64,000 nt of DNA from a virus: IMG/VR virus record IMGVR_UViG_3300029393_000004. One strand, written 5' to 3'. This document shows positions 1 to 64,000 of this stretch, piece by piece. A program made the translations under genes and the position numbers. How positions within the stretch are numbered: the first letter of the stretch is position 1; every line of letters begins with the position of its first letter. The notes under the pieces were generated by a model, which was given only the letters and a program-made list of their open reading frames with translations, did no database searches and had not been told where the DNA came from.

Positions 1-609
1 CCTCTCGGAAATCCAGTCCATCTATCGCCCCGTGACCCAGTATTCATTCTCCCCCATTGAATGGTAAATCCAGTTGAATTATCACGTGCCCATCCATTAG
101 TTCCATTAGAAACAGACCAATTAGAAGAGTTAGTTGTAACAGTGTCTTGAGTTGTAATAGAGAAAGTTGTGCCATTTCCTCTAGTGAAAGTCACGGTTCT
201 TCCGCTGACACTAACGGCTTTAATATAGTTGTCAGTAATTACCTGACCTGACCCGTCTTGTGTCGCTTTTGTAGCTGTATCTGCGGTAGTTGCCGAAACC
301 GCCTTTCCGTCGCTCGGCAAATAATCATGCGTGTGATCGGAAGCAGAAGCTCCGACATCAGCGGGAGTTAGCGTGATGTTTCCCGTTTCATCTGGCAAAC
401 ATCCGTTGATAGTTTTAACCTTCCCTGCTTCTTCGATAAGATCAGCTAAATCATCATTTCCAACAATTATTTTTGGAGCTTTTAAGAAATTTCCCTCTCC
501 ATCAATCGTGATAGATCCATTTATGGTGCCGCCAGTGCTTCCGACTGTTACTTTATTCAGTACGTTCTTAATGGCGGTTTTAATTTCTGTTTTTGTTTTC
601 TTTGGCATT
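1..609 (-). CDS. tail fiber protein, partial: N-terminal part only; the gene starts at 609 and runs off the window edge
   Basis: Manual minus-strand translation from the ATG at 609..607 gives MPKKTKTEIK...TADTATKATQDGSGQ...NGTNGW with no stop up to position 1. It carries fiber-like Thr/Asn-rich repeats. It is absent from the ORF track only because the window edge truncates it. Confidence 0.65.
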
Positions 610-908
610 TCTAATTCTTATTATTTTGTGGCAATTTAAAACTGCCTATACTTTGCCTAAACCCATTTATTGAAAAAGCTTGTACAATAACCTTCGTCTG
701 ATGATTTAGCTCTTAATCTAAAGACGATAATTTTGAAAAAGTTATTGCCCCGATTGCTAATATCGTGAACTCCCGTTAGTGAGTTGTTTCGAAACTCGGT
801 ATTGCAGTCGGGGCAATTCTTTTATAATTCTGCCCCGAAGTTTGAAAAGTCCGTCTTCAACTTATTTGAACTTCATCAGAGAAGGGAGTGAACAACCCTT
901 CTCTTTTC

Positions 909-1331
909 TTATGTCAAAGACCATTGAGTGACTAAGCGGTTATTCTTGCTACTCCAAATTCGTGCGTTGCCCCACGCTTCATCAAGATGAAAATCTGGCA
1001 GATCATCTCTACTGCCCTTCAAGACAATTTCTCCGCCCTCACCATTGTATCTGTTAACGACAATTAACTGAGTTTGCGTCTCGCCATTTAAGTACGTGGT
1101 GCCGTTAATCGTGAAGTTGGAATTTACTCTACCCGCTCCGTTTATCCAAGTTGTTCCGTTTACTGATAAATCTTTTTGGGCGACAGTCGGGCCATTAAAC
1201 CAAGCTGTTCCAACAACTGATAAATCATCGGAAATTGAAACTTGTTTAAACGAAACTACCCCCCCCACTTCAGCTTTCTTTTCGAGTGAGGTTTTGATTA
1301 AGTCGATACAGTCTTTTAAAGTCTTTGTCAT
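909..1331 (-). CDS. tail fiber-like protein (NGTT repeats); contains an in-frame G8 homopolymer
   Basis: 140-aa ORF with SVNGTTWINGAGRVNSNFTINGTTYLNGETQ repeats. The C8 run at about 1259-1266 (plus strand) encodes VGGV in frame. Confidence 0.55.
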   Translation of the reverse strand: MTKTLKDCIDLIKTSLEKKAEVGGVVSFKQVSISDDLSVVGTAWFNGPTVAQKDLSVNGTTWINGAGRVNSNFTINGTTYLNGETQTQLIVVNRYNGEGGEIVLKGSRDDLPDFHLDEAWGNARIWSSKNNRLVTQWSLT

Positions 1332-1345
1332 TTACCAAAAATTCA

Positions 1346-1797
1346 TTATGCTGTTCGTTTCCAACAGTAAGTAACTACATAGGGCGGAAGGTTGTTATGA
1401 GGTTGGTCATTGCCGAAACTCCAAACATAGCCCCATTGGGTGGTTGATCCTTCAACCGTTGATGGAGCTGGTTGTAAACTCAAACCGCTTCTTGAGGTTT
1501 CTTTCACTATGCCTGTTCGGTAATTTCCGTGATAAGAAGGCACAGCCATAAACAACTCGCCTTGGGTCTTGGGCAATTCCGCTTGAGTTAATTTATGAGT
1601 CGCTTCGCCACCCGTTTGCCCTTGTTGATAGGTATCTCCTGCGGTCAGAATGAACCTATCTTTTATTTGTACCCATGTTCCGCCGAAAATTTCACTTGGG
1701 GGGGGGTAGATACATCAGAAAAGTAATAACTACCCACTGGGTGGGCTTCTAACTTCGCTTTCTGAATCGCTTTTTCTAATAGTTGTTCTAAATTCAT
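1346..1797 (-). CDS. phage tail collar domain protein, interrupted by a frameshift at a C9 (coding-strand) homopolymer
   Basis: ATG at about 1797 directly follows the upstream stop. The N-terminal frame (MNLEQLLEKAIQKAKLEAHPVGSYYFSDVSTPP...) stops shortly after the 9-nt tract. The downstream frame (ORF 1346..1576, track start TTG) encodes the collar core: ...GTWVQIKDRFILTAGDTYQQGQTGGEATHKLTQAEL...HNNLPPY...WKRTA. A tract of 10 would fuse the two into a 151-aa protein. Confidence 0.6.
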
Positions 1798-2279
1798 TTA
1801 CGCTGTTCTTCGCCAAATGTATGCGCTTCTGTAAGGCTGTAGGTTGTTATGAGCTTGATTTCCGCCAGTGTTATCTGTGTTAATTCTGTTAGAGCCAACA
1901 ATCCATCCGTTTTGAGTGCTATTGGCGGCATAACCTGCTCGTCCTGATTTATTGTCAGGGAGCGTTACCATCGCTCCGTAAGTGTTCTTCCAACCATCGG
2001 TTCCCGAGCCGTTAATATTTTGACCGTGAAGATGTGCGGGCATTTCATTAACACTCAGTTTATGTGTCGCTTCCCCGCCCTCACTACCTACTGGATAAGT
2101 TGAGTTTGCTCCGAGTAAAACTCTACCTTCGAGTTTAACCCAAGTACTTACCCCCCCCCAAGTCCAAGAATTTCAGCAGGATTTCTATCTTCTTCGGTAA
2201 TGAAGTAACTACCTACTGGATGTGCTTTTAATACTGCAACCTGACCTGCTTTTTCAATTAACTCTTTAATCGTTGCCAT
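1798..2279 (-). CDS. phage tail collar domain protein (paralog), interrupted at a G9 (coding-strand) homopolymer
   Basis: ATG at about 2279 (MATIKELIEKAGQVAVLKAHPVGSYFITEEDRNPAEILGLGGG). The 9-G tract is followed immediately by TAA in this frame. The downstream frame holds GGEATHKLSVNEMPAHLHG...HNNLQPY...WRRTA (ORF 1798..2043). A 10-G tract would give a 161-aa collar protein. Confidence 0.6.
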
Positions 2280-2783
2280 TTAGCTACCTGCTTCTGTTTC
2301 GGTTTCGGCACCAGTTTCTTCGCCTAAAGCAGATTCAAGACTTGCGTAAGCCTCGTCAATCTGAGTCTGGAAGTCGTTCTTAGTCAAGTAAGTAGAAGTT
2401 GCTTCTGTCTTCTTCACATAGTTAGCTTCAACATCTGCTTTAAAAGCCTCGAACGCTGTTTTTAGCGCTTGAAATTCACTTTCATCAGCTTTCGTTTGAA
2501 GAACAACCTCATTAACCTCATCAAACGCTTCTACAATCGCTTCACCGAGTTCGATGATGTCGTTATCAAGACTCTCAAGAATATCAACCCAAACACCCTG
2601 TCTGCGCTGAAATAAGCGCTGTAGGTCTGATCTGAAGCAAAGCATTCCCTCTTTCAGATTTTCAGTGGGAAATACAATGCCAGCGCTACACGTAATGCTC
2701 GCTTCGTCATTGTGCAAAATTAACGGCAACGAGTCTTTTAACGGTGTCGTTAATTGAATTTCTTTATAACCTTGTGCCGCCAT
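2280..2783 (-). CDS. hypothetical acidic protein in the tail fiber module (possible fiber assembly protein)
   Basis: 167-aa ORF, translationally coupled to neighbouring genes. Confidence 0.4.
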   Translation of the reverse strand: MAAQGYKEIQLTTPLKDSLPLILHNDEASITCSAGIVFPTENLKEGMLCFRSDLQRLFQRRQGVWVDILESLDNDIIELGEAIVEAFDEVNEVVLQTKADESEFQALKTAFEAFKADVEANYVKKTEATSTYLTKNDFQTQIDEAYASLESALGEETGAETETEAGS

Positions 2784-3633
2784 TTTCTACCTGTACTTTC
2801 TTGGGCCTGCCACGTTTTATATAGGTATTTGCCCACTTAACTTTTGCCCAAACGCCCTCATGGTTTTCGGAATAGTAATAAGTAGAAGAGCCGTTAATTG
2901 AGCCGTTCTGAAGATATTTTTCCCACGCTTCAATCTTGTAAAACTCAATGGGAGACAATTCGCTCAAAAGTTTTAATTCTTTCTTGTTTGCGAAAATGCA
3001 TGGCGTGCATCCAACACGAGCAAATCCCATTGCATACAGCGGATTGGCTTTAATTCCGCTATCTTCAATCTTTCTAAAAACATCTTCGACCGTCCAACTT
3101 AAAATCGGTCTCACATCCCAAGCTTGAGCACCCGTTTTTTTATTTTCGAGTCTCAACTCTCTTTCGGGATATTTTGCACGTTTTATAGATTCATCGGCTC
3201 TGACACCCGTCCAAACTTCTACAGATTCTCCATTTTCAAGAAACTGAGCAATAAAGTCATTTGCGGGTTTTTGTTTTAATTCTTTTGTACAAAATCTACT
3301 AGTAAAGCCAGGAAATCTACCGTTGACCAAGCAAAGGTCTAAAAATGCACTACCTGTCGGTCGGATGTGTTTTGCGATTTCAGGATGGTCTTTGAGTCTT
3401 TCCGCTTTTCTTTTCAGCTTTTCCGTACTGTCTAATTTCAGTCTTACGATTTTTGAAAAACCTTTTGATTGAAAATAGTCATCAAGGTATTCCAAGTATT
3501 CATAAGTTTTGTAGTGCTCGTTACCTGTATCGCAGAAAATGAAGATTACATTCTCGGGTCTATTCTGCTCCATTGCAAGCAGAGCAACGGCCGTGCTGTC
3601 TTTTCCGCCAGATACTGATATTATTTTTCTCAT
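2764..3633 (-). CDS. PAPS reductase family PP-loop protein (phosphoadenosine phosphosulfate reductase / DndC-like)
   Basis: SVSGGKDS PP-loop near the N-terminus. FCDTGNEHYKTYEYL resembles the CysH DTG...ETY region. 289 aa. Confidence 0.7.
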   Translation of the reverse strand: MRKIISVSGGKDSTAVALLAMEQNRPENVIFIFCDTGNEHYKTYEYLEYLDDYFQSKGFSKIVRLKLDSTEKLKRKAERLKDHPEIAKHIRPTGSAFLDLCLVNGRFPGFTSRFCTKELKQKPANDFIAQFLENGESVEVWTGVRADESIKRAKYPERELRLENKKTGAQAWDVRPILSWTVEDVFRKIEDSGIKANPLYAMGFARVGCTPCIFANKKELKLLSELSPIEFYKIEAWEKYLQNGSINGSSTYYYSENHEGVWAKVKWANTYIKRGRPKKVQVENGGTRL

Positions 3634-4665
3634 TTAGTATCCCGCCGCCGTCCAAGTGAACGTGCCTGTAGTTTTGTTTCCTTCAACGTCGTAGAGCATC
3701 ACGGTAAAGCCAGTTGTGCTGACATTACTTACAATCGGACGAATGGCTTCTAAAGCATTTCCGCCACGCATTGTTACCGTCACTTCGGGAGCAACGCTGA
3801 ATTCTCTTGAGAAGTGAACGGTTGCGCCGTAATTCTTATCCGTAACGCTTGTAGAGCCTCGGTCATAAACGTCATCAACGTCAATAGCCACATCAATTTG
3901 CTCAACTAATGCTCGGTCAGCCGTTGTAGCCTCTAAAGCCAATCTGAAGAGCGCTTTCTGATATTCGTAGTCACCAGTGATGAATTCCCTAAATGTCGTA
4001 TATCCGACATGACGACCGCCGTTGCGCATGAACTTATCCAGACTTTCTTTCGTCCAAATCCCTTCTTGAAAGAACAAATCGGAAATAACACCTCGGGCTA
4101 CTTCCTTAATCGCATCATAGAAATTGAGTGACTGTGATTTAAATACGCCAATCTCTTTCTCGACCGTTGTCTCTGCAACCGTGTAGTTCTCTGAGTGATT
4201 TCTAATCCAAGCGATCTGTCGATCACATTGATCGAGCAGTTGCAATGCCTCAAAGACCATGTGCTCCGCATCTTTTGCCAAATGTTCAGCAAAAAAGATT
4301 TTATCTTCGACATTTTTATTTATGTCTTTCTCAGTTTTCGTCTCTTCAACGACAAAAAGCTCCTCAAACTCTTTTACTAGAACTAAAAGAGTATTCAGAG
4401 TGTATTCAAACTCGATTGCTTCGCTAAACGGAACATGAATTTGTGCTGATTTGGCTTCTAAGAAAGTCAGCAGTTCTTTGAGATTGCTTTCAATGTCAAA
4501 ACGAAACGTTTTGCTTACCGCAAGGGCTTCATCTATTGATGCAGTGTAGTTTGTGGGATGATGCCAGAGCCAGTCTCGCTGATCATCCCAAGTCCCTAAG
4601 CCCGAATTTTCGCTAATCCATGTTCTGTATCTTGTCGAAGCAGGAGATACAACAATGGTTGTCAT
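3634..4665 (-). CDS. tail fiber / receptor-binding protein with a C-terminal H-type lectin domain
   Basis: The C-terminal ~65 aa (TVHFSREFSVAPEVTVTMRGG...SNVSTTGFTVMLYDVEG...TFTWTAAGY) matches the H-type lectin pattern (F..F...P.V......sNVt..GF.v......W.A.G). Confidence 0.55.
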   Translation of the reverse strand: MTTIVVSPASTRYRTWISENSGLGTWDDQRDWLWHHPTNYTASIDEALAVSKTFRFDIESNLKELLTFLEAKSAQIHVPFSEAIEFEYTLNTLLVLVKEFEELFVVEETKTEKDINKNVEDKIFFAEHLAKDAEHMVFEALQLLDQCDRQIAWIRNHSENYTVAETTVEKEIGVFKSQSLNFYDAIKEVARGVISDLFFQEGIWTKESLDKFMRNGGRHVGYTTFREFITGDYEYQKALFRLALEATTADRALVEQIDVAIDVDDVYDRGSTSVTDKNYGATVHFSREFSVAPEVTVTMRGGNALEAIRPIVSNVSTTGFTVMLYDVEGNKTTGTFTWTAAGY

Positions 4666-5126
4666 TAGCTAGACGGCTGAGACATTGTGAAAGTAAATGT
4701 CATCTTAAGGGTATCGTCATCGCCCTTATTGATAACTGGGAACACAACTCGGTCAATCAAAATGCCGTCAGTTTCCGCATTCTGCACACTTGCTTCGGTC
4801 AATGCGCCTGTGGCTTCGCCCTTGTTGAATGTCGTCTCAAAAGTAAATGTCTTTGTGCCAGCAGTATGAGCGTATGTGGCTGCTTTCGCCATTAACTGAG
4901 TTTGAAGAGCTGTCTGATCAACAGAAACGGCAGTAGTGCTTGTACCTACAGCGATGTAGCTCATAACAGCAGGACGAGCAGAAGCGTTACCAATAGCGTC
5001 GGCAACGAAATCGAAACCGACATCAAGAATGGCATTGTGCTTATGAACAACTTCGTAGGAACCGTCTGCTTTGTGAAGTTCGGCTGTAAGAGAGCCTACT
5101 AATTTGAAGGTGTCAGATTTAATCAT
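4665..5126 (-). CDS. hypothetical tail-associated protein
   Basis: 153-aa ORF, start-stop coupled to gpJ and the lectin protein. Confidence 0.4.
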   Translation of the reverse strand: MIKSDTFKLVGSLTAELHKADGSYEVVHKHNAILDVGFDFVADAIGNASARPAVMSYIAVGTSTTAVSVDQTALQTQLMAKAATYAHTAGTKTFTFETTFNKGEATGALTEASVQNAETDGILIDRVVFPVINKGDDDTLKMTFTFTMSQPSS

Positions 5127-5189
5127 TTTTATTATTATTTTTCAACTTGAAAAGTCTAGCAAAATTTTGCCATATTGTCAAGTGGTTAA

Positions 5190-8100
5190 TTAAGCATTCC
5201 CCACTGACAATAGTTTTATTTGACCCTGCGGAAATGCGGGGGTCGTTTTGAACTCAACCTGCTTGCCAAGAATGCCGTAACCAAAGCCGCGAGTGACGTT
5301 TGTTTGATAGAACGCAATACAGAAGTAATCATCTGCAAGAAACTCAGTTTCAAAAGAGATGTCTTTCCCGTCACTGCAAGCAAGATTTAATGTCTTTTCT
5401 TCCGTGTTGTAGTAAATCTTGTACCAGCCAGCGCCGTCTTGAGTCTGCATTATCAGAATCTCAGCACACTTATTCCGCCCCTGATCTTTTGCCTTAAACC
5501 AAAAACTGAATTTAAAGTGCTCTGGCACATCAACTAACTGCCACTTAGCGCTTGTGATCAAATTCATGGTCATTCCAAGAGCATATCGGGCAGGTTCATA
5601 ATGCGCTTGAGCTGATATTGCCTGCTTGCCCGAAAGCGTATCAGTTGTGTTTTCAAGTGACATTCCCTCAATGTCTGAAGAGCCTAAACCGTACTCAAGA
5701 GCAATCTGCTTATAAGCAACGATACCGTCTTGGTCTCCTTCTAAGTTCCAAGCTCGCTCTGCGCCAGGAGCTTCAAAGTCGCACGTTAAATCTTCCCAAG
5801 TGGTTGTATCTTCACCTGTGCAAGCAATCGTTGTGACAGAGGTTGAGAAGGAGTTATGCGCATAATGCTTCTTGAAGAGATCAACAGGGATGATGTACTC
5901 CGAACGCTTTCTATCATCATCCATGACAAGATCGTCACCTCGATCAGACATATACACTCGGTGATTAGAGAAGCCTAATCCACGTTCGTGCATTTCGATG
6001 ATGATGTTCTTATCTTTGTCGTTGGTTACACCGATTTCATACCAGTCAGCAGACTCAGAATAAATTCCAGGCATACAGACTGCTTTAATCCAGAATTTTC
6101 TTCTTGTCTGTGCGCCAACCGGAATAGTCGCATGATTGAGTTTTGACTGACAAACAAGCGTAGAAGCCGTCCAGTTAATACCTTCTCGGATTTCATAGAA
6201 AGTAATATCTGTTTCGGGGTTACTATCCCACTTCAGCTCAAGACGCTCATTAGAACGTACAACTTGGAAGTTCTCAGGTGTAATCGGAGCGTGAAGATCA
6301 AGTCTTGTCGTTGTAACGTGCTTAGAGAGACTGCCGTCAGAGTTAATCGCCCGAATATGGTAGTAATAAATGCCCGCTTTATCCTGATAGTGAACAAACG
6401 AGTTACCTGCAAAGTTCGTAATAATCGCTTCGCCAGCGTCCCAAGAATCACCAATTCTGATTTCATAACCGAGCGCGCCTTCAACGGGTGTCCAGTCAAG
6501 CTGTAAGTAAGTTGAGCGCTTAGTAATCGTGAAGTCTTGAATATCGTCAGGAGACGGTAAAGAATCTTCTGCGTCATAATAGGTCTCTAGCTCAGTAGAA
6601 AGTGTACCAAGTACGCCCTTGGCGTAAATCTTGATGTGATAAAGGCCATTCTGTGCGTTAGAGATCGTGTAGTAAGGAGAATTAACTTCAACAGAAGTCC
6701 ATTCGTCTCCGTTGCCGTCCTTGTCTTCCGTTCGATACTCGACAACCCAAGAAGCATTGTTCTTACCAGCCGTCCAAGAAAGCTCAAGATTACCTGTTCT
6801 AATACCTGTAGCGGACTTAGAGATGGAAACCGAGATATTGAGGTTATTGGGTTTGCCAACATCATACGGGTCAATTTCTGAAGTATTGGGAAGCTGAATT
6901 TCCCAACCCTTTTCAATCAGATCATATTTGCCTTTGTTGTAGCTAATACAATCAATATTGAAAGTGCCCTTATCTTCGCCCTGAGCAATGTTTACAACAC
7001 GTGCAATCTGAGGTACGAGATTTTCTTCTTCGATAATCCAAATTGCATAGTCAACGGGAAGCTCGGGCAAAGGTTCGTCCCAAAAGACCTCGGCTCTTGG
7101 CTCATCATCAGAGATTTTCAGTGTTCTCGTGACGAATGTGTTGTCAGGCATCCGAATTGAAATTTTCGGATTGGCTTCACTCTTTAACTGCGTTACTGCG
7201 TCAAGAACGGCTGAAGTAGTTGTGTAAGACTTTAAGCGTCCGCCAAGTCTTCTGCCTGCATGATAGGGGTCGTGAATCTTAATAATGTCGCCTGGAAGCA
7301 CTAAAGCGGCATCCAAACCGACGGTAAACGAGATCATGTCGGATTCATACTGCTCAGTGTAGAGAATCCACTTGCCAGCACGAATTGCTTGAGCACGAGA
7401 AGTACAGCCGAAAAGTGTTAACTCAGACTGTCTAACGCCCCATTTTTCAATAAGCTCTCGGTCTTCAACGTACTCTACAACCTGCTTGTAGTTTTGATCA
7501 GGGTCGTTCCAAGTGATTAAAGCAACTGAGTGATGCTCGTTTCTGGAAGAGCCTGCGTAACGAAACTCTCCGTTGACAACATTGGCTTGAGTGAAAAGAA
7601 CCGACGGCTCAGTGGGTTTGTCGCACGTGAAGTTGGCCTGACCCATTGCCCAATAGGTCATACCTCTGAAAACAGAAGTAATGGAGTTGATTAACTCATA
7701 GGCTTCAGAACGCTCGGTAACCTGAGTGTTAATTGAGAACCGTTTTTCTTTCTTACCTAAGCCGTCATCAACTAATTCATCACAATAACGACCGATCTCA
7801 TAGAGCTTGGATTTATTGATCTGTTCAGGCTTAATGAATTCGCCCAAACCCCAACGGGTATTAGTCAGCAAACCATAGAGAATCCAAGCGGGATTGTCAG
7901 TAACCTCCATCTTGAAGGTGCCGTCCCAAATTCCGTTATAAGTATTGGTCTTTTTGTCATAGTTGCTCGGAACTTGCAGAATCAAGCCGTCAACAATGTA
8001 CGAACGAGTCGGAATTGAAGAAAGGTTCTCGGCCGTTGCAGAGATACCAATAATCGCTGAGTTTGGATAATTCAACTTCGTTTCTGAAATCAGAAACATC

Positions 8101-8732
8101 GTTGTGAAACTCAGTGCGGCCACGTAGTCGTCATCCGCTTCGGGAGATAACTTTGTCAGACGAATTAACCAGCGCTCGGGCGCTTTGCCCTTAGAGTCCC
8201 GCTGAGGGAGGTTAAACGTGTAGCTTCTTTGATACTGAGAAGAAGTTTTGCCTTCAACTTTTTGCGTGCCGTAATCAACAAAGTCATCGTTATTGATGGC
8301 AATTTCAAATTTAAACTCAATAGAGGTCTTTTTTAAGCCATTATCGACTCTGTAGAGATAAGGAATGGTGATACCGCAACGAACTTTGTCAGCGATTGTC
8401 TCTGTAATTGATCGAACAACGGGGAAGCCGTTTTTAACTTCCGCCCCGACCTCAATGGGGATAACGGTATTCTCGTATCCCTGCATCATGTCTTGATAAG
8501 GCGTGCCTCTAGCTTCTTTTACATAAACATTGTCATAGTTAAAAGAGCCTGTTTGGTTCTGAAGAGGTACGTCATCAAAATAAATGGACTTTGCGCCGTC
8601 AACAAGACCTCCGATCTGACCTTCGGAGATTAAGTCCAAGACTTGAAGCGAGGCAATCGAGAAAAGAGTGTTCTTGTCGTTTGACTGTTTGCTACCTTTA
8701 CTACCACCAGCACCAGCTACATAATTTTTCAT
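5190..8732 (-). CDS. J: host specificity / central tail fiber protein, lambda gpJ family, with FN3 repeats
   Basis: 1180 aa. The N-terminus (MKNYVAGAGGSKGSKQ...LFSIASLQVLDLISEGQIGGLVDG) is gpJ-like. Several fibronectin-III-like repeats are present. It is positioned after the I/K/L/M genes. Confidence 0.85.
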   Translation of the reverse strand: MKNYVAGAGGSKGSKQSNDKNTLFSIASLQVLDLISEGQIGGLVDGAKSIYFDDVPLQNQTGSFNYDNVYVKEARGTPYQDMMQGYENTVIPIEVGAEVKNGFPVVRSITETIADKVRCGITIPYLYRVDNGLKKTSIEFKFEIAINNDDFVDYGTQKVEGKTSSQYQRSYTFNLPQRDSKGKAPERWLIRLTKLSPEADDDYVAALSFTTMFLISETKLNYPNSAIIGISATAENLSSIPTRSYIVDGLILQVPSNYDKKTNTYNGIWDGTFKMEVTDNPAWILYGLLTNTRWGLGEFIKPEQINKSKLYEIGRYCDELVDDGLGKKEKRFSINTQVTERSEAYELINSITSVFRGMTYWAMGQANFTCDKPTEPSVLFTQANVVNGEFRYAGSSRNEHHSVALITWNDPDQNYKQVVEYVEDRELIEKWGVRQSELTLFGCTSRAQAIRAGKWILYTEQYESDMISFTVGLDAALVLPGDIIKIHDPYHAGRRLGGRLKSYTTTSAVLDAVTQLKSEANPKISIRMPDNTFVTRTLKISDDEPRAEVFWDEPLPELPVDYAIWIIEEENLVPQIARVVNIAQGEDKGTFNIDCISYNKGKYDLIEKGWEIQLPNTSEIDPYDVGKPNNLNISVSISKSATGIRTGNLELSWTAGKNNASWVVEYRTEDKDGNGDEWTSVEVNSPYYTISNAQNGLYHIKIYAKGVLGTLSTELETYYDAEDSLPSPDDIQDFTITKRSTYLQLDWTPVEGALGYEIRIGDSWDAGEAIITNFAGNSFVHYQDKAGIYYYHIRAINSDGSLSKHVTTTRLDLHAPITPENFQVVRSNERLELKWDSNPETDITFYEIREGINWTASTLVCQSKLNHATIPVGAQTRRKFWIKAVCMPGIYSESADWYEIGVTNDKDKNIIIEMHERGLGFSNHRVYMSDRGDDLVMDDDRKRSEYIIPVDLFKKHYAHNSFSTSVTTIACTGEDTTTWEDLTCDFEAPGAERAWNLEGDQDGIVAYKQIALEYGLGSSDIEGMSLENTTDTLSGKQAISAQAHYEPARYALGMTMNLITSAKWQLVDVPEHFKFSFWFKAKDQGRNKCAEILIMQTQDGAGWYKIYYNTEEKTLNLACSDGKDISFETEFLADDYFCIAFYQTNVTRGFGYGILGKQVEFKTTPAFPQGQIKLLSVGNA

Positions 8733-9400
8733 TGAACGCCTTTTCTGTCTTTAACCACTTCAACAATTCCAGGCTTGCCTGTCGGAGTAACGCTTTGATC
8801 TGAGACGTTAATAGAGGAGCTGATAACGGCTGAACCAACTTTACAGCGACCGAAAATCAAAGGAACTGGCACGCCCTGTCGAGTTGTGTTTTGAGCGCCG
8901 TTAAAGTAGTAGGAAGTTTGGTCGTCATCACTGCTACTATTTCCTCTTACTCTTCCCATAATCGCTGTAACGACTGTACTGAGTAAAAGTCCAGCACCAG
9001 CCACAATCATGCTTTGGCCAAACAATGAAATTCCTGGCCCAACACCCCAAGCTCCGCCGCCAGCCCACCAACAAAGCGCGCCAACTACAACCATAACTGC
9101 GCCAACAATAGCGCCCATAAATTTACCTGCGCCGTAAACTGTCGGCACAAAATGAATTTCTTGAGCCTCTTTGTGCATGAGCATTGTCTTTTCGTCCAAT
9201 GCTTCAATTCTTCCGTCTGCATACTTGCAGATAATCATGCACTTTTCATAGCGCTTCAGATTGTCTCTAATCCATTGACCAAATCTTGGAATATTTGCTT
9301 GAATGAGTTGAAATGCTTCGGCAGGAGTATGAATGTCTAACGTCCACTCTCTACCGAAGTTTCTGCCCATTGCTCCCTCAAGATAGATTTTCGTTAACAT
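8729..9400 (-). CDS. I: tail assembly protein, lambda gpI family
   Basis: Start most likely at the internal M (MLTKIYLEGAMGRNFGREW...) with GGAG upstream, giving 223 aa. A hydrophobic C-terminal region is present. The longer track ORF 8729..9520 overlaps gpK. Confidence 0.65.
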   Translation of the reverse strand: MLTKIYLEGAMGRNFGREWTLDIHTPAEAFQLIQANIPRFGQWIRDNLKRYEKCMIICKYADGRIEALDEKTMLMHKEAQEIHFVPTVYGAGKFMGAIVGAVMVVVGALCWWAGGGAWGVGPGISLFGQSMIVAGAGLLLSTVVTAIMGRVRGNSSSDDDQTSYYFNGAQNTTRQGVPVPLIFGRCKVGSAVISSSINVSDQSVTPTGKPGIVEVVKDRKGVQ

Positions 9401-10133
9401 CTTTATGTCTCCAATGAGAAAGCGTGTGCATCTGCCAATAAGAACCGCCGTAAATGTCAGTGTTAGAAAGACGACTGTTGATGTGATGAAGAATCTTGTC
9501 ATCTCCGACATAGATAGCAACGTGATCAGCGCCGTTTGTACCCATCTGAATCAAGAAGATGTCGCCTTTCTTCGGCGTACCGTTAATTTTCTGGAAACCA
9601 ATTTCAGAGGCTTTGCGCTCGAAGTAGCCTTCTTCATTCATCCAAGGGTCTTCGTCTCGCTCCCATTCTCCGAGGTCGATGTCGTATTCTTGCTTGTAGT
9701 AGTCTCTGAGGAGGGTATAGCAGTCAAACGTGCCATAGCAGTAATTTCTTCCGACCAAAGGCTGTACAAAACCAGAAGGTACAAGAACTTCAATGTTCTC
9801 GCCAAAATAAATTTCACCTTTTTCATTCTTATGCACCTCTCCGATGAACCAAGTCATCTCAGTGTTTTCGCATCCTTGTTTGTCTGCGTCGCTCGGTTTT
9901 GCGTCGGTGTTGCAGTGCGTATGCCATGCTCCGATGATTTCTCCTTTGCAGAGCACTTCGGCGTACTCGGAAGCAGAGATCAAGAAGTTATGTTCGGGTT
10001 CGCTAGAGATGTTTTTACATTCAACTGGAACGCCTTTCTTGCCTCTTTTGTAGATCAAACCGCAAGATTCTTTGGGAAAGTTTCTAATTCCCGCTTCTTT
10101 CATCAAATTAAAAAGTTCTTTAGTTACTTTCAT
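9378..10133 (-). CDS. K: tail tip assembly protein, lambda gpK family (MPN/JAMM + NlpC/P60)
   Basis: JAMM-like motif GAWHTHCNTDAKPSDADK, plus an NlpC/P60 cysteine peptidase-like C-terminal half. 251 aa. Confidence 0.8.
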   Translation of the reverse strand: MKVTKELFNLMKEAGIRNFPKESCGLIYKRGKKGVPVECKNISSEPEHNFLISASEYAEVLCKGEIIGAWHTHCNTDAKPSDADKQGCENTEMTWFIGEVHKNEKGEIYFGENIEVLVPSGFVQPLVGRNYCYGTFDCYTLLRDYYKQEYDIDLGEWERDEDPWMNEEGYFERKASEIGFQKINGTPKKGDIFLIQMGTNGADHVAIYVGDDKILHHINSRLSNTDIYGGSYWQMHTLSHWRHKDVNENLS

Positions 10134-10838
10134 TTAGCTTCTCGTTGCTCCAGGAAAACCGCCGAAGGGCAGAATGCACCCTTGACCGCCGTAGGAATAC
10201 CAACGCACTTCACACGCTTTTAAAGTCTTAGGACACGTATCTTCTTTTGCGTTGGTTGTAAGTTTGTTGTTCTTGTCATAAAAGGCGCCTTGATAATTAC
10301 AATTACCGTCTCTGTACCGCCACTGACAAGAGTTTTGAATAATTTGTCTTCTCGGAAGTTTCACGCCTTGAAGGTCATAAGCGCTGGCTAATTCCCATTC
10401 AATCAAATACCGAGTCTCAGTTGTCTTTTTGTCAACAAACCAAATATCAGCGGGAAACTCTTGAGTAGGGTCTGCCGAATCATTCCCATTAGGAAAATTA
10501 TCAGCATCAAGGTATCGAGCGAATGTTCTTCGTCTAACCAACTTAGCGCCAATAAGATCGTCACACTCTCTAAGCAAAGCGGAGAAAATACCGTTGACAT
10601 TAGCGACTCTTAGTTTGGGCTTGGGGAGACTGCCTTGCGTGTTAATGTCAAAGCCTTCGGTTTCGATAGGAAGAGCTGTATATTCTTTACCTTTCCATTT
10701 TATGTTCGTGCTAAAACCAGATGTGCCACAATGAAAACGGAAAGGTTCTTCGTTTGCTTCGGCATTCGGCAATGTCAGCTCGTACATCTCAATTAAAGCT
10801 GTGGGAGCTAAAGTCTGTTGTTCTGTTTGAATCGTCAT
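10134..10838 (-). CDS. L: minor tail protein, lambda gpL family
   Basis: 234 aa. KLVRRRTFARYLDADNFPNGN...CQWRYRDGNCNYQG parallels the lambda L region, including the conserved cysteines. Confidence 0.85.
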   Translation of the reverse strand: MTIQTEQQTLAPTALIEMYELTLPNAEANEEPFRFHCGTSGFSTNIKWKGKEYTALPIETEGFDINTQGSLPKPKLRVANVNGIFSALLRECDDLIGAKLVRRRTFARYLDADNFPNGNDSADPTQEFPADIWFVDKKTTETRYLIEWELASAYDLQGVKLPRRQIIQNSCQWRYRDGNCNYQGAFYDKNNKLTTNAKEDTCPKTLKACEVRWYSYGGQGCILPFGGFPGATRS

Positions 10839-11173
10839 TATTCAAATACCTGTTCAAATTTTGCAGACAGCTCAAACACGCCGAAACTTGTTTGCTTGCC
10901 AGTCCAAGACCGACAAACAAAATGAAGGGTTTCTCCTTCGGGCGTCTTCCATTCAAAAGTTTCAGAAGCGCCCCGCTCTCTCAAAAACTTTTTGATTGAA
11001 GCGTGCGTTTCTAAGTTTGTTGTAAAAGTTACAGACCAGTTTCGAGGAGTTGTGTTGATTAAATAACCCACACGAGTTTCGTAACCGTCACCGAATTTGG
11101 TGACGTTTACGAATGGCTGCTCCTCACAAGTAGCCCCCAAGTCAGGGCTCCAAGTAAATTTCGGATATTCCAT
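10838..11173 (-). CDS. M: minor tail protein, lambda gpM family
   Basis: 111 aa, immediately between the tape measure protein and L. Confidence 0.75.
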   Translation of the reverse strand: MEYPKFTWSPDLGATCEEQPFVNVTKFGDGYETRVGYLINTTPRNWSVTFTTNLETHASIKKFLRERGASETFEWKTPEGETLHFVCRSWTGKQTSFGVFELSAKFEQVFE

Positions 11174-14100
11174 TTATGCTCCCGCAAGAAGTCCGCCAGG
11201 ACGAGACTGCGTAATAATTTCTTGTCTAACGAGTGTCTTGATTCGGTTGGCGAGCTTTGCCATGTCAGTAGAATCTTTGCCTGCTTGAGTTGCGTCGGCA
11301 GTTTGGGTTTCGGCAGAACCGTTGTTTGTATTGCTTACATTGATAACAATGCTGATATTGTTCCCCCCAACAGACTCACCTGTTCCGTTACCTCTGAATG
11401 AAACAGGAATCGAACGTCCGTCAGGCAGAGGAACATAGGCTTCAGGCATTGAACCTTCGCCAAATAAAGCAAGCTGAGGAGAGTTCGCAATACCACCACT
11501 GGCATACTTACGAAGATCAAGCTCTCCGTTCGATGTCATTACTCCGCCTTTCGCAAACCTTGTCCAAGCAGAACCGCTAAAAGCGGCTTTCCCCGCTTCT
11601 GCAAAGTAATTAGCATTACTTGCGGCCGAAGCGTCAAAACCAGCTCCACTTAAACCAAAACTACCGCCTGTCGATGCTCCGACGCCACCAACTACAGCGC
11701 CGACAACACTGCTAATAATTCCACCCACTCCGCTTCCAGAAGAACCGCTAGAAAGCGACATGATGAATTGCCCGATAGCAGTAGAAGCAGAAGAAAAGGC
11801 ATTCTTCAAACTTTCAATCGGACTACCGCAAAACTCCAAGAAGCCGTCGGAAAGTTTGCCCATGTTGTCCCCGAAGTTTCCGAAGAAGTTCTTTGTAGAG
11901 TTCCAAAGACCACCGATGCCATCAGAGAAAGATGTTGTGAAGCTGTTCCACCAAGAGGTTTGAGCGTTGCTCGATGCGAATACCGCTGTACCGTCGTTAA
12001 TTGAACCCGTATAACCAATTTGTGCGCCCGTATCATCTGACATCAATGCGGAAGAATAATCGTGCGTGTAATACGGGCTGTAATAAGCGTCGTAAGGATT
12101 AACTTGTGGCGTTCTGAAGTAGTTGCCCGCAACAAAGTTGCTATAAAACCCGTTACCGAGCATTGCATTTGCGATATTGCCCGCTTGATAATAACCCGCT
12201 TTCTGTCTCATTGCTTCGACATCATTGCCAAAGAATCCTGCGATTCCTTGATTCATCATGCCTGTAATTTGAGAAAGCAACGGAGCAAAAGTGCCCTGAA
12301 GAATCTGTCTTCTAATCAGTCTTAGTAAGTTGTACGCATAATCACGCCAAGAATCAAGATTTCCGTCAAGCATCTGCTCAGTCATATCGATGAACCCGTT
12401 CATCATCTCAGACTGAAGATCATCTAATGCTTTAGAAAGATCAGTCCATTGAAGAACTAACTGCTGACCCGCTGTGGCATTATCTCTAAGCCACTTTTCT
12501 TGAGCCTCTGCATAACGATCATTGAAAGAATTTTCGAGATCAAGAATGGCCTTGTTAGCTTTGTCAATCTCTTGCTTCTTCGCTTCTGCATTAAGAGTCT
12601 TGTTGGCTTCGGTTGCCTTGATGATGTCTCTTTGACGAAGAATCTCGGCATTCATATTTGCTCGATTTTCTTCCCACTCTCTATCAAAGACAACTTTGCT
12701 AGCTTGCGTAGAGTTCAGACCGTAACCTTCCCTCTCTTTTCGCATTTCAAGCGTAGCTTTTCTATTTTCTACTGCTTTTTGAAGCATTGCAGAAGAACCG
12801 ACGCTTAACTGGCCTAAAAGCGAAAAGGCTTTGAGTTGTTCAAATTGCTTGGAAGACTTGTCGATTTGAGTAAGGGCTTTGGCAACCGCTCTATCGAAAC
12901 TTGTTACAGCAGAAGGTAACTTTTCAGTACCGCCGTTTTCAAAAATAAAAGCGGCATTTTCATAGTTCTCTTCTGCCTGAGCTGTTTCTGTAGCAATCTT
13001 TGTAATTGCTTGATTCATTAACTTGCTTTGTTCCGCCAAACGCTTCATTTCGGCAAGTTCGATCAATGTCTTTTTAGTCACAGGGTCTTTTTTATTCCAA
13101 TCAACATTATCTGCTGAAAGATCACCTTTCTTTTTCAAATAAGGAGAGTCTTGCGGATTTTTGTTGCTTAAAGACAGACCGCCGTTCAGCAACTTAGCGA
13201 GAACAAAGGCTTTCGCATATTCCATGCCCTTCTTGCCTTGTCCTGCAAGCATAGAAGCAAGGTCAGCTTGATTTTCATCAATAGTCGCCTGAAGAGAATT
13301 AACGAATTTAACGTTTTGAGGAACGTAATAAGAAGGAGTTGTCCCCGTTCCATTTTTAGGCTTTCCGTTACCAGCAGAACTAGTCGGGTCAATCGCATTA
13401 AGAAACTTTTTACCGTCTTTAGAAACAACTTTTGCTTTATTTAAAGTCCCTTCTTCGACGCTCTTCATCACACTCGAAACATCGCCAGAAGCACCACCTT
13501 CGGCAAGACCAAATGAATAATTTGCAACCCCGTTAGCGCTGGATGCAATTTCAGATTGTCCTTGAGCTTTAAACTGTTTAGCTACAAGGGCTTCGAGCAT
13601 CTTGCCGAATTTCGCAATTGCTTCTTCACTGCCTTTAATCTCTTTGCTAAGAGATTGGAAAGCTAGTTTTTCAGGCGCATAAATCTTTTCAAGAACGTCA
13701 TCAATGCGTTTTAATTCTGCTTCTTTGCGGGCTTCGTCTTCTTTGTTTAATGCTTCATAGTGCTGTACTTGGTACTTATGCTCAAGAATGTTGTCAACTT
13801 TGTATTTGCGACGATTTCCATCTTTGGACTTATAGCCGAAGAAGTCAGTCTCAAAATCAGCTTTCTGTAATTTTGCTAATGCCTGTTCATAGATTTTTTG
13901 GTAAACAGACATCATTTCAGCAATCTTATCGTTCGCTTTAGAAGCTACCGACTGATCAGGTAATGCTCTTCCTTGTTCGTCTGTGCGAATTCCTTTGCCC
14001 GTCTTGCCCTGAGCAATAGCAAGCGTTTTATTGTTTGTTTCGACAGTTTTTGTTAACTGTTCGATAGCCTGAGTCAAAGACAGAGTATCGACATTGAACA

Positions 14101-17100
14101 AACCTTCTTTAGTAAAAGCGTTTTCGTTAAGCAAACCTTGAGCCTTTAACTGACTCAAAACGCCCATACCAGAATGCTGATTTCCAAATTCATCAACAAT
14201 ATCGTCGCTATATTGACCCTGATAGCCCTCGGATTTAAGAGTTTGCAAAACTGCTTTTGCGCCCTGCAAAAGTTGAGCATTGTTGTTCTGGGTCTGAACC
14301 ATCTGCACATAAGGCTTCTGAGCTTCAGACAGAATTTGAGCTTTGCCCATACCGAGCTTATCTTTAAGCTCTTTTAATCTTTCTTCAATGATGTCTCCGA
14401 GCTTTTTAGTTTCTCCATCAACAGTAATGTTGATGTCATAGAACCAACCCGCAACAATCGAAGCAAGGTCAAAGGCTAAGAAAGCTGTGCCGACGACAGG
14501 CAACATCTTTAAGAACAACCCGCCAATTTTGCCGACAATGCTTCCAACAGAAACAAATGTCTTCGTGAATTTGGTTGTAATCTTGTCGCAAAAACCGCTG
14601 ACTGGCTGATAAGCCTTATCAAAATAGCCTACAGGGAACAACTTGCTATTCAGCGGAGTGGGTATTAACGGCTTATTCGGACTCTTAGCATGAGCCATTG
14701 TGTATGAACTTGGAATAACACCATCCATTTCAGACGGTCTTTTCATGACGCCCTTTAACTGCAAGTCAGCAACTGCCGCCTCATGCAATCTCTTAAAGCC
14801 CAAAGCCGCTAAACCAAGAGCTGGAACCATACCTGTGATTGTGACAAGCAAGCCGTTCATCATGGCAAGCATGGGATGATTTTCATTAAATTCAGCAATG
14901 GCAGTAATGAATTTAGAAACCGATCTTGTGATGTCGGCAAATTCAGCAACCAACGGCTTCATTGACTCGCCTAAACGGGTCATTGCAACTGTGAATTCTT
15001 GAGAAGCGACGCCCCAATTTCCCTTCGCATACTGCTCTTCGAGCCATTCCATAGGATTCATTTGGCGTTTAGAAGAGTCAATCGTGTATTGAGAACGCTT
15101 CAAGAAGAACGGGTTCATAAAAGTTGCCATAGCCGTAGTGGTACGGTGCTGGAAGCCCATCTGAGCGATTAAAGAAGTAATTGCTTTCTGTTCATCAAGC
15201 GTGGTGACGTTCTTTAAACGACCATTCTTAGCGTCAATCTGATCATCTCGATAAAATCTGCGGGCTTTCTTCTCGTCGAATTTGCCGTTTCTATCAAGAT
15301 ATGTGCCACGCAAAAATGCGTCACGCATGGCGCCCATTGTCTTAACAGGGTTGTCCCACATACCCTGCTTGTCTTGGAAACCAGCTTTGGCGATTTCTTT
15401 ATCAGCCCCGTTAAGAACCTCAATCGTCTGTTGAGCGATATTTTGAAAGTCGCTCATTGCTTGAGTAAAAGTAATACCGCCCTGAGTAGCAACTTCGCCT
15501 GATTCAGTATCAAGAAGACGATAGATTTTTCCGTCGGCGCCAATATTGAACAATTCCGACATCATCTTCTTGGCGTTGATGGATGTCGGTTTGCCAGAGG
15601 CGGTTAACTGCAACATCTTGATCAAGTTACCGACAGTGGAGATACCTGCGCCAGCTCCGCCACCACCACCGTGACCAGCGACTTTAATCTGTTCAGCGAA
15701 AGCCACAAGGTTCAGCAAACCTTCATCAGACATCAAAGGAGCGCCAGGGCCAAGGTTTCTCAGAATCGTTTCAAAGTCTTTAACAGTAACTTTGCCACCG
15801 GTTACATTCTCAATCTGCCACAACGTTTTAAAAGTCTTCAACATTGCATCAGGGTCGAGAGTTTGCTGTCTTGCTTCAACCACACCGAAGAAGTTCTTAA
15901 TCACGTCGGAGATTGAGTCGGTGGTATAACCGAGCATTTTGCTACCCTGAGCATATTGAACGGCTGTAGGAAGAACCTTCTTCAAGGCTTCGGGGTCAAA
16001 GTGACCCATAGAAGTCATGCCAGCAAGAGTTGCATCTGTAGCTTCAGCTCGTGATAAAAGAGAATTCTTCTGAAGAATCTTGTCAGCAATAAGATCAAAT
16101 TGATAACGGTCTTTCTTAGAAAGATTCCAAGTGTCAACCTGAGATTCAATTTTCTGAAGTCTTTCAACGCTGTCAAAAACACCTCGGAGCATTCTTTCGC
16201 CTAAGAAAGCTCCGCCACCGAGCATAAGAGCGGTTTCCAAACCACCGCCTCTTATTCCCATTAAACGAGTTGTTTCTCTATCCCAGCGTTTGGCATCGCG
16301 TTCTGCGCTTCTGGCAGAACGTTTAATTTGAGTCTCTTGGTCTCTTCTCTTTTTCTCGTCTAATTTAGCCTTGTCTGCAAGAGAACGAGACTTGGTGTTT
16401 TCTTCATGTAGATTGGCGGCTGTAGCCAAGTTAATGAAATTCAGTCTTTCAGAATCTTTAGCTACAAACCGATCTTTTACACGAACGACGCCTCGGGAAG
16501 CTCTGGCAAGTTTTGCGCCCAATGAATATTGCTCGGCATTTTCGGCTTTTCTTTGTTCGACATAAGAAAAATTACTCTGAAGTGCTTTATTTGCGGCGGC
16601 TAAATCTTTTCTAACTTGGTAATACTCTGGCCCCTTTTTACGCCCCTTCGGAGAACTTCTTAGAATGCTTGTCATCTTCTGTTGAAGTTCAGGAATAATT
16701 TTGTTCTGGAGCTTTCGGGCGGCAGTTAGATGTTCAGAAACTTCACCATAGACTTGTAAAGCATCTCTTGCTCTTTGATCAATTTGTTTGAATTCTTTGC
16801 CAAACCCCTTTCCCCGAGAAATTGATTTGGCGGTACTTAAAGAGATGCGGTTGTGTCCTTTTGCTAAACTGCTTCCTAATTTGTCTAAGACTTCAATTTG
16901 CTTGCAAAAGCCATCGAATGCCTTTATAAATTTAGGGGTAAATTTATACTTCCCGCTAGTAAAGTCCTTTTCGACTCCCCCGACAATTTTGTTCCAAGTT
17001 TTATCAAGGTTCCCATGAAGTGTCTTAGCGAGTTTATTTTGAGCCGCATCCAATGGCTTAAAGCTGTCAGCCATTGCCTTGCCAGTTCTTTGACTGGCTA

Positions 17101-17224
17101 TTTCGGCATTATTAAACGCTTGCTCAACCTCATGTATTTTGCGCTTAGTTGCGTCAGCGTTTCTAAGAAACCGAGAGGTATCTAAACTTAAACTAACCGA
17201 AAGGGAGTCAATTATGCCAGTCAT
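11174..17224 (-). CDS. H: tail tape measure protein (2016 aa)
   Basis: Very long, coiled-coil and Gly-rich ORF between the chaperone genes and gpM. Confidence 0.85.
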   Translation of the reverse strand: MTGIIDSLSVSLSLDTSRFLRNADATKRKIHEVEQAFNNAEIASQRTGKAMADSFKPLDAAQNKLAKTLHGNLDKTWNKIVGGVEKDFTSGKYKFTPKFIKAFDGFCKQIEVLDKLGSSLAKGHNRISLSTAKSISRGKGFGKEFKQIDQRARDALQVYGEVSEHLTAARKLQNKIIPELQQKMTSILRSSPKGRKKGPEYYQVRKDLAAANKALQSNFSYVEQRKAENAEQYSLGAKLARASRGVVRVKDRFVAKDSERLNFINLATAANLHEENTKSRSLADKAKLDEKKRRDQETQIKRSARSAERDAKRWDRETTRLMGIRGGGLETALMLGGGAFLGERMLRGVFDSVERLQKIESQVDTWNLSKKDRYQFDLIADKILQKNSLLSRAEATDATLAGMTSMGHFDPEALKKVLPTAVQYAQGSKMLGYTTDSISDVIKNFFGVVEARQQTLDPDAMLKTFKTLWQIENVTGGKVTVKDFETILRNLGPGAPLMSDEGLLNLVAFAEQIKVAGHGGGGGAGAGISTVGNLIKMLQLTASGKPTSINAKKMMSELFNIGADGKIYRLLDTESGEVATQGGITFTQAMSDFQNIAQQTIEVLNGADKEIAKAGFQDKQGMWDNPVKTMGAMRDAFLRGTYLDRNGKFDEKKARRFYRDDQIDAKNGRLKNVTTLDEQKAITSLIAQMGFQHRTTTAMATFMNPFFLKRSQYTIDSSKRQMNPMEWLEEQYAKGNWGVASQEFTVAMTRLGESMKPLVAEFADITRSVSKFITAIAEFNENHPMLAMMNGLLVTITGMVPALGLAALGFKRLHEAAVADLQLKGVMKRPSEMDGVIPSSYTMAHAKSPNKPLIPTPLNSKLFPVGYFDKAYQPVSGFCDKITTKFTKTFVSVGSIVGKIGGLFLKMLPVVGTAFLAFDLASIVAGWFYDINITVDGETKKLGDIIEERLKELKDKLGMGKAQILSEAQKPYVQMVQTQNNNAQLLQGAKAVLQTLKSEGYQGQYSDDIVDEFGNQHSGMGVLSQLKAQGLLNENAFTKEGLFNVDTLSLTQAIEQLTKTVETNNKTLAIAQGKTGKGIRTDEQGRALPDQSVASKANDKIAEMMSVYQKIYEQALAKLQKADFETDFFGYKSKDGNRRKYKVDNILEHKYQVQHYEALNKEDEARKEAELKRIDDVLEKIYAPEKLAFQSLSKEIKGSEEAIAKFGKMLEALVAKQFKAQGQSEIASSANGVANYSFGLAEGGASGDVSSVMKSVEEGTLNKAKVVSKDGKKFLNAIDPTSSAGNGKPKNGTGTTPSYYVPQNVKFVNSLQATIDENQADLASMLAGQGKKGMEYAKAFVLAKLLNGGLSLSNKNPQDSPYLKKKGDLSADNVDWNKKDPVTKKTLIELAEMKRLAEQSKLMNQAITKIATETAQAEENYENAAFIFENGGTEKLPSAVTSFDRAVAKALTQIDKSSKQFEQLKAFSLLGQLSVGSSAMLQKAVENRKATLEMRKEREGYGLNSTQASKVVFDREWEENRANMNAEILRQRDIIKATEANKTLNAEAKKQEIDKANKAILDLENSFNDRYAEAQEKWLRDNATAGQQLVLQWTDLSKALDDLQSEMMNGFIDMTEQMLDGNLDSWRDYAYNLLRLIRRQILQGTFAPLLSQITGMMNQGIAGFFGNDVEAMRQKAGYYQAGNIANAMLGNGFYSNFVAGNYFRTPQVNPYDAYYSPYYTHDYSSALMSDDTGAQIGYTGSINDGTAVFASSNAQTSWWNSFTTSFSDGIGGLWNSTKNFFGNFGDNMGKLSDGFLEFCGSPIESLKNAFSSASTAIGQFIMSLSSGSSGSGVGGIISSVVGAVVGGVGASTGGSFGLSGAGFDASAASNANYFAEAGKAAFSGSAWTRFAKGGVMTSNGELDLRKYASGGIANSPQLALFGEGSMPEAYVPLPDGRSIPVSFRGNGTGESVGGNNISIVINVSNTNNGSAETQTADATQAGKDSTDMAKLANRIKTLVRQEIITQSRPGGLLAGA

Positions 17225-17942
17225 TTTTGCTTCTTACTCTTATTATTTTGTCTGCGAATCGTGTTTTTCAGTTCGTTGAACTGAGAGCGATTTAACCTTT
17301 CGCTCATTGGGTCAAATTTAACCTTCTGCGTTTCGCCAATTTGCATTTCAAGGCTTTCACGCAATTTCTTGACCCCTTCTCCTCCCGCCATTCCCGTGGC
17401 TACGGCCACGTGCTGAAGACTGAGGTTTCTGACATCAAACGACGCTTGTATGCGGTCGATATTTGAACTTAATGTCCAAAAAAAACGAATCGGTACAGAA
17501 AGTAACTCTCTATAGCCGATTCCATAAAAGTGCATAACCCGACAAAAGAAGTATCCAAAATCGATACTTTCAATTGTCGGTGGTGTTACTTTCCCTCTGC
17601 TGTCGCCTCTTCAGTAGCGGAAGATTCTTGAGGCTTGACAGAACCTTCTAACTCTTCGTCAGGGATGTCGTTGCGGATAAACCGAACAATCGTACCGAGC
17701 TGTTCAATCGTTGCTCCCATTAGCACGTCTTCAGGTAGATCAGGAATGAATTTGCTAATCAAAGTCGTCATTGCTTTAATCTGATCTTGAAGTGTTTCAA
17801 CGTTTGCGTTTTGCTTTTCAAATTCTGCAATTTCCAAGAACAACTTAACAGTTGTTTCGGAAACTTTGTAAGTCTTGCCGTTCAGCGTAATGGAACGATT
17901 TTCGAAGGGAGCAATGGTGTCAATGTTTAAGAGTTTTGTCAT
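17221..17942 (-). CDS. tail assembly chaperones G and GT; the fusion is made by a -1 programmed frameshift
   Basis: G frame is about 17586..17942 (MTKLLNIDTIAPFENRSITLNGKTYKV...). It ends ...AEGK-TAA with GGGAAAG (the lambda slippery heptamer) immediately before the stop, at about 17589-17595 (plus-strand coordinates). The -1 frame continues through ORF 17221..17535 (T-like segment). Confidence 0.7.
17586..17600 (-). promoter_or_regulatory. -1 programmed ribosomal frameshift site GGGAAAG at the end of the G chaperone ORF
   Basis: The heptamer is identical to the lambda G/T slippery site and lies immediately before the TAA stop. The -1 frame is open through the T-like ORF. Confidence 0.65.
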
Positions 17943-18022
17943 TGTTTTGTGAAAAGGTAGGTTGTTAAAAAATGTGCAGATTGCCCTTTTCTTTCTTCTT
18001 ATCGCAACCTGCACAATAAAAT

Positions 18023-18553
18023 TTAAGCAGTTGCAGTGATGTCGCCCATAGCGAAGAGTCTTCCTCTATCGTCTGTGTAACCTTTGAACTTCACTGGATA
18101 AATCTTTTCTTCATCATGCTTGTAGCTGAATTCGACAGAGCCTGAAGTTGCGCACTTGTAAAGCACAAAGTCGTCTTCTCTTTCCCAACTTTCATTAGTT
18201 ACAGGATGAAGAACGAGTTCTTGAGCAATGTCGATTAAAGAAGTTCCGATAGAAGTAGGAGCCTCGATTCTGCGTTTGGTCGCGTCTTCTTTATCAGTGA
18301 CAAGATACGCGCCAGGCATGATTGAAATGGCGTTTTCGAGCGTCGTTTCTGCAAGCGGAACCGTTACTTCAACTCTGCGGGAAGTAATAATATCGTTTAC
18401 AGGAGCATCACCGTACTGATCAACGTTTACTTCGTGAGTATCTGTAGTAATGGAAACGTCAACACCACCTTTGGTGTATCCGAGATCAACGCCACCGAAA
18501 GAAACTCGGCAAACGCCTAATTTGATGTTTTTTGTATCGTAAACGCCAGCCAT
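18023..18553 (-). CDS. major tail tube protein, short form (176 aa, no Ig-like domain)
   Basis: Paralogous to the N-terminal 170 aa of ORF 19190..20221 (KNIKLGVCRVSFGGVDLGYTKGGVDVSITTDTHEV...VPLAETTLENAI). Sits directly upstream of G/GT. Confidence 0.65.
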   Translation of the reverse strand: MAGVYDTKNIKLGVCRVSFGGVDLGYTKGGVDVSITTDTHEVNVDQYGDAPVNDIITSRRVEVTVPLAETTLENAISIMPGAYLVTDKEDATKRRIEAPTSIGTSLIDIAQELVLHPVTNESWEREDDFVLYKCATSGSVEFSYKHDEEKIYPVKFKGYTDDRGRLFAMGDITATA

Positions 18554-18629
18554 TTATTGTTGTTCTTTTGTACTGACTAATAGTAAGTAATTAACTACTT
18601 ATATTAGCATCTTTTTAAAATAAAATCAA

Positions 18630-19178
18630 TTACTTTCTGCGTCGGATGAAGTCTTTGATTCTCTTCTTTAGGGCTTGTTTGAGATTTCCGACAATGTTAC
18701 CTTCGGCCATAGCCCAATCCGCGGCTCGGCGCATAAACATACCGCCAGCTTCGACACCCGTTTCTTCTTGCTTGGCTAATGTTCCTTTGCCTTTAAACCA
18801 AGGTGCCCCAACGCTCGGAGGAAGGTTTTCGTTAACCTCAACTGCATAATCTCCGACACGCATATTGTCGTCGGCCATAGCATTCGCATCGACACCAATA
18901 ATGAAAGTGTTTGATTCAAACTGCCCCTGTTCATTTCGGAGCTGTCCAGTCCCGCCCTCTCGGTTGAAGGATTCGATTATGATGGCCTCTTCCAAATAAC
19001 CCTCATCAAGCGGGGCCATATCTCTAGCCATACGGCGGATTCTTTGGGCTTCGTTATAAAGATGAATTTTGCCAGCTTGGGGGACTCTTTGTTTGAGTTT
19101 TTCTAACTGCAAATACAAAGACCCCCATTCATCTTTGTTCACCTCTTTCAAGGTGATCTTTTTGGGGGTCTTCGCCAT
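18630..19178 (-). CDS. hypothetical tail or connector component
   Basis: 182-aa ORF between the two tube paralogs. Confidence 0.4.
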   Translation of the reverse strand: MAKTPKKITLKEVNKDEWGSLYLQLEKLKQRVPQAGKIHLYNEAQRIRRMARDMAPLDEGYLEEAIIIESFNREGGTGQLRNEQGQFESNTFIIGVDANAMADDNMRVGDYAVEVNENLPPSVGAPWFKGKGTLAKQEETGVEAGGMFMRRAADWAMAEGNIVGNLKQALKKRIKDFIRRRK

Positions 19179-19189
19179 AATTGTTGAAG

Positions 19190-20221
19190 TTAAGCGTTAG
19201 TTACGCCAGAAGTGTCGATGACGTAGTAAGTCATAGCGCCTTCGTCTGCACCGCTCTTAGTCCACTGCAACTTGATAACAGAGTCAGCCATGCCGTTTTG
19301 AGTATGGTCAACATACATAGCAAAACCGCTTTCTGTATCTTTTACATTTTCTTCGAGCGGGTTAACTGCGCCTAAAACGCCGTCAACGCCCTTGGCATAC
19401 TTAAAGCCGTCAACGCCTGTCGGAGCAACAATTGCAAAGCCAACCCAATGGCCCATCTTGCCCTGACCATTCTGATGATTGACAACATCAGTTGCGCTAA
19501 TGGAAACCTTGACCTGATTGCCGCCATTGCTCTTAGCGACTACCGAATAACCCGAGCAGATGTCTGCGTCTTCAACAGTATTAGAAGCGTCATGCAGAAT
19601 ACCTGTATAAACGCCCGTCACGGGGGTGTCGTAAGTGGCGGCAGAATCAAAATTTCCTTTGTCTCCTTCGTCAGGTTTGGGAGCTTCTCCGCTCGCCATA
19701 GCGGTAATATCACCCAAAGCAAAGAGCTTGCCGTCTTCGTCAGGATAGCCCTTGAACGTGCAGGAGAAAATTCTTTCTTCATCCAAGTTATAGGAGTAAT
19801 CCATCTGTCCGGGAGTGGCCGCACGATAAAGAACGAAGTCGTCTTCAAGATTATCGTCAGCGTTTGCAATCGGATGCAGACGAAGTTTCTGAGCGTAATC
19901 CATCAAGGACAGACCGCAACCAGTCGGGACTTCGACATAACGCTTCGTTGTATCTTCTGCGTCTGTGAGAAGTTTTGCGCCAGGCATAATCTTGACAGCA
20001 TTCTCAAGAGTTGTTTCGGCCAAAGGAACAGTCACTTCAGCAGTACGAGCAGTGATGTACTCGTTAATTGGAGTATTACCCAGTTGATCAACGGTAACTT
20101 CATGTGTTTCTGTTGCGATAGAAACGTCAACACCGCCCTTGGTATAGCCAAGGTCTTCTTCTTTGTCACCGAAATAAACACGGCATACGCCAAGTTTTAC
20201 ATTTTTTGTATTACTTGCCAT
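19190..20221 (-). CDS. major tail protein with a C-terminal Ig-like extension (343 aa)
   Basis: N-terminal tube domain is homologous to 18023..18553. It carries a ~170-aa beta-rich C-terminal domain, like the lambda gpV C-terminus. Confidence 0.65.
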   Translation of the reverse strand: MASNTKNVKLGVCRVYFGDKEEDLGYTKGGVDVSIATETHEVTVDQLGNTPINEYITARTAEVTVPLAETTLENAVKIMPGAKLLTDAEDTTKRYVEVPTGCGLSLMDYAQKLRLHPIANADDNLEDDFVLYRAATPGQMDYSYNLDEERIFSCTFKGYPDEDGKLFALGDITAMASGEAPKPDEGDKGNFDSAATYDTPVTGVYTGILHDASNTVEDADICSGYSVVAKSNGGNQVKVSISATDVVNHQNGQGKMGHWVGFAIVAPTGVDGFKYAKGVDGVLGAVNPLEENVKDTESGFAMYVDHTQNGMADSVIKLQWTKSGADEGAMTYYVIDTSGVTNA

Positions 20222-20690
20222 TTTTCTTTCTTGTTTTTGTTGTTGAAATTGAAGGTGGTTCTACCTTTTCAGGCGGAAGTTCGTCATAGATAATTCGCAT
20301 ATTTACTGAGAACTCACGCAAATTACCGTTTGACAAAGGGAAAATCATTGGAGTGGTGATCGGTCTGCAAATGCGGACGTTCATACTGCCAACAACCTCC
20401 GACTGCTCTATGTAAAGCGCATCAGTAGCCTTTTGAAGCATCTCTTGTCCAATGCCGTGATTCGCCGCTCTTGCGATCAATCGAAAAGTCGCTTTCATAA
20501 ATCCTGGAAGCTCATAGTCGATTGTATCGCCAGAAATTGATGAACGAAGTACGATTCCCGTCGAACTTTCTGAGGGTAAGGTGTCAACGAAAATATCTTT
20601 TGCGCATTTTCCGCAACCCTTCTCTTCAAGTCGCTTTGCTAATGCCAAAAAATCAATCATTCGTCGCTCGCTTCGTTCCAAATTTTGCAC
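20211..20690 (-). CDS. hypothetical head-tail joining / tail terminator-like protein
   Basis: 159-aa ORF in connector position. Confidence 0.35.
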   Translation of the reverse strand: MQNLERSERRMIDFLALAKRLEEKGCGKCAKDIFVDTLPSESSTGIVLRSSISGDTIDYELPGFMKATFRLIARAANHGIGQEMLQKATDALYIEQSEVVGSMNVRICRPITTPMIFPLSNGNLREFSVNMRIIYDELPPEKVEPPSISTTKTRKKNGK

Positions 20691-21019
20691 GTAGCTTCTG
20701 TGTGATCGTGATCTCCTCGAATACTGAATCTCGGATGAAGACCAATGATCTTTAATCTCAGACCTCTGAATTCAATCAGGTCATCGATTTCAGCCTGTGT
20801 ATTCTTTTCTAAAATCAGCCAATAATCGGCTGTAATCTCTTGTGCGTTACCTCGTGAAGCAGAAGAGTCCGCACGTACAGAAGATTTTGTGGAGTTCTTC
20901 TTAGACTTCAAAATGGCGCAATTTTCGTTGATTCTTCGATCAACGTGCTTTTGTCCGTAGATATCCATAGCGCTCATTTTTACGATGACGCACCGTTGAT
21001 TGGGGACAAAAAGCGTCAT
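20657..21019 (-). CDS. hypothetical head-tail connector protein
   Basis: 120-aa ORF between the capsid and tail genes. Confidence 0.35.
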   Translation of the reverse strand: MTLFVPNQRCVIVKMSAMDIYGQKHVDRRINENCAILKSKKNSTKSSVRADSSASRGNAQEITADYWLILEKNTQAEIDDLIEFRGLRLKIIGLHPRFSIRGDHDHTEATCKIWNEASDE

Positions 21020-21690
21020 TTTCCCGCTCCCGAAATCCAGTTATTTGAACCGACGTGGAAGAACTTCTTTCTGCGTTCGTTGTTTCGATCTGCCAAATCT
21101 TTACGCTTAATCGCTTCAGTATTGAACGCAAGCATTATCGGGTCTTCAAACGTGACGCCGAATTCAGTTGCATCGGGTTTTTCTTCGACAATCATGTCGA
21201 TAAACGTTTGATAAGCGAAGTCTCTGTGATCAACATAGAAAGCCTTACAAGCATCCAGTTTTGAACCGTTAGCGCTTCTAATCGTCCATCTGATCTCTGT
21301 TGATTTCTGCTGTGCAAGAAGTCCGAAACCGCCATGAGCTTCAAAGAGGTGATAAACCTCAAGACTTCCGAACTTGATAGCGCTTAAGAAGGTTGCTTTA
21401 TTCGCTTCAAAGAACCTATTCTCACGCACATACAGAGCTTCTAAGAACTTTGCATTCTCGAAGGGATACAACATGTCACCTTCGCTCAACAGATCAATAG
21501 CGATCTGTTTATGTCGTTCAAATTCGATTTCCGCTTTCTTAATGACGCTCGGTGTTATCGGCATATTAGAACCACGAATGCCGAAGATGATTGCTTCTAA
21601 CGCTTTCAAAAACTGTTCGTAAATGTTCGTCTGTCTTTGGGCGTAGAGGTCTGCGTCTTTAGGAAAATAGACACCAAGAATTTTAGTCAT
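21016..21690 (-). CDS. hypothetical virion morphogenesis protein
   Basis: 224-aa ORF, coupled to its neighbours. Confidence 0.35.
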   Translation of the reverse strand: MTKILGVYFPKDADLYAQRQTNIYEQFLKALEAIIFGIRGSNMPITPSVIKKAEIEFERHKQIAIDLLSEGDMLYPFENAKFLEALYVRENRFFEANKATFLSAIKFGSLEVYHLFEAHGGFGLLAQQKSTEIRWTIRSANGSKLDACKAFYVDHRDFAYQTFIDMIVEEKPDATEFGVTFEDPIMLAFNTEAIKRKDLADRNNERRKKFFHVGSNNWISGAGK

Positions 21691-22655
21691 TAACTTCTAC
21701 CAATCTTTTTACCGCTTGCTAAGTATCTGGACAGATAACTCATAGCTTTAGAAGAAACGGCCATTTGAGCAGGAATGATGCTTGAAAACATCTGCTTGAC
21801 TTCGCCGATGGTTTCAAGAATTAAACCCTGTCTGCGCCTCTCAGCAATAGAATCAACTTCCAATACATCATTGGCTTCTGCAAGCTGTGCTTGCATCAGA
21901 GCGGTTCTAAATTTTGTCGGAAGAGCTTCAAAGTCTTCTACAGACAAGTCTTCCAGCTTCACTGAGCCGCCATAAACTCCGAAAATCTCTCCGACTTGAA
22001 CGCATCTTGGCTTGCCAGCGGCTTGAACGACATAATCTTGTTTAGTCATATCAAGCTGAACCTGACCAAAGTCAAAAGCTAATCTGCAAATTCTCTGTTT
22101 CGCTTCGAGTAATGCAGAGATTCTTTGAGACTGAGACATGGATTCCCAGTTGTTAAGTTTCGGCATATCCATAGCCATCTTTTGGGCTTGTCGATATGTC
22201 ATAAAAGAATTGACTCCGACAGTCAGCGGGTCTGCGATAGTCAATCCATAAGCATATTCGAGAGAAAAAACCGCACCTGATTTAGTCTTTGCTTTCAAGC
22301 AAATAATGCGAATATCTCTCGAAGTTTCTTCTTTTAAAGTGTTGACTTCTTCAGAAGTCTGAACGATTACCTCTGAGATAGTCTCTTCTTCAACAGGTTC
22401 CGAAGGTTCTTCTTGTTCAGGTTCGTCTGTCAAAGCCTCTTCAGGCGTTTCAGGGGTTTCAGGCTCTGTTGGTTCTTCCGTTTCTTCAGGATAGTCTTCA
22501 CCGTTCGGGACATAGACCGTCGGCTTAACTAGTTCGTTGTTTTCAGAATCAATCACACGATAAGTAACCCCAACAACATCCGCAATGGGGTTGCCAGCGT
22601 CATCGTTTAGTGCGATGTTTGATTCAACAACATTTCCTGAAATAAAAACGTTCAT
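21690..22655 (-). CDS. hypothetical head-associated protein with an N-terminal Ig-like region and an acidic PE-rich linker
   Basis: 321 aa. Contains an EETEEPTEPETPETPEE low-complexity linker. Confidence 0.4.
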   Translation of the reverse strand: MNVFISGNVVESNIALNDDAGNPIADVVGVTYRVIDSENNELVKPTVYVPNGEDYPEETEEPTEPETPETPEEALTDEPEQEEPSEPVEEETISEVIVQTSEEVNTLKEETSRDIRIICLKAKTKSGAVFSLEYAYGLTIADPLTVGVNSFMTYRQAQKMAMDMPKLNNWESMSQSQRISALLEAKQRICRLAFDFGQVQLDMTKQDYVVQAAGKPRCVQVGEIFGVYGGSVKLEDLSVEDFEALPTKFRTALMQAQLAEANDVLEVDSIAERRRQGLILETIGEVKQMFSSIIPAQMAVSSKAMSYLSRYLASGKKIGRS

Positions 22656-23158
22656 TCTTCTTTGCCCGCAATGGCGTAAATTCTTTCGATAAGTCTGCGA
22701 ATAGAGGTATCTCTGATGCCCAACGGGGTGGCAACATCTCGAAGTCCGTTAATGCCCTTTTCATCCGCAATCTTTTCCAATTCATCTCGGGTGTAGCGAA
22801 TGATGATTTCGGGGACTTCTTCTGCGGGAGGCAAGACTTCGACAATTGTCTTGCTTACAGCATCTTTGGGCTTTTCTTCGTGATGAATGAATTCAGGATG
22901 ATCGGAATCGTTTCCTGCAACAACTTCGGTCTTTACAAAGACATCACGTGTGACACGTCCGATAGGAGCGGAAATCTGAGTGTTGTCAACGATTCTTGAA
23001 ACTTCAGAGCCGTCTTCCCAAACGCAAGCCATGACTACAGAGATACGAATTGCTTCGTTGTGCTTCACGTCACGATCAGAGATTCCGTTCGTAAAGTGAA
23101 TTGTTTGCAGATAGCCCGTGTAATTACACAAGCCGTCTTGTTTAATCTTAAGTTTCAT
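22652..23158 (-). CDS. hypothetical head protein (possible decoration or connector)
   Basis: 168-aa ORF directly downstream of the major capsid protein. Confidence 0.35.
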   Translation of the reverse strand: MKLKIKQDGLCNYTGYLQTIHFTNGISDRDVKHNEAIRISVVMACVWEDGSEVSRIVDNTQISAPIGRVTRDVFVKTEVVAGNDSDHPEFIHHEEKPKDAVSKTIVEVLPPAEEVPEIIIRYTRDELEKIADEKGINGLRDVATPLGIRDTSIRRLIERIYAIAGKEE

Positions 23159-23229
23159 GGAGAATATTCAAATAAGGGCGGGAAGTTTCCCGCCCGTGTC
23201 TTGATTTAACTCAAAAAGTGAGTTGGGGC

Positions 23230-24138
23230 TTAGTTACCGCCGCCAGTTGTCGGTTTGGCGCCGATCTGAACGTTCTTCAAGCAAGCCAGAGACTTGGTGG
23301 ACTTCAGAGCAAGACCGCAGTACCACTTCAAGCGAGTACGGATAGCGTCCTTATTCTGAACAGTACCGATGTTTTCAACAACGATACCAGCGTTTTCGCC
23401 GCCATAAAGACCATGCAGACCGTCGAGTTCATTGGCGCGGAGAGCAAAAATCTGGCAAGTGCCATCATCCGCCATCGGAATGAATTCATTCATCAGAATC
23501 GGCATACCCTGATGAACAAGCATATGGTGACCGAAAGCAGGAAGCATCTGCATGACAGCGTCAGTACCAGAGGTGGCACGGAGAATCTGACGATACGCAC
23601 GAATTGTCGGACGGTTCATAACGAGAACGTCTGCACCGTTCGGGACTTTATCGAGCAGTTCGTCAAGCATTGCAAAGTTCAATGCGGAGGCCTTTCCGTC
23701 GATGGTCTGATCGGACGTAACGAGCTTGGCGATACCGTCAAACTGTTTTGCGTTAGTGGTGGAGTTACCCTGAATCAGAACCTTGGAGAATTCACGGCCC
23801 ATTCCCTTGGCTTTCTTAGCAATCTGAATTGCAAGCTGATTGTTGTGATCAGACATAGTAGCCTGAAGGAATTTATCAACGTCAACGTCGCCAATCAGAA
23901 TACGAAGTTTGGCAACGACTTCAGTGAAGGTGGAGGCAGATTCCTGAACGGTGTCGTTCGGATCAAGCCAGTCAGCACCAGCAAGAGTGTTTTCGCGGTT
24001 GTAAACGTAAGCCTTAGAGTTTACTTTTACGAAGGGAAGAATGGAGAAAAGATCATCACGATCAATAATTTCAGTAATGATGCCGGAGATAAGTGTGTTG
24101 TTAGAAAGTCTCTCGGCTTCTGCGCGAAGTAAAGGCAT
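23230..24138 (-). CDS. major capsid protein
   Basis: 302-aa ORF immediately after the scaffold gene. Standard portal-scaffold-capsid order, and strong RBS context. Confidence 0.7.
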   Translation of the reverse strand: MPLLRAEAERLSNNTLISGIITEIIDRDDLFSILPFVKVNSKAYVYNRENTLAGADWLDPNDTVQESASTFTEVVAKLRILIGDVDVDKFLQATMSDHNNQLAIQIAKKAKGMGREFSKVLIQGNSTTNAKQFDGIAKLVTSDQTIDGKASALNFAMLDELLDKVPNGADVLVMNRPTIRAYRQILRATSGTDAVMQMLPAFGHHMLVHQGMPILMNEFIPMADDGTCQIFALRANELDGLHGLYGGENAGIVVENIGTVQNKDAIRTRLKWYCGLALKSTKSLACLKNVQIGAKPTTGGGN

Positions 24139-24372
24139 TTTTTATTATTTTCCTTAAAGACTTTTTGTCTTCGTGCCTAGGTCGCTTTAGGATTTGCGAG
24201 ACAATGAAAGTTTGTTGTTGTTTTTATGCTTTCAGATTGTCTAACTCTTTGAAATTGATCGACAATCTTTGTCTGAGTAGAGCCAAGAGACCGAACGGCT
24301 CTTGGCGTATTTTTGCATCACTATACCACAAATTTGACATTTTGTCAAGTGGTATTTTAAACTAGAAAGTTT

Positions 24373-25215
24373 TTATTTTAAATTTGAAAGACCCTTGGCG
24401 ATCTGTTCAATCGCCGTCATCCCTTTCGTGTTTTCCTGAACAGATTTGGACTTGGAAGAAGAACCAGCACCGCTCTTAATCTTGGATTTCAGCAAGAAAT
24501 CTGCATCGGGGTCAGCAGAGATAATCTTTTCCATTGCAGAATCGAACGGAAGATTATTTCCGTACTGATCAACAAAAGGAGTACGGTCTTTCTGACCACG
24601 CGGTTTGTCAAAACCAACGACCTGACCATCAACCAAATCAAAATAATCGTCATAAATGACGCGAGCTTTGTTTGGCGTCAAAGTCAACTGTTCGTTGATG
24701 TACTGAGAATTTGCGAACTTTGCGCCGATGGTCAGTTCGATAATGCGTTTTTCGCTTTCAACATTCTTGGCCTTTTCGGCTTCAAGCTGTTTCTGAATCT
24801 CAGTCATTGCTTTGACGTGATCGTCGCTCATTTGTTTTTTGAGCTTTTCCCACTCACCTTTGGCTTCAAGCTCTTTCTTCTGCTTGTCTTCTTCGGCTTT
24901 CAGCATGGCAGAAAGTTTCTCAATACCACCGAGGTTTTCAACTTCTTCAAGTTTCTTTTTGAATTCGGCAATCTGAGCCTGAGCAGTCTTCAGCTCTTCT
25001 TTCTTTTTCATGATGTCTTTGAGCAGTTTGTGATCTGCTTCAGACATTCCGTGCTCACCTTCCTTCTTGTTCTGAGCGTCATCAGGTTTGGGGTCTTCTT
25101 TAGACTGTTCGGCCTGTTTGTTGTTGTCGTTATCTTCGGCTTTCTGATTTTCGGAAGAAGTGCCGTCACTGCCAGCAAAAATTTTGAATTTGGTTGTCAT
25201 TGTTTTCCTTGTCAA
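24373..25215 (-). CDS. capsid scaffolding protein
   Basis: 280 aa, highly charged, coiled-coil-like (KKLEEVENLGGIEKLSAMLKAEEDKQKKELEAKGEWEKLKKQ). Lies between the portal and capsid genes. Confidence 0.65.
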   Translation of the reverse strand: MTRKTMTTKFKIFAGSDGTSSENQKAEDNDNNKQAEQSKEDPKPDDAQNKKEGEHGMSEADHKLLKDIMKKKEELKTAQAQIAEFKKKLEEVENLGGIEKLSAMLKAEEDKQKKELEAKGEWEKLKKQMSDDHVKAMTEIQKQLEAEKAKNVESEKRIIELTIGAKFANSQYINEQLTLTPNKARVIYDDYFDLVDGQVVGFDKPRGQKDRTPFVDQYGNNLPFDSAMEKIISADPDADFLLKSKIKSGAGSSSKSKSVQENTKGMTAIEQIAKGLSNLK

Positions 25216-25232
25216 TTCTCTTTGACTTATTG

Positions 25233-26921
25233 TTATTTAGTATCTTTGGTAACTTGTCCCTGTCGTCTGTTCGCAACTGGACGCTTGTTATCGGAATTTG
25301 AACCGTCTGCACCCTTTGTTGCGTCGCCCTTACCGCTTTGTGTTTTGTAGAGTGTGTGGGTTGGGTCTCGCAAATTGTTAGAGGCGGTTCTCATAGTTGT
25401 CGGATTAGCCATCATCTCTTCGATAGAGATCGGCCACTTCTTCAACTCTTTTTCGATCTCTTCACGAACGCTCTTCTTTAACATTGGGAAGAGTTTGTCC
25501 ATAAGAGCACGCATCTGTTCGCGTCTTAAGGCGTCAGGAGCGTCAATCAGCATTAAACGAGAGGCAATATCGAACTCGTCATACAAACCACGAGTATCAA
25601 AATTGTCGGGATAAAGCACGTATCTCTTGTGCTCGTTCTTTTCCTCGTCAATCTTCTCTCCGCACCAAAGAGCCACAATTTTGACAATCTTGTTTTCGAT
25701 TACTTCAAGACTGTCTGCCTTTGCTGTAAGCAAGGCGTTAACACGCTCAAAGTCGTATGCTTTCGCAACGCCCGAGCTGTTATCTTTACTGACCGCATTG
25801 TCCTTGTTGGTTCTTTCGCTTGAAAGACCGACCGTGTGATAAATCTCAGAAACAATGCGGTTTACGACCTCAAGAATCAATTGAGCTTGCTTGGGGTCAG
25901 GTGAAATGTATTCAGGAGCACGCGAAGAACCGTCTGTCACATAAGTGAAGATTCTTTTTGTACCCATCTCAATCAACTTGTCTTGAACATCGCTGTCTGC
26001 GCCAGAAGCCGATGTCGGCATAATCAACTGAGAAAATGTCTGATCTTGAATAATTGCATCAAGGTTAGAGAGGTAGTTTGCGGTTGCTCTATCCAAGAAC
26101 GCAATATCATTGAGCATGCTCGGAGAGCCATATTCTTCGTCAGAAAGAAGATGATCGGCAAGAACGACAGGCACAATGCCCAAACCATGTTCACCTTGAT
26201 CAATCAGTTCATAAATCTTGCGGGAGTTGTTATAAGCAATAACGAACCAATCGTTTGTCGTCCAAAGACGATACTGAACACGTTCTTTCCCACTGGAAGT
26301 AAACGGGTTGTCGTCATCACGCACAACTTCTTGAATCAAAATCCAAGAAAGCTCTCCGTTCACGTCAAACGAATAATCGAGCATCTGCTGAGGTGTAACG
26401 ATATAAGCGTAAGGATGAATCTTTAAAGATTTTTCATCTGCTTTAGACAAAACACCATTCGAAACTCGTTCGTTATCAATCACAATGCCAATACGACCGT
26501 AGATGGAGGTGTTCTTAGCAATCTGCTTCGCTAAATCCTGAATATCGGAGCCGAACTTAGTTGCTTTCTTCCAGAAGTGCTTTACGCCCTCGGGAGCGTC
26601 TTCTGAGCGCTCAACATTCTGTTTAAAAAGATATTTAGTAACAAGATCAACAACTTCGCGGGAATGATTGAATCGATAGGCACGCTCCCGTCGATCTTCA
26701 AAGTCTTTTTGACCTTCTTTGATGTACTTGAAAATGTTATCGTCAAACCACTTTCTCCCGCCGTGATAAGTCGATTCAAAGAAGTCCCAACTAGTCACCA
26801 TTTCATCATACAAAGGATGACGACGGGAAATCAGATTCTTAAAGGGGTTGGCTGTAGAACTTGAATCAACCTGCGGGTCAATGTACGTAACACTGCCTGC
26901 TTTCTCAAAATTTTTCGTCAT
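25233..26921 (-). CDS. portal protein
   Basis: 562 aa, directly downstream of TerL. Confidence 0.7.
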   Translation of the reverse strand: MTKNFEKAGSVTYIDPQVDSSSTANPFKNLISRRHPLYDEMVTSWDFFESTYHGGRKWFDDNIFKYIKEGQKDFEDRRERAYRFNHSREVVDLVTKYLFKQNVERSEDAPEGVKHFWKKATKFGSDIQDLAKQIAKNTSIYGRIGIVIDNERVSNGVLSKADEKSLKIHPYAYIVTPQQMLDYSFDVNGELSWILIQEVVRDDDNPFTSSGKERVQYRLWTTNDWFVIAYNNSRKIYELIDQGEHGLGIVPVVLADHLLSDEEYGSPSMLNDIAFLDRATANYLSNLDAIIQDQTFSQLIMPTSASGADSDVQDKLIEMGTKRIFTYVTDGSSRAPEYISPDPKQAQLILEVVNRIVSEIYHTVGLSSERTNKDNAVSKDNSSGVAKAYDFERVNALLTAKADSLEVIENKIVKIVALWCGEKIDEEKNEHKRYVLYPDNFDTRGLYDEFDIASRLMLIDAPDALRREQMRALMDKLFPMLKKSVREEIEKELKKWPISIEEMMANPTTMRTASNNLRDPTHTLYKTQSGKGDATKGADGSNSDNKRPVANRRQGQVTKDTK

Positions 26922-26933
26922 TTATTCTTCTTA

Positions 26934-28178
26934 TTATCGTGAGTAACCTGCAACATTGAGTTTTCTGATCGGATATTCAATCTCAATCGCATATCCGAGT
27001 GCATCAGCAGAGTGTTCTATGTTTGCCGATTTATCGACTTCTCTTGAACCTTCGATATAAAGCGTCTGCTCAAGAGCGTTAATCAAGTGAGTACATGAAG
27101 GGTCAACGAATAGTCTGATCTTTCCTTCAGCACTCATAAGCATTCTGTTTACTGAGTTAACACGATCTGCAATCGCTGGATGCTGTCTGCGATACTTGAT
27201 ACGACTAAAACCGTGTTCCCTCAAAATATCAATATCAGTTTCACCACGTGCGTGCTGTCTTGCCCCGCCAGCGGGGTCGGGGTAAAGCGTAATTCTGTCT
27301 TGCCAGCGGTAATACTTCTGCTCAATAGCACACGCCATTTCTTCAGTATTGGAAGACACTTTGACAATCTCTCCCACCGCCCACAATTCGCCATTGGATT
27401 GAGGTTGAAGAATGACCGAAGACATCGGGTCAATATTGAAGTCCATACCAATCCAGATAGGCAATCCTGGATTAAATGGACAACTTTTGATATGTACCGC
27501 TCGTGAGAACGGGTAATACACACGACCAGCCATGTTTTCAAAAGCCGCTTCAAATTCAGCTCGATATGACTTTTCGTCCATATCCCGTTTGGCCGCTTCT
27601 AACTCGGCTTTGGGGATAAATGGGGAGGTAGATGTTGGGAATTGCCATGATTTCCAGTCAGGAGAACCTCCAGGTTGACCCAATTTATACACTTTATACA
27701 ATTGGTTGAAGGCCTTCGGACTGCCGATAAAGAGCGCCCAACCTTTCTTATCTGCTAATGTTGGTCGAAGAACTTGAGTCCAAGTCTCTTCTTTAATATC
27801 TTGGTACTCATCCAGAATCAAGCCGTGTAAGCCAACACCACGAAGTGAGTCAGCTTTATCAGCGCCCTTCAATTCAATTCTTGAGCCATTAACAAGCTCG
27901 ACCGTCATGTTGGTTTCGTTCAGACGGTAAATCCATTCTTTGGGAATAGCGTCCAATAAATCAGCCCACATGATCTGTTTAGCCATTCGATATGTAGGTG
28001 CAACGTACCAAATCTTCTGATTGGGCTTCGTGGCATGGGAAATCATCTCCATGCGTGACAAAAAGCTCTTTCCCCAGCGTCTTCCTGCCGCCACTACTCT
28101 AAATCTATGATTATCAAGATAAACTTCCATCTGTTTGGGATGTAGAGGAAGAGTAATTCTTCGTCTTTCCTTTGCCAT
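26934..28178 (-). CDS. terL: terminase large subunit
   Basis: Walker A VVAAGRRWGKSFLS and Walker B GLILDEYQD. 414 aa, next to the portal gene. Confidence 0.85.
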   Translation of the reverse strand: MAKERRRITLPLHPKQMEVYLDNHRFRVVAAGRRWGKSFLSRMEMISHATKPNQKIWYVAPTYRMAKQIMWADLLDAIPKEWIYRLNETNMTVELVNGSRIELKGADKADSLRGVGLHGLILDEYQDIKEETWTQVLRPTLADKKGWALFIGSPKAFNQLYKVYKLGQPGGSPDWKSWQFPTSTSPFIPKAELEAAKRDMDEKSYRAEFEAAFENMAGRVYYPFSRAVHIKSCPFNPGLPIWIGMDFNIDPMSSVILQPQSNGELWAVGEIVKVSSNTEEMACAIEQKYYRWQDRITLYPDPAGGARQHARGETDIDILREHGFSRIKYRRQHPAIADRVNSVNRMLMSAEGKIRLFVDPSCTHLINALEQTLYIEGSREVDKSANIEHSADALGYAIEIEYPIRKLNVAGYSR

Positions 28179-28405
28179 CAGAAGATACCTTTGAACGGGT
28201 AAGTTATCGTCTCAACAAATTCACCAAAAAGCGAACTTTCCTTCTTAACAGGACGCTGAAGATACAAAGACGCTTCGTATTCTGCTAAGAGAAGTTCTAT
28301 TCTGTCTAGCTTCTCTTGCAAGTATCTCTTTTCTTCTTGCTTAGTCAGCTCCGCTTCTCTTTTGTTCAGCTCTTCTTCTCTGACTTTCAACTCTTCTTCA
28401 GTCAT
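28178..28405 (-). CDS. hypothetical coiled-coil protein
   Basis: 75 aa, between TerS and TerL. Confidence 0.4.
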   Translation of the reverse strand: MTEEELKVREEELNKREAELTKQEEKRYLQEKLDRIELLLAEYEASLYLQRPVKKESSLFGEFVETITYPFKGIF

Positions 28406-29076
28406 TCTTCGCCTCCGATAATGTCGTCTGGAGCCTCGGTATCAATCACGCTGTTTCTTTCTGCAAACTGTTTGTTCAATTCTTCGTCGGGCAGTTCGAG
28501 AGAATCTTCTTCCTGATAATTTCTGATCTGTTCGATCTGATCGGCTGTAAGTTCAGTTAGAACAAGTTCTGGCAGTGCATCGGTGTTCTTATCGTCTTTA
28601 TCCAAGCCGAGTACAGTCCAGCGTTCTTGGCGTGTTACTGCTAAAGTTCTTGCGGCAGATTCAAGGGCTTTTAAGTTACCTGCGATAGAAGCAAACGGTT
28701 TCCCATTCTGTTTGGCGAGGGCAACTTCGGCCCACGTGAGTTTTGCCAAGCCCATCGCCATCTTGTAATGGTCTTCTTTCGTCTCACGAATGCGGGATGC
28801 AACAAGTGTTGCTTCCTGCTCTGCCATTGTCTTAGCTTTATTCATTGCAGACTTTTGTACTTCGTCTGCGTAAGCACCCTTCTTAATTCCGTGATTACTA
28901 ATGAAGTTGGAAACGACAGATTTTGGCACGCCCAACTCTTTAGCAATTTGAGCGGGTGTAAATTCGCCAGTTTCATAAAGTGCCGTTAATCTTCTTTTTT
29001 CTGTAGCGCTCAAAGATCGAGTCGAAGTTCGCTTTTTCGGCTCTTCTTTTGCTTCTAATTCTTTTTCGACTTCCAT
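28402..29076 (-). CDS. terS: terminase small subunit (HTH)
   Basis: HTH FTPAQIAKELGVPKSVVSNF, positioned upstream of TerL. Confidence 0.65.
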   Translation of the reverse strand: MEVEKELEAKEEPKKRTSTRSLSATEKRRLTALYETGEFTPAQIAKELGVPKSVVSNFISNHGIKKGAYADEVQKSAMNKAKTMAEQEATLVASRIRETKEDHYKMAMGLAKLTWAEVALAKQNGKPFASIAGNLKALESAARTLAVTRQERWTVLGLDKDDKNTDALPELVLTELTADQIEQIRNYQEEDSLELPDEELNKQFAERNSVIDTEAPDDIIGGEE

Positions 29077-29117
29077 TTTATTGTTCTTATTCTTATAGAT
29101 GTCTCTTTCTTAGCTGT

Positions 29118-29507
29118 CTAAGAAACGTTATCAATGGTGGTCAGTAATTCGTCTTCTTCTACCGAGTAAATAAACTTGTCAGCTTCTTTTTCGGTAGCTT
29201 TCTTTTCATAAATGAAATCGCAATTCACATAGCAATGTTCGCCATAAGCTGTAACGTCAATTAGTTGACATTGACTTTCTTGGTTGTGAATACGAGCGAT
29301 TTTCGTACCTTCTGGAACCTTAACTTTTTCTAAACAACCCTTGCGAATCAAATATCTGACCGAAAACGCGAGTGCATGAATAGACGGCTTCCAAGGTAAC
29401 CTTTCAGCTAATTCTTTTTTATAAGGCGCTCTTCCGTTCGCTTTCTTGAACGTCTGAATCGTCTCAATAATTATTTTTTGCTTCGGAGAAAGTTCATTGT
29501 GAAACAT
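29118..29507 (-). CDS. putative winged-helix DNA-binding protein
   Basis: 129-aa ORF. Confidence 0.35.
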   Translation of the reverse strand: MFHNELSPKQKIIIETIQTFKKANGRAPYKKELAERLPWKPSIHALAFSVRYLIRKGCLEKVKVPEGTKIARIHNQESQCQLIDVTAYGEHCYVNCDFIYEKKATEKEADKFIYSVEEDELLTTIDNVS

Positions 29508-30430
29508 TAGAGCTTCTCCGAAAGTTCTTTTAATGTCTCTAATCTCAGCGGTTCATCGAGTCTGTGACAATCAAACGCCGAGATTGGGATTCTGCTCGGC
29601 AAGTCTGTTCTGCCCTTGTCAGGGTTGAAATAGACGCCGTACAGGGGAAAAGCAAAAACTAACTGCTGAGTGTTCTTGATCAGTTTCGCAATAGGCAGAG
29701 AATCAACTCTTGTGCGTCCCCTGAGTCGATTATCTCCGCTGTTTTCCATTGAGGAGTGCTTCCAGTAGAAGGTACGCATCTCTTCAATGCATTTATTTCG
29801 TTCAAATTCGCTCATTTCATTGAGTTCTTGATAAACTGCAACAAAATCAGCAGGAATACAACTGAACCAACGACGGAACCACTTCAAACCAGCCTGATAA
29901 TTAACTGTTCTTTTCGGTGGTGCAAACTGAATACCAGCCTTCTGAGCAAAAGGGTTAAACCGAGACATTGAGCTTTGAAACTCAACAAAGTCGGCTCCAG
30001 TCATACGCATCATAATGTTCTGCATTCTGTATGCGATACCAACTCCACGGTACATAGTATCTAAAACCAGTCGGGAGTTAGTACAAGAATGGGCGTTAAT
30101 CCAAATAGCGCGATGTCGATTGATAATGCGTGTATCTCTACCCCCGATATTGGGCTTCAGATGCTTAAACAATTCATTTCTGCCCGCAAGCGTCATACGG
30201 GGAACGGTCATAACTCCGACGCCAATGAGCTGATCTTCGAGCATACAGCGATAGAAACGAGGCCAAATGCCCAAAACTTCAGCTTTGTAATGCAAAGCAT
30301 GAAGTTCGTTCCAATCTTCAACTGTACCCTTCTCAACATAAATCTTGTCCAGCAGAGACAGTCTTGGCTTCTTGGGCACATCCCAACGCTCAATCAGAAT
30401 ATCAGGGGTGTCGGAGATAACCTGCTTCAT
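29507..30430 (-). CDS. GNAT-like acetyltransferase-fold protein
   Basis: LVLDTMYRGVGIAYRMQ resembles GNAT motif A (V.....RG.GIA). 307 aa. Confidence 0.4.
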   Translation of the reverse strand: MKQVISDTPDILIERWDVPKKPRLSLLDKIYVEKGTVEDWNELHALHYKAEVLGIWPRFYRCMLEDQLIGVGVMTVPRMTLAGRNELFKHLKPNIGGRDTRIINRHRAIWINAHSCTNSRLVLDTMYRGVGIAYRMQNIMMRMTGADFVEFQSSMSRFNPFAQKAGIQFAPPKRTVNYQAGLKWFRRWFSCIPADFVAVYQELNEMSEFERNKCIEEMRTFYWKHSSMENSGDNRLRGRTRVDSLPIAKLIKNTQQLVFAFPLYGVYFNPDKGRTDLPSRIPISAFDCHRLDEPLRLETLKELSEKL

Positions 30431-30633
30431 TCTTTAATTGCTCGATAAATCAAGAAGAAAGGTGTGAACGCCCAACCTAAGACGAACAATAAAATACGGA
30501 TGATCAGCGTGACAATCCCGACAAATGTCCAGAAAACAAGCATCAGAGGAAAGACAATCCAACAAAGCCAAAGAATGAGAATGTTGGAGTCTCTAACAAG
30601 CTGGCAAACTTCGGCGAAACTTTTATCACGCAT
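30427..30633 (-). CDS. small membrane protein (2 TM)
   Basis: 68 aa, strongly hydrophobic. Confidence 0.45.
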   Translation of the reverse strand: MRDKSFAEVCQLVRDSNILILWLCWIVFPLMLVFWTFVGIVTLIIRILLFVLGWAFTPFFLIYRAIKE

Positions 30634-30910
30634 TCGTCAAGCCCCATTTCTTGAACAATTCTTCGATTGAAGAGAATGTCTGATGACCGATCACACGATC
30701 AACTTCTTTGCCATCTTCAACAATCAGAATCGTTGGAACGCCCCGAACGTTATGAGCAATAAATTCTTCTCTTGCGGAATCCATGTCATAAACAGTCAAA
30801 GGAACATCAAAGCGCTCGCAAAAATCCGTCAGCAACGGCTTTAACATTCTGCAAGGCGAGCAAGTAACGCTCGAAAAAATATAGACTTCTTTATTTGCCA
30901 TCGAATTCAC
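30626..30910 (-). CDS. thioredoxin/glutaredoxin-like protein (CSPC active site)
   Basis: CxxC motif (VTCSPCRM) and a VPTILIV beta strand. 94 aa. Confidence 0.7.
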   Translation of the reverse strand: MNSMANKEVYIFSSVTCSPCRMLKPLLTDFCERFDVPLTVYDMDSAREEFIAHNVRGVPTILIVEDGKEVDRVIGHQTFSSIEELFKKWGLTNA

Positions 30911-31577
30911 TCGTAATATCTCTGTATCCGTCTTCAGTGCGCACTTTTACGTCAATACGCTCTCTGTAACGCTTCAATATGTAGGTGTCAGGCGCCAAGT
31001 CATTCACCAAGTCGGTGTGGGTTGTGGCAACGATGAGGGTTGCGCCACATTTGCGTGCAATCTTTTGCAGATTGAAGGCAATGTTTTTCGCTGTGACTCG
31101 ATCAAGCACCGCCAAGAATTCATCCGCAAACCAAACTTGCGCGCCTGACTCGATCAACCTTGCCAATTTGAATCGGTATCGCTGACCGTCCGAAAGCTCC
31201 TTGGGCTTTCTGAGATACAGGTTTGCATCTGATAAACCCACGAGAGAGAAAATTTGAAGAGCTTCGCTGACAGTCGGACAAAGTTGATCAATGATTGGTT
31301 CGTCTGTAGAGGTTGCTTCATCAATATCCGCAACCTTCAGACCTTCTTTTTTCATCAGACTCTTCAATTCATTCAGAATCGTTGACTTGCCCGAGCCTGA
31401 TTGACCTGTAATGTAAACAACGTCTCCATCGTTGATCTGCAACTTCAAATTGTCGAAAACAACGAAGTCTTTTTCGTCCAGCCCGAGACCGAACGCTTCT
31501 GCAATCTCAAGAACACGCTTGGTTCTTGAGACTTCAGTGGAGAAGTGCTTGTTAATTAAATAGGTTCTGTTTGTCAT
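30891..31577 (-). CDS. ABC-type ATPase, stand-alone nucleotide-binding domain
   Basis: Walker A GQSGSGKST; ABC signature LSDGQRYR; Walker B VWFADEFLAVLD; H-loop ATTH. The likely start at the internal M overlaps the SPFH stop (TAATG). Confidence 0.7.
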   Translation of the reverse strand: MTNRTYLINKHFSTEVSRTKRVLEIAEAFGLGLDEKDFVVFDNLKLQINDGDVVYITGQSGSGKSTILNELKSLMKKEGLKVADIDEATSTDEPIIDQLCPTVSEALQIFSLVGLSDANLYLRKPKELSDGQRYRFKLARLIESGAQVWFADEFLAVLDRVTAKNIAFNLQKIARKCGATLIVATTHTDLVNDLAPDTYILKRYRERIDVKVRTEDGYRDITSEFDGK

Positions 31578-32419
31578 TACTTTGTTTGTACAAAGGGCAT
31601 CGGAGCGTCCGCACTCATAAACTGGGGCATAACACCATTCCATTTGTTAATCGCTTCAAGCTGTACAACCTCGGGATTGTCTCTAAGCGCTTTAGCCTTA
31701 AGAGCAATAGCGTCTGCTTCTGCTTGAGCTTCAATCTTGATTGACTCTGCCTTACCACGGGCGGCTTCAATGAGCTTCTGAGCTTCTGCTTTAGACTGAG
31801 CGATTTCGTTTTCTCTCAAAAGAGCACGCTGAGTTGCTTCAATCTTTGCGTTGATGGAGTCTCTGACCTGTTGCGGATACTGCATATCCGAAGTCCAAGA
31901 AACTTTAACGATTTCAATTCCGATGGGGTCTAATTTGGCTTTAAGGTCTTTAGTGACCTCATCCAATAAGTCTGTTTTGCCCGTGGTTGTGAGCTTATTC
32001 ACGTCCATCTTAGAAGCGTGCTTAATCAGAGAATCGCTGATGTTCTGTCTTACGTTTGTAGCGGTAATTTCATCAACACCCTTACGGTACGTCTGAAAAA
32101 CCGTCGCTGTCATCTCAGGCTTAACACGATATTCAATGCCGATCTTGGCTTGAACAGTCATCGCATCCGAAGTCTGAAAGATGAACGGAGAATTGTAGGA
32201 ATGAAGCTGATTGAATGTCGGGAACAGGTAAATCTGTTCGTTCCAAGTCAAGAAGTAACGACCGACATTAAGAGCTTCCTGCTGAACGCCCTTTGAGTCG
32301 CCATAGAGATTGACTTTAATGCCAACATTACCTGCCGGAACGGTTTCAACAGAGCAACCGTTTAAATTCACACAAGCCAGCAGAAAACCGAGAAGTACAG
32401 CTACTTTAAATTTTTTCAT
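31577..32419 (-). CDS. SPFH/band-7 (prohibitin/HflC-like) lipoprotein
   Basis: Lipoprotein signal with lipobox LNGC. SPFH-like body with a coiled-coil tail (EAQAEADAIALKAKAL). Confidence 0.65.
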   Translation of the reverse strand: MKKFKVAVLLGFLLACVNLNGCSVETVPAGNVGIKVNLYGDSKGVQQEALNVGRYFLTWNEQIYLFPTFNQLHSYNSPFIFQTSDAMTVQAKIGIEYRVKPEMTATVFQTYRKGVDEITATNVRQNISDSLIKHASKMDVNKLTTTGKTDLLDEVTKDLKAKLDPIGIEIVKVSWTSDMQYPQQVRDSINAKIEATQRALLRENEIAQSKAEAQKLIEAARGKAESIKIEAQAEADAIALKAKALRDNPEVVQLEAINKWNGVMPQFMSADAPMPFVQTK

Positions 32420-32670
32420 CGTTTAAGGAAAAGGTAAGTGAAATACAGACAAAGCGCCACAAAAGAAACAGGAGCGGCAAATGCAAGCCAAACAAAGACA
32501 ATGTTTGAACTATTAAGCATCGTCGGAATAGCCGTTGTTACTAAGTAAGCCCCCGACAATACAAATAGAATGAAGAAGAAAATTTTCAAAAACTCTTTAA
32601 ATCTGTTCATTGCACTGTTCCGTGTTGCAGACCAAGACCCGTAACATGAAGATTGTTCAGAATGAAGCAA
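32416..32670 (-). CDS. small membrane protein, NfeD-like candidate partner of SPFH
   Basis: 2-TM protein directly upstream of, and overlapping, the SPFH gene. The true start is possibly the internal M (MNRFKEF...). Confidence 0.4.
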   Translation of the reverse strand: MLHSEQSSCYGSWSATRNSAMNRFKEFLKIFFFILFVLSGAYLVTTAIPTMLNSSNIVFVWLAFAAPVSFVALCLYFTYLFLKR

Positions 32671-33038
32671 ACGAGATCAGGGTTGTCCTGAAATACCTGA
32701 CAGAGACCATTGATACCCGCAACAACATAGTTTTCGTTTGTCCACTGAGATGTAGCATCCTGACAGCCGAAACCTGCATTGAAATGAATGACGTGAAGAA
32801 CCTCATGCAACAGGGTATTAGCTTCGTCAATCTCGTTTAGACCGTCGTCGATGTAGATGACGCTCTTCTTGTAGTCAACCATCCCGAAGACTTGACCTTC
32901 CATATTCTTAAAGTAGTGATCGGGGTCGCCAACCTTTTTGATTTCATAGTATTGATAGCCGATTTTCACAACTTTCGGCATTTCAACAACTGCGATAGGG
33001 GCAACGGCTTCGATGGGCTGAGTTTCTTTTTTCTTCAT
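32607..33038 (-). CDS. putative Zn-metallopeptidase (HExxH)
   Basis: LLHEVLHVIH motif. 143 aa. Confidence 0.45.
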   Translation of the reverse strand: MKKKETQPIEAVAPIAVVEMPKVVKIGYQYYEIKKVGDPDHYFKNMEGQVFGMVDYKKSVIYIDDGLNEIDEANTLLHEVLHVIHFNAGFGCQDATSQWTNENYVVAGINGLCQVFQDNPDLVCFILNNLHVTGLGLQHGTVQ

Positions 33039-33041
33039 ATC

Positions 33042-33701
33042 TTATTTAATGTAGTTTTGAGCAAATTCAACAAAGGCTTCTGCACCAGCTTTAGACGTTT
33101 CGCCCTCGATTTTTGCCATGAAACGAGCAACAGTTCTTTCCTGCGCTCCCTTAATCGTTTTAAAGCCAAGAGCGTCAGCAATTCTCACTTCCGCTTCATC
33201 GGCTTCAATAATCTTTTCTTCGGTTTCCGTCGCTTTCTTTTCAATATCTGCGTAAAGGTCTGCTGAAACGGCTTCAGGCTTGAACTCGCTCAAGTCAGCT
33301 TCTAAGAAAGCCAATTCTTTCTTATCGAAAATTCCGCTGAGGTCTAAATCAATGCTTGCGATTTCGTTTTGCAATCCGACAGTATCGAAGTCGGAAATGG
33401 CAACTCGGTTGTCTGCGATACGAGCCGCTTTTATTTGTTCTTCGGTCAAGTCTCTGCGAACTAAAACTGGAACTTTCTTCAGTCCCAAAAAGCGGGATGC
33501 TTCAGTTCTGCCATGACCTTTGATAATTACGCCGTCTTTATCAACGACAATAGGCTGATCGAATCCGAACTGTTTGATACTTTGAGCGATCTTTTCAACC
33601 TGCTCTTCGTCATGTATCTTGACATTGTTCTCGTATGGCTTGACGGCTTCTATCGGCCACCATTCAATTTTCAATTCGCCATTCGTACTTGTAGAACTCA
33701 T
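33042..33701 (-). CDS. ParB-like nuclease domain protein
   Basis: ParB N-terminal pattern (IVVDKDGVIIKGHGRTEASRFLGLKKVPVLV). Confidence 0.7.
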   Translation of the reverse strand: MSSTSTNGELKIEWWPIEAVKPYENNVKIHDEEQVEKIAQSIKQFGFDQPIVVDKDGVIIKGHGRTEASRFLGLKKVPVLVRRDLTEEQIKAARIADNRVAISDFDTVGLQNEIASIDLDLSGIFDKKELAFLEADLSEFKPEAVSADLYADIEKKATETEEKIIEADEAEVRIADALGFKTIKGAQERTVARFMAKIEGETSKAGAEAFVEFAQNYIK

Positions 33702-33873
33702 TTTCCTTTTCTCGTTCTTCTATTTCTTCTGCGAAAAGTTTTCTTAATTCTTCTCGATCTTCTGACTCGTCGGGTTGTTCTAAGTCTTCAATTTCGAGTT
33801 CTCTTGGGATTCCAGGCGGCTTTATTCTGTCGCTCTTATTCTTCTTTTTTGACATTTGTGCAAAGGTAAACAA
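33664..33873 (-). CDS. small acidic ORF between the ParB genes (uncertain)
   Basis: 69-aa ORF overlapping both neighbours. May be spurious. Confidence 0.2.
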   Translation of the reverse strand: MFTFAQMSKKKNKSDRIKPPGIPRELEIEDLEQPDESEDREELRKLFAEEIEEREKENEFYKYEWRIEN

Positions 33874-34492
33874 GCGCGTCGCCAGCGTTCGTCAGAGAAT
33901 CGCTTTCTGTGTAGCCCTGCTCTTTCATAATCTTTTCGATTAGCTTTTGCACTTTTTCAGAATCTTCGATTGCAACTTTAAAACGCATCACGACGTGTGT
34001 TTGAGGCGGTCGTTCGGTTACGGGAGCGCTTTCTTCTAATTCTTCTTCATCAACTTCCAATTCATCTAAATTGATAGATGTGTTTGAAAACAGCGTCTCA
34101 AGGCTTTGATCAGAGTACGGCATATAAGACGAAAGATCAGATATGTCACCCAAGCCCGAAAGCAATTCGGATAGCTTGAAAGCGTCATCTTCGCCATAAC
34201 GTCCGTTATCAATGAGAGAGATTTTCTTGGCTTCTTCATCTGAAATCTCGCCAAGGTTAATAACTGCGACCTTATCTAATCCCAGCTCTTTGGCGGCTCT
34301 CCATCTATGTTCTCCGCCAATAATTTCAAAACCTTCATCTTGCTCACGCACAAGAATCGGTTTGAACTGACCGAATCGTCTCAGGCTCTCCTTTATTTTT
34401 TCTTCGTTGTCTGGAGAAACGACGTTTGTGTTGTAGGGATTAGGGGTCAGTTGATTGATTGGAACTTGTTCTATTTTTAATTCGTCCCGCAT
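33836..34492 (-). CDS. ParB-like nuclease domain protein (second copy)
   Basis: ILVREQDEGFEIIGGEHRWRAAKELGLDKVAVINL. Confidence 0.7.
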   Translation of the reverse strand: MRDELKIEQVPINQLTPNPYNTNVVSPDNEEKIKESLRRFGQFKPILVREQDEGFEIIGGEHRWRAAKELGLDKVAVINLGEISDEEAKKISLIDNGRYGEDDAFKLSELLSGLGDISDLSSYMPYSDQSLETLFSNTSINLDELEVDEEELEESAPVTERPPQTHVVMRFKVAIEDSEKVQKLIEKIMKEQGYTESDSLTNAGDALVYLCTNVKKEE

Positions 34493-34549
34493 TAAAACTT
34501 TTATAATAAGTAGTTAACTACTTCATTATTGTAGAGCAATGGATTAAAA

Positions 34550-36091
34550 ATGTCAATGGAAAACAATACGATAAAGATTTTAGCGAATGCTGTAACGTGC
34601 AAAGTAGATACTGAGGACAGAAACGTAAAGCTCGAAGTCAATCGTTGTCTGACTTATTTTGTGGACGGCTATGAACAATCTACCGCTTTCAAAATGCACA
34701 CGTGGGACGGCACGGCTTCCTTCTTCAACTTTGCAAAATGCACGTTCCCCGCAGGTTTTATGTATTACGTCGGAGCCTGTCTGAAAAGAAAAGGTTATGA
34801 CGTACAGTTCTATAAAAAGCCGTTGCCGAAGCCTTTGGGCAAACTCAGACCGAAAATTGGCAATTATGAGTACGACCCAAGGTATGAATATCAGTACACG
34901 GTTACAGAGAAACTTTTAAAACACGGACAGATCATTTGTCGAGCGGCAACGGGCGCGGGTAAAAGTCTTATTGCTTTAATCGCTTTTGCAACCATCAATC
35001 GACCTACTCTGTTTCTTACGACACGCTCCATTCTCATGTACCAAATGAAGGAAAATGTCGAAAACAATCTCGGCATTGATGTTGCGGTTATCGGAGACGG
35101 CAATTTAGGTTTTGAAAACTCAGACGGCTCTAAATCACTCAAAAAATTCACTGTCGCTACCGTTCAAACGATTCATTCATACATCAAAGAGCCGAATCCC
35201 ACTGATTCCGCCTATGAATTCACTGCACAAAAGAAACGTCAAGAGTTTATGAAGTCCATTCTTGAGAAGTTTGAGTTTGTCATCTTAGAAGAAGCTCATG
35301 AGTCTTCAGCTTCAGGTTGGTTTGAACTACTTAAATACTGCAAAAACGCTTATTACAGACTTGCTTTGACGGGCACACCGTTTATGAAGGAGTCTGAAGA
35401 GATGAATATGCGTTTAATGGCTTCTTCTGGCCCTGTCGCCATCACCGTTACTGAAAAGCAACTCATTGACTGCGGGATTCTTGCGACGCCTTACTTCAAG
35501 TTTGTTCATCTGACTAAGAAACCTACAACCATGTCGATGAAGACTTCTTGGCAACCCGCCTATCGCATCGGCATTGTTGAAAACGAAGAACGTAATCAAG
35601 CCATTATCTATGAAGCAAAACGTGCTGTTGCTCACGGTCTTACCGTGATGATTCTTTTCAAGCAAATTGCCCACGGTAAAATGCTCAAGGAAATGCTTGA
35701 TGACGCTCGTATTCCCAATGAGCTTATTGTCGGCGCTGATGATCAAGCGGAAAGAAAACGGGCAATTAACAAACTCAAAGACGGCAAAATTAAAGTCTTA
35801 CTCGGCTCAACTATTCTTGATGTCGGAGTAGATGTCCCTGCTGTCGGCATGGTGATAATTGCTAGTGCTGGCAAAGCTGAAGTCGCTCTCAGACAACGTA
35901 TCGGCAGAGGTCTGCGTGCCAAGAAAAATCAAGCTAATATCTGTTTTGTGGTTGACTTTGATGACCCGTTTAATAAGTACCTGAAGAATCATGCTCAACA
36001 GAGAAAAGCGATTATTCAGCATACAGACGGCTTCAAAGAACACATTGTTGAAGATTTTGACTACAACTTGCTCAAGGAAAAATTATGCTAA
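34550..36091 (+). CDS. SF2 DNA helicase (DEAD/DEAH-like)
   Basis: Walker A AATGAGKS; motif II ILEEAHES; motif VI QRIGRGLR. 513 aa. Confidence 0.8.
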   Translation: MSMENNTIKILANAVTCKVDTEDRNVKLEVNRCLTYFVDGYEQSTAFKMHTWDGTASFFNFAKCTFPAGFMYYVGACLKRKGYDVQFYKKPLPKPLGKLRPKIGNYEYDPRYEYQYTVTEKLLKHGQIICRAATGAGKSLIALIAFATINRPTLFLTTRSILMYQMKENVENNLGIDVAVIGDGNLGFENSDGSKSLKKFTVATVQTIHSYIKEPNPTDSAYEFTAQKKRQEFMKSILEKFEFVILEEAHESSASGWFELLKYCKNAYYRLALTGTPFMKESEEMNMRLMASSGPVAITVTEKQLIDCGILATPYFKFVHLTKKPTTMSMKTSWQPAYRIGIVENEERNQAIIYEAKRAVAHGLTVMILFKQIAHGKMLKEMLDDARIPNELIVGADDQAERKRAINKLKDGKIKVLLGSTILDVGVDVPAVGMVIIASAGKAEVALRQRIGRGLRAKKNQANICFVVDFDDPFNKYLKNHAQQRKAIIQHTDGFKEHIVEDFDYNLLKEKLC

Positions 36092-36438
36092 GAAGAAATC
36101 TCATACTGTCGTCTTCTCTTCTTATTTTGCCTGCTGTTACTTTTGCAAAACCGCGCACTTCAAAAGAAGAGCAAGCGCTTTTTGACATAAGTATTGCCTC
36201 CATTACTCTTTCAGGCGAATTTTTCACCAGAGAACAATTAAACGAGAAGATCAAAGAGTTAAAAAATGCCCTACCTCATGTCAAAGATAAAGAATTAAAA
36301 ACCGAAACAAGAAAGCTAATTGCAAAAGCTCAGACCATACTTCTCTCGAGTTATGTGTCTAATACTCAAATGAGAGAGATGAACGAACAAGCAAATTTAG
36401 TAGATGCATTGAGTCAAGAAGTTCGCAACAGAAAATAA
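36085..36438 (+). CDS. secreted hypothetical protein
   Basis: Signal peptide MLRRNLILSSSLLILPAVTFA. Confidence 0.5.
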   Translation: MLRRNLILSSSLLILPAVTFAKPRTSKEEQALFDISIASITLSGEFFTREQLNEKIKELKNALPHVKDKELKTETRKLIAKAQTILLSSYVSNTQMREMNEQANLVDALSQEVRNRK

Positions 36439-36558
36439 ACGCTTTCATAGTTGCAAATCCCACGATTGATTGTTTGTGGGATTTATTTTTGCTTGGTAAT
36501 GATTAATTGGCAAACTTCTTCTATTCTCTTAGGAATGATCAACCCAAGAGGAAGAAGA

Positions 36559-37086
36559 ATGACAAAAGTTTTTCGTTTCAATTGGAATATAAAAAAGTTC
36601 CCATTCGAAGTTTGCAAAAATGCATTCGAAGAGGCCCAGCAACTAGACAACATAATGTTTTGGCGTCATAAAAAAGAAGTTCATCCCAAGAAGAATTCTC
36701 CTTGTTTCTTTTGGCTCGGCACTTCTGGCACCAACAATAAAAGATTCAGAAAATTACGAGGAGTTATAGGTGTCGGACAAATTGCTGATGATGAAGAATA
36801 CAAATTCAAATACGAAGACGAGACGACTCCCAAATATTTAACACAATTGAAAGACATAAAGTCCCCAAAGCACTTCGAGAACATGATGTTTTCGAAAGTT
36901 AAAGTTATCTTTCTTGCTTTTGACAAAGCTATTGTATCCAAGGAAGAAGCAACTCGGCTGTTTGACAATGACATCTACAAAGTATCTGGCAACGGATGCT
37001 CAAACTACATTAACGACGCTTTTCAAGAAATAGCAAAAAGACTGATCAGAGAAACGGCACTAAGAATTAAAAAATCTCGGACATAG
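36559..37086 (+). CDS. hypothetical protein (PUA/EVE-like?)
   Basis: Start at MTKVFRF with an AGAGGAAGA RBS. The longer track ORF 36451.. lacks an RBS. Confidence 0.45.
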   Translation: MTKVFRFNWNIKKFPFEVCKNAFEEAQQLDNIMFWRHKKEVHPKKNSPCFFWLGTSGTNNKRFRKLRGVIGVGQIADDEEYKFKYEDETTPKYLTQLKDIKSPKHFENMMFSKVKVIFLAFDKAIVSKEEATRLFDNDIYKVSGNGCSNYINDAFQEIAKRLIRETALRIKKSRT

Positions 37087-37339
37087 TCAACATTTCAGTG
37101 CGATTCAAGGGATAAGGATAGGCCTCTGACCTCCCCGCCCCTATGGGATAAGGACGAGTTTGGGAAAGCTCAGGAAAATTGAGGGATGGATAGGGGGTTA
37201 TTCACAACCGGTTTTAGACTTCGATTGTAAATATTATCTATTTATTTATAAATCGGCTGCTGAAATAAATATTTTTATTTTATTTACAATAAATGAATTA
37301 AAATAATAAATAAAACAATTTAAATAAATTGCATAATTA

Positions 37340-37380
37340 AAAATAAACCGCTTGATTAACAAGCGGTTTATTTGTTTATT
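37340..37380. terminator. bidirectional terminator hairpin AAACCGCTTGATTAACAAGCGGTTT
   Basis: Perfect stem with A and T tracts on either side. Separates the plus-strand helicase island from the minus-strand small genes. Confidence 0.55.
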
Positions 37381-37384
37381 TATT

Positions 37385-37551
37385 TAGCAGGTCTTTTTTA
37401 GAATTTCATGCTCTAATAATCTGCATAACCATTTGTGAAACAATGCGTTAGGGTATGTAGTCGTATAAATAACCCAAATTAAACACCAAATAAAACCAAA
37501 AACTAAAGCACACAAATTAAGCAAAAGATTAAATATAAATTGTTCTGACAT
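37385..37551 (-). CDS. small hydrophobic protein (~55 aa)
   Basis: Manual translation gives MSEQFIFNLLLNLCALVFGFIWCLIWVIY... It is preceded by the same 29-bp element as gene 37590..38036 and followed by a hairpin terminator at about 37340-37380. Confidence 0.35.
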
Positions 37552-37589
37552 TTTCAGTACCTTTAAATGTAGTGATTTATTTAAAGAAT

Positions 37590-38036
37590 TTAACCGATAA
37601 ATCTTAATGCTTCAATAATAAACTTATTATATAGTTCTAAATGTCTAGGTATTGAAAGATCAAAAATCAATTGATCATAGTATTCATTAGAAACAATATC
37701 TATACAATTATCAGCATATACAGCAGTATTAAATATTTCCCAAATATTTACACCGTCACGGGTAATTTTTTCATTATCGTTCAATACCGCAAACTTGACT
37801 ACAGCAATTTTTGAATTTTCAAAGGGTAAATATTTAGATTCACCGTAAGCAAGCAGACCAGATAAACAATCAATGTTATAAACGACATTACAGCGTTGAA
37901 AAGAAATAGTATCGTCTATACAACCAAAATCACCTTCTAATAAAAATTCATGGTCTTTCGTGAATTTAGCAATTTCGGAGAATTGAGCTTTTAGTTCTTC
38001 TGATAATTTAATAGTTAATTCTTTATTGATTAACAT
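37590..38036 (-). CDS. hypothetical protein
   Basis: 148-aa ORF flanked by a 29-bp direct repeat. Confidence 0.5.
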   Translation of the reverse strand: MLINKELTIKLSEELKAQFSEIAKFTKDHEFLLEGDFGCIDDTISFQRCNVVYNIDCLSGLLAYGESKYLPFENSKIAVVKFAVLNDNEKITRDGVNIWEIFNTAVYADNCIDIVSNEYYDQLIFDLSIPRHLELYNKFIIEALRFIG

Positions 38037-38119
38037 GTTTGTACCTTTAAATGTAGTGATTTATTTAAAAGTCTATTTAATTGCACCCGTTTATTTGAAC
38101 GGGTGCAATTTATTTATAT

Positions 38120-38986
38120 TTAAGCGTTAGCAGAGATTAGTTTAAATAACTGCATAGCTTGCACGCTGTTAATTGTAATCGGTGTGTTTCTCTTGAATTT
38201 CTTAAACGTGATTAAACCGAGGTACATGCAAATCTTTTTGCATTGGGTAGTTTGGGCGCTAGCAGTGTCGAGAGTGTTATTAGTTGCTCCCTCTTTTGCG
38301 TATTGTGCTCGTGTCTTTTCGTCTATCTTAGCTTTTTTGTTAAGTGCACACATCATCAATTTAGCGCTAGCTAAATCGTGATGACCGTTGACCATAGCTA
38401 ATGTAAATTTGACAACGTAGTTAATTTTGCATTTTCTACCGAGTGCGAGAGCGTGTACAGTCTCAGCAAATTTATTCATTTCTTTTTGACTGACATAATA
38501 TTGATCACTTTCGTCAAGAATCGCTACATTTTTCGCGTACTGCATAGCGTAAGCATGACCATCAGAAAAACCGAGCAAACCAGCAAGAGTGACTAAATCT
38601 TGATAGACAATTGCGGGGGTCATGCTCATTGTGTCTCTTAAGATGTGCGTGTCTCTGTACCACCCTGTTTGAAGGTTATGCTCTTCTTCGTATGTTGCGG
38701 GGATGGGCATTCTGCGGGTTTTATAATAATTAACCCGTCTTTCACCGTAAGATTTAAACCAAAGATTTTTGAACTCTGTTGCTTTCGGGTCATTAGAACC
38801 CTTGACATTGAGAACGGGAGCAACTTTAGCGGGTGCGTTCTTTTTTGTCTGCTTAGTCTGTTTCGAAGCGACTTTCTTAGATTCTTCGTTGAAAACCTTG
38901 TTAGAACGAGAACGATTCTTTTGAGTCTGTTTGTCGAATTTAGCGATTTCGCTAGCAGTTGCGAATGTAAAAACGTTCTTTTTCAT
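38120..38986 (-). CDS. hypothetical basic protein (candidate DNA-binding or replication-associated)
   Basis: 288 aa with a Lys-rich N-terminus. Adjacent to a repeat-rich 780-bp noncoding region. Confidence 0.45.
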   Translation of the reverse strand: MKKNVFTFATASEIAKFDKQTQKNRSRSNKVFNEESKKVASKQTKQTKKNAPAKVAPVLNVKGSNDPKATEFKNLWFKSYGERRVNYYKTRRMPIPATYEEEHNLQTGWYRDTHILRDTMSMTPAIVYQDLVTLAGLLGFSDGHAYAMQYAKNVAILDESDQYYVSQKEMNKFAETVHALALGRKCKINYVVKFTLAMVNGHHDLASAKLMMCALNKKAKIDEKTRAQYAKEGATNNTLDTASAQTTQCKKICMYLGLITFKKFKRNTPITINSVQAMQLFKLISANA

Positions 38987-39781
38987 AATGATACCCTTAT
39001 AAAGTGTGTATTAAATTGTTTGTAGATTAGTAGTAGTGAATTACTATCTACACTTCATATTTTACGCTAATTTATATAAATGTCAACAAACACGAATAGG
39101 GATAAACCCTATTACGGGTAAATCCCTAAACCGAGAATGGGTGAGCGGGTCTAACTCCGAAAGGTCGCTAGTACACACTATAAGGGGATTAGAGCATGAC
39201 TGCTCTAATACTTTTAGAAACTAGCGGGAAACAGGTTAGATTTTCAGGTCACTACTCCCTAGCTCACTCATAAATTTTTACTCTTGTCAAACGAATTTTT
39301 CTAGGGATTTACCCTAGGGTGGTTATCAAAATCCCACCCGGTACCAGCATTTTAACTACCCCTCTGCTACCGCTTTTCATCACCCCTCGTTCACCCCCGC
39401 TTGCGGTGCCAACGTTTTTCCCACAAACCGAAGTTCCTTGGCACGGGCGAAGCGCGTGTGCGCTTGGAGGATAAAATTCGCTCGTCAATAGCGTGCCAAC
39501 ACTTTAACACAAAACGAATTCCTCGGCAAGAAGCGCTTCAAGCGATTTGCGTTCAGGATAAATTTCGCTGAGTCAATGCGCATTCCGAGGATTTTTGATG
39601 CTCAAGAAAGCACTTTCCAGCCCTTCTGAGCGTCTTTTGTGTTATGTCGTATATAGTTAGTTGGTTACTGCATAAAACTCCGTTATAGAACATTGGCAAC
39701 AGGTTTGTAGTCATTATTCATAAGTAAGTAACTACGCTATAATGCACATATCGAAACAACGAACTAATAGGGAGTTCAAAG

Positions 39782-40159
39782 ATGTACAAGATCGAAAAGC
39801 TCAGTAAATATGTTGATTGGGCCGAACCTGAAGATGAAGCTGTCGTATTCGACACTTTCGGTGAATTCATCAGTCAAGTAAAAGACGGTGAGATTTTCAA
39901 AGAATACTTCAAAGACGAAAGAGACGCCCCGTGTGCCCCGTGCGTTCTCAAGTTCGTACATAACGAAGAAGAAGCCCGCGAATTCGTCAAAAAAGCGATT
40001 GAAGCAGGTGATGAAGACTTCATAACCATACAACAATGCGCCGATAAAGATCATTATGACGGTGGTGCTTACGGTGTCTTAACTGGTGAATATGACGGTT
40101 ATGCAAGATTCAGTTTCACCAAACAGGGATATTTATTAGATAACCCGTTATTTGATTAA
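39782..40159 (+). CDS. hypothetical protein (paralog family with 40624..41031)
   Basis: GGGAG RBS, own promoter element and terminator. Shares the EAREFVKKAIE and GAYGVLTGEYDGYARFSFTKQGYLLD blocks with its paralog. Confidence 0.55.
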   Translation: MYKIEKLSKYVDWAEPEDEAVVFDTFGEFISQVKDGEIFKEYFKDERDAPCAPCVLKFVHNEEEAREFVKKAIEAGDEDFITIQQCADKDHYDGGAYGVLTGEYDGYARFSFTKQGYLLDNPLFD

Positions 40160-40623
40160 AGCAGTAGTACAGAATAACTCATAGTGTGTACCTTAAAACC
40201 CGCTATTCTTGTAGTGAAAAAGAAAGAATAGCGGGTTCTTTTTTTGCTCGCTTGAAGTTGTCTGACCGTCCACGATCCGCCTGCAAGCCACATATCTTGC
40301 CTTGAGCCAAGGGACTGCCTTCATAGCCAAGACTCCAGAGACTCCATTTGCCAAGTTTAAAAAGACTGTTTGCCAACACCGCAAAGACTCGTGCCAAGGA
40401 TTTTCTTTGCGTGCCAATGACAGTTGCCAACGCCACTAAGACTCTGTTGCCAGATGTGCAAAATTCGCGCCAAGGATAAATTTCGTGTGCCTAGGCAATC
40501 GTTTTGTTCTCTCAACTGTTTCCAAGGTTTCTGTCGGTTTGTTTTATTTCGTTGGAATGAGTTTGATTGAACCTTCCCGCCTACATTCAAACAGTTAATA
40601 TATAGTTATCGAAACAACGAACT

Positions 40624-41031
40624 ATGGGAGTTCACACTATGAAGATCGAAAAATTCAAGAAGTACGATCGCACCGCAAAAGATAATAATTATTGTGTTGT
40701 TCTCAGTAATTTTGAAGAGTTCAAACGTTTTTCAAAAGGTGAGACTGCTGAATTAGTCGAGTTCGTCGAAACTCATAGAAAAGAACTTGGTTTTTGGCTC
40801 TGGGGAAGTTTCCCCGTCGTTTTCACTTTTGTAAAGGGCGAAAAAGAAGCCCGTGAATTCGTCAAAAGAGCGATTGATGAAATTAACGACATTGAATATA
40901 CAACCATACAGTTGTATGCAAAAGAAAACGGTTACAAGGGTGCATACGAGGTCTTGAGCGGTAAAGCCGACGGTTACGCAAGAATCAGTTACAGCGATCA
41001 GGGCTATCTAATTGACTCAATCGAAGTTTAA
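40624..41031 (+). CDS. hypothetical protein (paralog of 39782..40159)
   Basis: GGGAG RBS, with a terminator hairpin at about 41040-41095. Confidence 0.55.
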   Translation: MGVHTMKIEKFKKYDRTAKDNNYCVVLSNFEEFKRFSKGETAELVEFVETHRKELGFWLWGSFPVVFTFVKGEKEAREFVKRAIDEINDIEYTTIQLYAKENGYKGAYEVLSGKADGYARISYSDQGYLIDSIEV

Positions 41032-42085
41032 GCAGTAAGAAACCCGCTGTATTCAGAGCTACCCTATTTAGCTCAAAGTACAGCGGGTTTGTTTTATCGA
41101 TATTGATTATGTTGGAACGCATACAAGATGTTGTATGTATGAAAATTCCTTTGATTTCAACGGCTTCCAACGAATTTGTATATCTATGAATAGTGCCTTG
41201 GCATTAAAACCCACCGAATTTGATTGCCAGAGTTTGAAGAACTGGTTATTTGAATGCCTTGAATTGAGAGACTCACCGCCTGCTAATAAAAGACCGCCTA
41301 CTCTACCGCTTGTTATAATGAAATTGCTTTTTTAAGCGAACACTCAAAAGCACAATCCGCTTAGATTTATGCGGGCGCTAAATCAGTTGTCATTTACTTG
41401 TAAGTGATAATTAAAAAGCCCCGCTATTGGTAGTAGCGGGGCTGATAATTCCATAAGTGCTTAAATGAGTACGAAGCATAAAAAGCACAGAAGAACTATA
41501 TCACACAAAGAACTAAAAGAGTATCGAAAGATGCTCGTTGCCTTACTTTGGTTTCTCAGTTTGGTAATGATAACGGTTCTTGATTTAGTTCAGATGTAAT
41601 TTTTCTTCCCTTCGGGATGTTGTGTCGTCTCGAAGGTTTTTCTTTTTGCGTTTTCTCTGGACGCAATGCGGCTAAGGCTAAGAATAATTAAATTTAATTC
41701 TTTATTCTCTATTTCTCTTTTTTCTTAAGGGTTTACACATCCGATTGGAAAACCTTGAAAAGAAAATGGTAAAAGTTCCCTTACCCATTTTTTCAACTTG
41801 GTACTACTAATCCAAGAAGCACTGTAATGGTTAAGAGACTTTCCATCTTCAACAGGTTACCGATCGGATCAACATCCGCTTAGTTCTAACCTCGCCAAAG
41901 AAAACGCAAAAGTTCCCAGAAAAGCCCTAAAGAAGGTGTGACTTTCGTCACAAAATATCATGAACATGACTGTATCACAAAATACTTCTTTTGTAAATAG
42001 TTGACTACTTATTTATTTGTGTATAATGAGAATTGTTGAAAGTGAATCGCTTTCGTCATTTTGTTTACATCGTTTGGAGAAAAAG

Positions 42086-42355
42086 ATGTTTGAAAAAGCC
42101 GCCAAAGAGTACATTCGTAAAAAGAATGCCATGACCGCTTCAATCAATTCTGAGATCAACAAAGAGCGTCAACCACGCCTTGAGAAACGTGCAGAAAGTC
42201 AAAGAATCAGAGCAAAAGCCAAAGCGTTATCTGAGTTGCGTGAAATGCTTTCTGCCTTGACCCAATCGGGCGCCTCTGAGTCTGACATCAAGACCTTGCG
42301 TAATAAGTGCGTAAGACTTTCCAATGAGCTTGCAGATAAAGCCATCGCCTCATAG
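42086..42355 (+). CDS. hypothetical helical protein
   Basis: Start at MFEKAAKEY with a GGAGAAAAAG RBS. Upstream TTGACT/TATAAT-like promoter at about 42001-42027. Terminator at about 42362-42415. Confidence 0.45.
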   Translation: MFEKAAKEYIRKKNAMTASINSEINKERQPRLEKRAESQRIRAKAKALSELREMLSALTQSGASESDIKTLRNKCVRLSNELADKAIAS

Positions 42356-42492
42356 CTTGCTCATCTGACATTCAACCTCTCAGAAACGCTCAAAATCGCT
42401 TTCTGAGAGGTTTTTCTTTTCAACGCAGTTCGGTACTCAAAAAACAAAAGAAAAGCGCTCAGAAGAGCGCTACAAAGGTTTTAGAAGGTGTT

Positions 42493-42843
42493 TTAAGCAA
42501 TATCGCAGAGAAACCTAAACCGATATGGTTCAATCGGTAGCTCTAACCATTGTTCCTCCGTTTCTATTCCCCTGTACGTTCTGCCATGGAATAATCGCAT
42601 TCTGAAGATAAACGCCATGACATGAAGAATTTGTCTGCCAGTCTTTCCTTCTGCCAACCTGTGAACAATTCCATCTTTCGTATAGCAAGCCAAGAAGTCA
42701 CCGCGAGATTCCAAGAAAGCGGTTCCTTCGTCATCAAACACAAGGTTGACATTCTTTCCAAAGCCGAAGGGAGAGACGCCAACGCTGGTCAATCTTTGTC
42801 GGAAGGGTTTGGATTCTTCATTTTCGAGCGAGAAATAAAGCAT
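42493..42843 (-). CDS. hypothetical protein
   Basis: 116-aa ORF. Confidence 0.4.
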   Translation of the reverse strand: MLYFSLENEESKPFRQRLTSVGVSPFGFGKNVNLVFDDEGTAFLESRGDFLACYTKDGIVHRLAEGKTGRQILHVMAFIFRMRLFHGRTYRGIETEEQWLELPIEPYRFRFLCDIA

Positions 42844-42919
42844 TTCATAATACCTTTTCTTAAGTAATCACTTATTTATTTTACGCTCGAAAGCCCGTGA
42901 TTGCTCACGGGCTGAAATT

Positions 42920-43078
42920 TTGTTTATTCTTCTTCGCTTGATTCTTCTTCGCCCCATTCTTCAAGGTCTTTAGAGATTTGTTCGTCAATCTCTGTCAATT
43001 CTTCTAAAGATTCAAGCATTTCTAAATCATCAAAATCGCAACCGAAGAACTCAGCTAATTGATCATAATCATCAAACA
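42920..43078 (-). CDS. small acidic protein (~52 aa)
   Basis: Manual translation gives MFDDYDQLAEFFGCDFDDLEMLESLEELTEIDEQ... It is preceded by the conserved promoter/leader element and followed by a hairpin at about 42885-42910. Confidence 0.35.
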
Positions 43079-43266
43079 TTTTCAAACTCCCTATTAGTTC
43101 GTTGTTTAGATATATGTATATTACTCTCGTGTTTATTGGCGGGGAGTTTGATTAAAGTTAGTGCCAAGATTTGCACTGTGACTAATTGAGTGCCAAGGAA
43201 TTAAGTTTTTAAATCTTAGGAATTGAATCAGTCAGCGTTTGACCCGCATCCCTGCGGGTCTTTTGT

Positions 43267-43542
43267 TTAGAGAAAAGCGGGAATTTCTCTCATATCCCAA
43301 TCGTGCTTACCGATGTAGGGGTTATTGGTTGCGTAGCGGTCTGAGAATGATTTGATATGACGGGCCGTTGTGCGTGACCATGCAGACGACATCTTGTAAA
43401 GTGTACCGTTTTTGATGTAAGCAACTTTTGTCGAGTAAGAAACCAAAATTTTGAGACCGCTTTCAAGCTCTTGAACCTTTGCTTTATGGTAAAAACTCTT
43501 GTGACCGTCGTACTCAGAAGGTTGTAATTCGTAAGTCTTCAT
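43267..43542 (-). CDS. hypothetical protein
   Basis: Own promoter/leader copy and terminator. Confidence 0.5.
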   Translation of the reverse strand: MKTYELQPSEYDGHKSFYHKAKVQELESGLKILVSYSTKVAYIKNGTLYKMSSAWSRTTARHIKSFSDRYATNNPYIGKHDWDMREIPAFL

Positions 43543-43615
43543 TTTTGAACTCCCTCGTTCATTGTTTCGATATAGACATATTACCCGTTTGAGTATTGGC
43601 GGGGAGAGTTAACTT
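43543..43615 (-). promoter_or_regulatory. conserved phage promoter/5'-leader element (consensus, gene-sense: CTCCCCGCCAATA-N16-19-TAATAT..TATATCGAAACAACGAAC...GGGAGTTCAAAAATG)
   Basis: One of at least 10 copies found by eye. The others lie at about 43081-43150, 44113-44175, 44987-45050, 45636-45700, 46306-46375, 48879-48945 and 55658-55725 (minus sense), and at 39745-39781 and 40570-40623 (plus sense). Each sits directly 5' of a small gene. Confidence 0.6.
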
Positions 43616-43728
43616 AATTACAGCCAACGTTTGAGAAGTTATGAAGTTAGAGCCAAGGAATTTTGTTTCTAATTCCTAGGAATTATTGATGTAAAAACAA
43701 ACCCCGCAGGGTTGCGGGGCGTTGTGTG

Positions 43729-44112
43729 CTATACGCACACATAATCGTTATAGAAGTCAAACAAGAAATTCTTGAATTGTTGTTTTTCTTCTTCGTTTTC
43801 TAAGTCAAACATGAAATTGAAGAATTCGACATCTTTGGGTACTGAGATATGTAATCTATCCCAATCGGCGCCCTTGTCATTAAAATCGTTGTCGATTGAA
43901 TCGGTTGACTCGCAAACTTTAACCCAGACACCGTACTCGGTTTTTGTGATGCTTTTATCTGCGTTAAGAAATTGAACGTCATCAGCAAGAAAAATCAACT
44001 CAGCAGTGAAATCACAACTTCTCAACTGATTGTAGTCGTTCAGACAACCGTGATTTTTTTGATGACGACCTGCGAATTTTGCGTATTTTTTAACTAAGTC
44101 TTTCATTTGCAC
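43729..44112 (-). CDS. hypothetical protein
   Basis: Own promoter/leader copy. Terminator at about 43695-43725. Confidence 0.5.
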   Translation of the reverse strand: MQMKDLVKKYAKFAGRHQKNHGCLNDYNQLRSCDFTAELIFLADDVQFLNADKSITKTEYGVWVKVCESTDSIDNDFNDKGADWDRLHISVPKDVEFFNFMFDLENEEEKQQFKNFLFDFYNDYVCV

Positions 44113-44417
44113 TCCCTTTAGTGCGTTGTTTCAATATATGTATATTACTCTCATGGTTATTGGCGGGGAGATTGTTTTCAGTTAGTTCCAACGTTGTAGC
44201 GTTTTCACTTCCAATAATGTTGCGTTTTTACTTCCGAGTTTGTAGCGCCAAGGAATTGATTATTCTTTTTCGTTGGATTTCGTTTGCTTAATGTCAAGGC
44301 AATGCGTGCGCATTCGGCTCTGGATATAAATTTCGGCCAACAAATAGCTCTGTTGTTTCCAAGGATTTAATTACGCAAAACAAAACCCGCCAATCTTCTT
44401 TAGCGGGTCTCTTTTCG

Positions 44418-44660
44418 TTAATCAAGAGGTTTGTAATAGCACCTGTAGCACGTACCCCAAACACCTAAGATGTCATCACGGTAAAACTCCCCTTCATCAT
44501 CAGGGTCAACCGTTGTGAGTACGTTATTGTGTCGCATGAATTCCCGTACTGTTTCGGCTTCTTCGGGATAATCATAATCAAGCCCTGTGAAGTCATTGTT
44601 AATTAAAGCGGTCATGTGAGCTTCTAGAAAATAACCGATTAAATAATCATCTAAGTTCAT
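44418..44660 (-). CDS. hypothetical protein
   Basis: 80 aa, in a bicistron with 44672..44986. Confidence 0.45.
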   Translation of the reverse strand: MNLDDYLIGYFLEAHMTALINNDFTGLDYDYPEEAETVREFMRHNNVLTTVDPDDEGEFYRDDILGVWGTCYRCYYKPLD

Positions 44661-44671
44661 AATTCACCCCT

Positions 44672-44986
44672 TTACTGTTCTGCATCATCAACCAACTTAG
44701 CAACTAACCAGTTGAGGTAAAGCGCTGTATAAATTCTTTTCGCTTTGTCGGTACACGTGATAATGTCTTTGAAAGACAAACCGATTTCATAAAGAAACTG
44801 ATGACCGCTATCAAGCACTTCATTTTCGACGTAAGCGAGAATCTTTTGATTGAATTCTTCGTTATCCCAAAACTTGAGTAATTCTTCAGTCGTGAAGACT
44901 TTCTCAGCACTTTCGTTTATTAACCTGAAAAGGTTATTACAGCAGTCATGAAGATTAACTGTTGCTTCAATCGTTATAACAATCAT
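44672..44986 (-). CDS. hypothetical protein
   Basis: Promoter/leader copy upstream. Confidence 0.45.
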   Translation of the reverse strand: MIVITIEATVNLHDCCNNLFRLINESAEKVFTTEELLKFWDNEEFNQKILAYVENEVLDSGHQFLYEIGLSFKDIITCTDKAKRIYTALYLNWLVAKLVDDAEQ

Positions 44987-45242
44987 TTTTAACTCCCGTT
45001 AAGTTTGTTTCGATGATTAAAGTTTACGCTACTGATTATTGGCGGGGAGTTAATTTATTTTTTAATCCAATGATTTAGAAAGCCATAGCCTAGGATTTAG
45101 AATTGTTTTTATTGGAATTAGTTTATTGGATTTAATTTATTGGAATTAAATAATTAAATGCCTTGGCAACAAATACCGTATCAATTAAATGCCTACAATT
45201 CATTGATTAAAAAAGCGGGATTGCTCCCGCTCTTCGGTATGG

Positions 45243-45635
45243 TTATTCTTCAACCATATCAATCATTCTACTGATTACATCTTCTACATAAACCCACACG
45301 TAATTGTTAATTGCGCAGTCTGTTTTTTCAATGATTTCATAGATTTCAAGTCTCATTGTTTGTTGAAAATCCGCCCACCCAAGCTCGGCGCAAAGATTTT
45401 CAACAAATTCATCAACTTGATCTTCAAACTTTTGATAAAACTCTTTTGTGTCAGAGTAGTAAATCAACGGCCCGCAAGCTCCCGAAGCGCAACCGTGTTC
45501 ATAAGTTTCATTAAGCATTTCAGCTAAAGACTGCAATTCATCTTCTGAACTATCTTTATCGCAACCAAAGAAGTCGAACAGTTTTGTAAATTCATCTTCT
45601 TTAAATAACTTGCGAATATTTTTACTGTTTAACAT
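45243..45635 (-). CDS. hypothetical acidic protein
   Basis: Promoter/leader copy upstream. Confidence 0.45.
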   Translation of the reverse strand: MLNSKNIRKLFKEDEFTKLFDFFGCDKDSSEDELQSLAEMLNETYEHGCASGACGPLIYYSDTKEFYQKFEDQVDEFVENLCAELGWADFQQTMRLEIYEIIEKTDCAINNYVWVYVEDVISRMIDMVEE

Positions 45636-45876
45636 TTTTGAACTCCCTCGTTCGTTGTTTCGTTATGTATATATTAGTCTTTTGATTATTGGCGGGAGCT
45701 GTAAATATTTTCGATTCCAATGTTTTAAACCTACTAATTTATTTCTTAGGAATTAAATTATTTTCATTGTTGGAAATAGATTTTTGTTTCCTAGGCTATA
45801 AATAAATTCAAATAAAAATTCCAAAGAAAGCTGCTTAAAAAATAACCCCGCATTTCTGCGGGGCTTGTCTTGTCGG

Positions 45877-46305
45877 TTAGAGTTTCGCTATTTCGGTTTG
45901 AAGTTTCTCAATGAACTCATTGATGAGTGGTATAACGAACCTGATGAAATCGGGCCGATACATCATGTAGCTCAAAGAATTCAGAGCTTCATCACCCATT
46001 TCGTCTTCTGAGTAGTTATAAGTCATACGCTTATCGGGGAAGTAAATCAGCTCAAATCGCTTGCATTCTTCATCAGAGAAGAGTTTGACTGCGTACCAGC
46101 AAACGGCACTACCTTCTTCATTAGTTTCGGGGTCTTTTCTGTACAGATACAGGTCAACGGGAAGGTGTTCTTCGTAAACTTCATCTTCTTTGTTCACACC
46201 GAACGGGGTATGAAGTTCAACACGCAAATTACCGAAGGTTTTGGTAACGCTTAAGTCACCGATTGTTTCAGAAAGAAGGTTCGCAACGTTTTCAAGTTTC
46301 GTCAT
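45877..46305 (-). CDS. hypothetical protein
   Basis: Start at the internal MTKLENVANLL, right after a promoter/leader copy. The track ORF extends artificially through the promoter to 46446. Confidence 0.5.
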   Translation of the reverse strand: MTKLENVANLLSETIGDLSVTKTFGNLRVELHTPFGVNKEDEVYEEHLPVDLYLYRKDPETNEEGSAVCWYAVKLFSDEECKRFELIYFPDKRMTYNYSEDEMGDEALNSLSYMMYRPDFIRFVIPLINEFIEKLQTEIAKL

Positions 46306-46891
46306 TTTTAAACTCCCATAGTGTGTTTGTTTCGACAATTCACAGTTTACGCTTACGAACGTAGGCGGGGAGATTTCTTTAATTCGATTCCAATAACTAT
46401 AAAATATTTTCCCGTTGTTCCTAGGAATTAGGAGAAATTTTCCCATTATCCTCTTATCAACTATGGGAAAAATTCCCGTTTTGTTACAAATTCTGCGCCA
46501 AGGATATATTTCTTCTTATTTTAGCCACGTGTTTTCCAGGTTTTTCGTTTGTTCTCCCTCCAAGGCACACGTACTTCTGCTCTAAGGATAAATCCCGCCA
46601 AGGAATAGCTTTCAGATTCTTCAATTCTCCGCCATCTCTTCTCTGCCAAGGCGTCTTTATCTTTCCTAGGCGCTCTCACATGACGCTTCAAGGATAAATC
46701 TCGTCCGGATATGCCCTCCCTTTCTTCTTTCCACTGCTTTATTCAGCCAAAAATCCTTGCTGTTATTTTTTCGTAGATGATTTTCTTCATCTCATAGAGG
46801 GTCTGACTAAGCAACTCTCCAAGAGCCTCAAGACTTCTTCATTTTCGTCTTTTTCAAAAATTTTCGCTCACTGCTTTGTCAGACCGCCCTT

Positions 46892-47149
46892 TTAAATCGT
46901 ATTTTCAAGTGCTTTCATGACGCTGTTGACGATATTACCCATGTAATTGGTAATTTCTTGACGAGTTTCTTCATTTACCTCCGACATAACCTTCAAATAG
47001 TCTAATGTGAGGTAAATATCATTGTCTGTGTTCCATTCTTTGGTCAGCACATACTCCCTGTTTTCTTCATCAAATACTTTGATTGTGATTCTCGGAGACT
47101 GTAAATTTGGTATAACCATGCGGTCAAACTGCATTCTCGTAATCTTCAT
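46892..47149 (-). CDS. hypothetical protein
   Basis: 85-aa ORF. Confidence 0.4.
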   Translation of the reverse strand: MKITRMQFDRMVIPNLQSPRITIKVFDEENREYVLTKEWNTDNDIYLTLDYLKVMSEVNEETRQEITNYMGNIVNSVMKALENTI

Positions 47150-47369
47150 CGTCGTAACCTCTCATAAAATTGATAAATTCATTATATTTCAATCACTTTT
47201 TGGAAGGTTACTGTATAAATAAACTGTCCAAATCTTAAAATTGATGATTTTCTTAAACCCAATAACGGCGGGGCTTAGAGCTTGGTCAGACCCTCTGTGA
47301 GATGCTCAGTTTTCAAGGGATAAGATTACTGTATAAATACAGTGGTTTTACTGTATAAATCATTTCCGA

Positions 47370-47530
47370 GAGATTCTAAGTCAGTGCCTAGGAATTAAAG
47401 ACTCAGTGCCTTGGAATCAATGACTGCCTAGAAAAAGAAGACTCCGAATGTTGCCTATGAGAGAAAGACTCATTGCCTTGGAAATAGAGACTCATTGCCT
47501 TGGATTGAGAGACTGATTGATGTGAAAATA
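47370..47530. repeat. about seven direct repeats of AGACTCAnTGCCTTGGAAT-like 20-mers
   Basis: aaagactcagtgccttggaatc / aagactcattgccttggaaat / agagactcattgccttggattg, plus degenerate copies. Confidence 0.55.
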
Positions 47531-47599
47531 TTGGAATTAGCTTAGAATTTCACAATGTGGAAAATAGTGTCAGATTGATTGAGTTATGAATTTGCGTTA

Positions 47600-47775
47600 T
47601 CAATCCCTCCCCCTATTTCTGCCTTACACCCATTGATTCTTTCCTCTACTTCTTTCTTATCCTGTTGTATCTCTCTCTTCTCTGTTTTCTTACACCCATT
47701 GACTGATTTCTCTGTTTTGTTTTACACCTATTGATTCTTTCTTCTGTTCTCTCTTACATCTATTGATTGTCTGTC
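47600..47775. repeat. four direct repeats of CTTACACCCATTGATTC-like iterons
   Basis: Copies at about 47626, 47690, 47727 and 47752 within a 750-bp ORF-free region. Confidence 0.55.
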
Positions 47776-47901
47776 TATATACGTATTACGTCTGTACGTC
47801 TTTCTTCGGCTTGTATTCGTTCTCTATTAAGCGATTGCCTATGTCGAAAGTAGTTTGACAGGGCTGTGCGTTATCTTCGTTTACAGCCCTTTATTTGCGT
47901 T

Positions 47902-48228
47902 TTAGCAATTTTTTAAATCATCGACTAAAGAATCATATTGTTCTTTAGTGATATTTCCGCATTCAAGAGAATAGTCGAGATGTGTCTGACAATCTTCTTT
48001 AGCATCAAAGAAGTCGCCTCTATTGAACGTTTGACTTGAAATAAGTTCGTTTAATTCATCAGAGTTATTGAGCGGGACTTCTTTTCCGCCATCATCTTCA
48101 AGAATTGCGTAATGCTGATTGTGCTTTTCAATAAAGTGCAGACAAAGCGAAGTTTGCCAAAGTTTCTTTTGTGACGTAATCAGGTGTGCCATTAGGTTTG
48201 ATATAAACCGCATATCCAGTATGAGCAA
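47902..48228 (-). CDS. hypothetical protein
   Basis: 108-aa ORF. Confidence 0.4.
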   Translation of the reverse strand: MLILDMRFISNLMAHLITSQKKLWQTSLCLHFIEKHNQHYAILEDDGGKEVPLNNSDELNELISSQTFNRGDFFDAKEDCQTHLDYSLECGNITKEQYDSLVDDLKNC

Positions 48229-48371
48229 CGGCTTGTTCGATTTCTTTTCTAAGTTCTGTCATTTTGATGACCTTTTAAAAATTCATTATTTGATTATAGG
48301 CAAGCTATCAAGGCGTTTATGAGAGCTGTATTCATTCGTTGTTTACAGCCCTTCTATGTTATTTCTCTGTA

Positions 48372-48878
48372 TTAGCAATATCTCTTGATATGTCTCTTTG
48401 AAAACCAAATGTCGGGGTAAATTTCCGCTCTTTCGACTGGTTCAATCTTAATTTCTTCTTTAATTTTGTAAAGGTTATTTGTCTTCAACGCCAACTGAAT
48501 AAGATCGGTGAAGATTGATCTCATGTAACTGAGATAACAATCAATCATGTGTTTTTTAGTTCTGTCTTTGTCTTTAGGGAAGTATTTGTTCATAAAAAGT
48601 TCAAGACCCGAAGGTTCGTTCGAACGTAAATTCTTATCTTCTTCGTAAACCTCATTCAGTTTTTCGTACACATATTTATCTTCTAACCAAACCGCAACTG
48701 CAAAATCAGTGAGCGTTCTAAGATCAGTGTAGAAATCAATCCAATCGCAAAGACCTCCGATAGATGCGCCTAACGGATAAAGCATTTCATCTGTTAGCTT
48801 GCCATCGGTCAGGTATCCATTAAGCAAAAACTGACTGATTATGTAATCGCCCCTTTTAGCATCTATTAGTACCGTCAT
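48372..48878 (-). CDS. hypothetical protein
   Basis: Start at the internal MTVLIDAK, after a promoter/leader copy. The track ORF runs on to 48956. Confidence 0.5.
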   Translation of the reverse strand: MTVLIDAKRGDYIISQFLLNGYLTDGKLTDEMLYPLGASIGGLCDWIDFYTDLRTLTDFAVAVWLEDKYVYEKLNEVYEEDKNLRSNEPSGLELFMNKYFPKDKDRTKKHMIDCYLSYMRSIFTDLIQLALKTNNLYKIKEEIKIEPVERAEIYPDIWFSKRHIKRYC

Positions 48879-49627
48879 TTTGTAATTCCCTTGTTGAGTT
48901 TGTTTCGATATAGACATAATACCGAGATTGTTACTGGCGGGTGAGTAGTGTTTCAATCGTAGCCAAGAGGTGAATTTTTGGAAAAGTCAATAAAATAATT
49001 ATATCCTTTAAAATCAATTAGTTAGCATAATAATCGTTAATTGACGTGATGTTCTTCGGGTAAATCCTAATGCTTTAATTCATTTATAAGTAGTTATTTA
49101 CTTAATATTTGCTTATAATGAGAAACAAATAAGAAAAAGATTGCTCTTTTAAAAATAGATCTCCTTAAAGTTAGCTGATAAAGCGAGAGTTGGTTTTATG
49201 GTGGTTTTATCACTCGAAATTATCTCAAATCTGTGGAACAGACCAACTCTCGCATCATTTTATAGGATGTAAGTGATTACTTATGTAAAACAAGGATTGT
49301 CGATCAACTTCGAGAGGTTAGACAATCTGCGACTTGGTACTTAATGGCTTAGAAGCGTGACCGAGAAGTAGTAGGAAATAAGAAGCTCTGACAACGGACG
49401 CTTGTTAGAGATTGAAGATTTCCTCAAGGTTTTCAGATTCATAACCTGAGTGAACGCGGTGCAATTCCGCCCTTCTATTCCCAAATCGCATATTTTTTGA
49501 TAGTTAGAACGGGGTTGAGCAGAACCTGATGAAGTTTCAGTTGTTGTTAAAAGAATGTACTTCAATGAGCTTCCACAAGTGAGAATTCCTTTGAGCTTGT
49601 GGGTTCTGCTTCAATCTTTTAAATGAT

Positions 49628-49703
49628 TCTCCGATAGCTCAGTTGGTAGAGCGACGGACTGTTAATCCGTGGGTCGTTGGTTCAAGTCCAACTCGGAGAG
49701 CCA
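49628..49703 (+). tRNA. tRNA-Asn (GTT)
   Basis: Cloverleaf found by eye: acceptor TCTCCGA/TCGGAGA, D arm GCTCAGTTGGTAGAGC, anticodon arm ACGGA-CTGTTAA-TCCGT, T arm GTTGGTTCAAGTCCAAC, CCA encoded. Confidence 0.8.
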
Positions 49704-49988
49704 CCAAATTCAGTTTGCTTGTTTGATCTACAAGCAACGAATGCCGTGCTCCAGGGTTTCTGTAGCGGTTCTATTCTTGGTGAACCTTAAACGAAGAAGG
49801 TTATCGCAACTATCCAAAAGCGTTTGCGGAGTTTAAGCCTTTTTACTCTGATTAAGGCTTTGGTGAGGTTAGCCAATTCAACACGGTCTAGCGCTGGGTC
49901 GTGGCGGAAAAATAACAAGGGGTCTGTTAAAGATCGACAGACTCCGCCTCAAAGTCATTTGGCAAACAGATGATTTTGAAGTTTTAAT

Positions 49989-50080
49989 CGCAGTGGTGGC
50001 ATGAGTTGGTCGATGGCGGCGGACTGTAAATCCGTTTCTCTGAGCGAGACGCGTTGGTTCGAATCCAACCCCTGCGACCA
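49989..50080 (+). tRNA. type II (long variable arm) tRNA, anticodon GTA (Tyr-like), with non-canonical pairs
   Basis: Anticodon arm GCGGA-CTGTAAA-TCCGT; variable arm TCTC-TGAGC-GAGA; T arm GTTGGTTCGAATCCAAC; CCA encoded. The acceptor stem has one T/C mismatch and the D stem one G/G mismatch. Total length 92 nt. Confidence 0.5.
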
Positions 50081-50088
50081 AGGTTGTT

Positions 50089-50163
50089 GCGGGTATGGTT
50101 CAACTGGTAGAACAACGGCCTTCCAAGCCGTTGACGAGAGTTCGAGTCTCTCTACCCGCTCCA
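50089..50163 (+). tRNA. tRNA-Gly (TCC)
   Basis: Acceptor GCGGGTA/TACCCGC; anticodon arm ACGGC-CTTCCAA-GCCGT; T arm GAGTTCGAGTCTC; CCA encoded. Confidence 0.8.
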
Positions 50164-50350
50164 CTAGGAGTTGACCTGCACTATCCGAGACATATAGGTC
50201 TCGCAAGGCTTGTGTCTCGGAGTCCGTGTAGGTTTTTGAGGTGGTGTGCAGGTGTGTAGCGAACATCTGTGTAAGGTCTGTCGGTTGGCCACTGACAGTC
50301 CTGTATGACCGGCAACAGGCGCCATTTTGTTGAAGGGAATACGAACGGTC

Positions 50351-50422
50351 GGAGGTAGCTCAGTCGGTAGAGCGGCCTTTAATAAGGGTGTGTCGTGGGT
50401 TCGAGCCCCACCCTCCGACAAT
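50351..50422 (+). tRNA. tRNA-like gene with an aberrant anticodon arm (possible pseudo-tRNA)
   Basis: Acceptor TCGGAGG/CCTCCGA, D arm GCTCAGTCGGTAGAGC and T arm GTGGGTTCGAGCCCCAC are all canonical. The anticodon region GGCCTTTAATAAGGGTGT cannot form a 5-bp stem with a 7-nt loop. Confidence 0.45.
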
Positions 50423-50442
50423 TTTTAATAGTCCGATTTTGA

Positions 50443-50757
50443 ATGAACAACATTAAACAAATTGAGGTCAAGACTGAGTTTGGTCAATGTTGTTTATTGA
50501 TTTACTTAGATGATCTTTCTAAAGGTTATCTAACAAACGTTGAAATCTTCAAAGAGCATCGTCGCCAAGGGCACGGTAACGAACTGTTAGAGACAGCGTT
50601 GAGAATCGCCAAGCAACAAAATTTGTCTTGTGTTGTTTTGCAGGTTGTCGCTGATTCGTTTGTTCGACGTTGGTACGAAAACAAAGGCTTTCGCAGACTA
50701 AACGTTTACCAACATTCGCCTCAAGAAGGTCACATTTGGATGACAAAGGAGATTTAG
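50443..50757 (+). CDS. GNAT family N-acetyltransferase (small)
   Basis: RRQGHGNELL motif A. 104 aa. Confidence 0.6.
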   Translation: MNNIKQIEVKTEFGQCCLLIYLDDLSKGYLTNVEIFKEHRRQGHGNELLETALRIAKQQNLSCVVLQVVADSFVRRWYENKGFRRLNVYQHSPQEGHIWMTKEI

Positions 50758-50760
50758 AGA

Positions 50761-51177
50761 GTGTGGCAAATTAAGAATCCCGAAATCGAGAAGAAAATTC
50801 TCGTTTTCTTTACTCAAGACGAAATTGATTCGTTCTGCAAAAAGCAAATTGACGATGAATTTTCTTACGTTCTCTTCGGAAAGAATGACTGTCTTGGCTT
50901 TAATCAAGTCAGTTTCGAAGTTGAAAAAGAAGAGCTTGAGGAAGTTGAAAAATACGACCCTAGAACTTGGAACGATTTCTCTAAAGTGAAACCGCCTCGG
51001 CCTGGTTATTACTGCGTTTCTAATTTCAAGATCAACGATTATCCCTCCGAAGTCTTTCAGATTTATTGGGATGGTGAGAAGTGGAATCCTTCTAACACCC
51101 TCGCTGTTCTTTCTTTCAGAGAATATCCGATTGACCCTACTCATTTGGACGGTTTTTGGGATACAAAAGGTCTCTAA
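50761..51177 (+). CDS. hypothetical protein, DUF551-like (paralog of 51680..52084)
   Basis: Shared N-terminus MWQIKN...FFT.(D/E)EID with a WN...PP..G core. Confidence 0.5.
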   Translation: MWQIKNPEIEKKILVFFTQDEIDSFCKKQIDDEFSYVLFGKNDCLGFNQVSFEVEKEELEEVEKYDPRTWNDFSKVKPPRPGYYCVSNFKINDYPSEVFQIYWDGEKWNPSNTLAVLSFREYPIDPTHLDGFWDTKGL

Positions 51178-51179
51178 TC

Positions 51180-51680
51180 GTGCCCAATCCATTCGTTAAT
51201 CTCATTGTTGCACGCAGTCGGAACGGCGTGATTGGCAAAGACGGCAAATTACCTTGGCGATTGCCTGAAGACCTGAAGTTTTTCAAAGCAAAAACACTCG
51301 GTCATCACGTCGTTATGGGGCGCCATACTTGGGAGTCCATCGGTCAAAAAGCTCTGCCTGAAAGAAGCAACATCGTTTTAACGAGCAATTCTGATTACAA
51401 AGCTAAGAACGCCTTTGTCAGCTCCTCCTTAGAAGATGTTTTAGAGTGCCTTAATTCTGATGAAACGGTGTTCATTATTGGCGGAGCTGAACTTTACAAA
51501 CGTGCTTTGCCCTATGTAAAGAGAGCTTGGATTACTGAGATTGATGCGGACTTTGAAGGTGATACGACATTTGACGCTTTAGATGAAAACGAATGGAAGC
51601 TCGTTTGGGTTGAAGAACATTCTAAGACTGAAGACCGACCGTTCGGTTTCAAATTTCAATGCTTCGAGAGAATTAAGTAA
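51180..51680 (+). CDS. folA: dihydrofolate reductase
   Basis: LIVARSRNGVIGKDGKLPWRLPEDLKFFKAKTLGHHVVMGRHTWESIG is closely similar to the FolA N-terminus. The start is uncertain (GTG at about 51180, or TTG at 51156). Confidence 0.85.
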   Translation: MPNPFVNLIVARSRNGVIGKDGKLPWRLPEDLKFFKAKTLGHHVVMGRHTWESIGQKALPERSNIVLTSNSDYKAKNAFVSSSLEDVLECLNSDETVFIIGGAELYKRALPYVKRAWITEIDADFEGDTTFDALDENEWKLVWVEEHSKTEDRPFGFKFQCFERIK

Positions 51681-52084
51681 TGTGGCAGATTAAGAACGAA
51701 GAGCTTAAAAAGACAGTCGGAGCTTTCTTCACCGATGAAGAGATTGATGAACAAGTTTGTCGTGTCTGGAAAACAGATTCCACTTACGTGCGTCTTCAAA
51801 AATACGTTCAACCTTCTTATCAAACCGTAATCTTTGAAATTCCATTAGAAGAATTCAAGCTAGTTTACAACCCTAACGGTTGGAATCCCTACCCTTCCGT
51901 CACACCTCCCAGCGAGGGAGACTGGCTTGTACAGGACAAGTACGGAGATTTAACAATCAGAGAGTTTCACGCCACTTACGGCCCCGAAGGTTGCGACAAA
52001 TGGTGGGAAAACACTCCTTCTTATTACCCTGAAGCAGTGGCTTTCAGAGCTTTACCTGAACGTTACAAGGAAAATAAAAAATGA
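51680..52084 (+). CDS. hypothetical protein, DUF551-like paralog
   Basis: 134 aa, paralogous to 50761..51177. Confidence 0.5.
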   Translation: MWQIKNEELKKTVGAFFTDEEIDEQVCRVWKTDSTYVRLQKYVQPSYQTVIFEIPLEEFKLVYNPNGWNPYPSVTPPSEGDWLVQDKYGDLTIREFHATYGPEGCDKWWENTPSYYPEAVAFRALPERYKENKK

Positions 52085-52560
52085 AACTCAGTTACTTTGA
52101 TTGTCAATTCTTAGCTCAGAAGTTAAATAATATTGCACGTAACCCTGACGTTGGTTCTCACGACAAACGTTATTGCGACACCCTGCTTCCTTACTTTGAA
52201 AGAATAGTTGAAAGCAGACCTGATGGTGTCCGTATGTCTAGTGACGTAGAGATTGCTTTCGAGGATAAGATCAACGAAAGAATCGCCGAACTGGTCAGCC
52301 AAGAAAATAAAGTCCAAGAGAAAATCGACCTGATGGAAAAAGTCAGAGCGAACGTTACCAAAGTCTTTTGGGATTACTTTTTCCTTACCATCAAAGTCGT
52401 TCTTATCTTCACGCTGTTAGGAGCATCCCTCTACACAGTCGCACACCTCGTACCTAAGGAGTGGGCTATCTGGGCACCTATTCCTATTGCCGCTGGATTA
52501 GCTTTTTGGGAATGGTGCGGAAGCATCTTTAAGCGCTGGTATCACGGTCACTGGAAATAA
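52081..52560 (+). CDS. hypothetical membrane protein
   Basis: C-terminal TM helices. 159 aa. Confidence 0.45.
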   Translation: MKLSYFDCQFLAQKLNNIARNPDVGSHDKRYCDTLLPYFERIVESRPDGVRMSSDVEIAFEDKINERIAELVSQENKVQEKIDLMEKVRANVTKVFWDYFFLTIKVVLIFTLLGASLYTVAHLVPKEWAIWAPIPIAAGLAFWEWCGSIFKRWYHGHWK

Positions 52561-52562
52561 GA

Positions 52563-52748
52563 ATGAAGAAAGTTGAACTAACGATTGAACAAGCTGAGTT
52601 TGTCCTAGATGTAGCAAGACGGTTTGAAAAGTTTATTCAAATAGTTTTGTTTATGAAACCTGAATGGAGAAAAGACTTATCAGTAATCAATGTAGCTCCA
52701 ATGATTGACTTTCTTGTTTACAAGATTCAAAAAGCAAAGGACGAATAG
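52563..52748 (+). CDS. hypothetical protein
   Basis: 61-aa ORF in an operon. Confidence 0.35.
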   Translation: MKKVELTIEQAEFVLDVARRFEKFIQIVLFMKPEWRKDLSVINVAPMIDFLVYKIQKAKDE

Positions 52749-52750
52749 CT

Positions 52751-52999
52751 ATGACAGTGAAAGTAATTCAATGCGATCACAAGAAACGTATAGACGGATA
52801 TTGGTTGGAACTCAAAAAACTTGCAGATCGATGGGAAAAAGACATTTCCGAGCTTAAGGAGATTAACGAAATCTCGGAAGACGAAGCTCTTTCAGAAGGC
52901 GATGTTCTTGAACATCTTTGGGATTACATGGAAGAAGTCAGCACTCTTGCTGACGATATATACGAAGACGAAGAAGATGATGACGAGGAGGAAGAATAA
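52751..52999 (+). CDS. hypothetical acidic protein
   Basis: 82 aa with a poly-D/E C-terminus. Confidence 0.4.
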   Translation: MTVKVIQCDHKKRIDGYWLELKKLADRWEKDISELKEINEISEDEALSEGDVLEHLWDYMEEVSTLADDIYEDEEDDDEEEE

Positions 53000-53388
53000 T
53001 GGAAATTTCACCTCTTCTTATTTACTTCGTTGGACAACTTGACGCGTTTAACGGCGTCTGTGGTCTCACCTTAGTTTTAGGAGGAATCGCTTTAGTAGTG
53101 ATGAACATTATTAAAGCAGTCTCCTACTGTGACTCTAGTACATATTACGAGCTTAAGACATATAACAAAGTCAAACTTGTAACCGACAAAACAAATAAAG
53201 TAATAGGCCCAATAGTGTTTGTCGCGTTCTTAGGAGTTGCTTTTCTTCCTAGTCGGAGCACTGTAGCAGCCATGATCGTCGTCCCCGCCATCTCTGCTAA
53301 CCAAAGTATTCAGAACATCTCCAAGGGCGCTCTTCAGTGGGCAGAACAATTCATCCAAGAACAACTTAATCCCAAGAAAGAAAAATGA
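52999..53388 (+). CDS. membrane protein (tandem paralog 1)
   Basis: 2 TM. Conserved TIAAMIVVPAI..N.NIQNISK..LQWAE block shared with 53385..53768. Confidence 0.5.
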   Translation: MEISPLLIYFVGQLDAFNGVCGLTLVLGGIALVVMNIIKAVSYCDSSTYYELKTYNKVKLVTDKTNKVIGPIVFVAFLGVAFLPSRSTVAAMIVVPAISANQSIQNISKGALQWAEQFIQEQLNPKKEK

Positions 53389-53768
53389 TCGAATTAACAC
53401 CGACCACAATTTACGCCATTGCCACAATAGATGAAGTAAAGAGAGTATTGGGAAGTTTATGTTTTCTCGGCTCTTTGATTGTTTTTGGATTACTGGTTGC
53501 CCGAATAGGAACTGCAATTATAGAGTCTGAAGAAACCAACGAAAAATTTTGTCGCTGGTTTAATCCGATGATGCCAAAAATTCTCGGCGCTTTTATCTGT
53601 GTTCTTCTTCTCAATACCTTTCTCCCTAATCAAAAGACAATAGCCGCCATGATCGTCGTTCCCGCTATTGTCAACAACGAGAACATTCAGAATATTTCCA
53701 AGAACACCCTTCAGTGGGCGGAAGAGTACATCAAAGATCAACTTCAAACCAAAAAGAAAAATGATTGA
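53385..53768 (+). CDS. membrane protein (tandem paralog 2)
   Basis: Paralogous to 52999..53388. Confidence 0.5.
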   Translation: MIELTPTTIYAIATIDEVKRVLGSLCFLGSLIVFGLLVARIGTAIIESEETNEKFCRWFNPMMPKILGAFICVLLLNTFLPNQKTIAAMIVVPAIVNNENIQNISKNTLQWAEEYIKDQLQTKKKND

Positions 53769-54117
53769 TAAATACAAAATTCATAACGAAATTTGCTCGA
53801 ACCTCCATCAGACTTACGTTGCCAAGAACACTGATTACGGGGATTCTTTCGCTAAAACCCGCTCGGAGTTTCCCGAAGCGATTTTGATTCGTTTATCTGA
53901 TAAGTTTGAGCGCATTAAGTCTCTTTATCGCAAGTCTGACCGTCAAGTCAAAGATGAAAGCATTGAAGACACTCTGCTTGATCTTGCAAACTATGCGATT
54001 ATGGAAGTCGTTGAACGTCGTGCAATGAAGCGTTCGGACTCCAATGACGAACCTCAGCACGTCTCTTTGCCGATTCAAGCAAAGTACACGGATAACGACG
54101 AATATCCTTACAGGTAA
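53761..54117 (+). CDS. DUF1599-like protein
   Basis: Start at MIDKYKI, overlapping the upstream stop. The KNTDYGDSF...EDTLLDLANYAIM pattern is typical of the DUF1599 family. Confidence 0.45.
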   Translation: MIDKYKIHNEICSNLHQTYVAKNTDYGDSFAKTRSEFPEAILIRLSDKFERIKSLYRKSDRQVKDESIEDTLLDLANYAIMEVVERRAMKRSDSNDEPQHVSLPIQAKYTDNDEYPYR

Positions 54118-54123
54118 TTAAAC

Positions 54124-54918
54124 ATGACTAAGTTTGATGTAGTCTCCGACCTGCATTTTGATCACTTCGTAGGAAGTGGTGAAGCGGGTACAGAATTCTT
54201 GGAAAGCGTATTTCTCAAGCCAACTGCCCCCAATCTTTTAGTAGCGGGAGATATTGGCAACTGGTACAGCGAACACGCCTTAATCTATACAGACTACTTC
54301 TTCAACTTAGTCAGACATAAATACCAAAACGTCATTTGTGTCTTAGGCAACCACGATTACTACTTTTCATCGTTTGATGAGAGTCCAACACCCGTTGGAC
54401 TCTATCGCCAACGTTACGCCGAATATAATAACGTTCGTTTTCTAAATTTGAATGACGCTCGGAGTACCATCAAAGTAGATGACGTCACTATTATTGGCGG
54501 AACACTCTGGTCTGAGCTTGACCCTGTGTATGAGCTTGAGATTATTCGACGTCTTAATGATTTCAGGTGCATTCACGGCTTAACAGCTAAAGACTACCGA
54601 GACAGATTCACAAAAGAATTGCTTGAGCTTGATAGACTGCTTGAAATACACAAAGATGAAAAATGTGTGGTCTTAACGCACCACGCACCGACCTTCTATA
54701 CAACGCCAATGTACAAAGACAGCTCGCTTCAAAGTGCTTTCTGCACTGACCTTACAAGAATGTTTCCTTCTCGGTCAAACATTAAAGCGTGGGTATTCGG
54801 TCATACCCATGTCAAAGCCGAGCTTGAGATTGGCGGAGTAAAGCTGGTTGAAAATTCGTTTGGATATTACGGTCAAGAGAGCTTAGATTACAAGCCGAAG
54901 TTATTGACAATAGAGTAA
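54124..54918 (+). CDS. calcineurin-like metallophosphoesterase
   Basis: Motifs SDLHFD, GDIGN, GNHDYY and GHTH. Confidence 0.75.
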   Translation: MTKFDVVSDLHFDHFVGSGEAGTEFLESVFLKPTAPNLLVAGDIGNWYSEHALIYTDYFFNLVRHKYQNVICVLGNHDYYFSSFDESPTPVGLYRQRYAEYNNVRFLNLNDARSTIKVDDVTIIGGTLWSELDPVYELEIIRRLNDFRCIHGLTAKDYRDRFTKELLELDRLLEIHKDEKCVVLTHHAPTFYTTPMYKDSSLQSAFCTDLTRMFPSRSNIKAWVFGHTHVKAELEIGGVKLVENSFGYYGQESLDYKPKLLTIE

Positions 54919-54924
54919 AAATTA

Positions 54925-54955
54925 GCCCCGCAAAAGCGGGGCTTTCGTTTCTTTA
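54925..54955. terminator. bidirectional rho-independent terminator between convergent operons
   Basis: AGCCCCGCAAAAGCGGGGCT hairpin flanked by T and A runs. Confidence 0.6.
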
Positions 54956-55657
54956 GATTCCCATCTTCTGATAGATCAGCGGGAGCAGGTTTGATTCAGG
55001 GTCAGGAGTTAAACGATGACCGACCTTAACAGCGATACCGAGCTTAGGGAGCATATTCATGACTTGAGCCGACTGAGCGTTTGCAGTTCCAGGACTGTAG
55101 GGTTTCTTCAGCAGTGCTTGATAGAGGTTCCCTTTTTTACCACCGTCAAGAAAACCGTCTTGCTTGAAAGTATCAAAAGCAATTTTGAGTACTGTGTTAA
55201 GACTGCAACCGCCCGTAAGGAATGTGTAAAGCTGAATAACCTTTTCGCAAACCTTTTTCTGAGAGAAGACCGTCTTGTCGTCTAAGAGCTTTTCAAGTTC
55301 CCGTACTTCTTTTACCTGTTCTTCTTCATCAATGTCTTTTGTGAGCGCCAGCACGTCTTTCGAGTTCTTGATGCGTTGTTCCAACATCTTCCCGTAACCG
55401 TCTTTGTAAGTAACGCGGGGTTCGGAGACTTTCTTTTCTTTCGGAGCTTTTGCAACTTTTTTCGCTTTAGCGGGTTTTGCGGTCTTTTCTTGCTTTTCGA
55501 CTTTTTCAACCTTGTCTAAAGCGATGAGCTTTTGTTCAACGAAGTCTTTTGTGACGACTTCAGGGATGCCGACAGGTTCGTCAATGACGATGACATCTTC
55601 AGTGTTCAATGTGCTCATAAGTTCATCTAAATCTTCAGCTATTTGTTTCTCGTTCAT
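54953..55657 (-). CDS. hypothetical protein
   Basis: 234 aa. Promoter/leader copy upstream. Convergent terminator at about 54925-54955. Confidence 0.45.
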   Translation of the reverse strand: MNEKQIAEDLDELMSTLNTEDVIVIDEPVGIPEVVTKDFVEQKLIALDKVEKVEKQEKTAKPAKAKKVAKAPKEKKVSEPRVTYKDGYGKMLEQRIKNSKDVLALTKDIDEEEQVKEVRELEKLLDDKTVFSQKKVCEKVIQLYTFLTGGCSLNTVLKIAFDTFKQDGFLDGGKKGNLYQALLKKPYSPGTANAQSAQVMNMLPKLGIAVKVGHRLTPDPESNLLPLIYQKMGI

Positions 55658-55781
55658 GTTGTACCTCTTTGATTACAAAAGAATTTCTATATGCTTATTG
55701 TAGAGGTGTGAATATTGGCGGGGAGACTCACCTTATCTTCATTCCAAGCATGAAAAAGCCCCGAAAGTTCGGGGCTGATTT

Positions 55782-56099
55782 TTAGATGAAAACCTCTGTT
55801 GTGAAGAATTCTGCCTGACCTGTTCGTGTTAGTTCCCGATTGATCTTATTGACCATCTCTATGGCGACTTCATCTTGATAACCGAAACGCCAAACAAGTT
55901 GTTCGATCATTATCAGACAGTCTGCAAGCTCGGTGACTAAATCTTTTCGCGTAATTGGATTGTGACCGTGACGACGCATTTTGATGATAGCCAAGGCGCA
56001 TTCAACGGCTTCTTCTTCCATCTGTCTGAGTTGTTCTTCTTCAGTATGAGCGTTGGCAATTTTCGCAATTGCTTCTTTGTGTTCTATTTCTGTTTTCAT
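55782..56099 (-). CDS. MazG-like nucleotide pyrophosphohydrolase (putative)
   Basis: About 100 aa, all-helical, with EEAVE...ELADCLIM, reminiscent of the MazG EExxE motif. Confidence 0.4.
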   Translation of the reverse strand: MKTEIEHKEAIAKIANAHTEEEQLRQMEEEAVECALAIIKMRRHGHNPITRKDLVTELADCLIMIEQLVWRFGYQDEVAIEMVNKINRELTRTGQAEFFTTEVFI

Positions 56100-56103
56100 T
56101 CTT

Positions 56104-56610
56104 CTAATAATTTCCTTCGCAGACCTGATAACAGGTCAATCCAAGTGACCGCCACATTTGAACAACCTGTGTGCGGTCTTCAAATACTCCAAGAATCTCA
56201 TATTTGTCCTTGAGTTCCTTTTCGTAGATTTCCTTCTTGACTTCCCAGTCGGGGCGAAAATCTCCATCTTTACGCATGAACAACATATCATCGTAAAAGT
56301 TTCCAAAACATCCCCAAACTTTCTTTTTTAGCCAATTCATGGTTAATTCTCGATAGGCTTCAGACCTTCCCGTGACAAACAAGATTCCTCTAGTCTGATA
56401 ACCGTGCAAAGCGTTTCTGAGCAGTCTTAGCGTGTTTTTGTTTGGTTGAATAACTTCGTCTTTATCCGAATTTTCGTAAAACCTTTTCCAGTCTTTTGGT
56501 TCTTGTTGGATAAAGTGCAGACGGTGAGAGCAATCGGCCAAAACGCCGTCAATGTCAAAGATGTAAGCACGTTGTAAGTGTGTCATTTTCATTCCAAGAT
56601 TTTTGAGCAC
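56104..56610 (-). CDS. HAD-superfamily phosphatase (nucleotidase/PNK-phosphatase-like)
   Basis: FDIDGVL motif I, VTGRSE motif II, GVFEDR motif IV. Confidence 0.6.
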   Translation of the reverse strand: MLKNLGMKMTHLQRAYIFDIDGVLADCSHRLHFIQQEPKDWKRFYENSDKDEVIQPNKNTLRLLRNALHGYQTRGILFVTGRSEAYRELTMNWLKKKVWGCFGNFYDDMLFMRKDGDFRPDWEVKKEIYEKELKDKYEILGVFEDRTQVVQMWRSLGLTCYQVCEGNY

Positions 56611-56650
56611 GAGAAAACGGCATAGGTTCTAAACCTATACCGTCAATGCG

Positions 56651-56878
56651 TTAGATGTTGTGAGTTACGATGTAGTCTCTTAACCCCCTCATAGCTCCCT
56701 GCTCATCGATGGTGTAGCGATTTGGCTCGGTGAACAGTTGAACATTAAGTTTGTTTTTGACCGTAATTGTCTTTTTTGTGACCGAAACTTTAAATTCTCT
56801 GCCCTCGTATTCGATTAGAGCGCTGAATTTTGGAGAACGACCGAAAATCGTTTCTCGATTGCTAATGATGAAGTTCAT
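56651..56878 (-). CDS. hypothetical protein
   Basis: 75-aa ORF. Confidence 0.35.
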   Translation of the reverse strand: MNFIISNRETIFGRSPKFSALIEYEGREFKVSVTKKTITVKNKLNVQLFTEPNRYTIDEQGAMRGLRDYIVTHNI

Positions 56879-56887
56879 AAATGTCTC

Positions 56888-57253
56888 CTACTGCTGTTTT
56901 TCGATCAAATAGTTTTCAATGATGTTGTAAGCAGAATTAAGCTTTTCAAGCGCATAGTTGATTGTTTCGTTGAATTCGTCTTCTGCGTTTTCTGCTATCT
57001 CTTTTCGGTCTTTAATGAGCCGAGCTTTTGCAACCTCTTTAACGTTGTCAGTGTGTCTCTTAGTCAGTGAACGAATCACGAGTTTGAGTTCGTCAAGTTC
57101 TGAAAGCGCTCCGCAAAAAGCCTCTTCTTGTTCTGTTAAAACTTCGCACCATTCAGCGAGATAACGTGTTAGCGGGTCATTAGACTCTTTACCGACCTCA
57201 ACCAACTTTTCAACACCGTAGACTTTGCATTCGACTATTGAAAGACCATTCAT
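56888..57253 (-). CDS. hypothetical protein
   Basis: 121-aa ORF. Confidence 0.4.
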   Translation of the reverse strand: MNGLSIVECKVYGVEKLVEVGKESNDPLTRYLAEWCEVLTEQEEAFCGALSELDELKLVIRSLTKRHTDNVKEVAKARLIKDRKEIAENAEDEFNETINYALEKLNSAYNIIENYLIEKQQ

Positions 57254-57344
57254 TTTGTTACCTTCTTAAGTAGTTACTTACTTAAGTATTATTGTATTCT
57301 ACTCTATGTAGGCGGGTTGCGCCCACATAGAATTAAGTAGTTAG

Positions 57345-57956
57345 TTAGCCATTCTTAAGAGCTGAAATTTCTTTTAAAATCTCACACTTACGGATTTTGA
57401 GGTCAATCAGCTCAAGTTCTTGTTCCAAGTTTTTGAGCTTAACTTCCTTAATCGGGTCAATGGGAGTGACCAACTTTGTCGTATCGTTAGACGCCCCCGC
57501 TACAACCTTTTTAATTGTCGAATGCTTTGAAGGTTTTGTAGCTGAAGAAAGAATTGTTGTAGATTCTCTGAAGTCCAACATCTCTTTTAACGTCTTCTGA
57601 GGAAGAGCTACTTTTAATGCTGACAATATCGAATGTTTATCTTTTCCGAGCAGATTAACCCTTCTTAAGTTTTCTACAATTTCGTTGACGGACACGGGGT
57701 GATTAAATTTGAACTTTACGGGGTTACTTTCGGTCTTTTGTTCAACTACTTCGCTGTAGAAATCTCCAATGCGAATAGCGTTGCCCCTGCCTTTATGGTT
57801 GAAAATATAGTAGGCATTGCATCTGGCAACGTTTTTGTTTTTAGTGCAAATAAAACTCACGTTTTTTAATTCAGTCATTCTGAACGTTTTTGTTCTATTC
57901 CCTCTCAAAGCCCAATTGACCAAAGCCTGTTCAAAATACGGTTTATCTATTCTCAC
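57345..57956 (-). CDS. hypothetical protein
   Basis: 203-aa ORF. Confidence 0.4.
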   Translation of the reverse strand: MRIDKPYFEQALVNWALRGNRTKTFRMTELKNVSFICTKNKNVARCNAYYIFNHKGRGNAIRIGDFYSEVVEQKTESNPVKFKFNHPVSVNEIVENLRRVNLLGKDKHSILSALKVALPQKTLKEMLDFRESTTILSSATKPSKHSTIKKVVAGASNDTTKLVTPIDPIKEVKLKNLEQELELIDLKIRKCEILKEISALKNG

Positions 57957-58039
57957 TCTAAACTCCTTGTTTGCTGTTGAAAACCGCTTTCATGCGATTC
58001 ACCCTTGCAGTTTACAGGGGTGAATAATGGAATGTTCTT

Positions 58040-58639
58040 TTAAATCAAAGACATTCCATCAGCTTTCAAGTACAGCTCTTCGCTTATTTGGTTGAATGGA
58101 AAGATGTAGTTTTTGTCGATATTTCCACTTCTTAGCATTTTGCAGAAACACGCCAACATTACTTCAACGTCATACCGAGCCGAGTGAGCTTCTGTTTCGC
58201 TGTATATGACATCAAGCGCAAAGCACAATTCCTTTAATCTCGGTACTTTTCCATCAAATGTCGCCCAGCGGGTTGACCTCATAGTGCAAAGGGTCGGAGT
58301 TGTAATTTCACTCATACCGAGACGCTTAAATTCTCGGTTCAGAAAAGAAGTATCAAAGGCGGCGTTATGAATCACGATAAGTGTGGCGTTTTTCAATTGC
58401 TCGTGAATCGCTTCTGCTTTCGTTTCAAAAATTGGCTCGCTCATTAAGTCGGCCAACGAAATGTGATGGACGGCTTGTGCTTTCGGGTCTATGGCTCTCT
58501 GTGGATTAAATCGCTGTAGGATACTTTTTGACTCGTCTTCCAACAATTTATCGTTTAATACCAATCCACAATACTCGATGATCTTGTGGTCTTCGCCAAT
58601 ACCTGTTGTTTCAAGGTCTAATCCAACAATATTTTTCAT
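58040..58639 (-). CDS. DnaQ-like 3'-5' exonuclease (DEDD)
   Basis: Exo I GLDLETTG, Exo II HNAAFD, Exo III HSARYD. Confidence 0.8.
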   Translation of the reverse strand: MKNIVGLDLETTGIGEDHKIIEYCGLVLNDKLLEDESKSILQRFNPQRAIDPKAQAVHHISLADLMSEPIFETKAEAIHEQLKNATLIVIHNAAFDTSFLNREFKRLGMSEITTPTLCTMRSTRWATFDGKVPRLKELCFALDVIYSETEAHSARYDVEVMLACFCKMLRSGNIDKNYIFPFNQISEELYLKADGMSLI

Positions 58640-58705
58640 ATGTGCGCTCTAAGGATAAATCTCGTCACACCTATTGCGGTTGGCAAAGACCGTAACGAGA
58701 TCGTG

Positions 58706-59374
58706 TTAATTGATAAAAGTTATCTTCTCATTGCGAAGTCTGGATAGTTCGCTTTCTGCTTGTTTGAGTTCAAGACTTTCCATCTCTTCAATCACAGGGT
58801 CGATGCAAGGTATCGGGTCTGGCGTTCTGTCTCTTGAGACTGCTAACGCTTTCAAACCTGTTTTTGCAATATAGCCGTTGGTCATCAATGCGCATTGTTC
58901 TAAAGTGCCGTCAAACGCTTCAAAACTCTTTCTAGCGGGCAAATGAATCAACCAAGTGAAACTCCGCGACAACTCAGCAACATTCCCATCAAAAACGAAT
59001 AAACGCTTGTTCAGGGCTTCTAATTGCTCGTCTGTCAGCCCGTCGGGGCGAACGATGAATGAGCAATTTGCTAAAACAGTGACGTATATATCAATCGGGG
59101 AAAAGTCGATCACGACGTTATCGGGAAGATTTCCGATCATTTTCTTCAGTCGCTTAAACATCAGCTCGTGAAAGTTCAGAAAAGCCTCTCCGTTATCTGT
59201 CATCTTGGAAAACTTCTTCTTGTCGATCAACTTATCAACCTCGATGTGTACGTACTTGCAGTTGAGTTTTTTAGCTAATTCTTCTGCGAATGCTTCTTTT
59301 TCAGAACAAATTTGCGGGCCAACAATCTGCACTCTCATTACAATTCCTCTTGGTCTGATTGATTTCCAAGACAT
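58706..59374 (-). CDS. hypothetical protein (degenerate P-loop-like N-terminus)
   Basis: 222 aa. IVGPQICSEKEAF resembles a Walker A motif but is not canonical. The true start is possibly the internal MRVQ. Confidence 0.35.
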   Translation of the reverse strand: MSWKSIRPRGIVMRVQIVGPQICSEKEAFAEELAKKLNCKYVHIEVDKLIDKKKFSKMTDNGEAFLNFHELMFKRLKKMIGNLPDNVVIDFSPIDIYVTVLANCSFIVRPDGLTDEQLEALNKRLFVFDGNVAELSRSFTWLIHLPARKSFEAFDGTLEQCALMTNGYIAKTGLKALAVSRDRTPDPIPCIDPVIEEMESLELKQAESELSRLRNEKITFIN

Positions 59375-59445
59375 TGTAATGGACTCATTTTTGGCGAAAT
59401 TTCTTTAAATGAGTCCAGCAGAATTAAACCCAGCGAACCGACTTC

Positions 59446-59796
59446 CTATTGTTCTTCATAAAACTCCGAAGCCCAATCTTCTGTATTGCCAAAACCGCAA
59501 AGACTTGCTCTTCGCCTACGGGTCAAAGACCTCTTACCTCTGTCTTTCCATTCTTTGCGTTTTTTCAGAATGATTAACTTAGCTTTCTGAAGCTCTGCTA
59601 AAGACAAGGTGGAGAAATGACAATCTTCAAACTCAATGCCGAGTTCTCTTGCGAGCCAAGCGTAAGCCTGTTTTCTTGTCATTCCCCCGTACTTCCAAAG
59701 TTTGTCAAACTCCTTATGACAATCTTGTCTAATCTTCTTTTTGATTGGGATTTTCAGAGCCTTACGAATCTCATTCAGCTTCGATGACATTTTCAC
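59446..59796 (-). CDS. hypothetical basic protein
   Basis: 116-aa ORF. Confidence 0.35.
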   Translation of the reverse strand: MKMSSKLNEIRKALKIPIKKKIRQDCHKEFDKLWKYGGMTRKQAYAWLARELGIEFEDCHFSTLSLAELQKAKLIILKKRKEWKDRGKRSLTRRRRASLCGFGNTEDWASEFYEEQ

Positions 59797-59986
59797 GAAT
59801 GAACGGTTTCATTGCCATCAACTGAGCGATAAAGTCTTTAAAATCTCTGACCGTCAATTCGAGTTCGATTTCACTTTCGTCCCGCTTATCAATCGCTTTG
59901 AACTTCACGGTCGAACTGCCAATTTGTGCTTTTGCAATCAACCTTGCGTTTGTTGATGTCGCTTCTGCAATTTTACTCACTGCCAT
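59771..59986 (-). CDS. hypothetical protein
   Basis: 71-aa ORF. Confidence 0.3.
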   Translation of the reverse strand: MAVSKIAEATSTNARLIAKAQIGSSTVKFKAIDKRDESEIELELTVRDFKDFIAQLMAMKPFIRENVIEAE

Positions 59987-59988
59987 AA

Positions 59989-60318
59989 TTAAGCCTCTTT
60001 ATCGGTAAAAGTTTTCGGATATTGATGTCCAGGAAAGTAGAGAATCTTGTCTAAGCCCATTGAGTCAGTGCGGGCACACTCTTTGAGTTCTCTGAGTTCT
60101 CTTTTTACTGTTTCAAACAGGTAAGGATTAACGTTCTCGAACATATCGAAGATGTCGAGCCAGTCGGCGTTTCGCTCAAGACAAAAGCCCAAGCACGTTT
60201 CGCCATACATGAATCGTCCGCTGTAGCTTTTATCTATTCTGAACGAGATGTTTTCGGCTTCGTGAGACCAATAAGCCTCTTCTAAAAGCGCGACTAAAAA
60301 TTGACTAATCATTGCCAT
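59989..60318 (-). CDS. hypothetical protein
   Basis: 109-aa ORF. Confidence 0.35.
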   Translation of the reverse strand: MAMISQFLVALLEEAYWSHEAENISFRIDKSYSGRFMYGETCLGFCLERNADWLDIFDMFENVNPYLFETVKRELRELKECARTDSMGLDKILYFPGHQYPKTFTDKEA

Positions 60319-60390
60319 AAATTTTCTCTTCTTTAATGAGTTTGTCTGCCTAGTTATTTCTTTGGTAATAAAGCACCGCTTACCTATTGC

Positions 60391-60645
60391 TTACCATCGC
60401 ATTTTGGAACCATTCTCTTTCACTCTTGCTCTTTCCTTCTCTGAACACATGAGCGCCTCTACAACCCTGGCGGCTCTATCGAGATATACTGCGTCTGCGG
60501 CAAGAAAAGAGACTTCAAACCCTTCGCCTTCAATGCTCACTTTTATTTCGGAACCATAGAGCCCTTTGCCGCCAATAGTGTCATCAGGGTGACCGAGCTT
60601 TTGACCCTCGACCACTTCGGCCTCTTTAAGTTTGTCGAGATTCAT
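60391..60645 (-). CDS. hypothetical protein
   Basis: 84-aa ORF. Confidence 0.35.
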   Translation of the reverse strand: MNLDKLKEAEVVEGQKLGHPDDTIGGKGLYGSEIKVSIEGEGFEVSFLAADAVYLDRAARVVEALMCSEKERARVKENGSKMRW

Positions 60646-60669
60646 TCGCTTTCTCCTTTTTCACAATCT

Positions 60670-61581
60670 CTAAACTGCAATCGGTGCTTTAATCGCGGGA
60701 TATGATTCATAACTCGTGATCTCAAAATCATCGAACTTGTATTCCCAAGGGAATTCGTGATGATTTCTTATATGTAATTGTGCGCTCGGGGGTAATGGCG
60801 TGCGTGAAAGCTGAAGTTTTACCTGTTCAATGTGATTGTCATAGAGATGAACATCTCCGCCCGTCCAAACGAATTCATCAGGGACATAACCCAAACAATC
60901 AGCAAAAATGTGTGTTAGCAAGGAATAACTTGCGATGTTGAACGGCACACCTAAGAAGAAGTCACAACTTCTCTGATAAAGCTGACAAGACAGATACCTC
61001 TTGCCGTTTTCTTCTCTTACGAAGAACTGAAAGAGACAGTGACAAGGCGGTAAAGCCATTTGGTCGATTACTAATGGGTTCCATGCGCAAACAATATGTC
61101 TTCTTGAGAATGGAAAATCCTTGAGAGACCAAAGAACATTTTCAATTTGATCTACGCTATCTGTTTCTTCCTCGTCCTCGATTGTTCCATCGGCCACAAA
61201 ATAGTGGTCTTCTTCGTCATCACAGTCTTCAGCATCACAAAACACTTCAACTCTTGCGAATGTTCCGACAGCAGAAAATGCTCTCCATTGTTTACCGTAG
61301 ATCGGGCCAAGATTTCCGTTTTGATTTGCCCATTCGTCCCAAATCGTCACGCCGTTTTCTTGCAGGTACTTGATGTTTGTATCCCCGCTCAAGAACCAAA
61401 TCAGCTCGTGAATGATGGACTTCAAATGAAGTTTCTTTGTTGTCAGAAGCGGGAAGGATTCTTTGAGATCAAATCTCATTTGGGCACCGAAAATTGCTCG
61501 TGTGCCAACGCCCGTTCTGTCTTCTCGATGATTTCCTTTATCGAGAATTTGTTGCATTAAATCAAGATATTGTTTCATGGT
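60670..61581 (-). CDS. thyA: thymidylate synthase ThyA, with a ~35-aa acidic insertion
   Basis: Start at [26 protein letters not shown] (canonical ThyA N-terminus). The catalytic region [11 protein letters not shown] is present. An inserted block [34 protein letters not shown] sits before the conserved [11 protein letters not shown]. Confidence 0.85.
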
Positions 61582-61757
61582 TTTTGAAAATAAATAGTGA
61601 CAACCAATGCCGAGATGACGGCTACTAAGAAAATGGAAAGAGCTAAGTAATGGTTTTTGTCCCAAGCGACAATTAACCCGACGACAAAAGCCATGAGACC
61701 ACCAGCGCCCGCCATTAGTCCGACAAGGTGATAGAGAAAGTCAAAGAAGGTTTTCAT
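61575..61757 (-). CDS. small membrane protein
   Basis: Hydrophobic ~60 aa, starting at the internal [11 protein letters not shown]. Confidence 0.35.
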
Positions 61758-62362
61758 TTCTTCTCCTTCTTTATTTCCGCCACAACGTTTATTGGTTCCC
61801 ACGCATACCATTCAACGTTGTTGACTAAATCCCGAGAAAGAGAGTCATAAAGCCCCTCTTCAATGACTAGAAGATGACGGTGACCTTCGTTTTTGTTTTT
61901 GATTGCTAAAAACTCCTGTCCTAACTTAAATTGATCAAAGGGAATTTTTCCTTGATGTGTTAGCTTGAAATTTGGCTGAACTTCTGCTTTTTCATATTTT
62001 TGAAATTGCTTAATTACGTTCAGACATTCATCGACAATTTTTTGCGTTGTCCAGAGTTTGTCTCCCGTCATGACAAAGGGGAAAGTGAAGTCTCCAGCGT
62101 GTGCGTAATCCCAGCCAAACCAACGACCTTCAATGTTTCTCAACTTCCCGCTGAAAGTCAGCCCGCCATGCGCTTCAATACGATTATCGATTTCAAAATA
62201 ATCTTTGCCGTAGAACGGGTGATTTTGAGGGACAGAAACATAACCGCATGGGTGAGAACCGAGAGACAGCACCATCCATTTGTATTCGCCCACCTCCCCT
62301 TCTGCTAACTTCTCGGCTTCATAAAGACGAGATTGATATTCCATTTCTTTATAGATCGTCAT
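61754..62362 (-). CDS. hypothetical protein
   Basis: 202-aa ORF. Confidence 0.4.
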   Translation of the reverse strand: MTIYKEMEYQSRLYEAEKLAEGEVGEYKWMVLSLGSHPCGYVSVPQNHPFYGKDYFEIDNRIEAHGGLTFSGKLRNIEGRWFGWDYAHAGDFTFPFVMTGDKLWTTQKIVDECLNVIKQFQKYEKAEVQPNFKLTHQGKIPFDQFKLGQEFLAIKNKNEGHRHLLVIEEGLYDSLSRDLVNNVEWYAWEPINVVAEIKKEKK

Positions 62363-62916
62363 TTCAACTCCGTTTTCTCGTTGTCGAGGTAGTGATAAAT
62401 CTTGCCGTCTTCGGCTTCTAGTTTTGCCATGCAGTAAGAAAGATTGAAAATTACAGAGGTCGGAGCAGTGCTTTTATTCACGCCGTCTTCGTAAAATTCT
62501 TCGTCTTTGCAAACTGAACGAAAACCACAGCAACGCAAAACTTTTTGAGCTGGCTCATAGATTTTCTTCATGAACTTCAGCATCGTGAGACGGCTCGGAC
62601 GTAAGTCTCTATACAGTTGATTGCGTGCTTGTTTCTGTAGTTTTATATTCAGAAAGTTTCCGAAGTAACATGTGGTGGATTCTGGAAGTTTTGCACTGCC
62701 GACATCGCAGTCGGTAACCCAGTAAAAACCTCGGAACCAATAGACTTTGTGGTTATAGATAAGCCAGATACCGTACTTAGAGCAATCAAGAAGTAAAATC
62801 TTGTCTCGGTTCCGAATCATGTCTTTTACAAGATCATCAACTTTCTTGTTGTATTTTCCGTCAGGGAACCACAAAGAAGGTCGCTTGATGATCTTCTTAA
62901 TGTTTTTAAATTTCAT
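62359..62916 (-). CDS. hypothetical protein
   Basis: 185 aa. A 30-bp palindromic operator lies upstream. Confidence 0.4.
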   Translation of the reverse strand: MKFKNIKKIIKRPSLWFPDGKYNKKVDDLVKDMIRNRDKILLLDCSKYGIWLIYNHKVYWFRGFYWVTDCDVGSAKLPESTTCYFGNFLNIKLQKQARNQLYRDLRPSRLTMLKFMKKIYEPAQKVLRCCGFRSVCKDEEFYEDGVNKSTAPTSVIFNLSYCMAKLEAEDGKIYHYLDNEKTELK

Positions 62917-62947
62917 TTATGAATCTCCGAATTCACTAAAAGAATTA

Positions 62948-62977
62948 TATCGTAAGTAGTTAACTACTTACGATATG
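62948..62977. promoter_or_regulatory. 30-bp perfect palindrome ATATCGTAAGTAGTTAACTACTTACGATAT (operator candidate) overlapping a TATAAT box
   Basis: Core AAGTAGTTAACTACTT recurs at about 34509-34524 (divergent ParB/helicase promoters), 18583-18600, 57275-57295, 39727-39742, 49089-49105 and 42855-42880. Confidence 0.5.
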
Positions 62978-62992
62978 TATAAATGAAATTCC

Positions 62993-63559
62993 TTAGATAG
63001 TCTTTAACAAACTCACTATATTGTGCCATTCATCGGTCTGAAGCCCAGCATTTATGGCTCCGATAGCGTCCGCTAAGTGTTCGTTTTTCTCGACCATGAC
63101 ACTTTCTCCCTTAAGTTTTCGCTTAATCCAAGGTGCATTCGGAAACTTTCCAGAAGCCCAAAGAATCATCTCTTCTTTACTTGCGGTTTTGTGATTGACC
63201 GCTTTGACTTTATTTTCTTGGGCAGTCACTTGAATAATTGGTATCGGCAGACTTGCGAGAAGCCCAATGCAGATACCATAACTAGCCATTGACCGAGCAC
63301 TCTGAGACCCGTGCGGTACTTCAACGAATGCGTAAGTCGGAGACTCTTTCTTAATCACCTCACAAACGCCCTTAAATAGCGCTCTAGCGCGTTCTAAATC
63401 TTGACTGTTCTTACGTACTCTCTTCTCATTAGAACTCTCTGTAGAGACCAATTTGAGGTCGTGTACGTCAAAATCGTTGCTGTCGGTGTCAATGGTTCCG
63501 ATAGCAATACCAAAGTTTCTCAGGGAGGGGTCGATACCTATAATTTTTATCTTTTTCAT
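62993..63559 (-). CDS. RuvC-like Holliday junction resolvase
   Basis: N-terminal IIGIDPSLRNFGIAI (catalytic Asp motif) and C-terminal EHLADAIGAI. Confidence 0.65.
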   Translation of the reverse strand: MKKIKIIGIDPSLRNFGIAIGTIDTDSNDFDVHDLKLVSTESSNEKRVRKNSQDLERARALFKGVCEVIKKESPTYAFVEVPHGSQSARSMASYGICIGLLASLPIPIIQVTAQENKVKAVNHKTASKEEMILWASGKFPNAPWIKRKLKGESVMVEKNEHLADAIGAINAGLQTDEWHNIVSLLKTI

Positions 63560-63865
63560 TTACCAAGTTCCATAATTTACGTGATAGGAAAGTTCGTTCT
63601 CTTTCTGCACTTCTTCTTTTTGCGGTCTAAAGACTTCCAGCAGAGCGTTTCTAATAATGGGAAGAATGAAGCACGTTGTGAAGTTGTCTATCAATTCTCT
63701 TTCGGAAATCTTTGGCCCTTTGTATTTCAGTGATCGCAATACAGCTTGAATCAACTTTGTATTAGCTTTTAGAAAAGAGCTGTCTTTACACTCAAAGAGG
63801 ATTTCGTTGTTTTTGTCGTAATAAACGTCCGCTCGTTTAATTGCCTTAAAGTTTTTCAAGTCCAC
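63560..63865 (-). CDS. hypothetical protein
   Basis: 101-aa ORF. Confidence 0.35.
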   Translation of the reverse strand: MDLKNFKAIKRADVYYDKNNEILFECKDSSFLKANTKLIQAVLRSLKYKGPKISERELIDNFTTCFILPIIRNALLEVFRPQKEEVQKENELSYHVNYGTW

Positions 63866-64000
63866 AACAAGATCGTAAGTAAACTGCCATAACTCAAGTT
63901 GGTCGATAACATCGGTTGTAATGCCCGTGATAGAACCGAAAACCTGAATTCTAAAAACAAGTTTCTCGCTTGCTGGTGTGTTTCTTAAAACTCCGCAATT

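Follow-up and report, generated by a model that had tools for sequence, protein, structure and literature searches.

Repeated intergenic units in a siphovirus genome probably join a phage-specific promoter to a standard 5' leader

Analysis of a 64,000-nucleotide stretch of phage DNA (the window) revealed a repeated element present as nine full copies, one hybrid, and one decayed relic, all intergenic, with each copy facing its gene. Position, orientation, fixed spacing, conservation over about 168 copies, and the reality of the downstream genes point to a repeated unit of promoter and 5' leader before small genes, as the initial annotation had proposed. The reading that we favor, with a probability of about 0.6, is that each copy is the head of a portable expression cassette, in which a phage-specific promoter would be fused to a standard 5' untranslated leader. 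Numbered from the inferred start site, the element consists of TTGGMA (-56 to -51), 17 nt, the box (C/T)CCCGCC(A/T)A(T/C)A (-34 to -23), 10 nt, a TAnnnT hexamer at -10, 6 to 7 nt, ATCGAAACAA (+1 to +10), a variable stretch, GGGAG, and ATG. The spacings from TTGGMA to box, from box to hexamer, and from hexamer to ATCGAAACAA are constant in all parsed copies, and the first is 17 bp in 56 of 56 unique ones. The gap between box and TAATAT, first given as 16 to 19 nt, is exactly 10 nt in every copy, and because the unit extends upstream to the invariant TTGGMA, it measures about 90 nt rather than about 65 bp. The TTGGMA element, the phased TKCCWWGGMA palindromes, and the evidence for a recombination module described below are additions to the initial annotation.

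Motif counts were far above expectation. The CTCCCCGCCAATA box occurs exactly five times in the window and nine times at up to two mismatches (0.46 expected), CGAAACAACGAAC has 12 matches against 3.0 expected, and the fixed geometry TTGG-N20-CCCGCC-N14-TAnnnT gives seven exact matches against 0.00 expected (100 shuffles). A profile derived from the copies recovers the nine full ones with E values of 1e-15 to 7e-25. It also detects 39731-39784, where the copy is partial (E = 2.6e-7), and 767-847, where it is degenerate (E = 0.02); the last bears out the ATG-less copy first placed near 765-830. In relatives from human-stool metagenomes with 75 to 99% nucleotide identity, about 168 copies with 56 distinct leaders were found, and across them conservation is confined to the blocks and does not extend to the spacers. 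Information content is 1.6 to 1.8 bits per position in the blocks versus 0.7 to 0.85 in the spacers, a comparison in which the parsing pattern itself fixed parts of the blocks. A relative at 72% amino acid identity keeps TTGGAT-N18-TTCCGCCAATA-N10-TATTAA amid otherwise diverged DNA. The DNA of the window likewise comes from a stool metagenome.

Apart from the relic, the copies lie in 39.7-48.9 kb and at 55.7 kb (10 copies). Full copies precede minus-strand start codons at 43079, 43542, 44106, 44986, 45635, 46305, 48878, and 55657 and a plus-strand start codon at 40639. The starts at 43079, 44106, and 40639 are corrections, and the GTG at 44112 and ATG at 40624 chosen earlier both fall inside the ribosome-binding site. 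The minus-strand copy at 43077..43167 carries TTGGCA at 43162-43167, the box at 43134-43146, TAATAT at 43118-43123, the leader ATCTAAACAA at 43102-43111, GGGAG, and the ATG at 43079 of a 51-aa gene (42924-43079). On the same strand, the copy at 43540..43627 (TTGGCT, CTCCCCGCCAATA, TAATAT, ATCGAAACAA) precedes a 91-aa gene with coding signal (43267-43542); that at 44104..44191, with the leader variant CGCAC...GTGC, precedes a 125-aa gene (43729-44106); and that at 44984..45070, with TAAACT as its -10, heads a bicistronic unit (44672-44986 and 44418-44660). The copy at 45633..45720 (box GCTCCCGCCAATA) lies before a 130-aa gene assigned to DUF7222 (45243-45635), and the one at 46303..46393 (box CTCCCCGCCTACG, -10 TAAACT, leader GTCGAAACAA) before a 142-aa gene (45877-46305). 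More diverged is the copy at 48876..48966 (box CTCACCCGCCAGTA, -10 TATTAT), which precedes a 168-aa gene (48372-48878). The plus-strand copy at 40552..40641 (box CTTCCCGCCTACA) serves a 130-aa gene (40639-41031).

Natural variants separate the modules of the element. The copy at 55655..55747 (minus strand; gene 54953-55657, 234 aa), which has a diverged syntenic counterpart in the 72% relative, and copy L015 5357 of a relative retain TTGGMA, box, N10, and -10 (TTGGAA and TACAAT in the former) and have an unrelated leader, so that the earlier listing of the 55657 copy holds for its promoter part and not for its leader. In the copy before 39782 (39692..39784, plus strand), the -10 and the leader are present and the CCCGCC box is absent: TTGGCA stands at its usual distance, TAAGTAAGTAACTAC, half of a second palindrome family, takes the place of the box, and a consensus TATAAT, preceded at 17 bp by TTCATA, is followed by a normal leader and a 125-aa gene paralogous to the 40639 gene (family D9). 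In the minus-strand relic at 767..847, the box comes after a hairpin and carries a 3-nt insertion (CCCCGACTGCAATA), and the -10 region is deleted; leader and GGGAG are retained with neither ATG nor gene, and the relic is conserved in relatives.

The genes behind the copies are, from their substitution patterns, real coding genes. When codons are read from the proposed ATG, most substitutions between orthologues are at the third position (5/23/162 and 1/1/34, for example), there are no internal stops, and in orthologous leaders the A-run between ribosome-binding site and ATG differs by 1 to 4 nt; the copies thus do not lie within longer genes. Most of these genes are unrelated to one another, and none has an assigned function. 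The cassettes are mostly monocistronic, as the proposal of one small gene per element implied, except for the bicistronic 44986-to-44418 unit. That each gene has its own terminator also holds in large part: as read from the sequence, a canonical hairpin followed by a T-run ends 8 of 10 cassettes, such as the GC-rich one at 43701..43720 (minus strand) and others at 42892-42913, 44382-44411, ~45215-45240, 45844-45865, and 54924-54943, with plus-strand ones at ~40190-40245 and ~41035-41095. After 43267, the T-run of the hairpin is on the opposite strand, and the hairpins after 48372 and 47902 have none. The terminators stand apart from the next promoter, which follows 60 to 150 bp downstream.

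We propose that the host RNA polymerase with its primary sigma factor would read TAnnnT as a -10 element, while a putative phage-specific factor bound to (C/T)CCCGCC(A/T)A(T/C)A, centered near -30, would substitute for the -35 contact. TTGGMA, an inverted half-site of the box sequence CGCCAA, is a probable second contact. Transcription would start at the A of ATCGAAACAA, giving a transcript with a 30- to 35-nt A/C-rich leader ending in GGGAG, a 7- to 9-nt A-rich spacer, and AUG; most cassettes are monocistronic, with the hairpin terminator as insulation. The -10 hexamers (TAATAT, TAAACT, TACTAT, TATTAT, TACAAT, and TATAAT) have invariant T1, A2, and T6, and the hexamer 17 bp upstream, at the -35 position, is CTCCCC; a sigma-70 consensus scan, which follows E. 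coli rules, calls none of these promoters. The CCCGCC core lies at -33 to -28, and the box, separated at its 3' end from the hexamer by a constant 10 bp, is unlike a sigma-70 -35, as had been noted at the outset. This placement fits a dedicated activator or a remodeled sigma factor. The earlier suggestion of a phage-specific sigma factor or activator is in keeping with the geometry, but Pfam and PHROG searches of the ~75 open reading frames of the window plus ~25 kb of flanks of the ~104-kb genome yielded no domain of the sigma-70 family, MotA, or AsiA, and thus these regions offer no candidate gene for the factor.

The 17 bp between TTGGMA and the box equal the classical spacer between -35 and -10 and leave open a different promoter reading, in which TTGGMA is the -35 and CCCGCCAATA the -10 of an alternative sigma factor, transcription starts inside the N10, and TAATAT...ATCGAAACAA belongs to a ~55-nt leader or to a second, tandem promoter. 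The exactness of this spacing and the agreement of TTGGCA with TTGACA at 5 of 6 positions speak for it, as do the C/G-rich -10 elements of group-3 sigma factors (sigma-32, CCCCATNT; sigma-28, GCCGATAA). Nevertheless, the spacings mismatch the sigma-28 and sigma-32 consensus; the invariant N10, the T1/A2/T6 pattern, and the N6-7 before the leader would go unexplained; the box-less 39782 copy retains TAnnnT and leader and gains a better -10 and -35; and the domain search above found no sigma gene in the regions covered. We regard this reading as improbable. None of 185,579 representative bacterial genomes contains the element, which therefore does not mark a host regulon in any of these genomes. 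A rigid ~23-bp promoter for a T7-like single-subunit RNA polymerase was also considered and rejected: no polymerase domain was found in the window or the ~25-kb flanks, and both the -10 sequence and its distance to the leader (N6-7) show the variability typical of a sigma-70 promoter.

Under the favored reading of a phage-specific promoter, the closest parallel in geometry would be the MotA-dependent middle promoters of T4, where MotA acts with AsiA in sigma appropriation. These combine a -10 with a MotA box of consensus (a/t)(a/t)(a/t)TGCTTtA, centered at -30 and 12 ± 1 bp from the -10 (PMC2988021). Shared features are a sigma-70-type TAnnnT -10, a phage-specific box of ~10 to 13 bp near -30 that replaces the -35, and many copies before nonstructural genes; the agreement in box placement is one of geometry only and relative to the inferred start. 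By contrast, the box here is CCCGCCAATA, searches of the window and the ~25-kb flanks detected no homologue of MotA or AsiA, a fixed TTGGMA at about -54 and a conserved +1 to +10 are added, and the phage, a siphovirus, belongs to a lineage unrelated to T4.

The strict conservation of +1 to +10 exceeds what promoter function alone explains. It was suggested earlier that the leader might be a translational operator, and a role mainly in RNA-level control, as a RegA-like operator, a nuclease target, or a small hairpin partly covering the ribosome-binding site, is a tentative possibility. Such a role would be additional to, and compatible with, promoter function. ATCGAAACAA is conserved at 84 to 100% per position, about 45 of the 56 distinct leaders form a 4- to 7-bp hairpin pairing GAAC(U) with (A)GUUC around GGGA, the mean folding energy is -3.2 versus -1.7 kcal/mol in shuffles, and GAAC/GTTC has changed to GCAC/GTGC and TAAC/GTTA in two lineages. 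Against this, RNAalifold gives no consensus structure, paired cells amount to 69% versus 64% in shuffles (mean z-score, -1.0), the covariation comes from one or two lineages with several uncompensated exceptions, and homogenization by recombination could instead have caused the conservation. The hairpin is thus weakly supported at best. As for a RegA-like operator, the invariant ATCGAAACAA lies at the predicted +1 to +10, ~20 to 25 nt upstream of the AUG and not over the start codon, and domain scans found no RegA-like family. In Rfam searches, tRNAs alone pass the gathering threshold, and the region 42.9-46.45 kb gives no credible match at E ≤ 1. The start-associated sequences of Cluster K mycobacteriophages are 13-bp translation-proximal motifs not known to carry a fixed promoter; like the present unit, they are short conserved repeats that include the ribosome-binding region before many starts in one lineage, whereas here a complete predicted promoter and the predicted transcript 5' end are conserved.

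Farther upstream lie palindromic sites, exemplified at 43186..43230 (minus strand) by TTCCTTGGCA at -89 to -80 and TTCCTAAGAT ~22 bp beyond it; equivalent TKCCWWGGMA palindromes precede the 43542, 44106, 46305, and 40639 promoters. The box, TTGGMA, and these palindromes might instead be silencer or repressor operators, for example of the phage ParB/Noc-like proteins working in the manner of KorB, with a constitutive promoter needing only its -10. Consistent with this, the box contains CGCCAA, an inverted TTGGCG/TTGGMA half-site, full palindromes recur in phase near -85 and -107/-115, 41 of the window's 53 CCWWGGMW sites fall in the 40- to 48-kb cassette/origin region, and the gene product of 33836-34492 can be aligned to Noc over both its CTP-binding and its DNA-binding domain. 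The Noc site, ATTTCCCGGGAAAT (PMC7383237), resembles AATTCCTAGGAATT of this phage. KorB/ParB operators and Noc sites are likewise short palindromes near promoters and a replication-origin-like region, accompanied by a ParB/Noc-like protein with a DNA-binding domain, but they measure 13 to 16 bp versus 10 bp here, and the likeness holds for the TKCCWWGGMA sites and not for the CCCGCC core. This core, where conservation of the box is highest, lies outside the palindrome consensus, no full palindrome was found near the 55657 and 48878 copies, and a promoter with neither a -35 nor an extended -10, and with a -10 match of 4 to 5 of 6, would be weak by E. coli rules. We consider operator function unlikely as the main explanation.

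Outside the T4 middle promoters, the proposed promoter-leader unit may be compared with the PeSL (promoter-early stem-loop) cassettes, whose repeated promoters allow T4-like phages to shuffle genes (PMC2839356). Both are repeated composite intergenic units that lie in a variable part of the genome, ahead of genes without known function (PMC2839356, PMC4122927), in both a promoter and a terminator insulate single genes, and in both recombination between copies shuffles genes among close relatives. PeSL units, however, have a consensus sigma-70 -35 and -10 and a stem-loop embedded in the promoter, whereas here a box stands for the -35, the hairpin is separate and 60 to 150 bp upstream, and the unit runs through the leader to the ribosome-binding site. 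It is very improbable that the copies have no regulatory role and were left by a recent duplication or form the ends of some small mobile element. They are clustered, and the 39782 and 40639 genes are paralogous, but spacers are near random while blocks and spacings are kept, most downstream genes are mutually unrelated, each copy faces its gene, and terminal inverted repeats and target-site duplications are absent.

Among the phage and its relatives, 13 promoter-core variants and 19 gene types occur in various combinations; a single gene occurs behind four different promoter variants, a single variant occurs before four different genes, and one crossover was mapped within the leader, at GGGAGTT/AAAAATG. 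Because ~90 bp are common to 10 or more sites per genome, the unit would serve not only in expression but also as a substrate for homologous recombination, by which accessory genes appear to be exchanged, added, and deleted among related phages.

Our results indicate that the repeated element is real: its copies go well beyond chance in shuffle controls, which rule out chance or low-complexity repeats as their origin. A profile made from the copies recovered nine full copies in the window, named here by the start codons of the genes they drive (43079, 43542, 44106, 44986, 45635, 46305, 48878, and 55657 on the minus strand and 40639 on the plus strand), together with one partial copy (39782, plus strand) and one degenerate copy; every copy is intergenic and points to the following gene. 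The degenerate copy, initially described as lacking an ATG, reappeared in the profile search as a relic at 767-847 that has lost its -10 and has no gene. The upstream part of the unit consists of TTGGMA (-56 to -51), a 17-nt spacer, the box (C/T)CCCGCC(A/T)A(T/C)A (-34 to -23), a 10-nt spacer, and TAnnnT (-12 to -7); after a further 6 to 7 nt follow ATCGAAACAA (+1 to +10), 5 to 16 variable nucleotides, GGGAG, 7 to 9 nt, and the ATG. The initial annotation had recognized the repeated unit but understated its extent and rigidity, the anatomy being longer and its spacings fixed; the 16 to 19 nt that it gave between box and -10 was wrong, the distance being 10 nt in every copy. Most of its start codons were kept, but three needed correcting (now 43079, 44106, and 40639).

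A concern raised with the first description was that the copies might lie within the coding sequence of longer genes, as in the open reading frames 45877-46446 and 48372-48956. We reject this reading because orthologous leaders carry indels, with length differences of 1 to 4 nt in the A-run ahead of the ATG among relatives, and because the codon signal begins at the downstream ATG: in the frame set by the proposed ATG, substitutions in orthologous genes fall mostly at codon position 3, with no internal stops. One small gene per element is mostly what is seen, but one cassette is bicistronic; likewise, a hairpin followed by a T-run closes eight of the ten cassettes, but the claim of an own terminator for each gene does not extend to the remaining two. 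No function could be assigned to the cassette proteins, one DUF7222 match excepted. Within the same region, two overlapping open reading frames in different frames at 47902-48262 on the minus strand (48262 to approximately 48130 and 48228 to 47902), preceded by a degenerate box-like GCTTGCCTATAATCAAATAATG, may represent a frameshifted gene, a programmed frameshift, or a pseudogene.

We read the box, the 10-nt spacer, and TAnnnT as a putative two-part promoter in which the box, centered near -30, stands in for a -35 element. This reading rests on the -10 features, the leader position, the hexamer at -35, and the natural variants. The first, second, and last positions of TAnnnT (T1, A2, and T6) are invariant, as in the -10 of primary sigma factors, and the conserved leader starts 6 to 7 nt past it, at the predicted start of the transcript. 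CTCCCC occupies the -35 position, in agreement with the early remark that the box does not look like a sigma-70 -35, and a sigma-70 consensus scan called none of these promoters. Near-consensus sigma-70 promoters occur elsewhere in the phage, namely, TTGACA-16-TAAAAT at 39086-39059 and, as read off the sequence, TTGACT-15-TATAAT at 42001-42027. As far as sequence comparison goes, natural variants separate the modules of the element: the 39782 copy is without the box and has a consensus TATAAT, TTCATA at 17 bp, and the usual leader; the 55657 copy and the copy at 5357 in a relative (L015) keep TTGGMA, the box, the 10-nt spacer, and the -10 and have an unrelated leader; and the 767-847 relic has lost the -10. 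Sigma-54 (TGGCAC-N5-TTGC), sigma-28, sigma-32, and ECF/HrpL recognition of TTGGMA plus the box was rejected, as spacings or required bases do not match the consensus sequences. Part of the -10-to-leader segment (34 nt, AAGCGTAAAGATTTGGCAGATCGAAACAACGAAC, with an exact 15-mer) was also noted at 21073-21106 on the minus strand, within a structural-gene coding region and approximately 55 nt ahead of the following start codon; an internal promoter, a relic, and a chance match are all conceivable.

The window forms most of a siphovirus genome of approximately 104 kb, recovered in contigs from stool metagenomes of people in a cholera cohort. It encodes a portal, a large terminase, a major head protein, a 2016-aa tape measure, and a lambda-J-like central fiber, along with a helicase, two ParB-like proteins, thymidylate synthase, DHFR, and four tRNAs; the flanks, recovered via identical proteins, add a DnaE-type polymerase, gp32, RecA, SbcCD, CobST, lysozyme, and NrdD/G. 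No DNA-level similarity to GenBank phages was found, and the best matches of the portal protein, at no more than 50% identity, are in SSU5-like, Rhizobium, and Pseudomonas phages. A PAPS-reductase-family gene lies within the tail module (2764-3633, minus strand), and a radical-SAM gene and an anaerobic ribonucleotide reductase (NrdD) are located beyond the tail fibers (17345-20358 of sequence L129); these genes point to an anaerobic host and perhaps to modification of DNA or nucleotides.

When viral and metagenome collections were scanned for the pattern, the element appeared in one cluster of close relatives only (75 to 99% nucleotide identity), with 8 to 11 copies per relative in the same region and approximately 168 copies in total, representing 56 distinct leaders. 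The four blocks carry 1.6 to 1.8 bits per position, against 0.7 to 0.85 in the spacers, and spacer lengths are invariant; parts of the blocks were set by the parsing pattern itself, but 156 of the 168 copies fit the pattern used for the leader. In the part covered of a relative at 72% amino acid identity (IMGVR_UViG_2889436542_000003; L164, 17235-17292), one recognizable promoter copy, TTGGAT-N18-TTCCGCCAATA-N10-TATTAA, is syntenic with the 55657 copy, and the surrounding DNA has diverged. A set of 185,579 representative bacterial genomes lacked the element, apart from three single matches at chance level, and it was not found in GenBank phages; a literature search on the box sequence returned unrelated primer matches only. 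The lineage pairs 13 variants of the promoter core with 19 types of downstream gene: the 43542-type gene stands behind four promoter variants, four different genes stand behind one core variant, and one relative (L019) has a 43542-type gene (97% identical) fused to the whole promoter of the 44986 cassette, with the crossover falling within GGGAGTT/AAAAATG. The element is a genuine, lineage-specific cassette that joins a probable promoter to a leader. The shuffling of genes by regulatory cassettes is shared with the PeSL (promoter-early stem-loop) cassettes of T4-like phages, which differ in having consensus -35 and -10 elements and an embedded stem-loop (PMC2839356, PMC4122927).

ATCGAAACAA is nearly invariant among leaders, and an RNA-level role for the leader is possible, with a ribosome standby site or enhancer, an operator, and a nuclease target as candidates. 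Most leaders could form a hairpin of 4 to 7 bp pairing GAAC(U) with (A)GUUC around GGGA, with a mean energy of -3.2 kcal/mol versus -1.7 kcal/mol for shuffles (z-score, -1.0). RNAalifold found no consensus structure among the leaders, no Rfam family matched them, and pair counting gave 69% paired versus 64%, with covariation coming essentially from one lineage.

Upstream from the promoter, the sequence points to a possible ParB/KorB-like regulatory layer, which we regard as a lead rather than a result. The CGCCAA within the box (-30 to -25) and the TTGGMA half-site at -56 to -51 are inverses of each other, and several copies have full 10-bp TKCCWWGGMA palindromes at approximately -89 to -80 and farther upstream. 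The window has 53 such sites, 41 of them in 40 to 48 kb; the concentration extends over 39400-47600 (for example, 43668-43685, 40240-40530, and 47381-47519), where the palindrome often lies inside 22-bp iterons (AAGACTCAnTGCCWWGGAA). This region also has 32-bp repeats (47623-47768) and probably serves as an origin of replication or in partition. Two adjacent ParB-N-domain proteins (33836-34492 and 33042-33701, minus strand) are candidate binders of these palindromes; the former aligns with Noc over the N-terminal (CTP-binding) and DNA-binding domains, and the Noc site, ATTTCCCGGGAAAT (PMC7383237), resembles AATTCCTAGGAATT of this phage. A second motif, the 18-bp palindrome TAAGTAGTTAACTACTTA, has six matches at up to three mismatches, with none expected (18584-18601, 34507-34524, 41994-42011, 49087-49104, 57267-57284, and 62953-62970), and weaker copies at 42861-42878 and 49266-49287. 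Its sites are all intergenic, abutting or overlapping a -10 or -35 element of replication genes and others; it is kept in the 72% relative, in the 39782 copy takes the place of the CCCGCC box, and resembles an operator site for a dimeric regulator.

T4 middle promoters have a MotA box whose center lies at -30, with 12 +/- 1 bp between it and the -10 (PMC2988021), the same geometry as that of the box and -10 described here, whereas the sequence of the MotA box is unrelated. We read this promoter, by analogy, as working like the T4 middle class without being a member of it. The geometry of a box in place of a -35 also fits the initial proposal of a phage-specific sigma factor or activator, but no matching gene was found: the approximately 75 open reading frames of the window and approximately 25 kb of flanks encode no MotA, AsiA, sigma-70-family, or RNA polymerase domains. 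One candidate activator, a 288-aa gene (38120-38986) preceded by the only strong consensus promoter (TTGACA-16-TAAAAT), was dropped because the search found no homolog in any viral contig, though some relatives (L054) align across the region. This gene lies in an AT-rich island (37100-39000), which has an exact 29-nt duplicate (37557-37585 and 38041-38069) before two small genes and may be a recent insertion. Tentatively, at roughly one chance in four, we speculate that the CCCGCCAATA box and TTGGMA are read by a new phage activator or sigma-remodeling system, analogous to MotA/AsiA in function and unrelated in sequence. ParB/Noc-like CTP-dependent clamps might load at the phased TKCCWWGGMA palindromes and be coupled to the activator, the whole array of exchangeable accessory-gene cassettes would be switched on together, and the invariant mRNA 5' end would provide a common posttranscriptional handle.

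The cassette is a variant of two known ideas, the middle-type promoter whose box lies at -30 and the mobile regulatory cassette, and both the replacement of a -35 by such a box and recombination between regulatory cassettes are thereby extended beyond T4-like myoviruses. A complete, testable promoter class is defined for a lineage of uncultured gut phages of approximately 104 kb without a match in the GenBank phages searched, and the factor reading the box, if identifiable, would represent a second, independent way of redirecting host RNA polymerase. The element also marks approximately 19 exchangeable accessory genes of the lineage as one coregulated set, and sets of this kind typically comprise genes for host takeover or antidefense.
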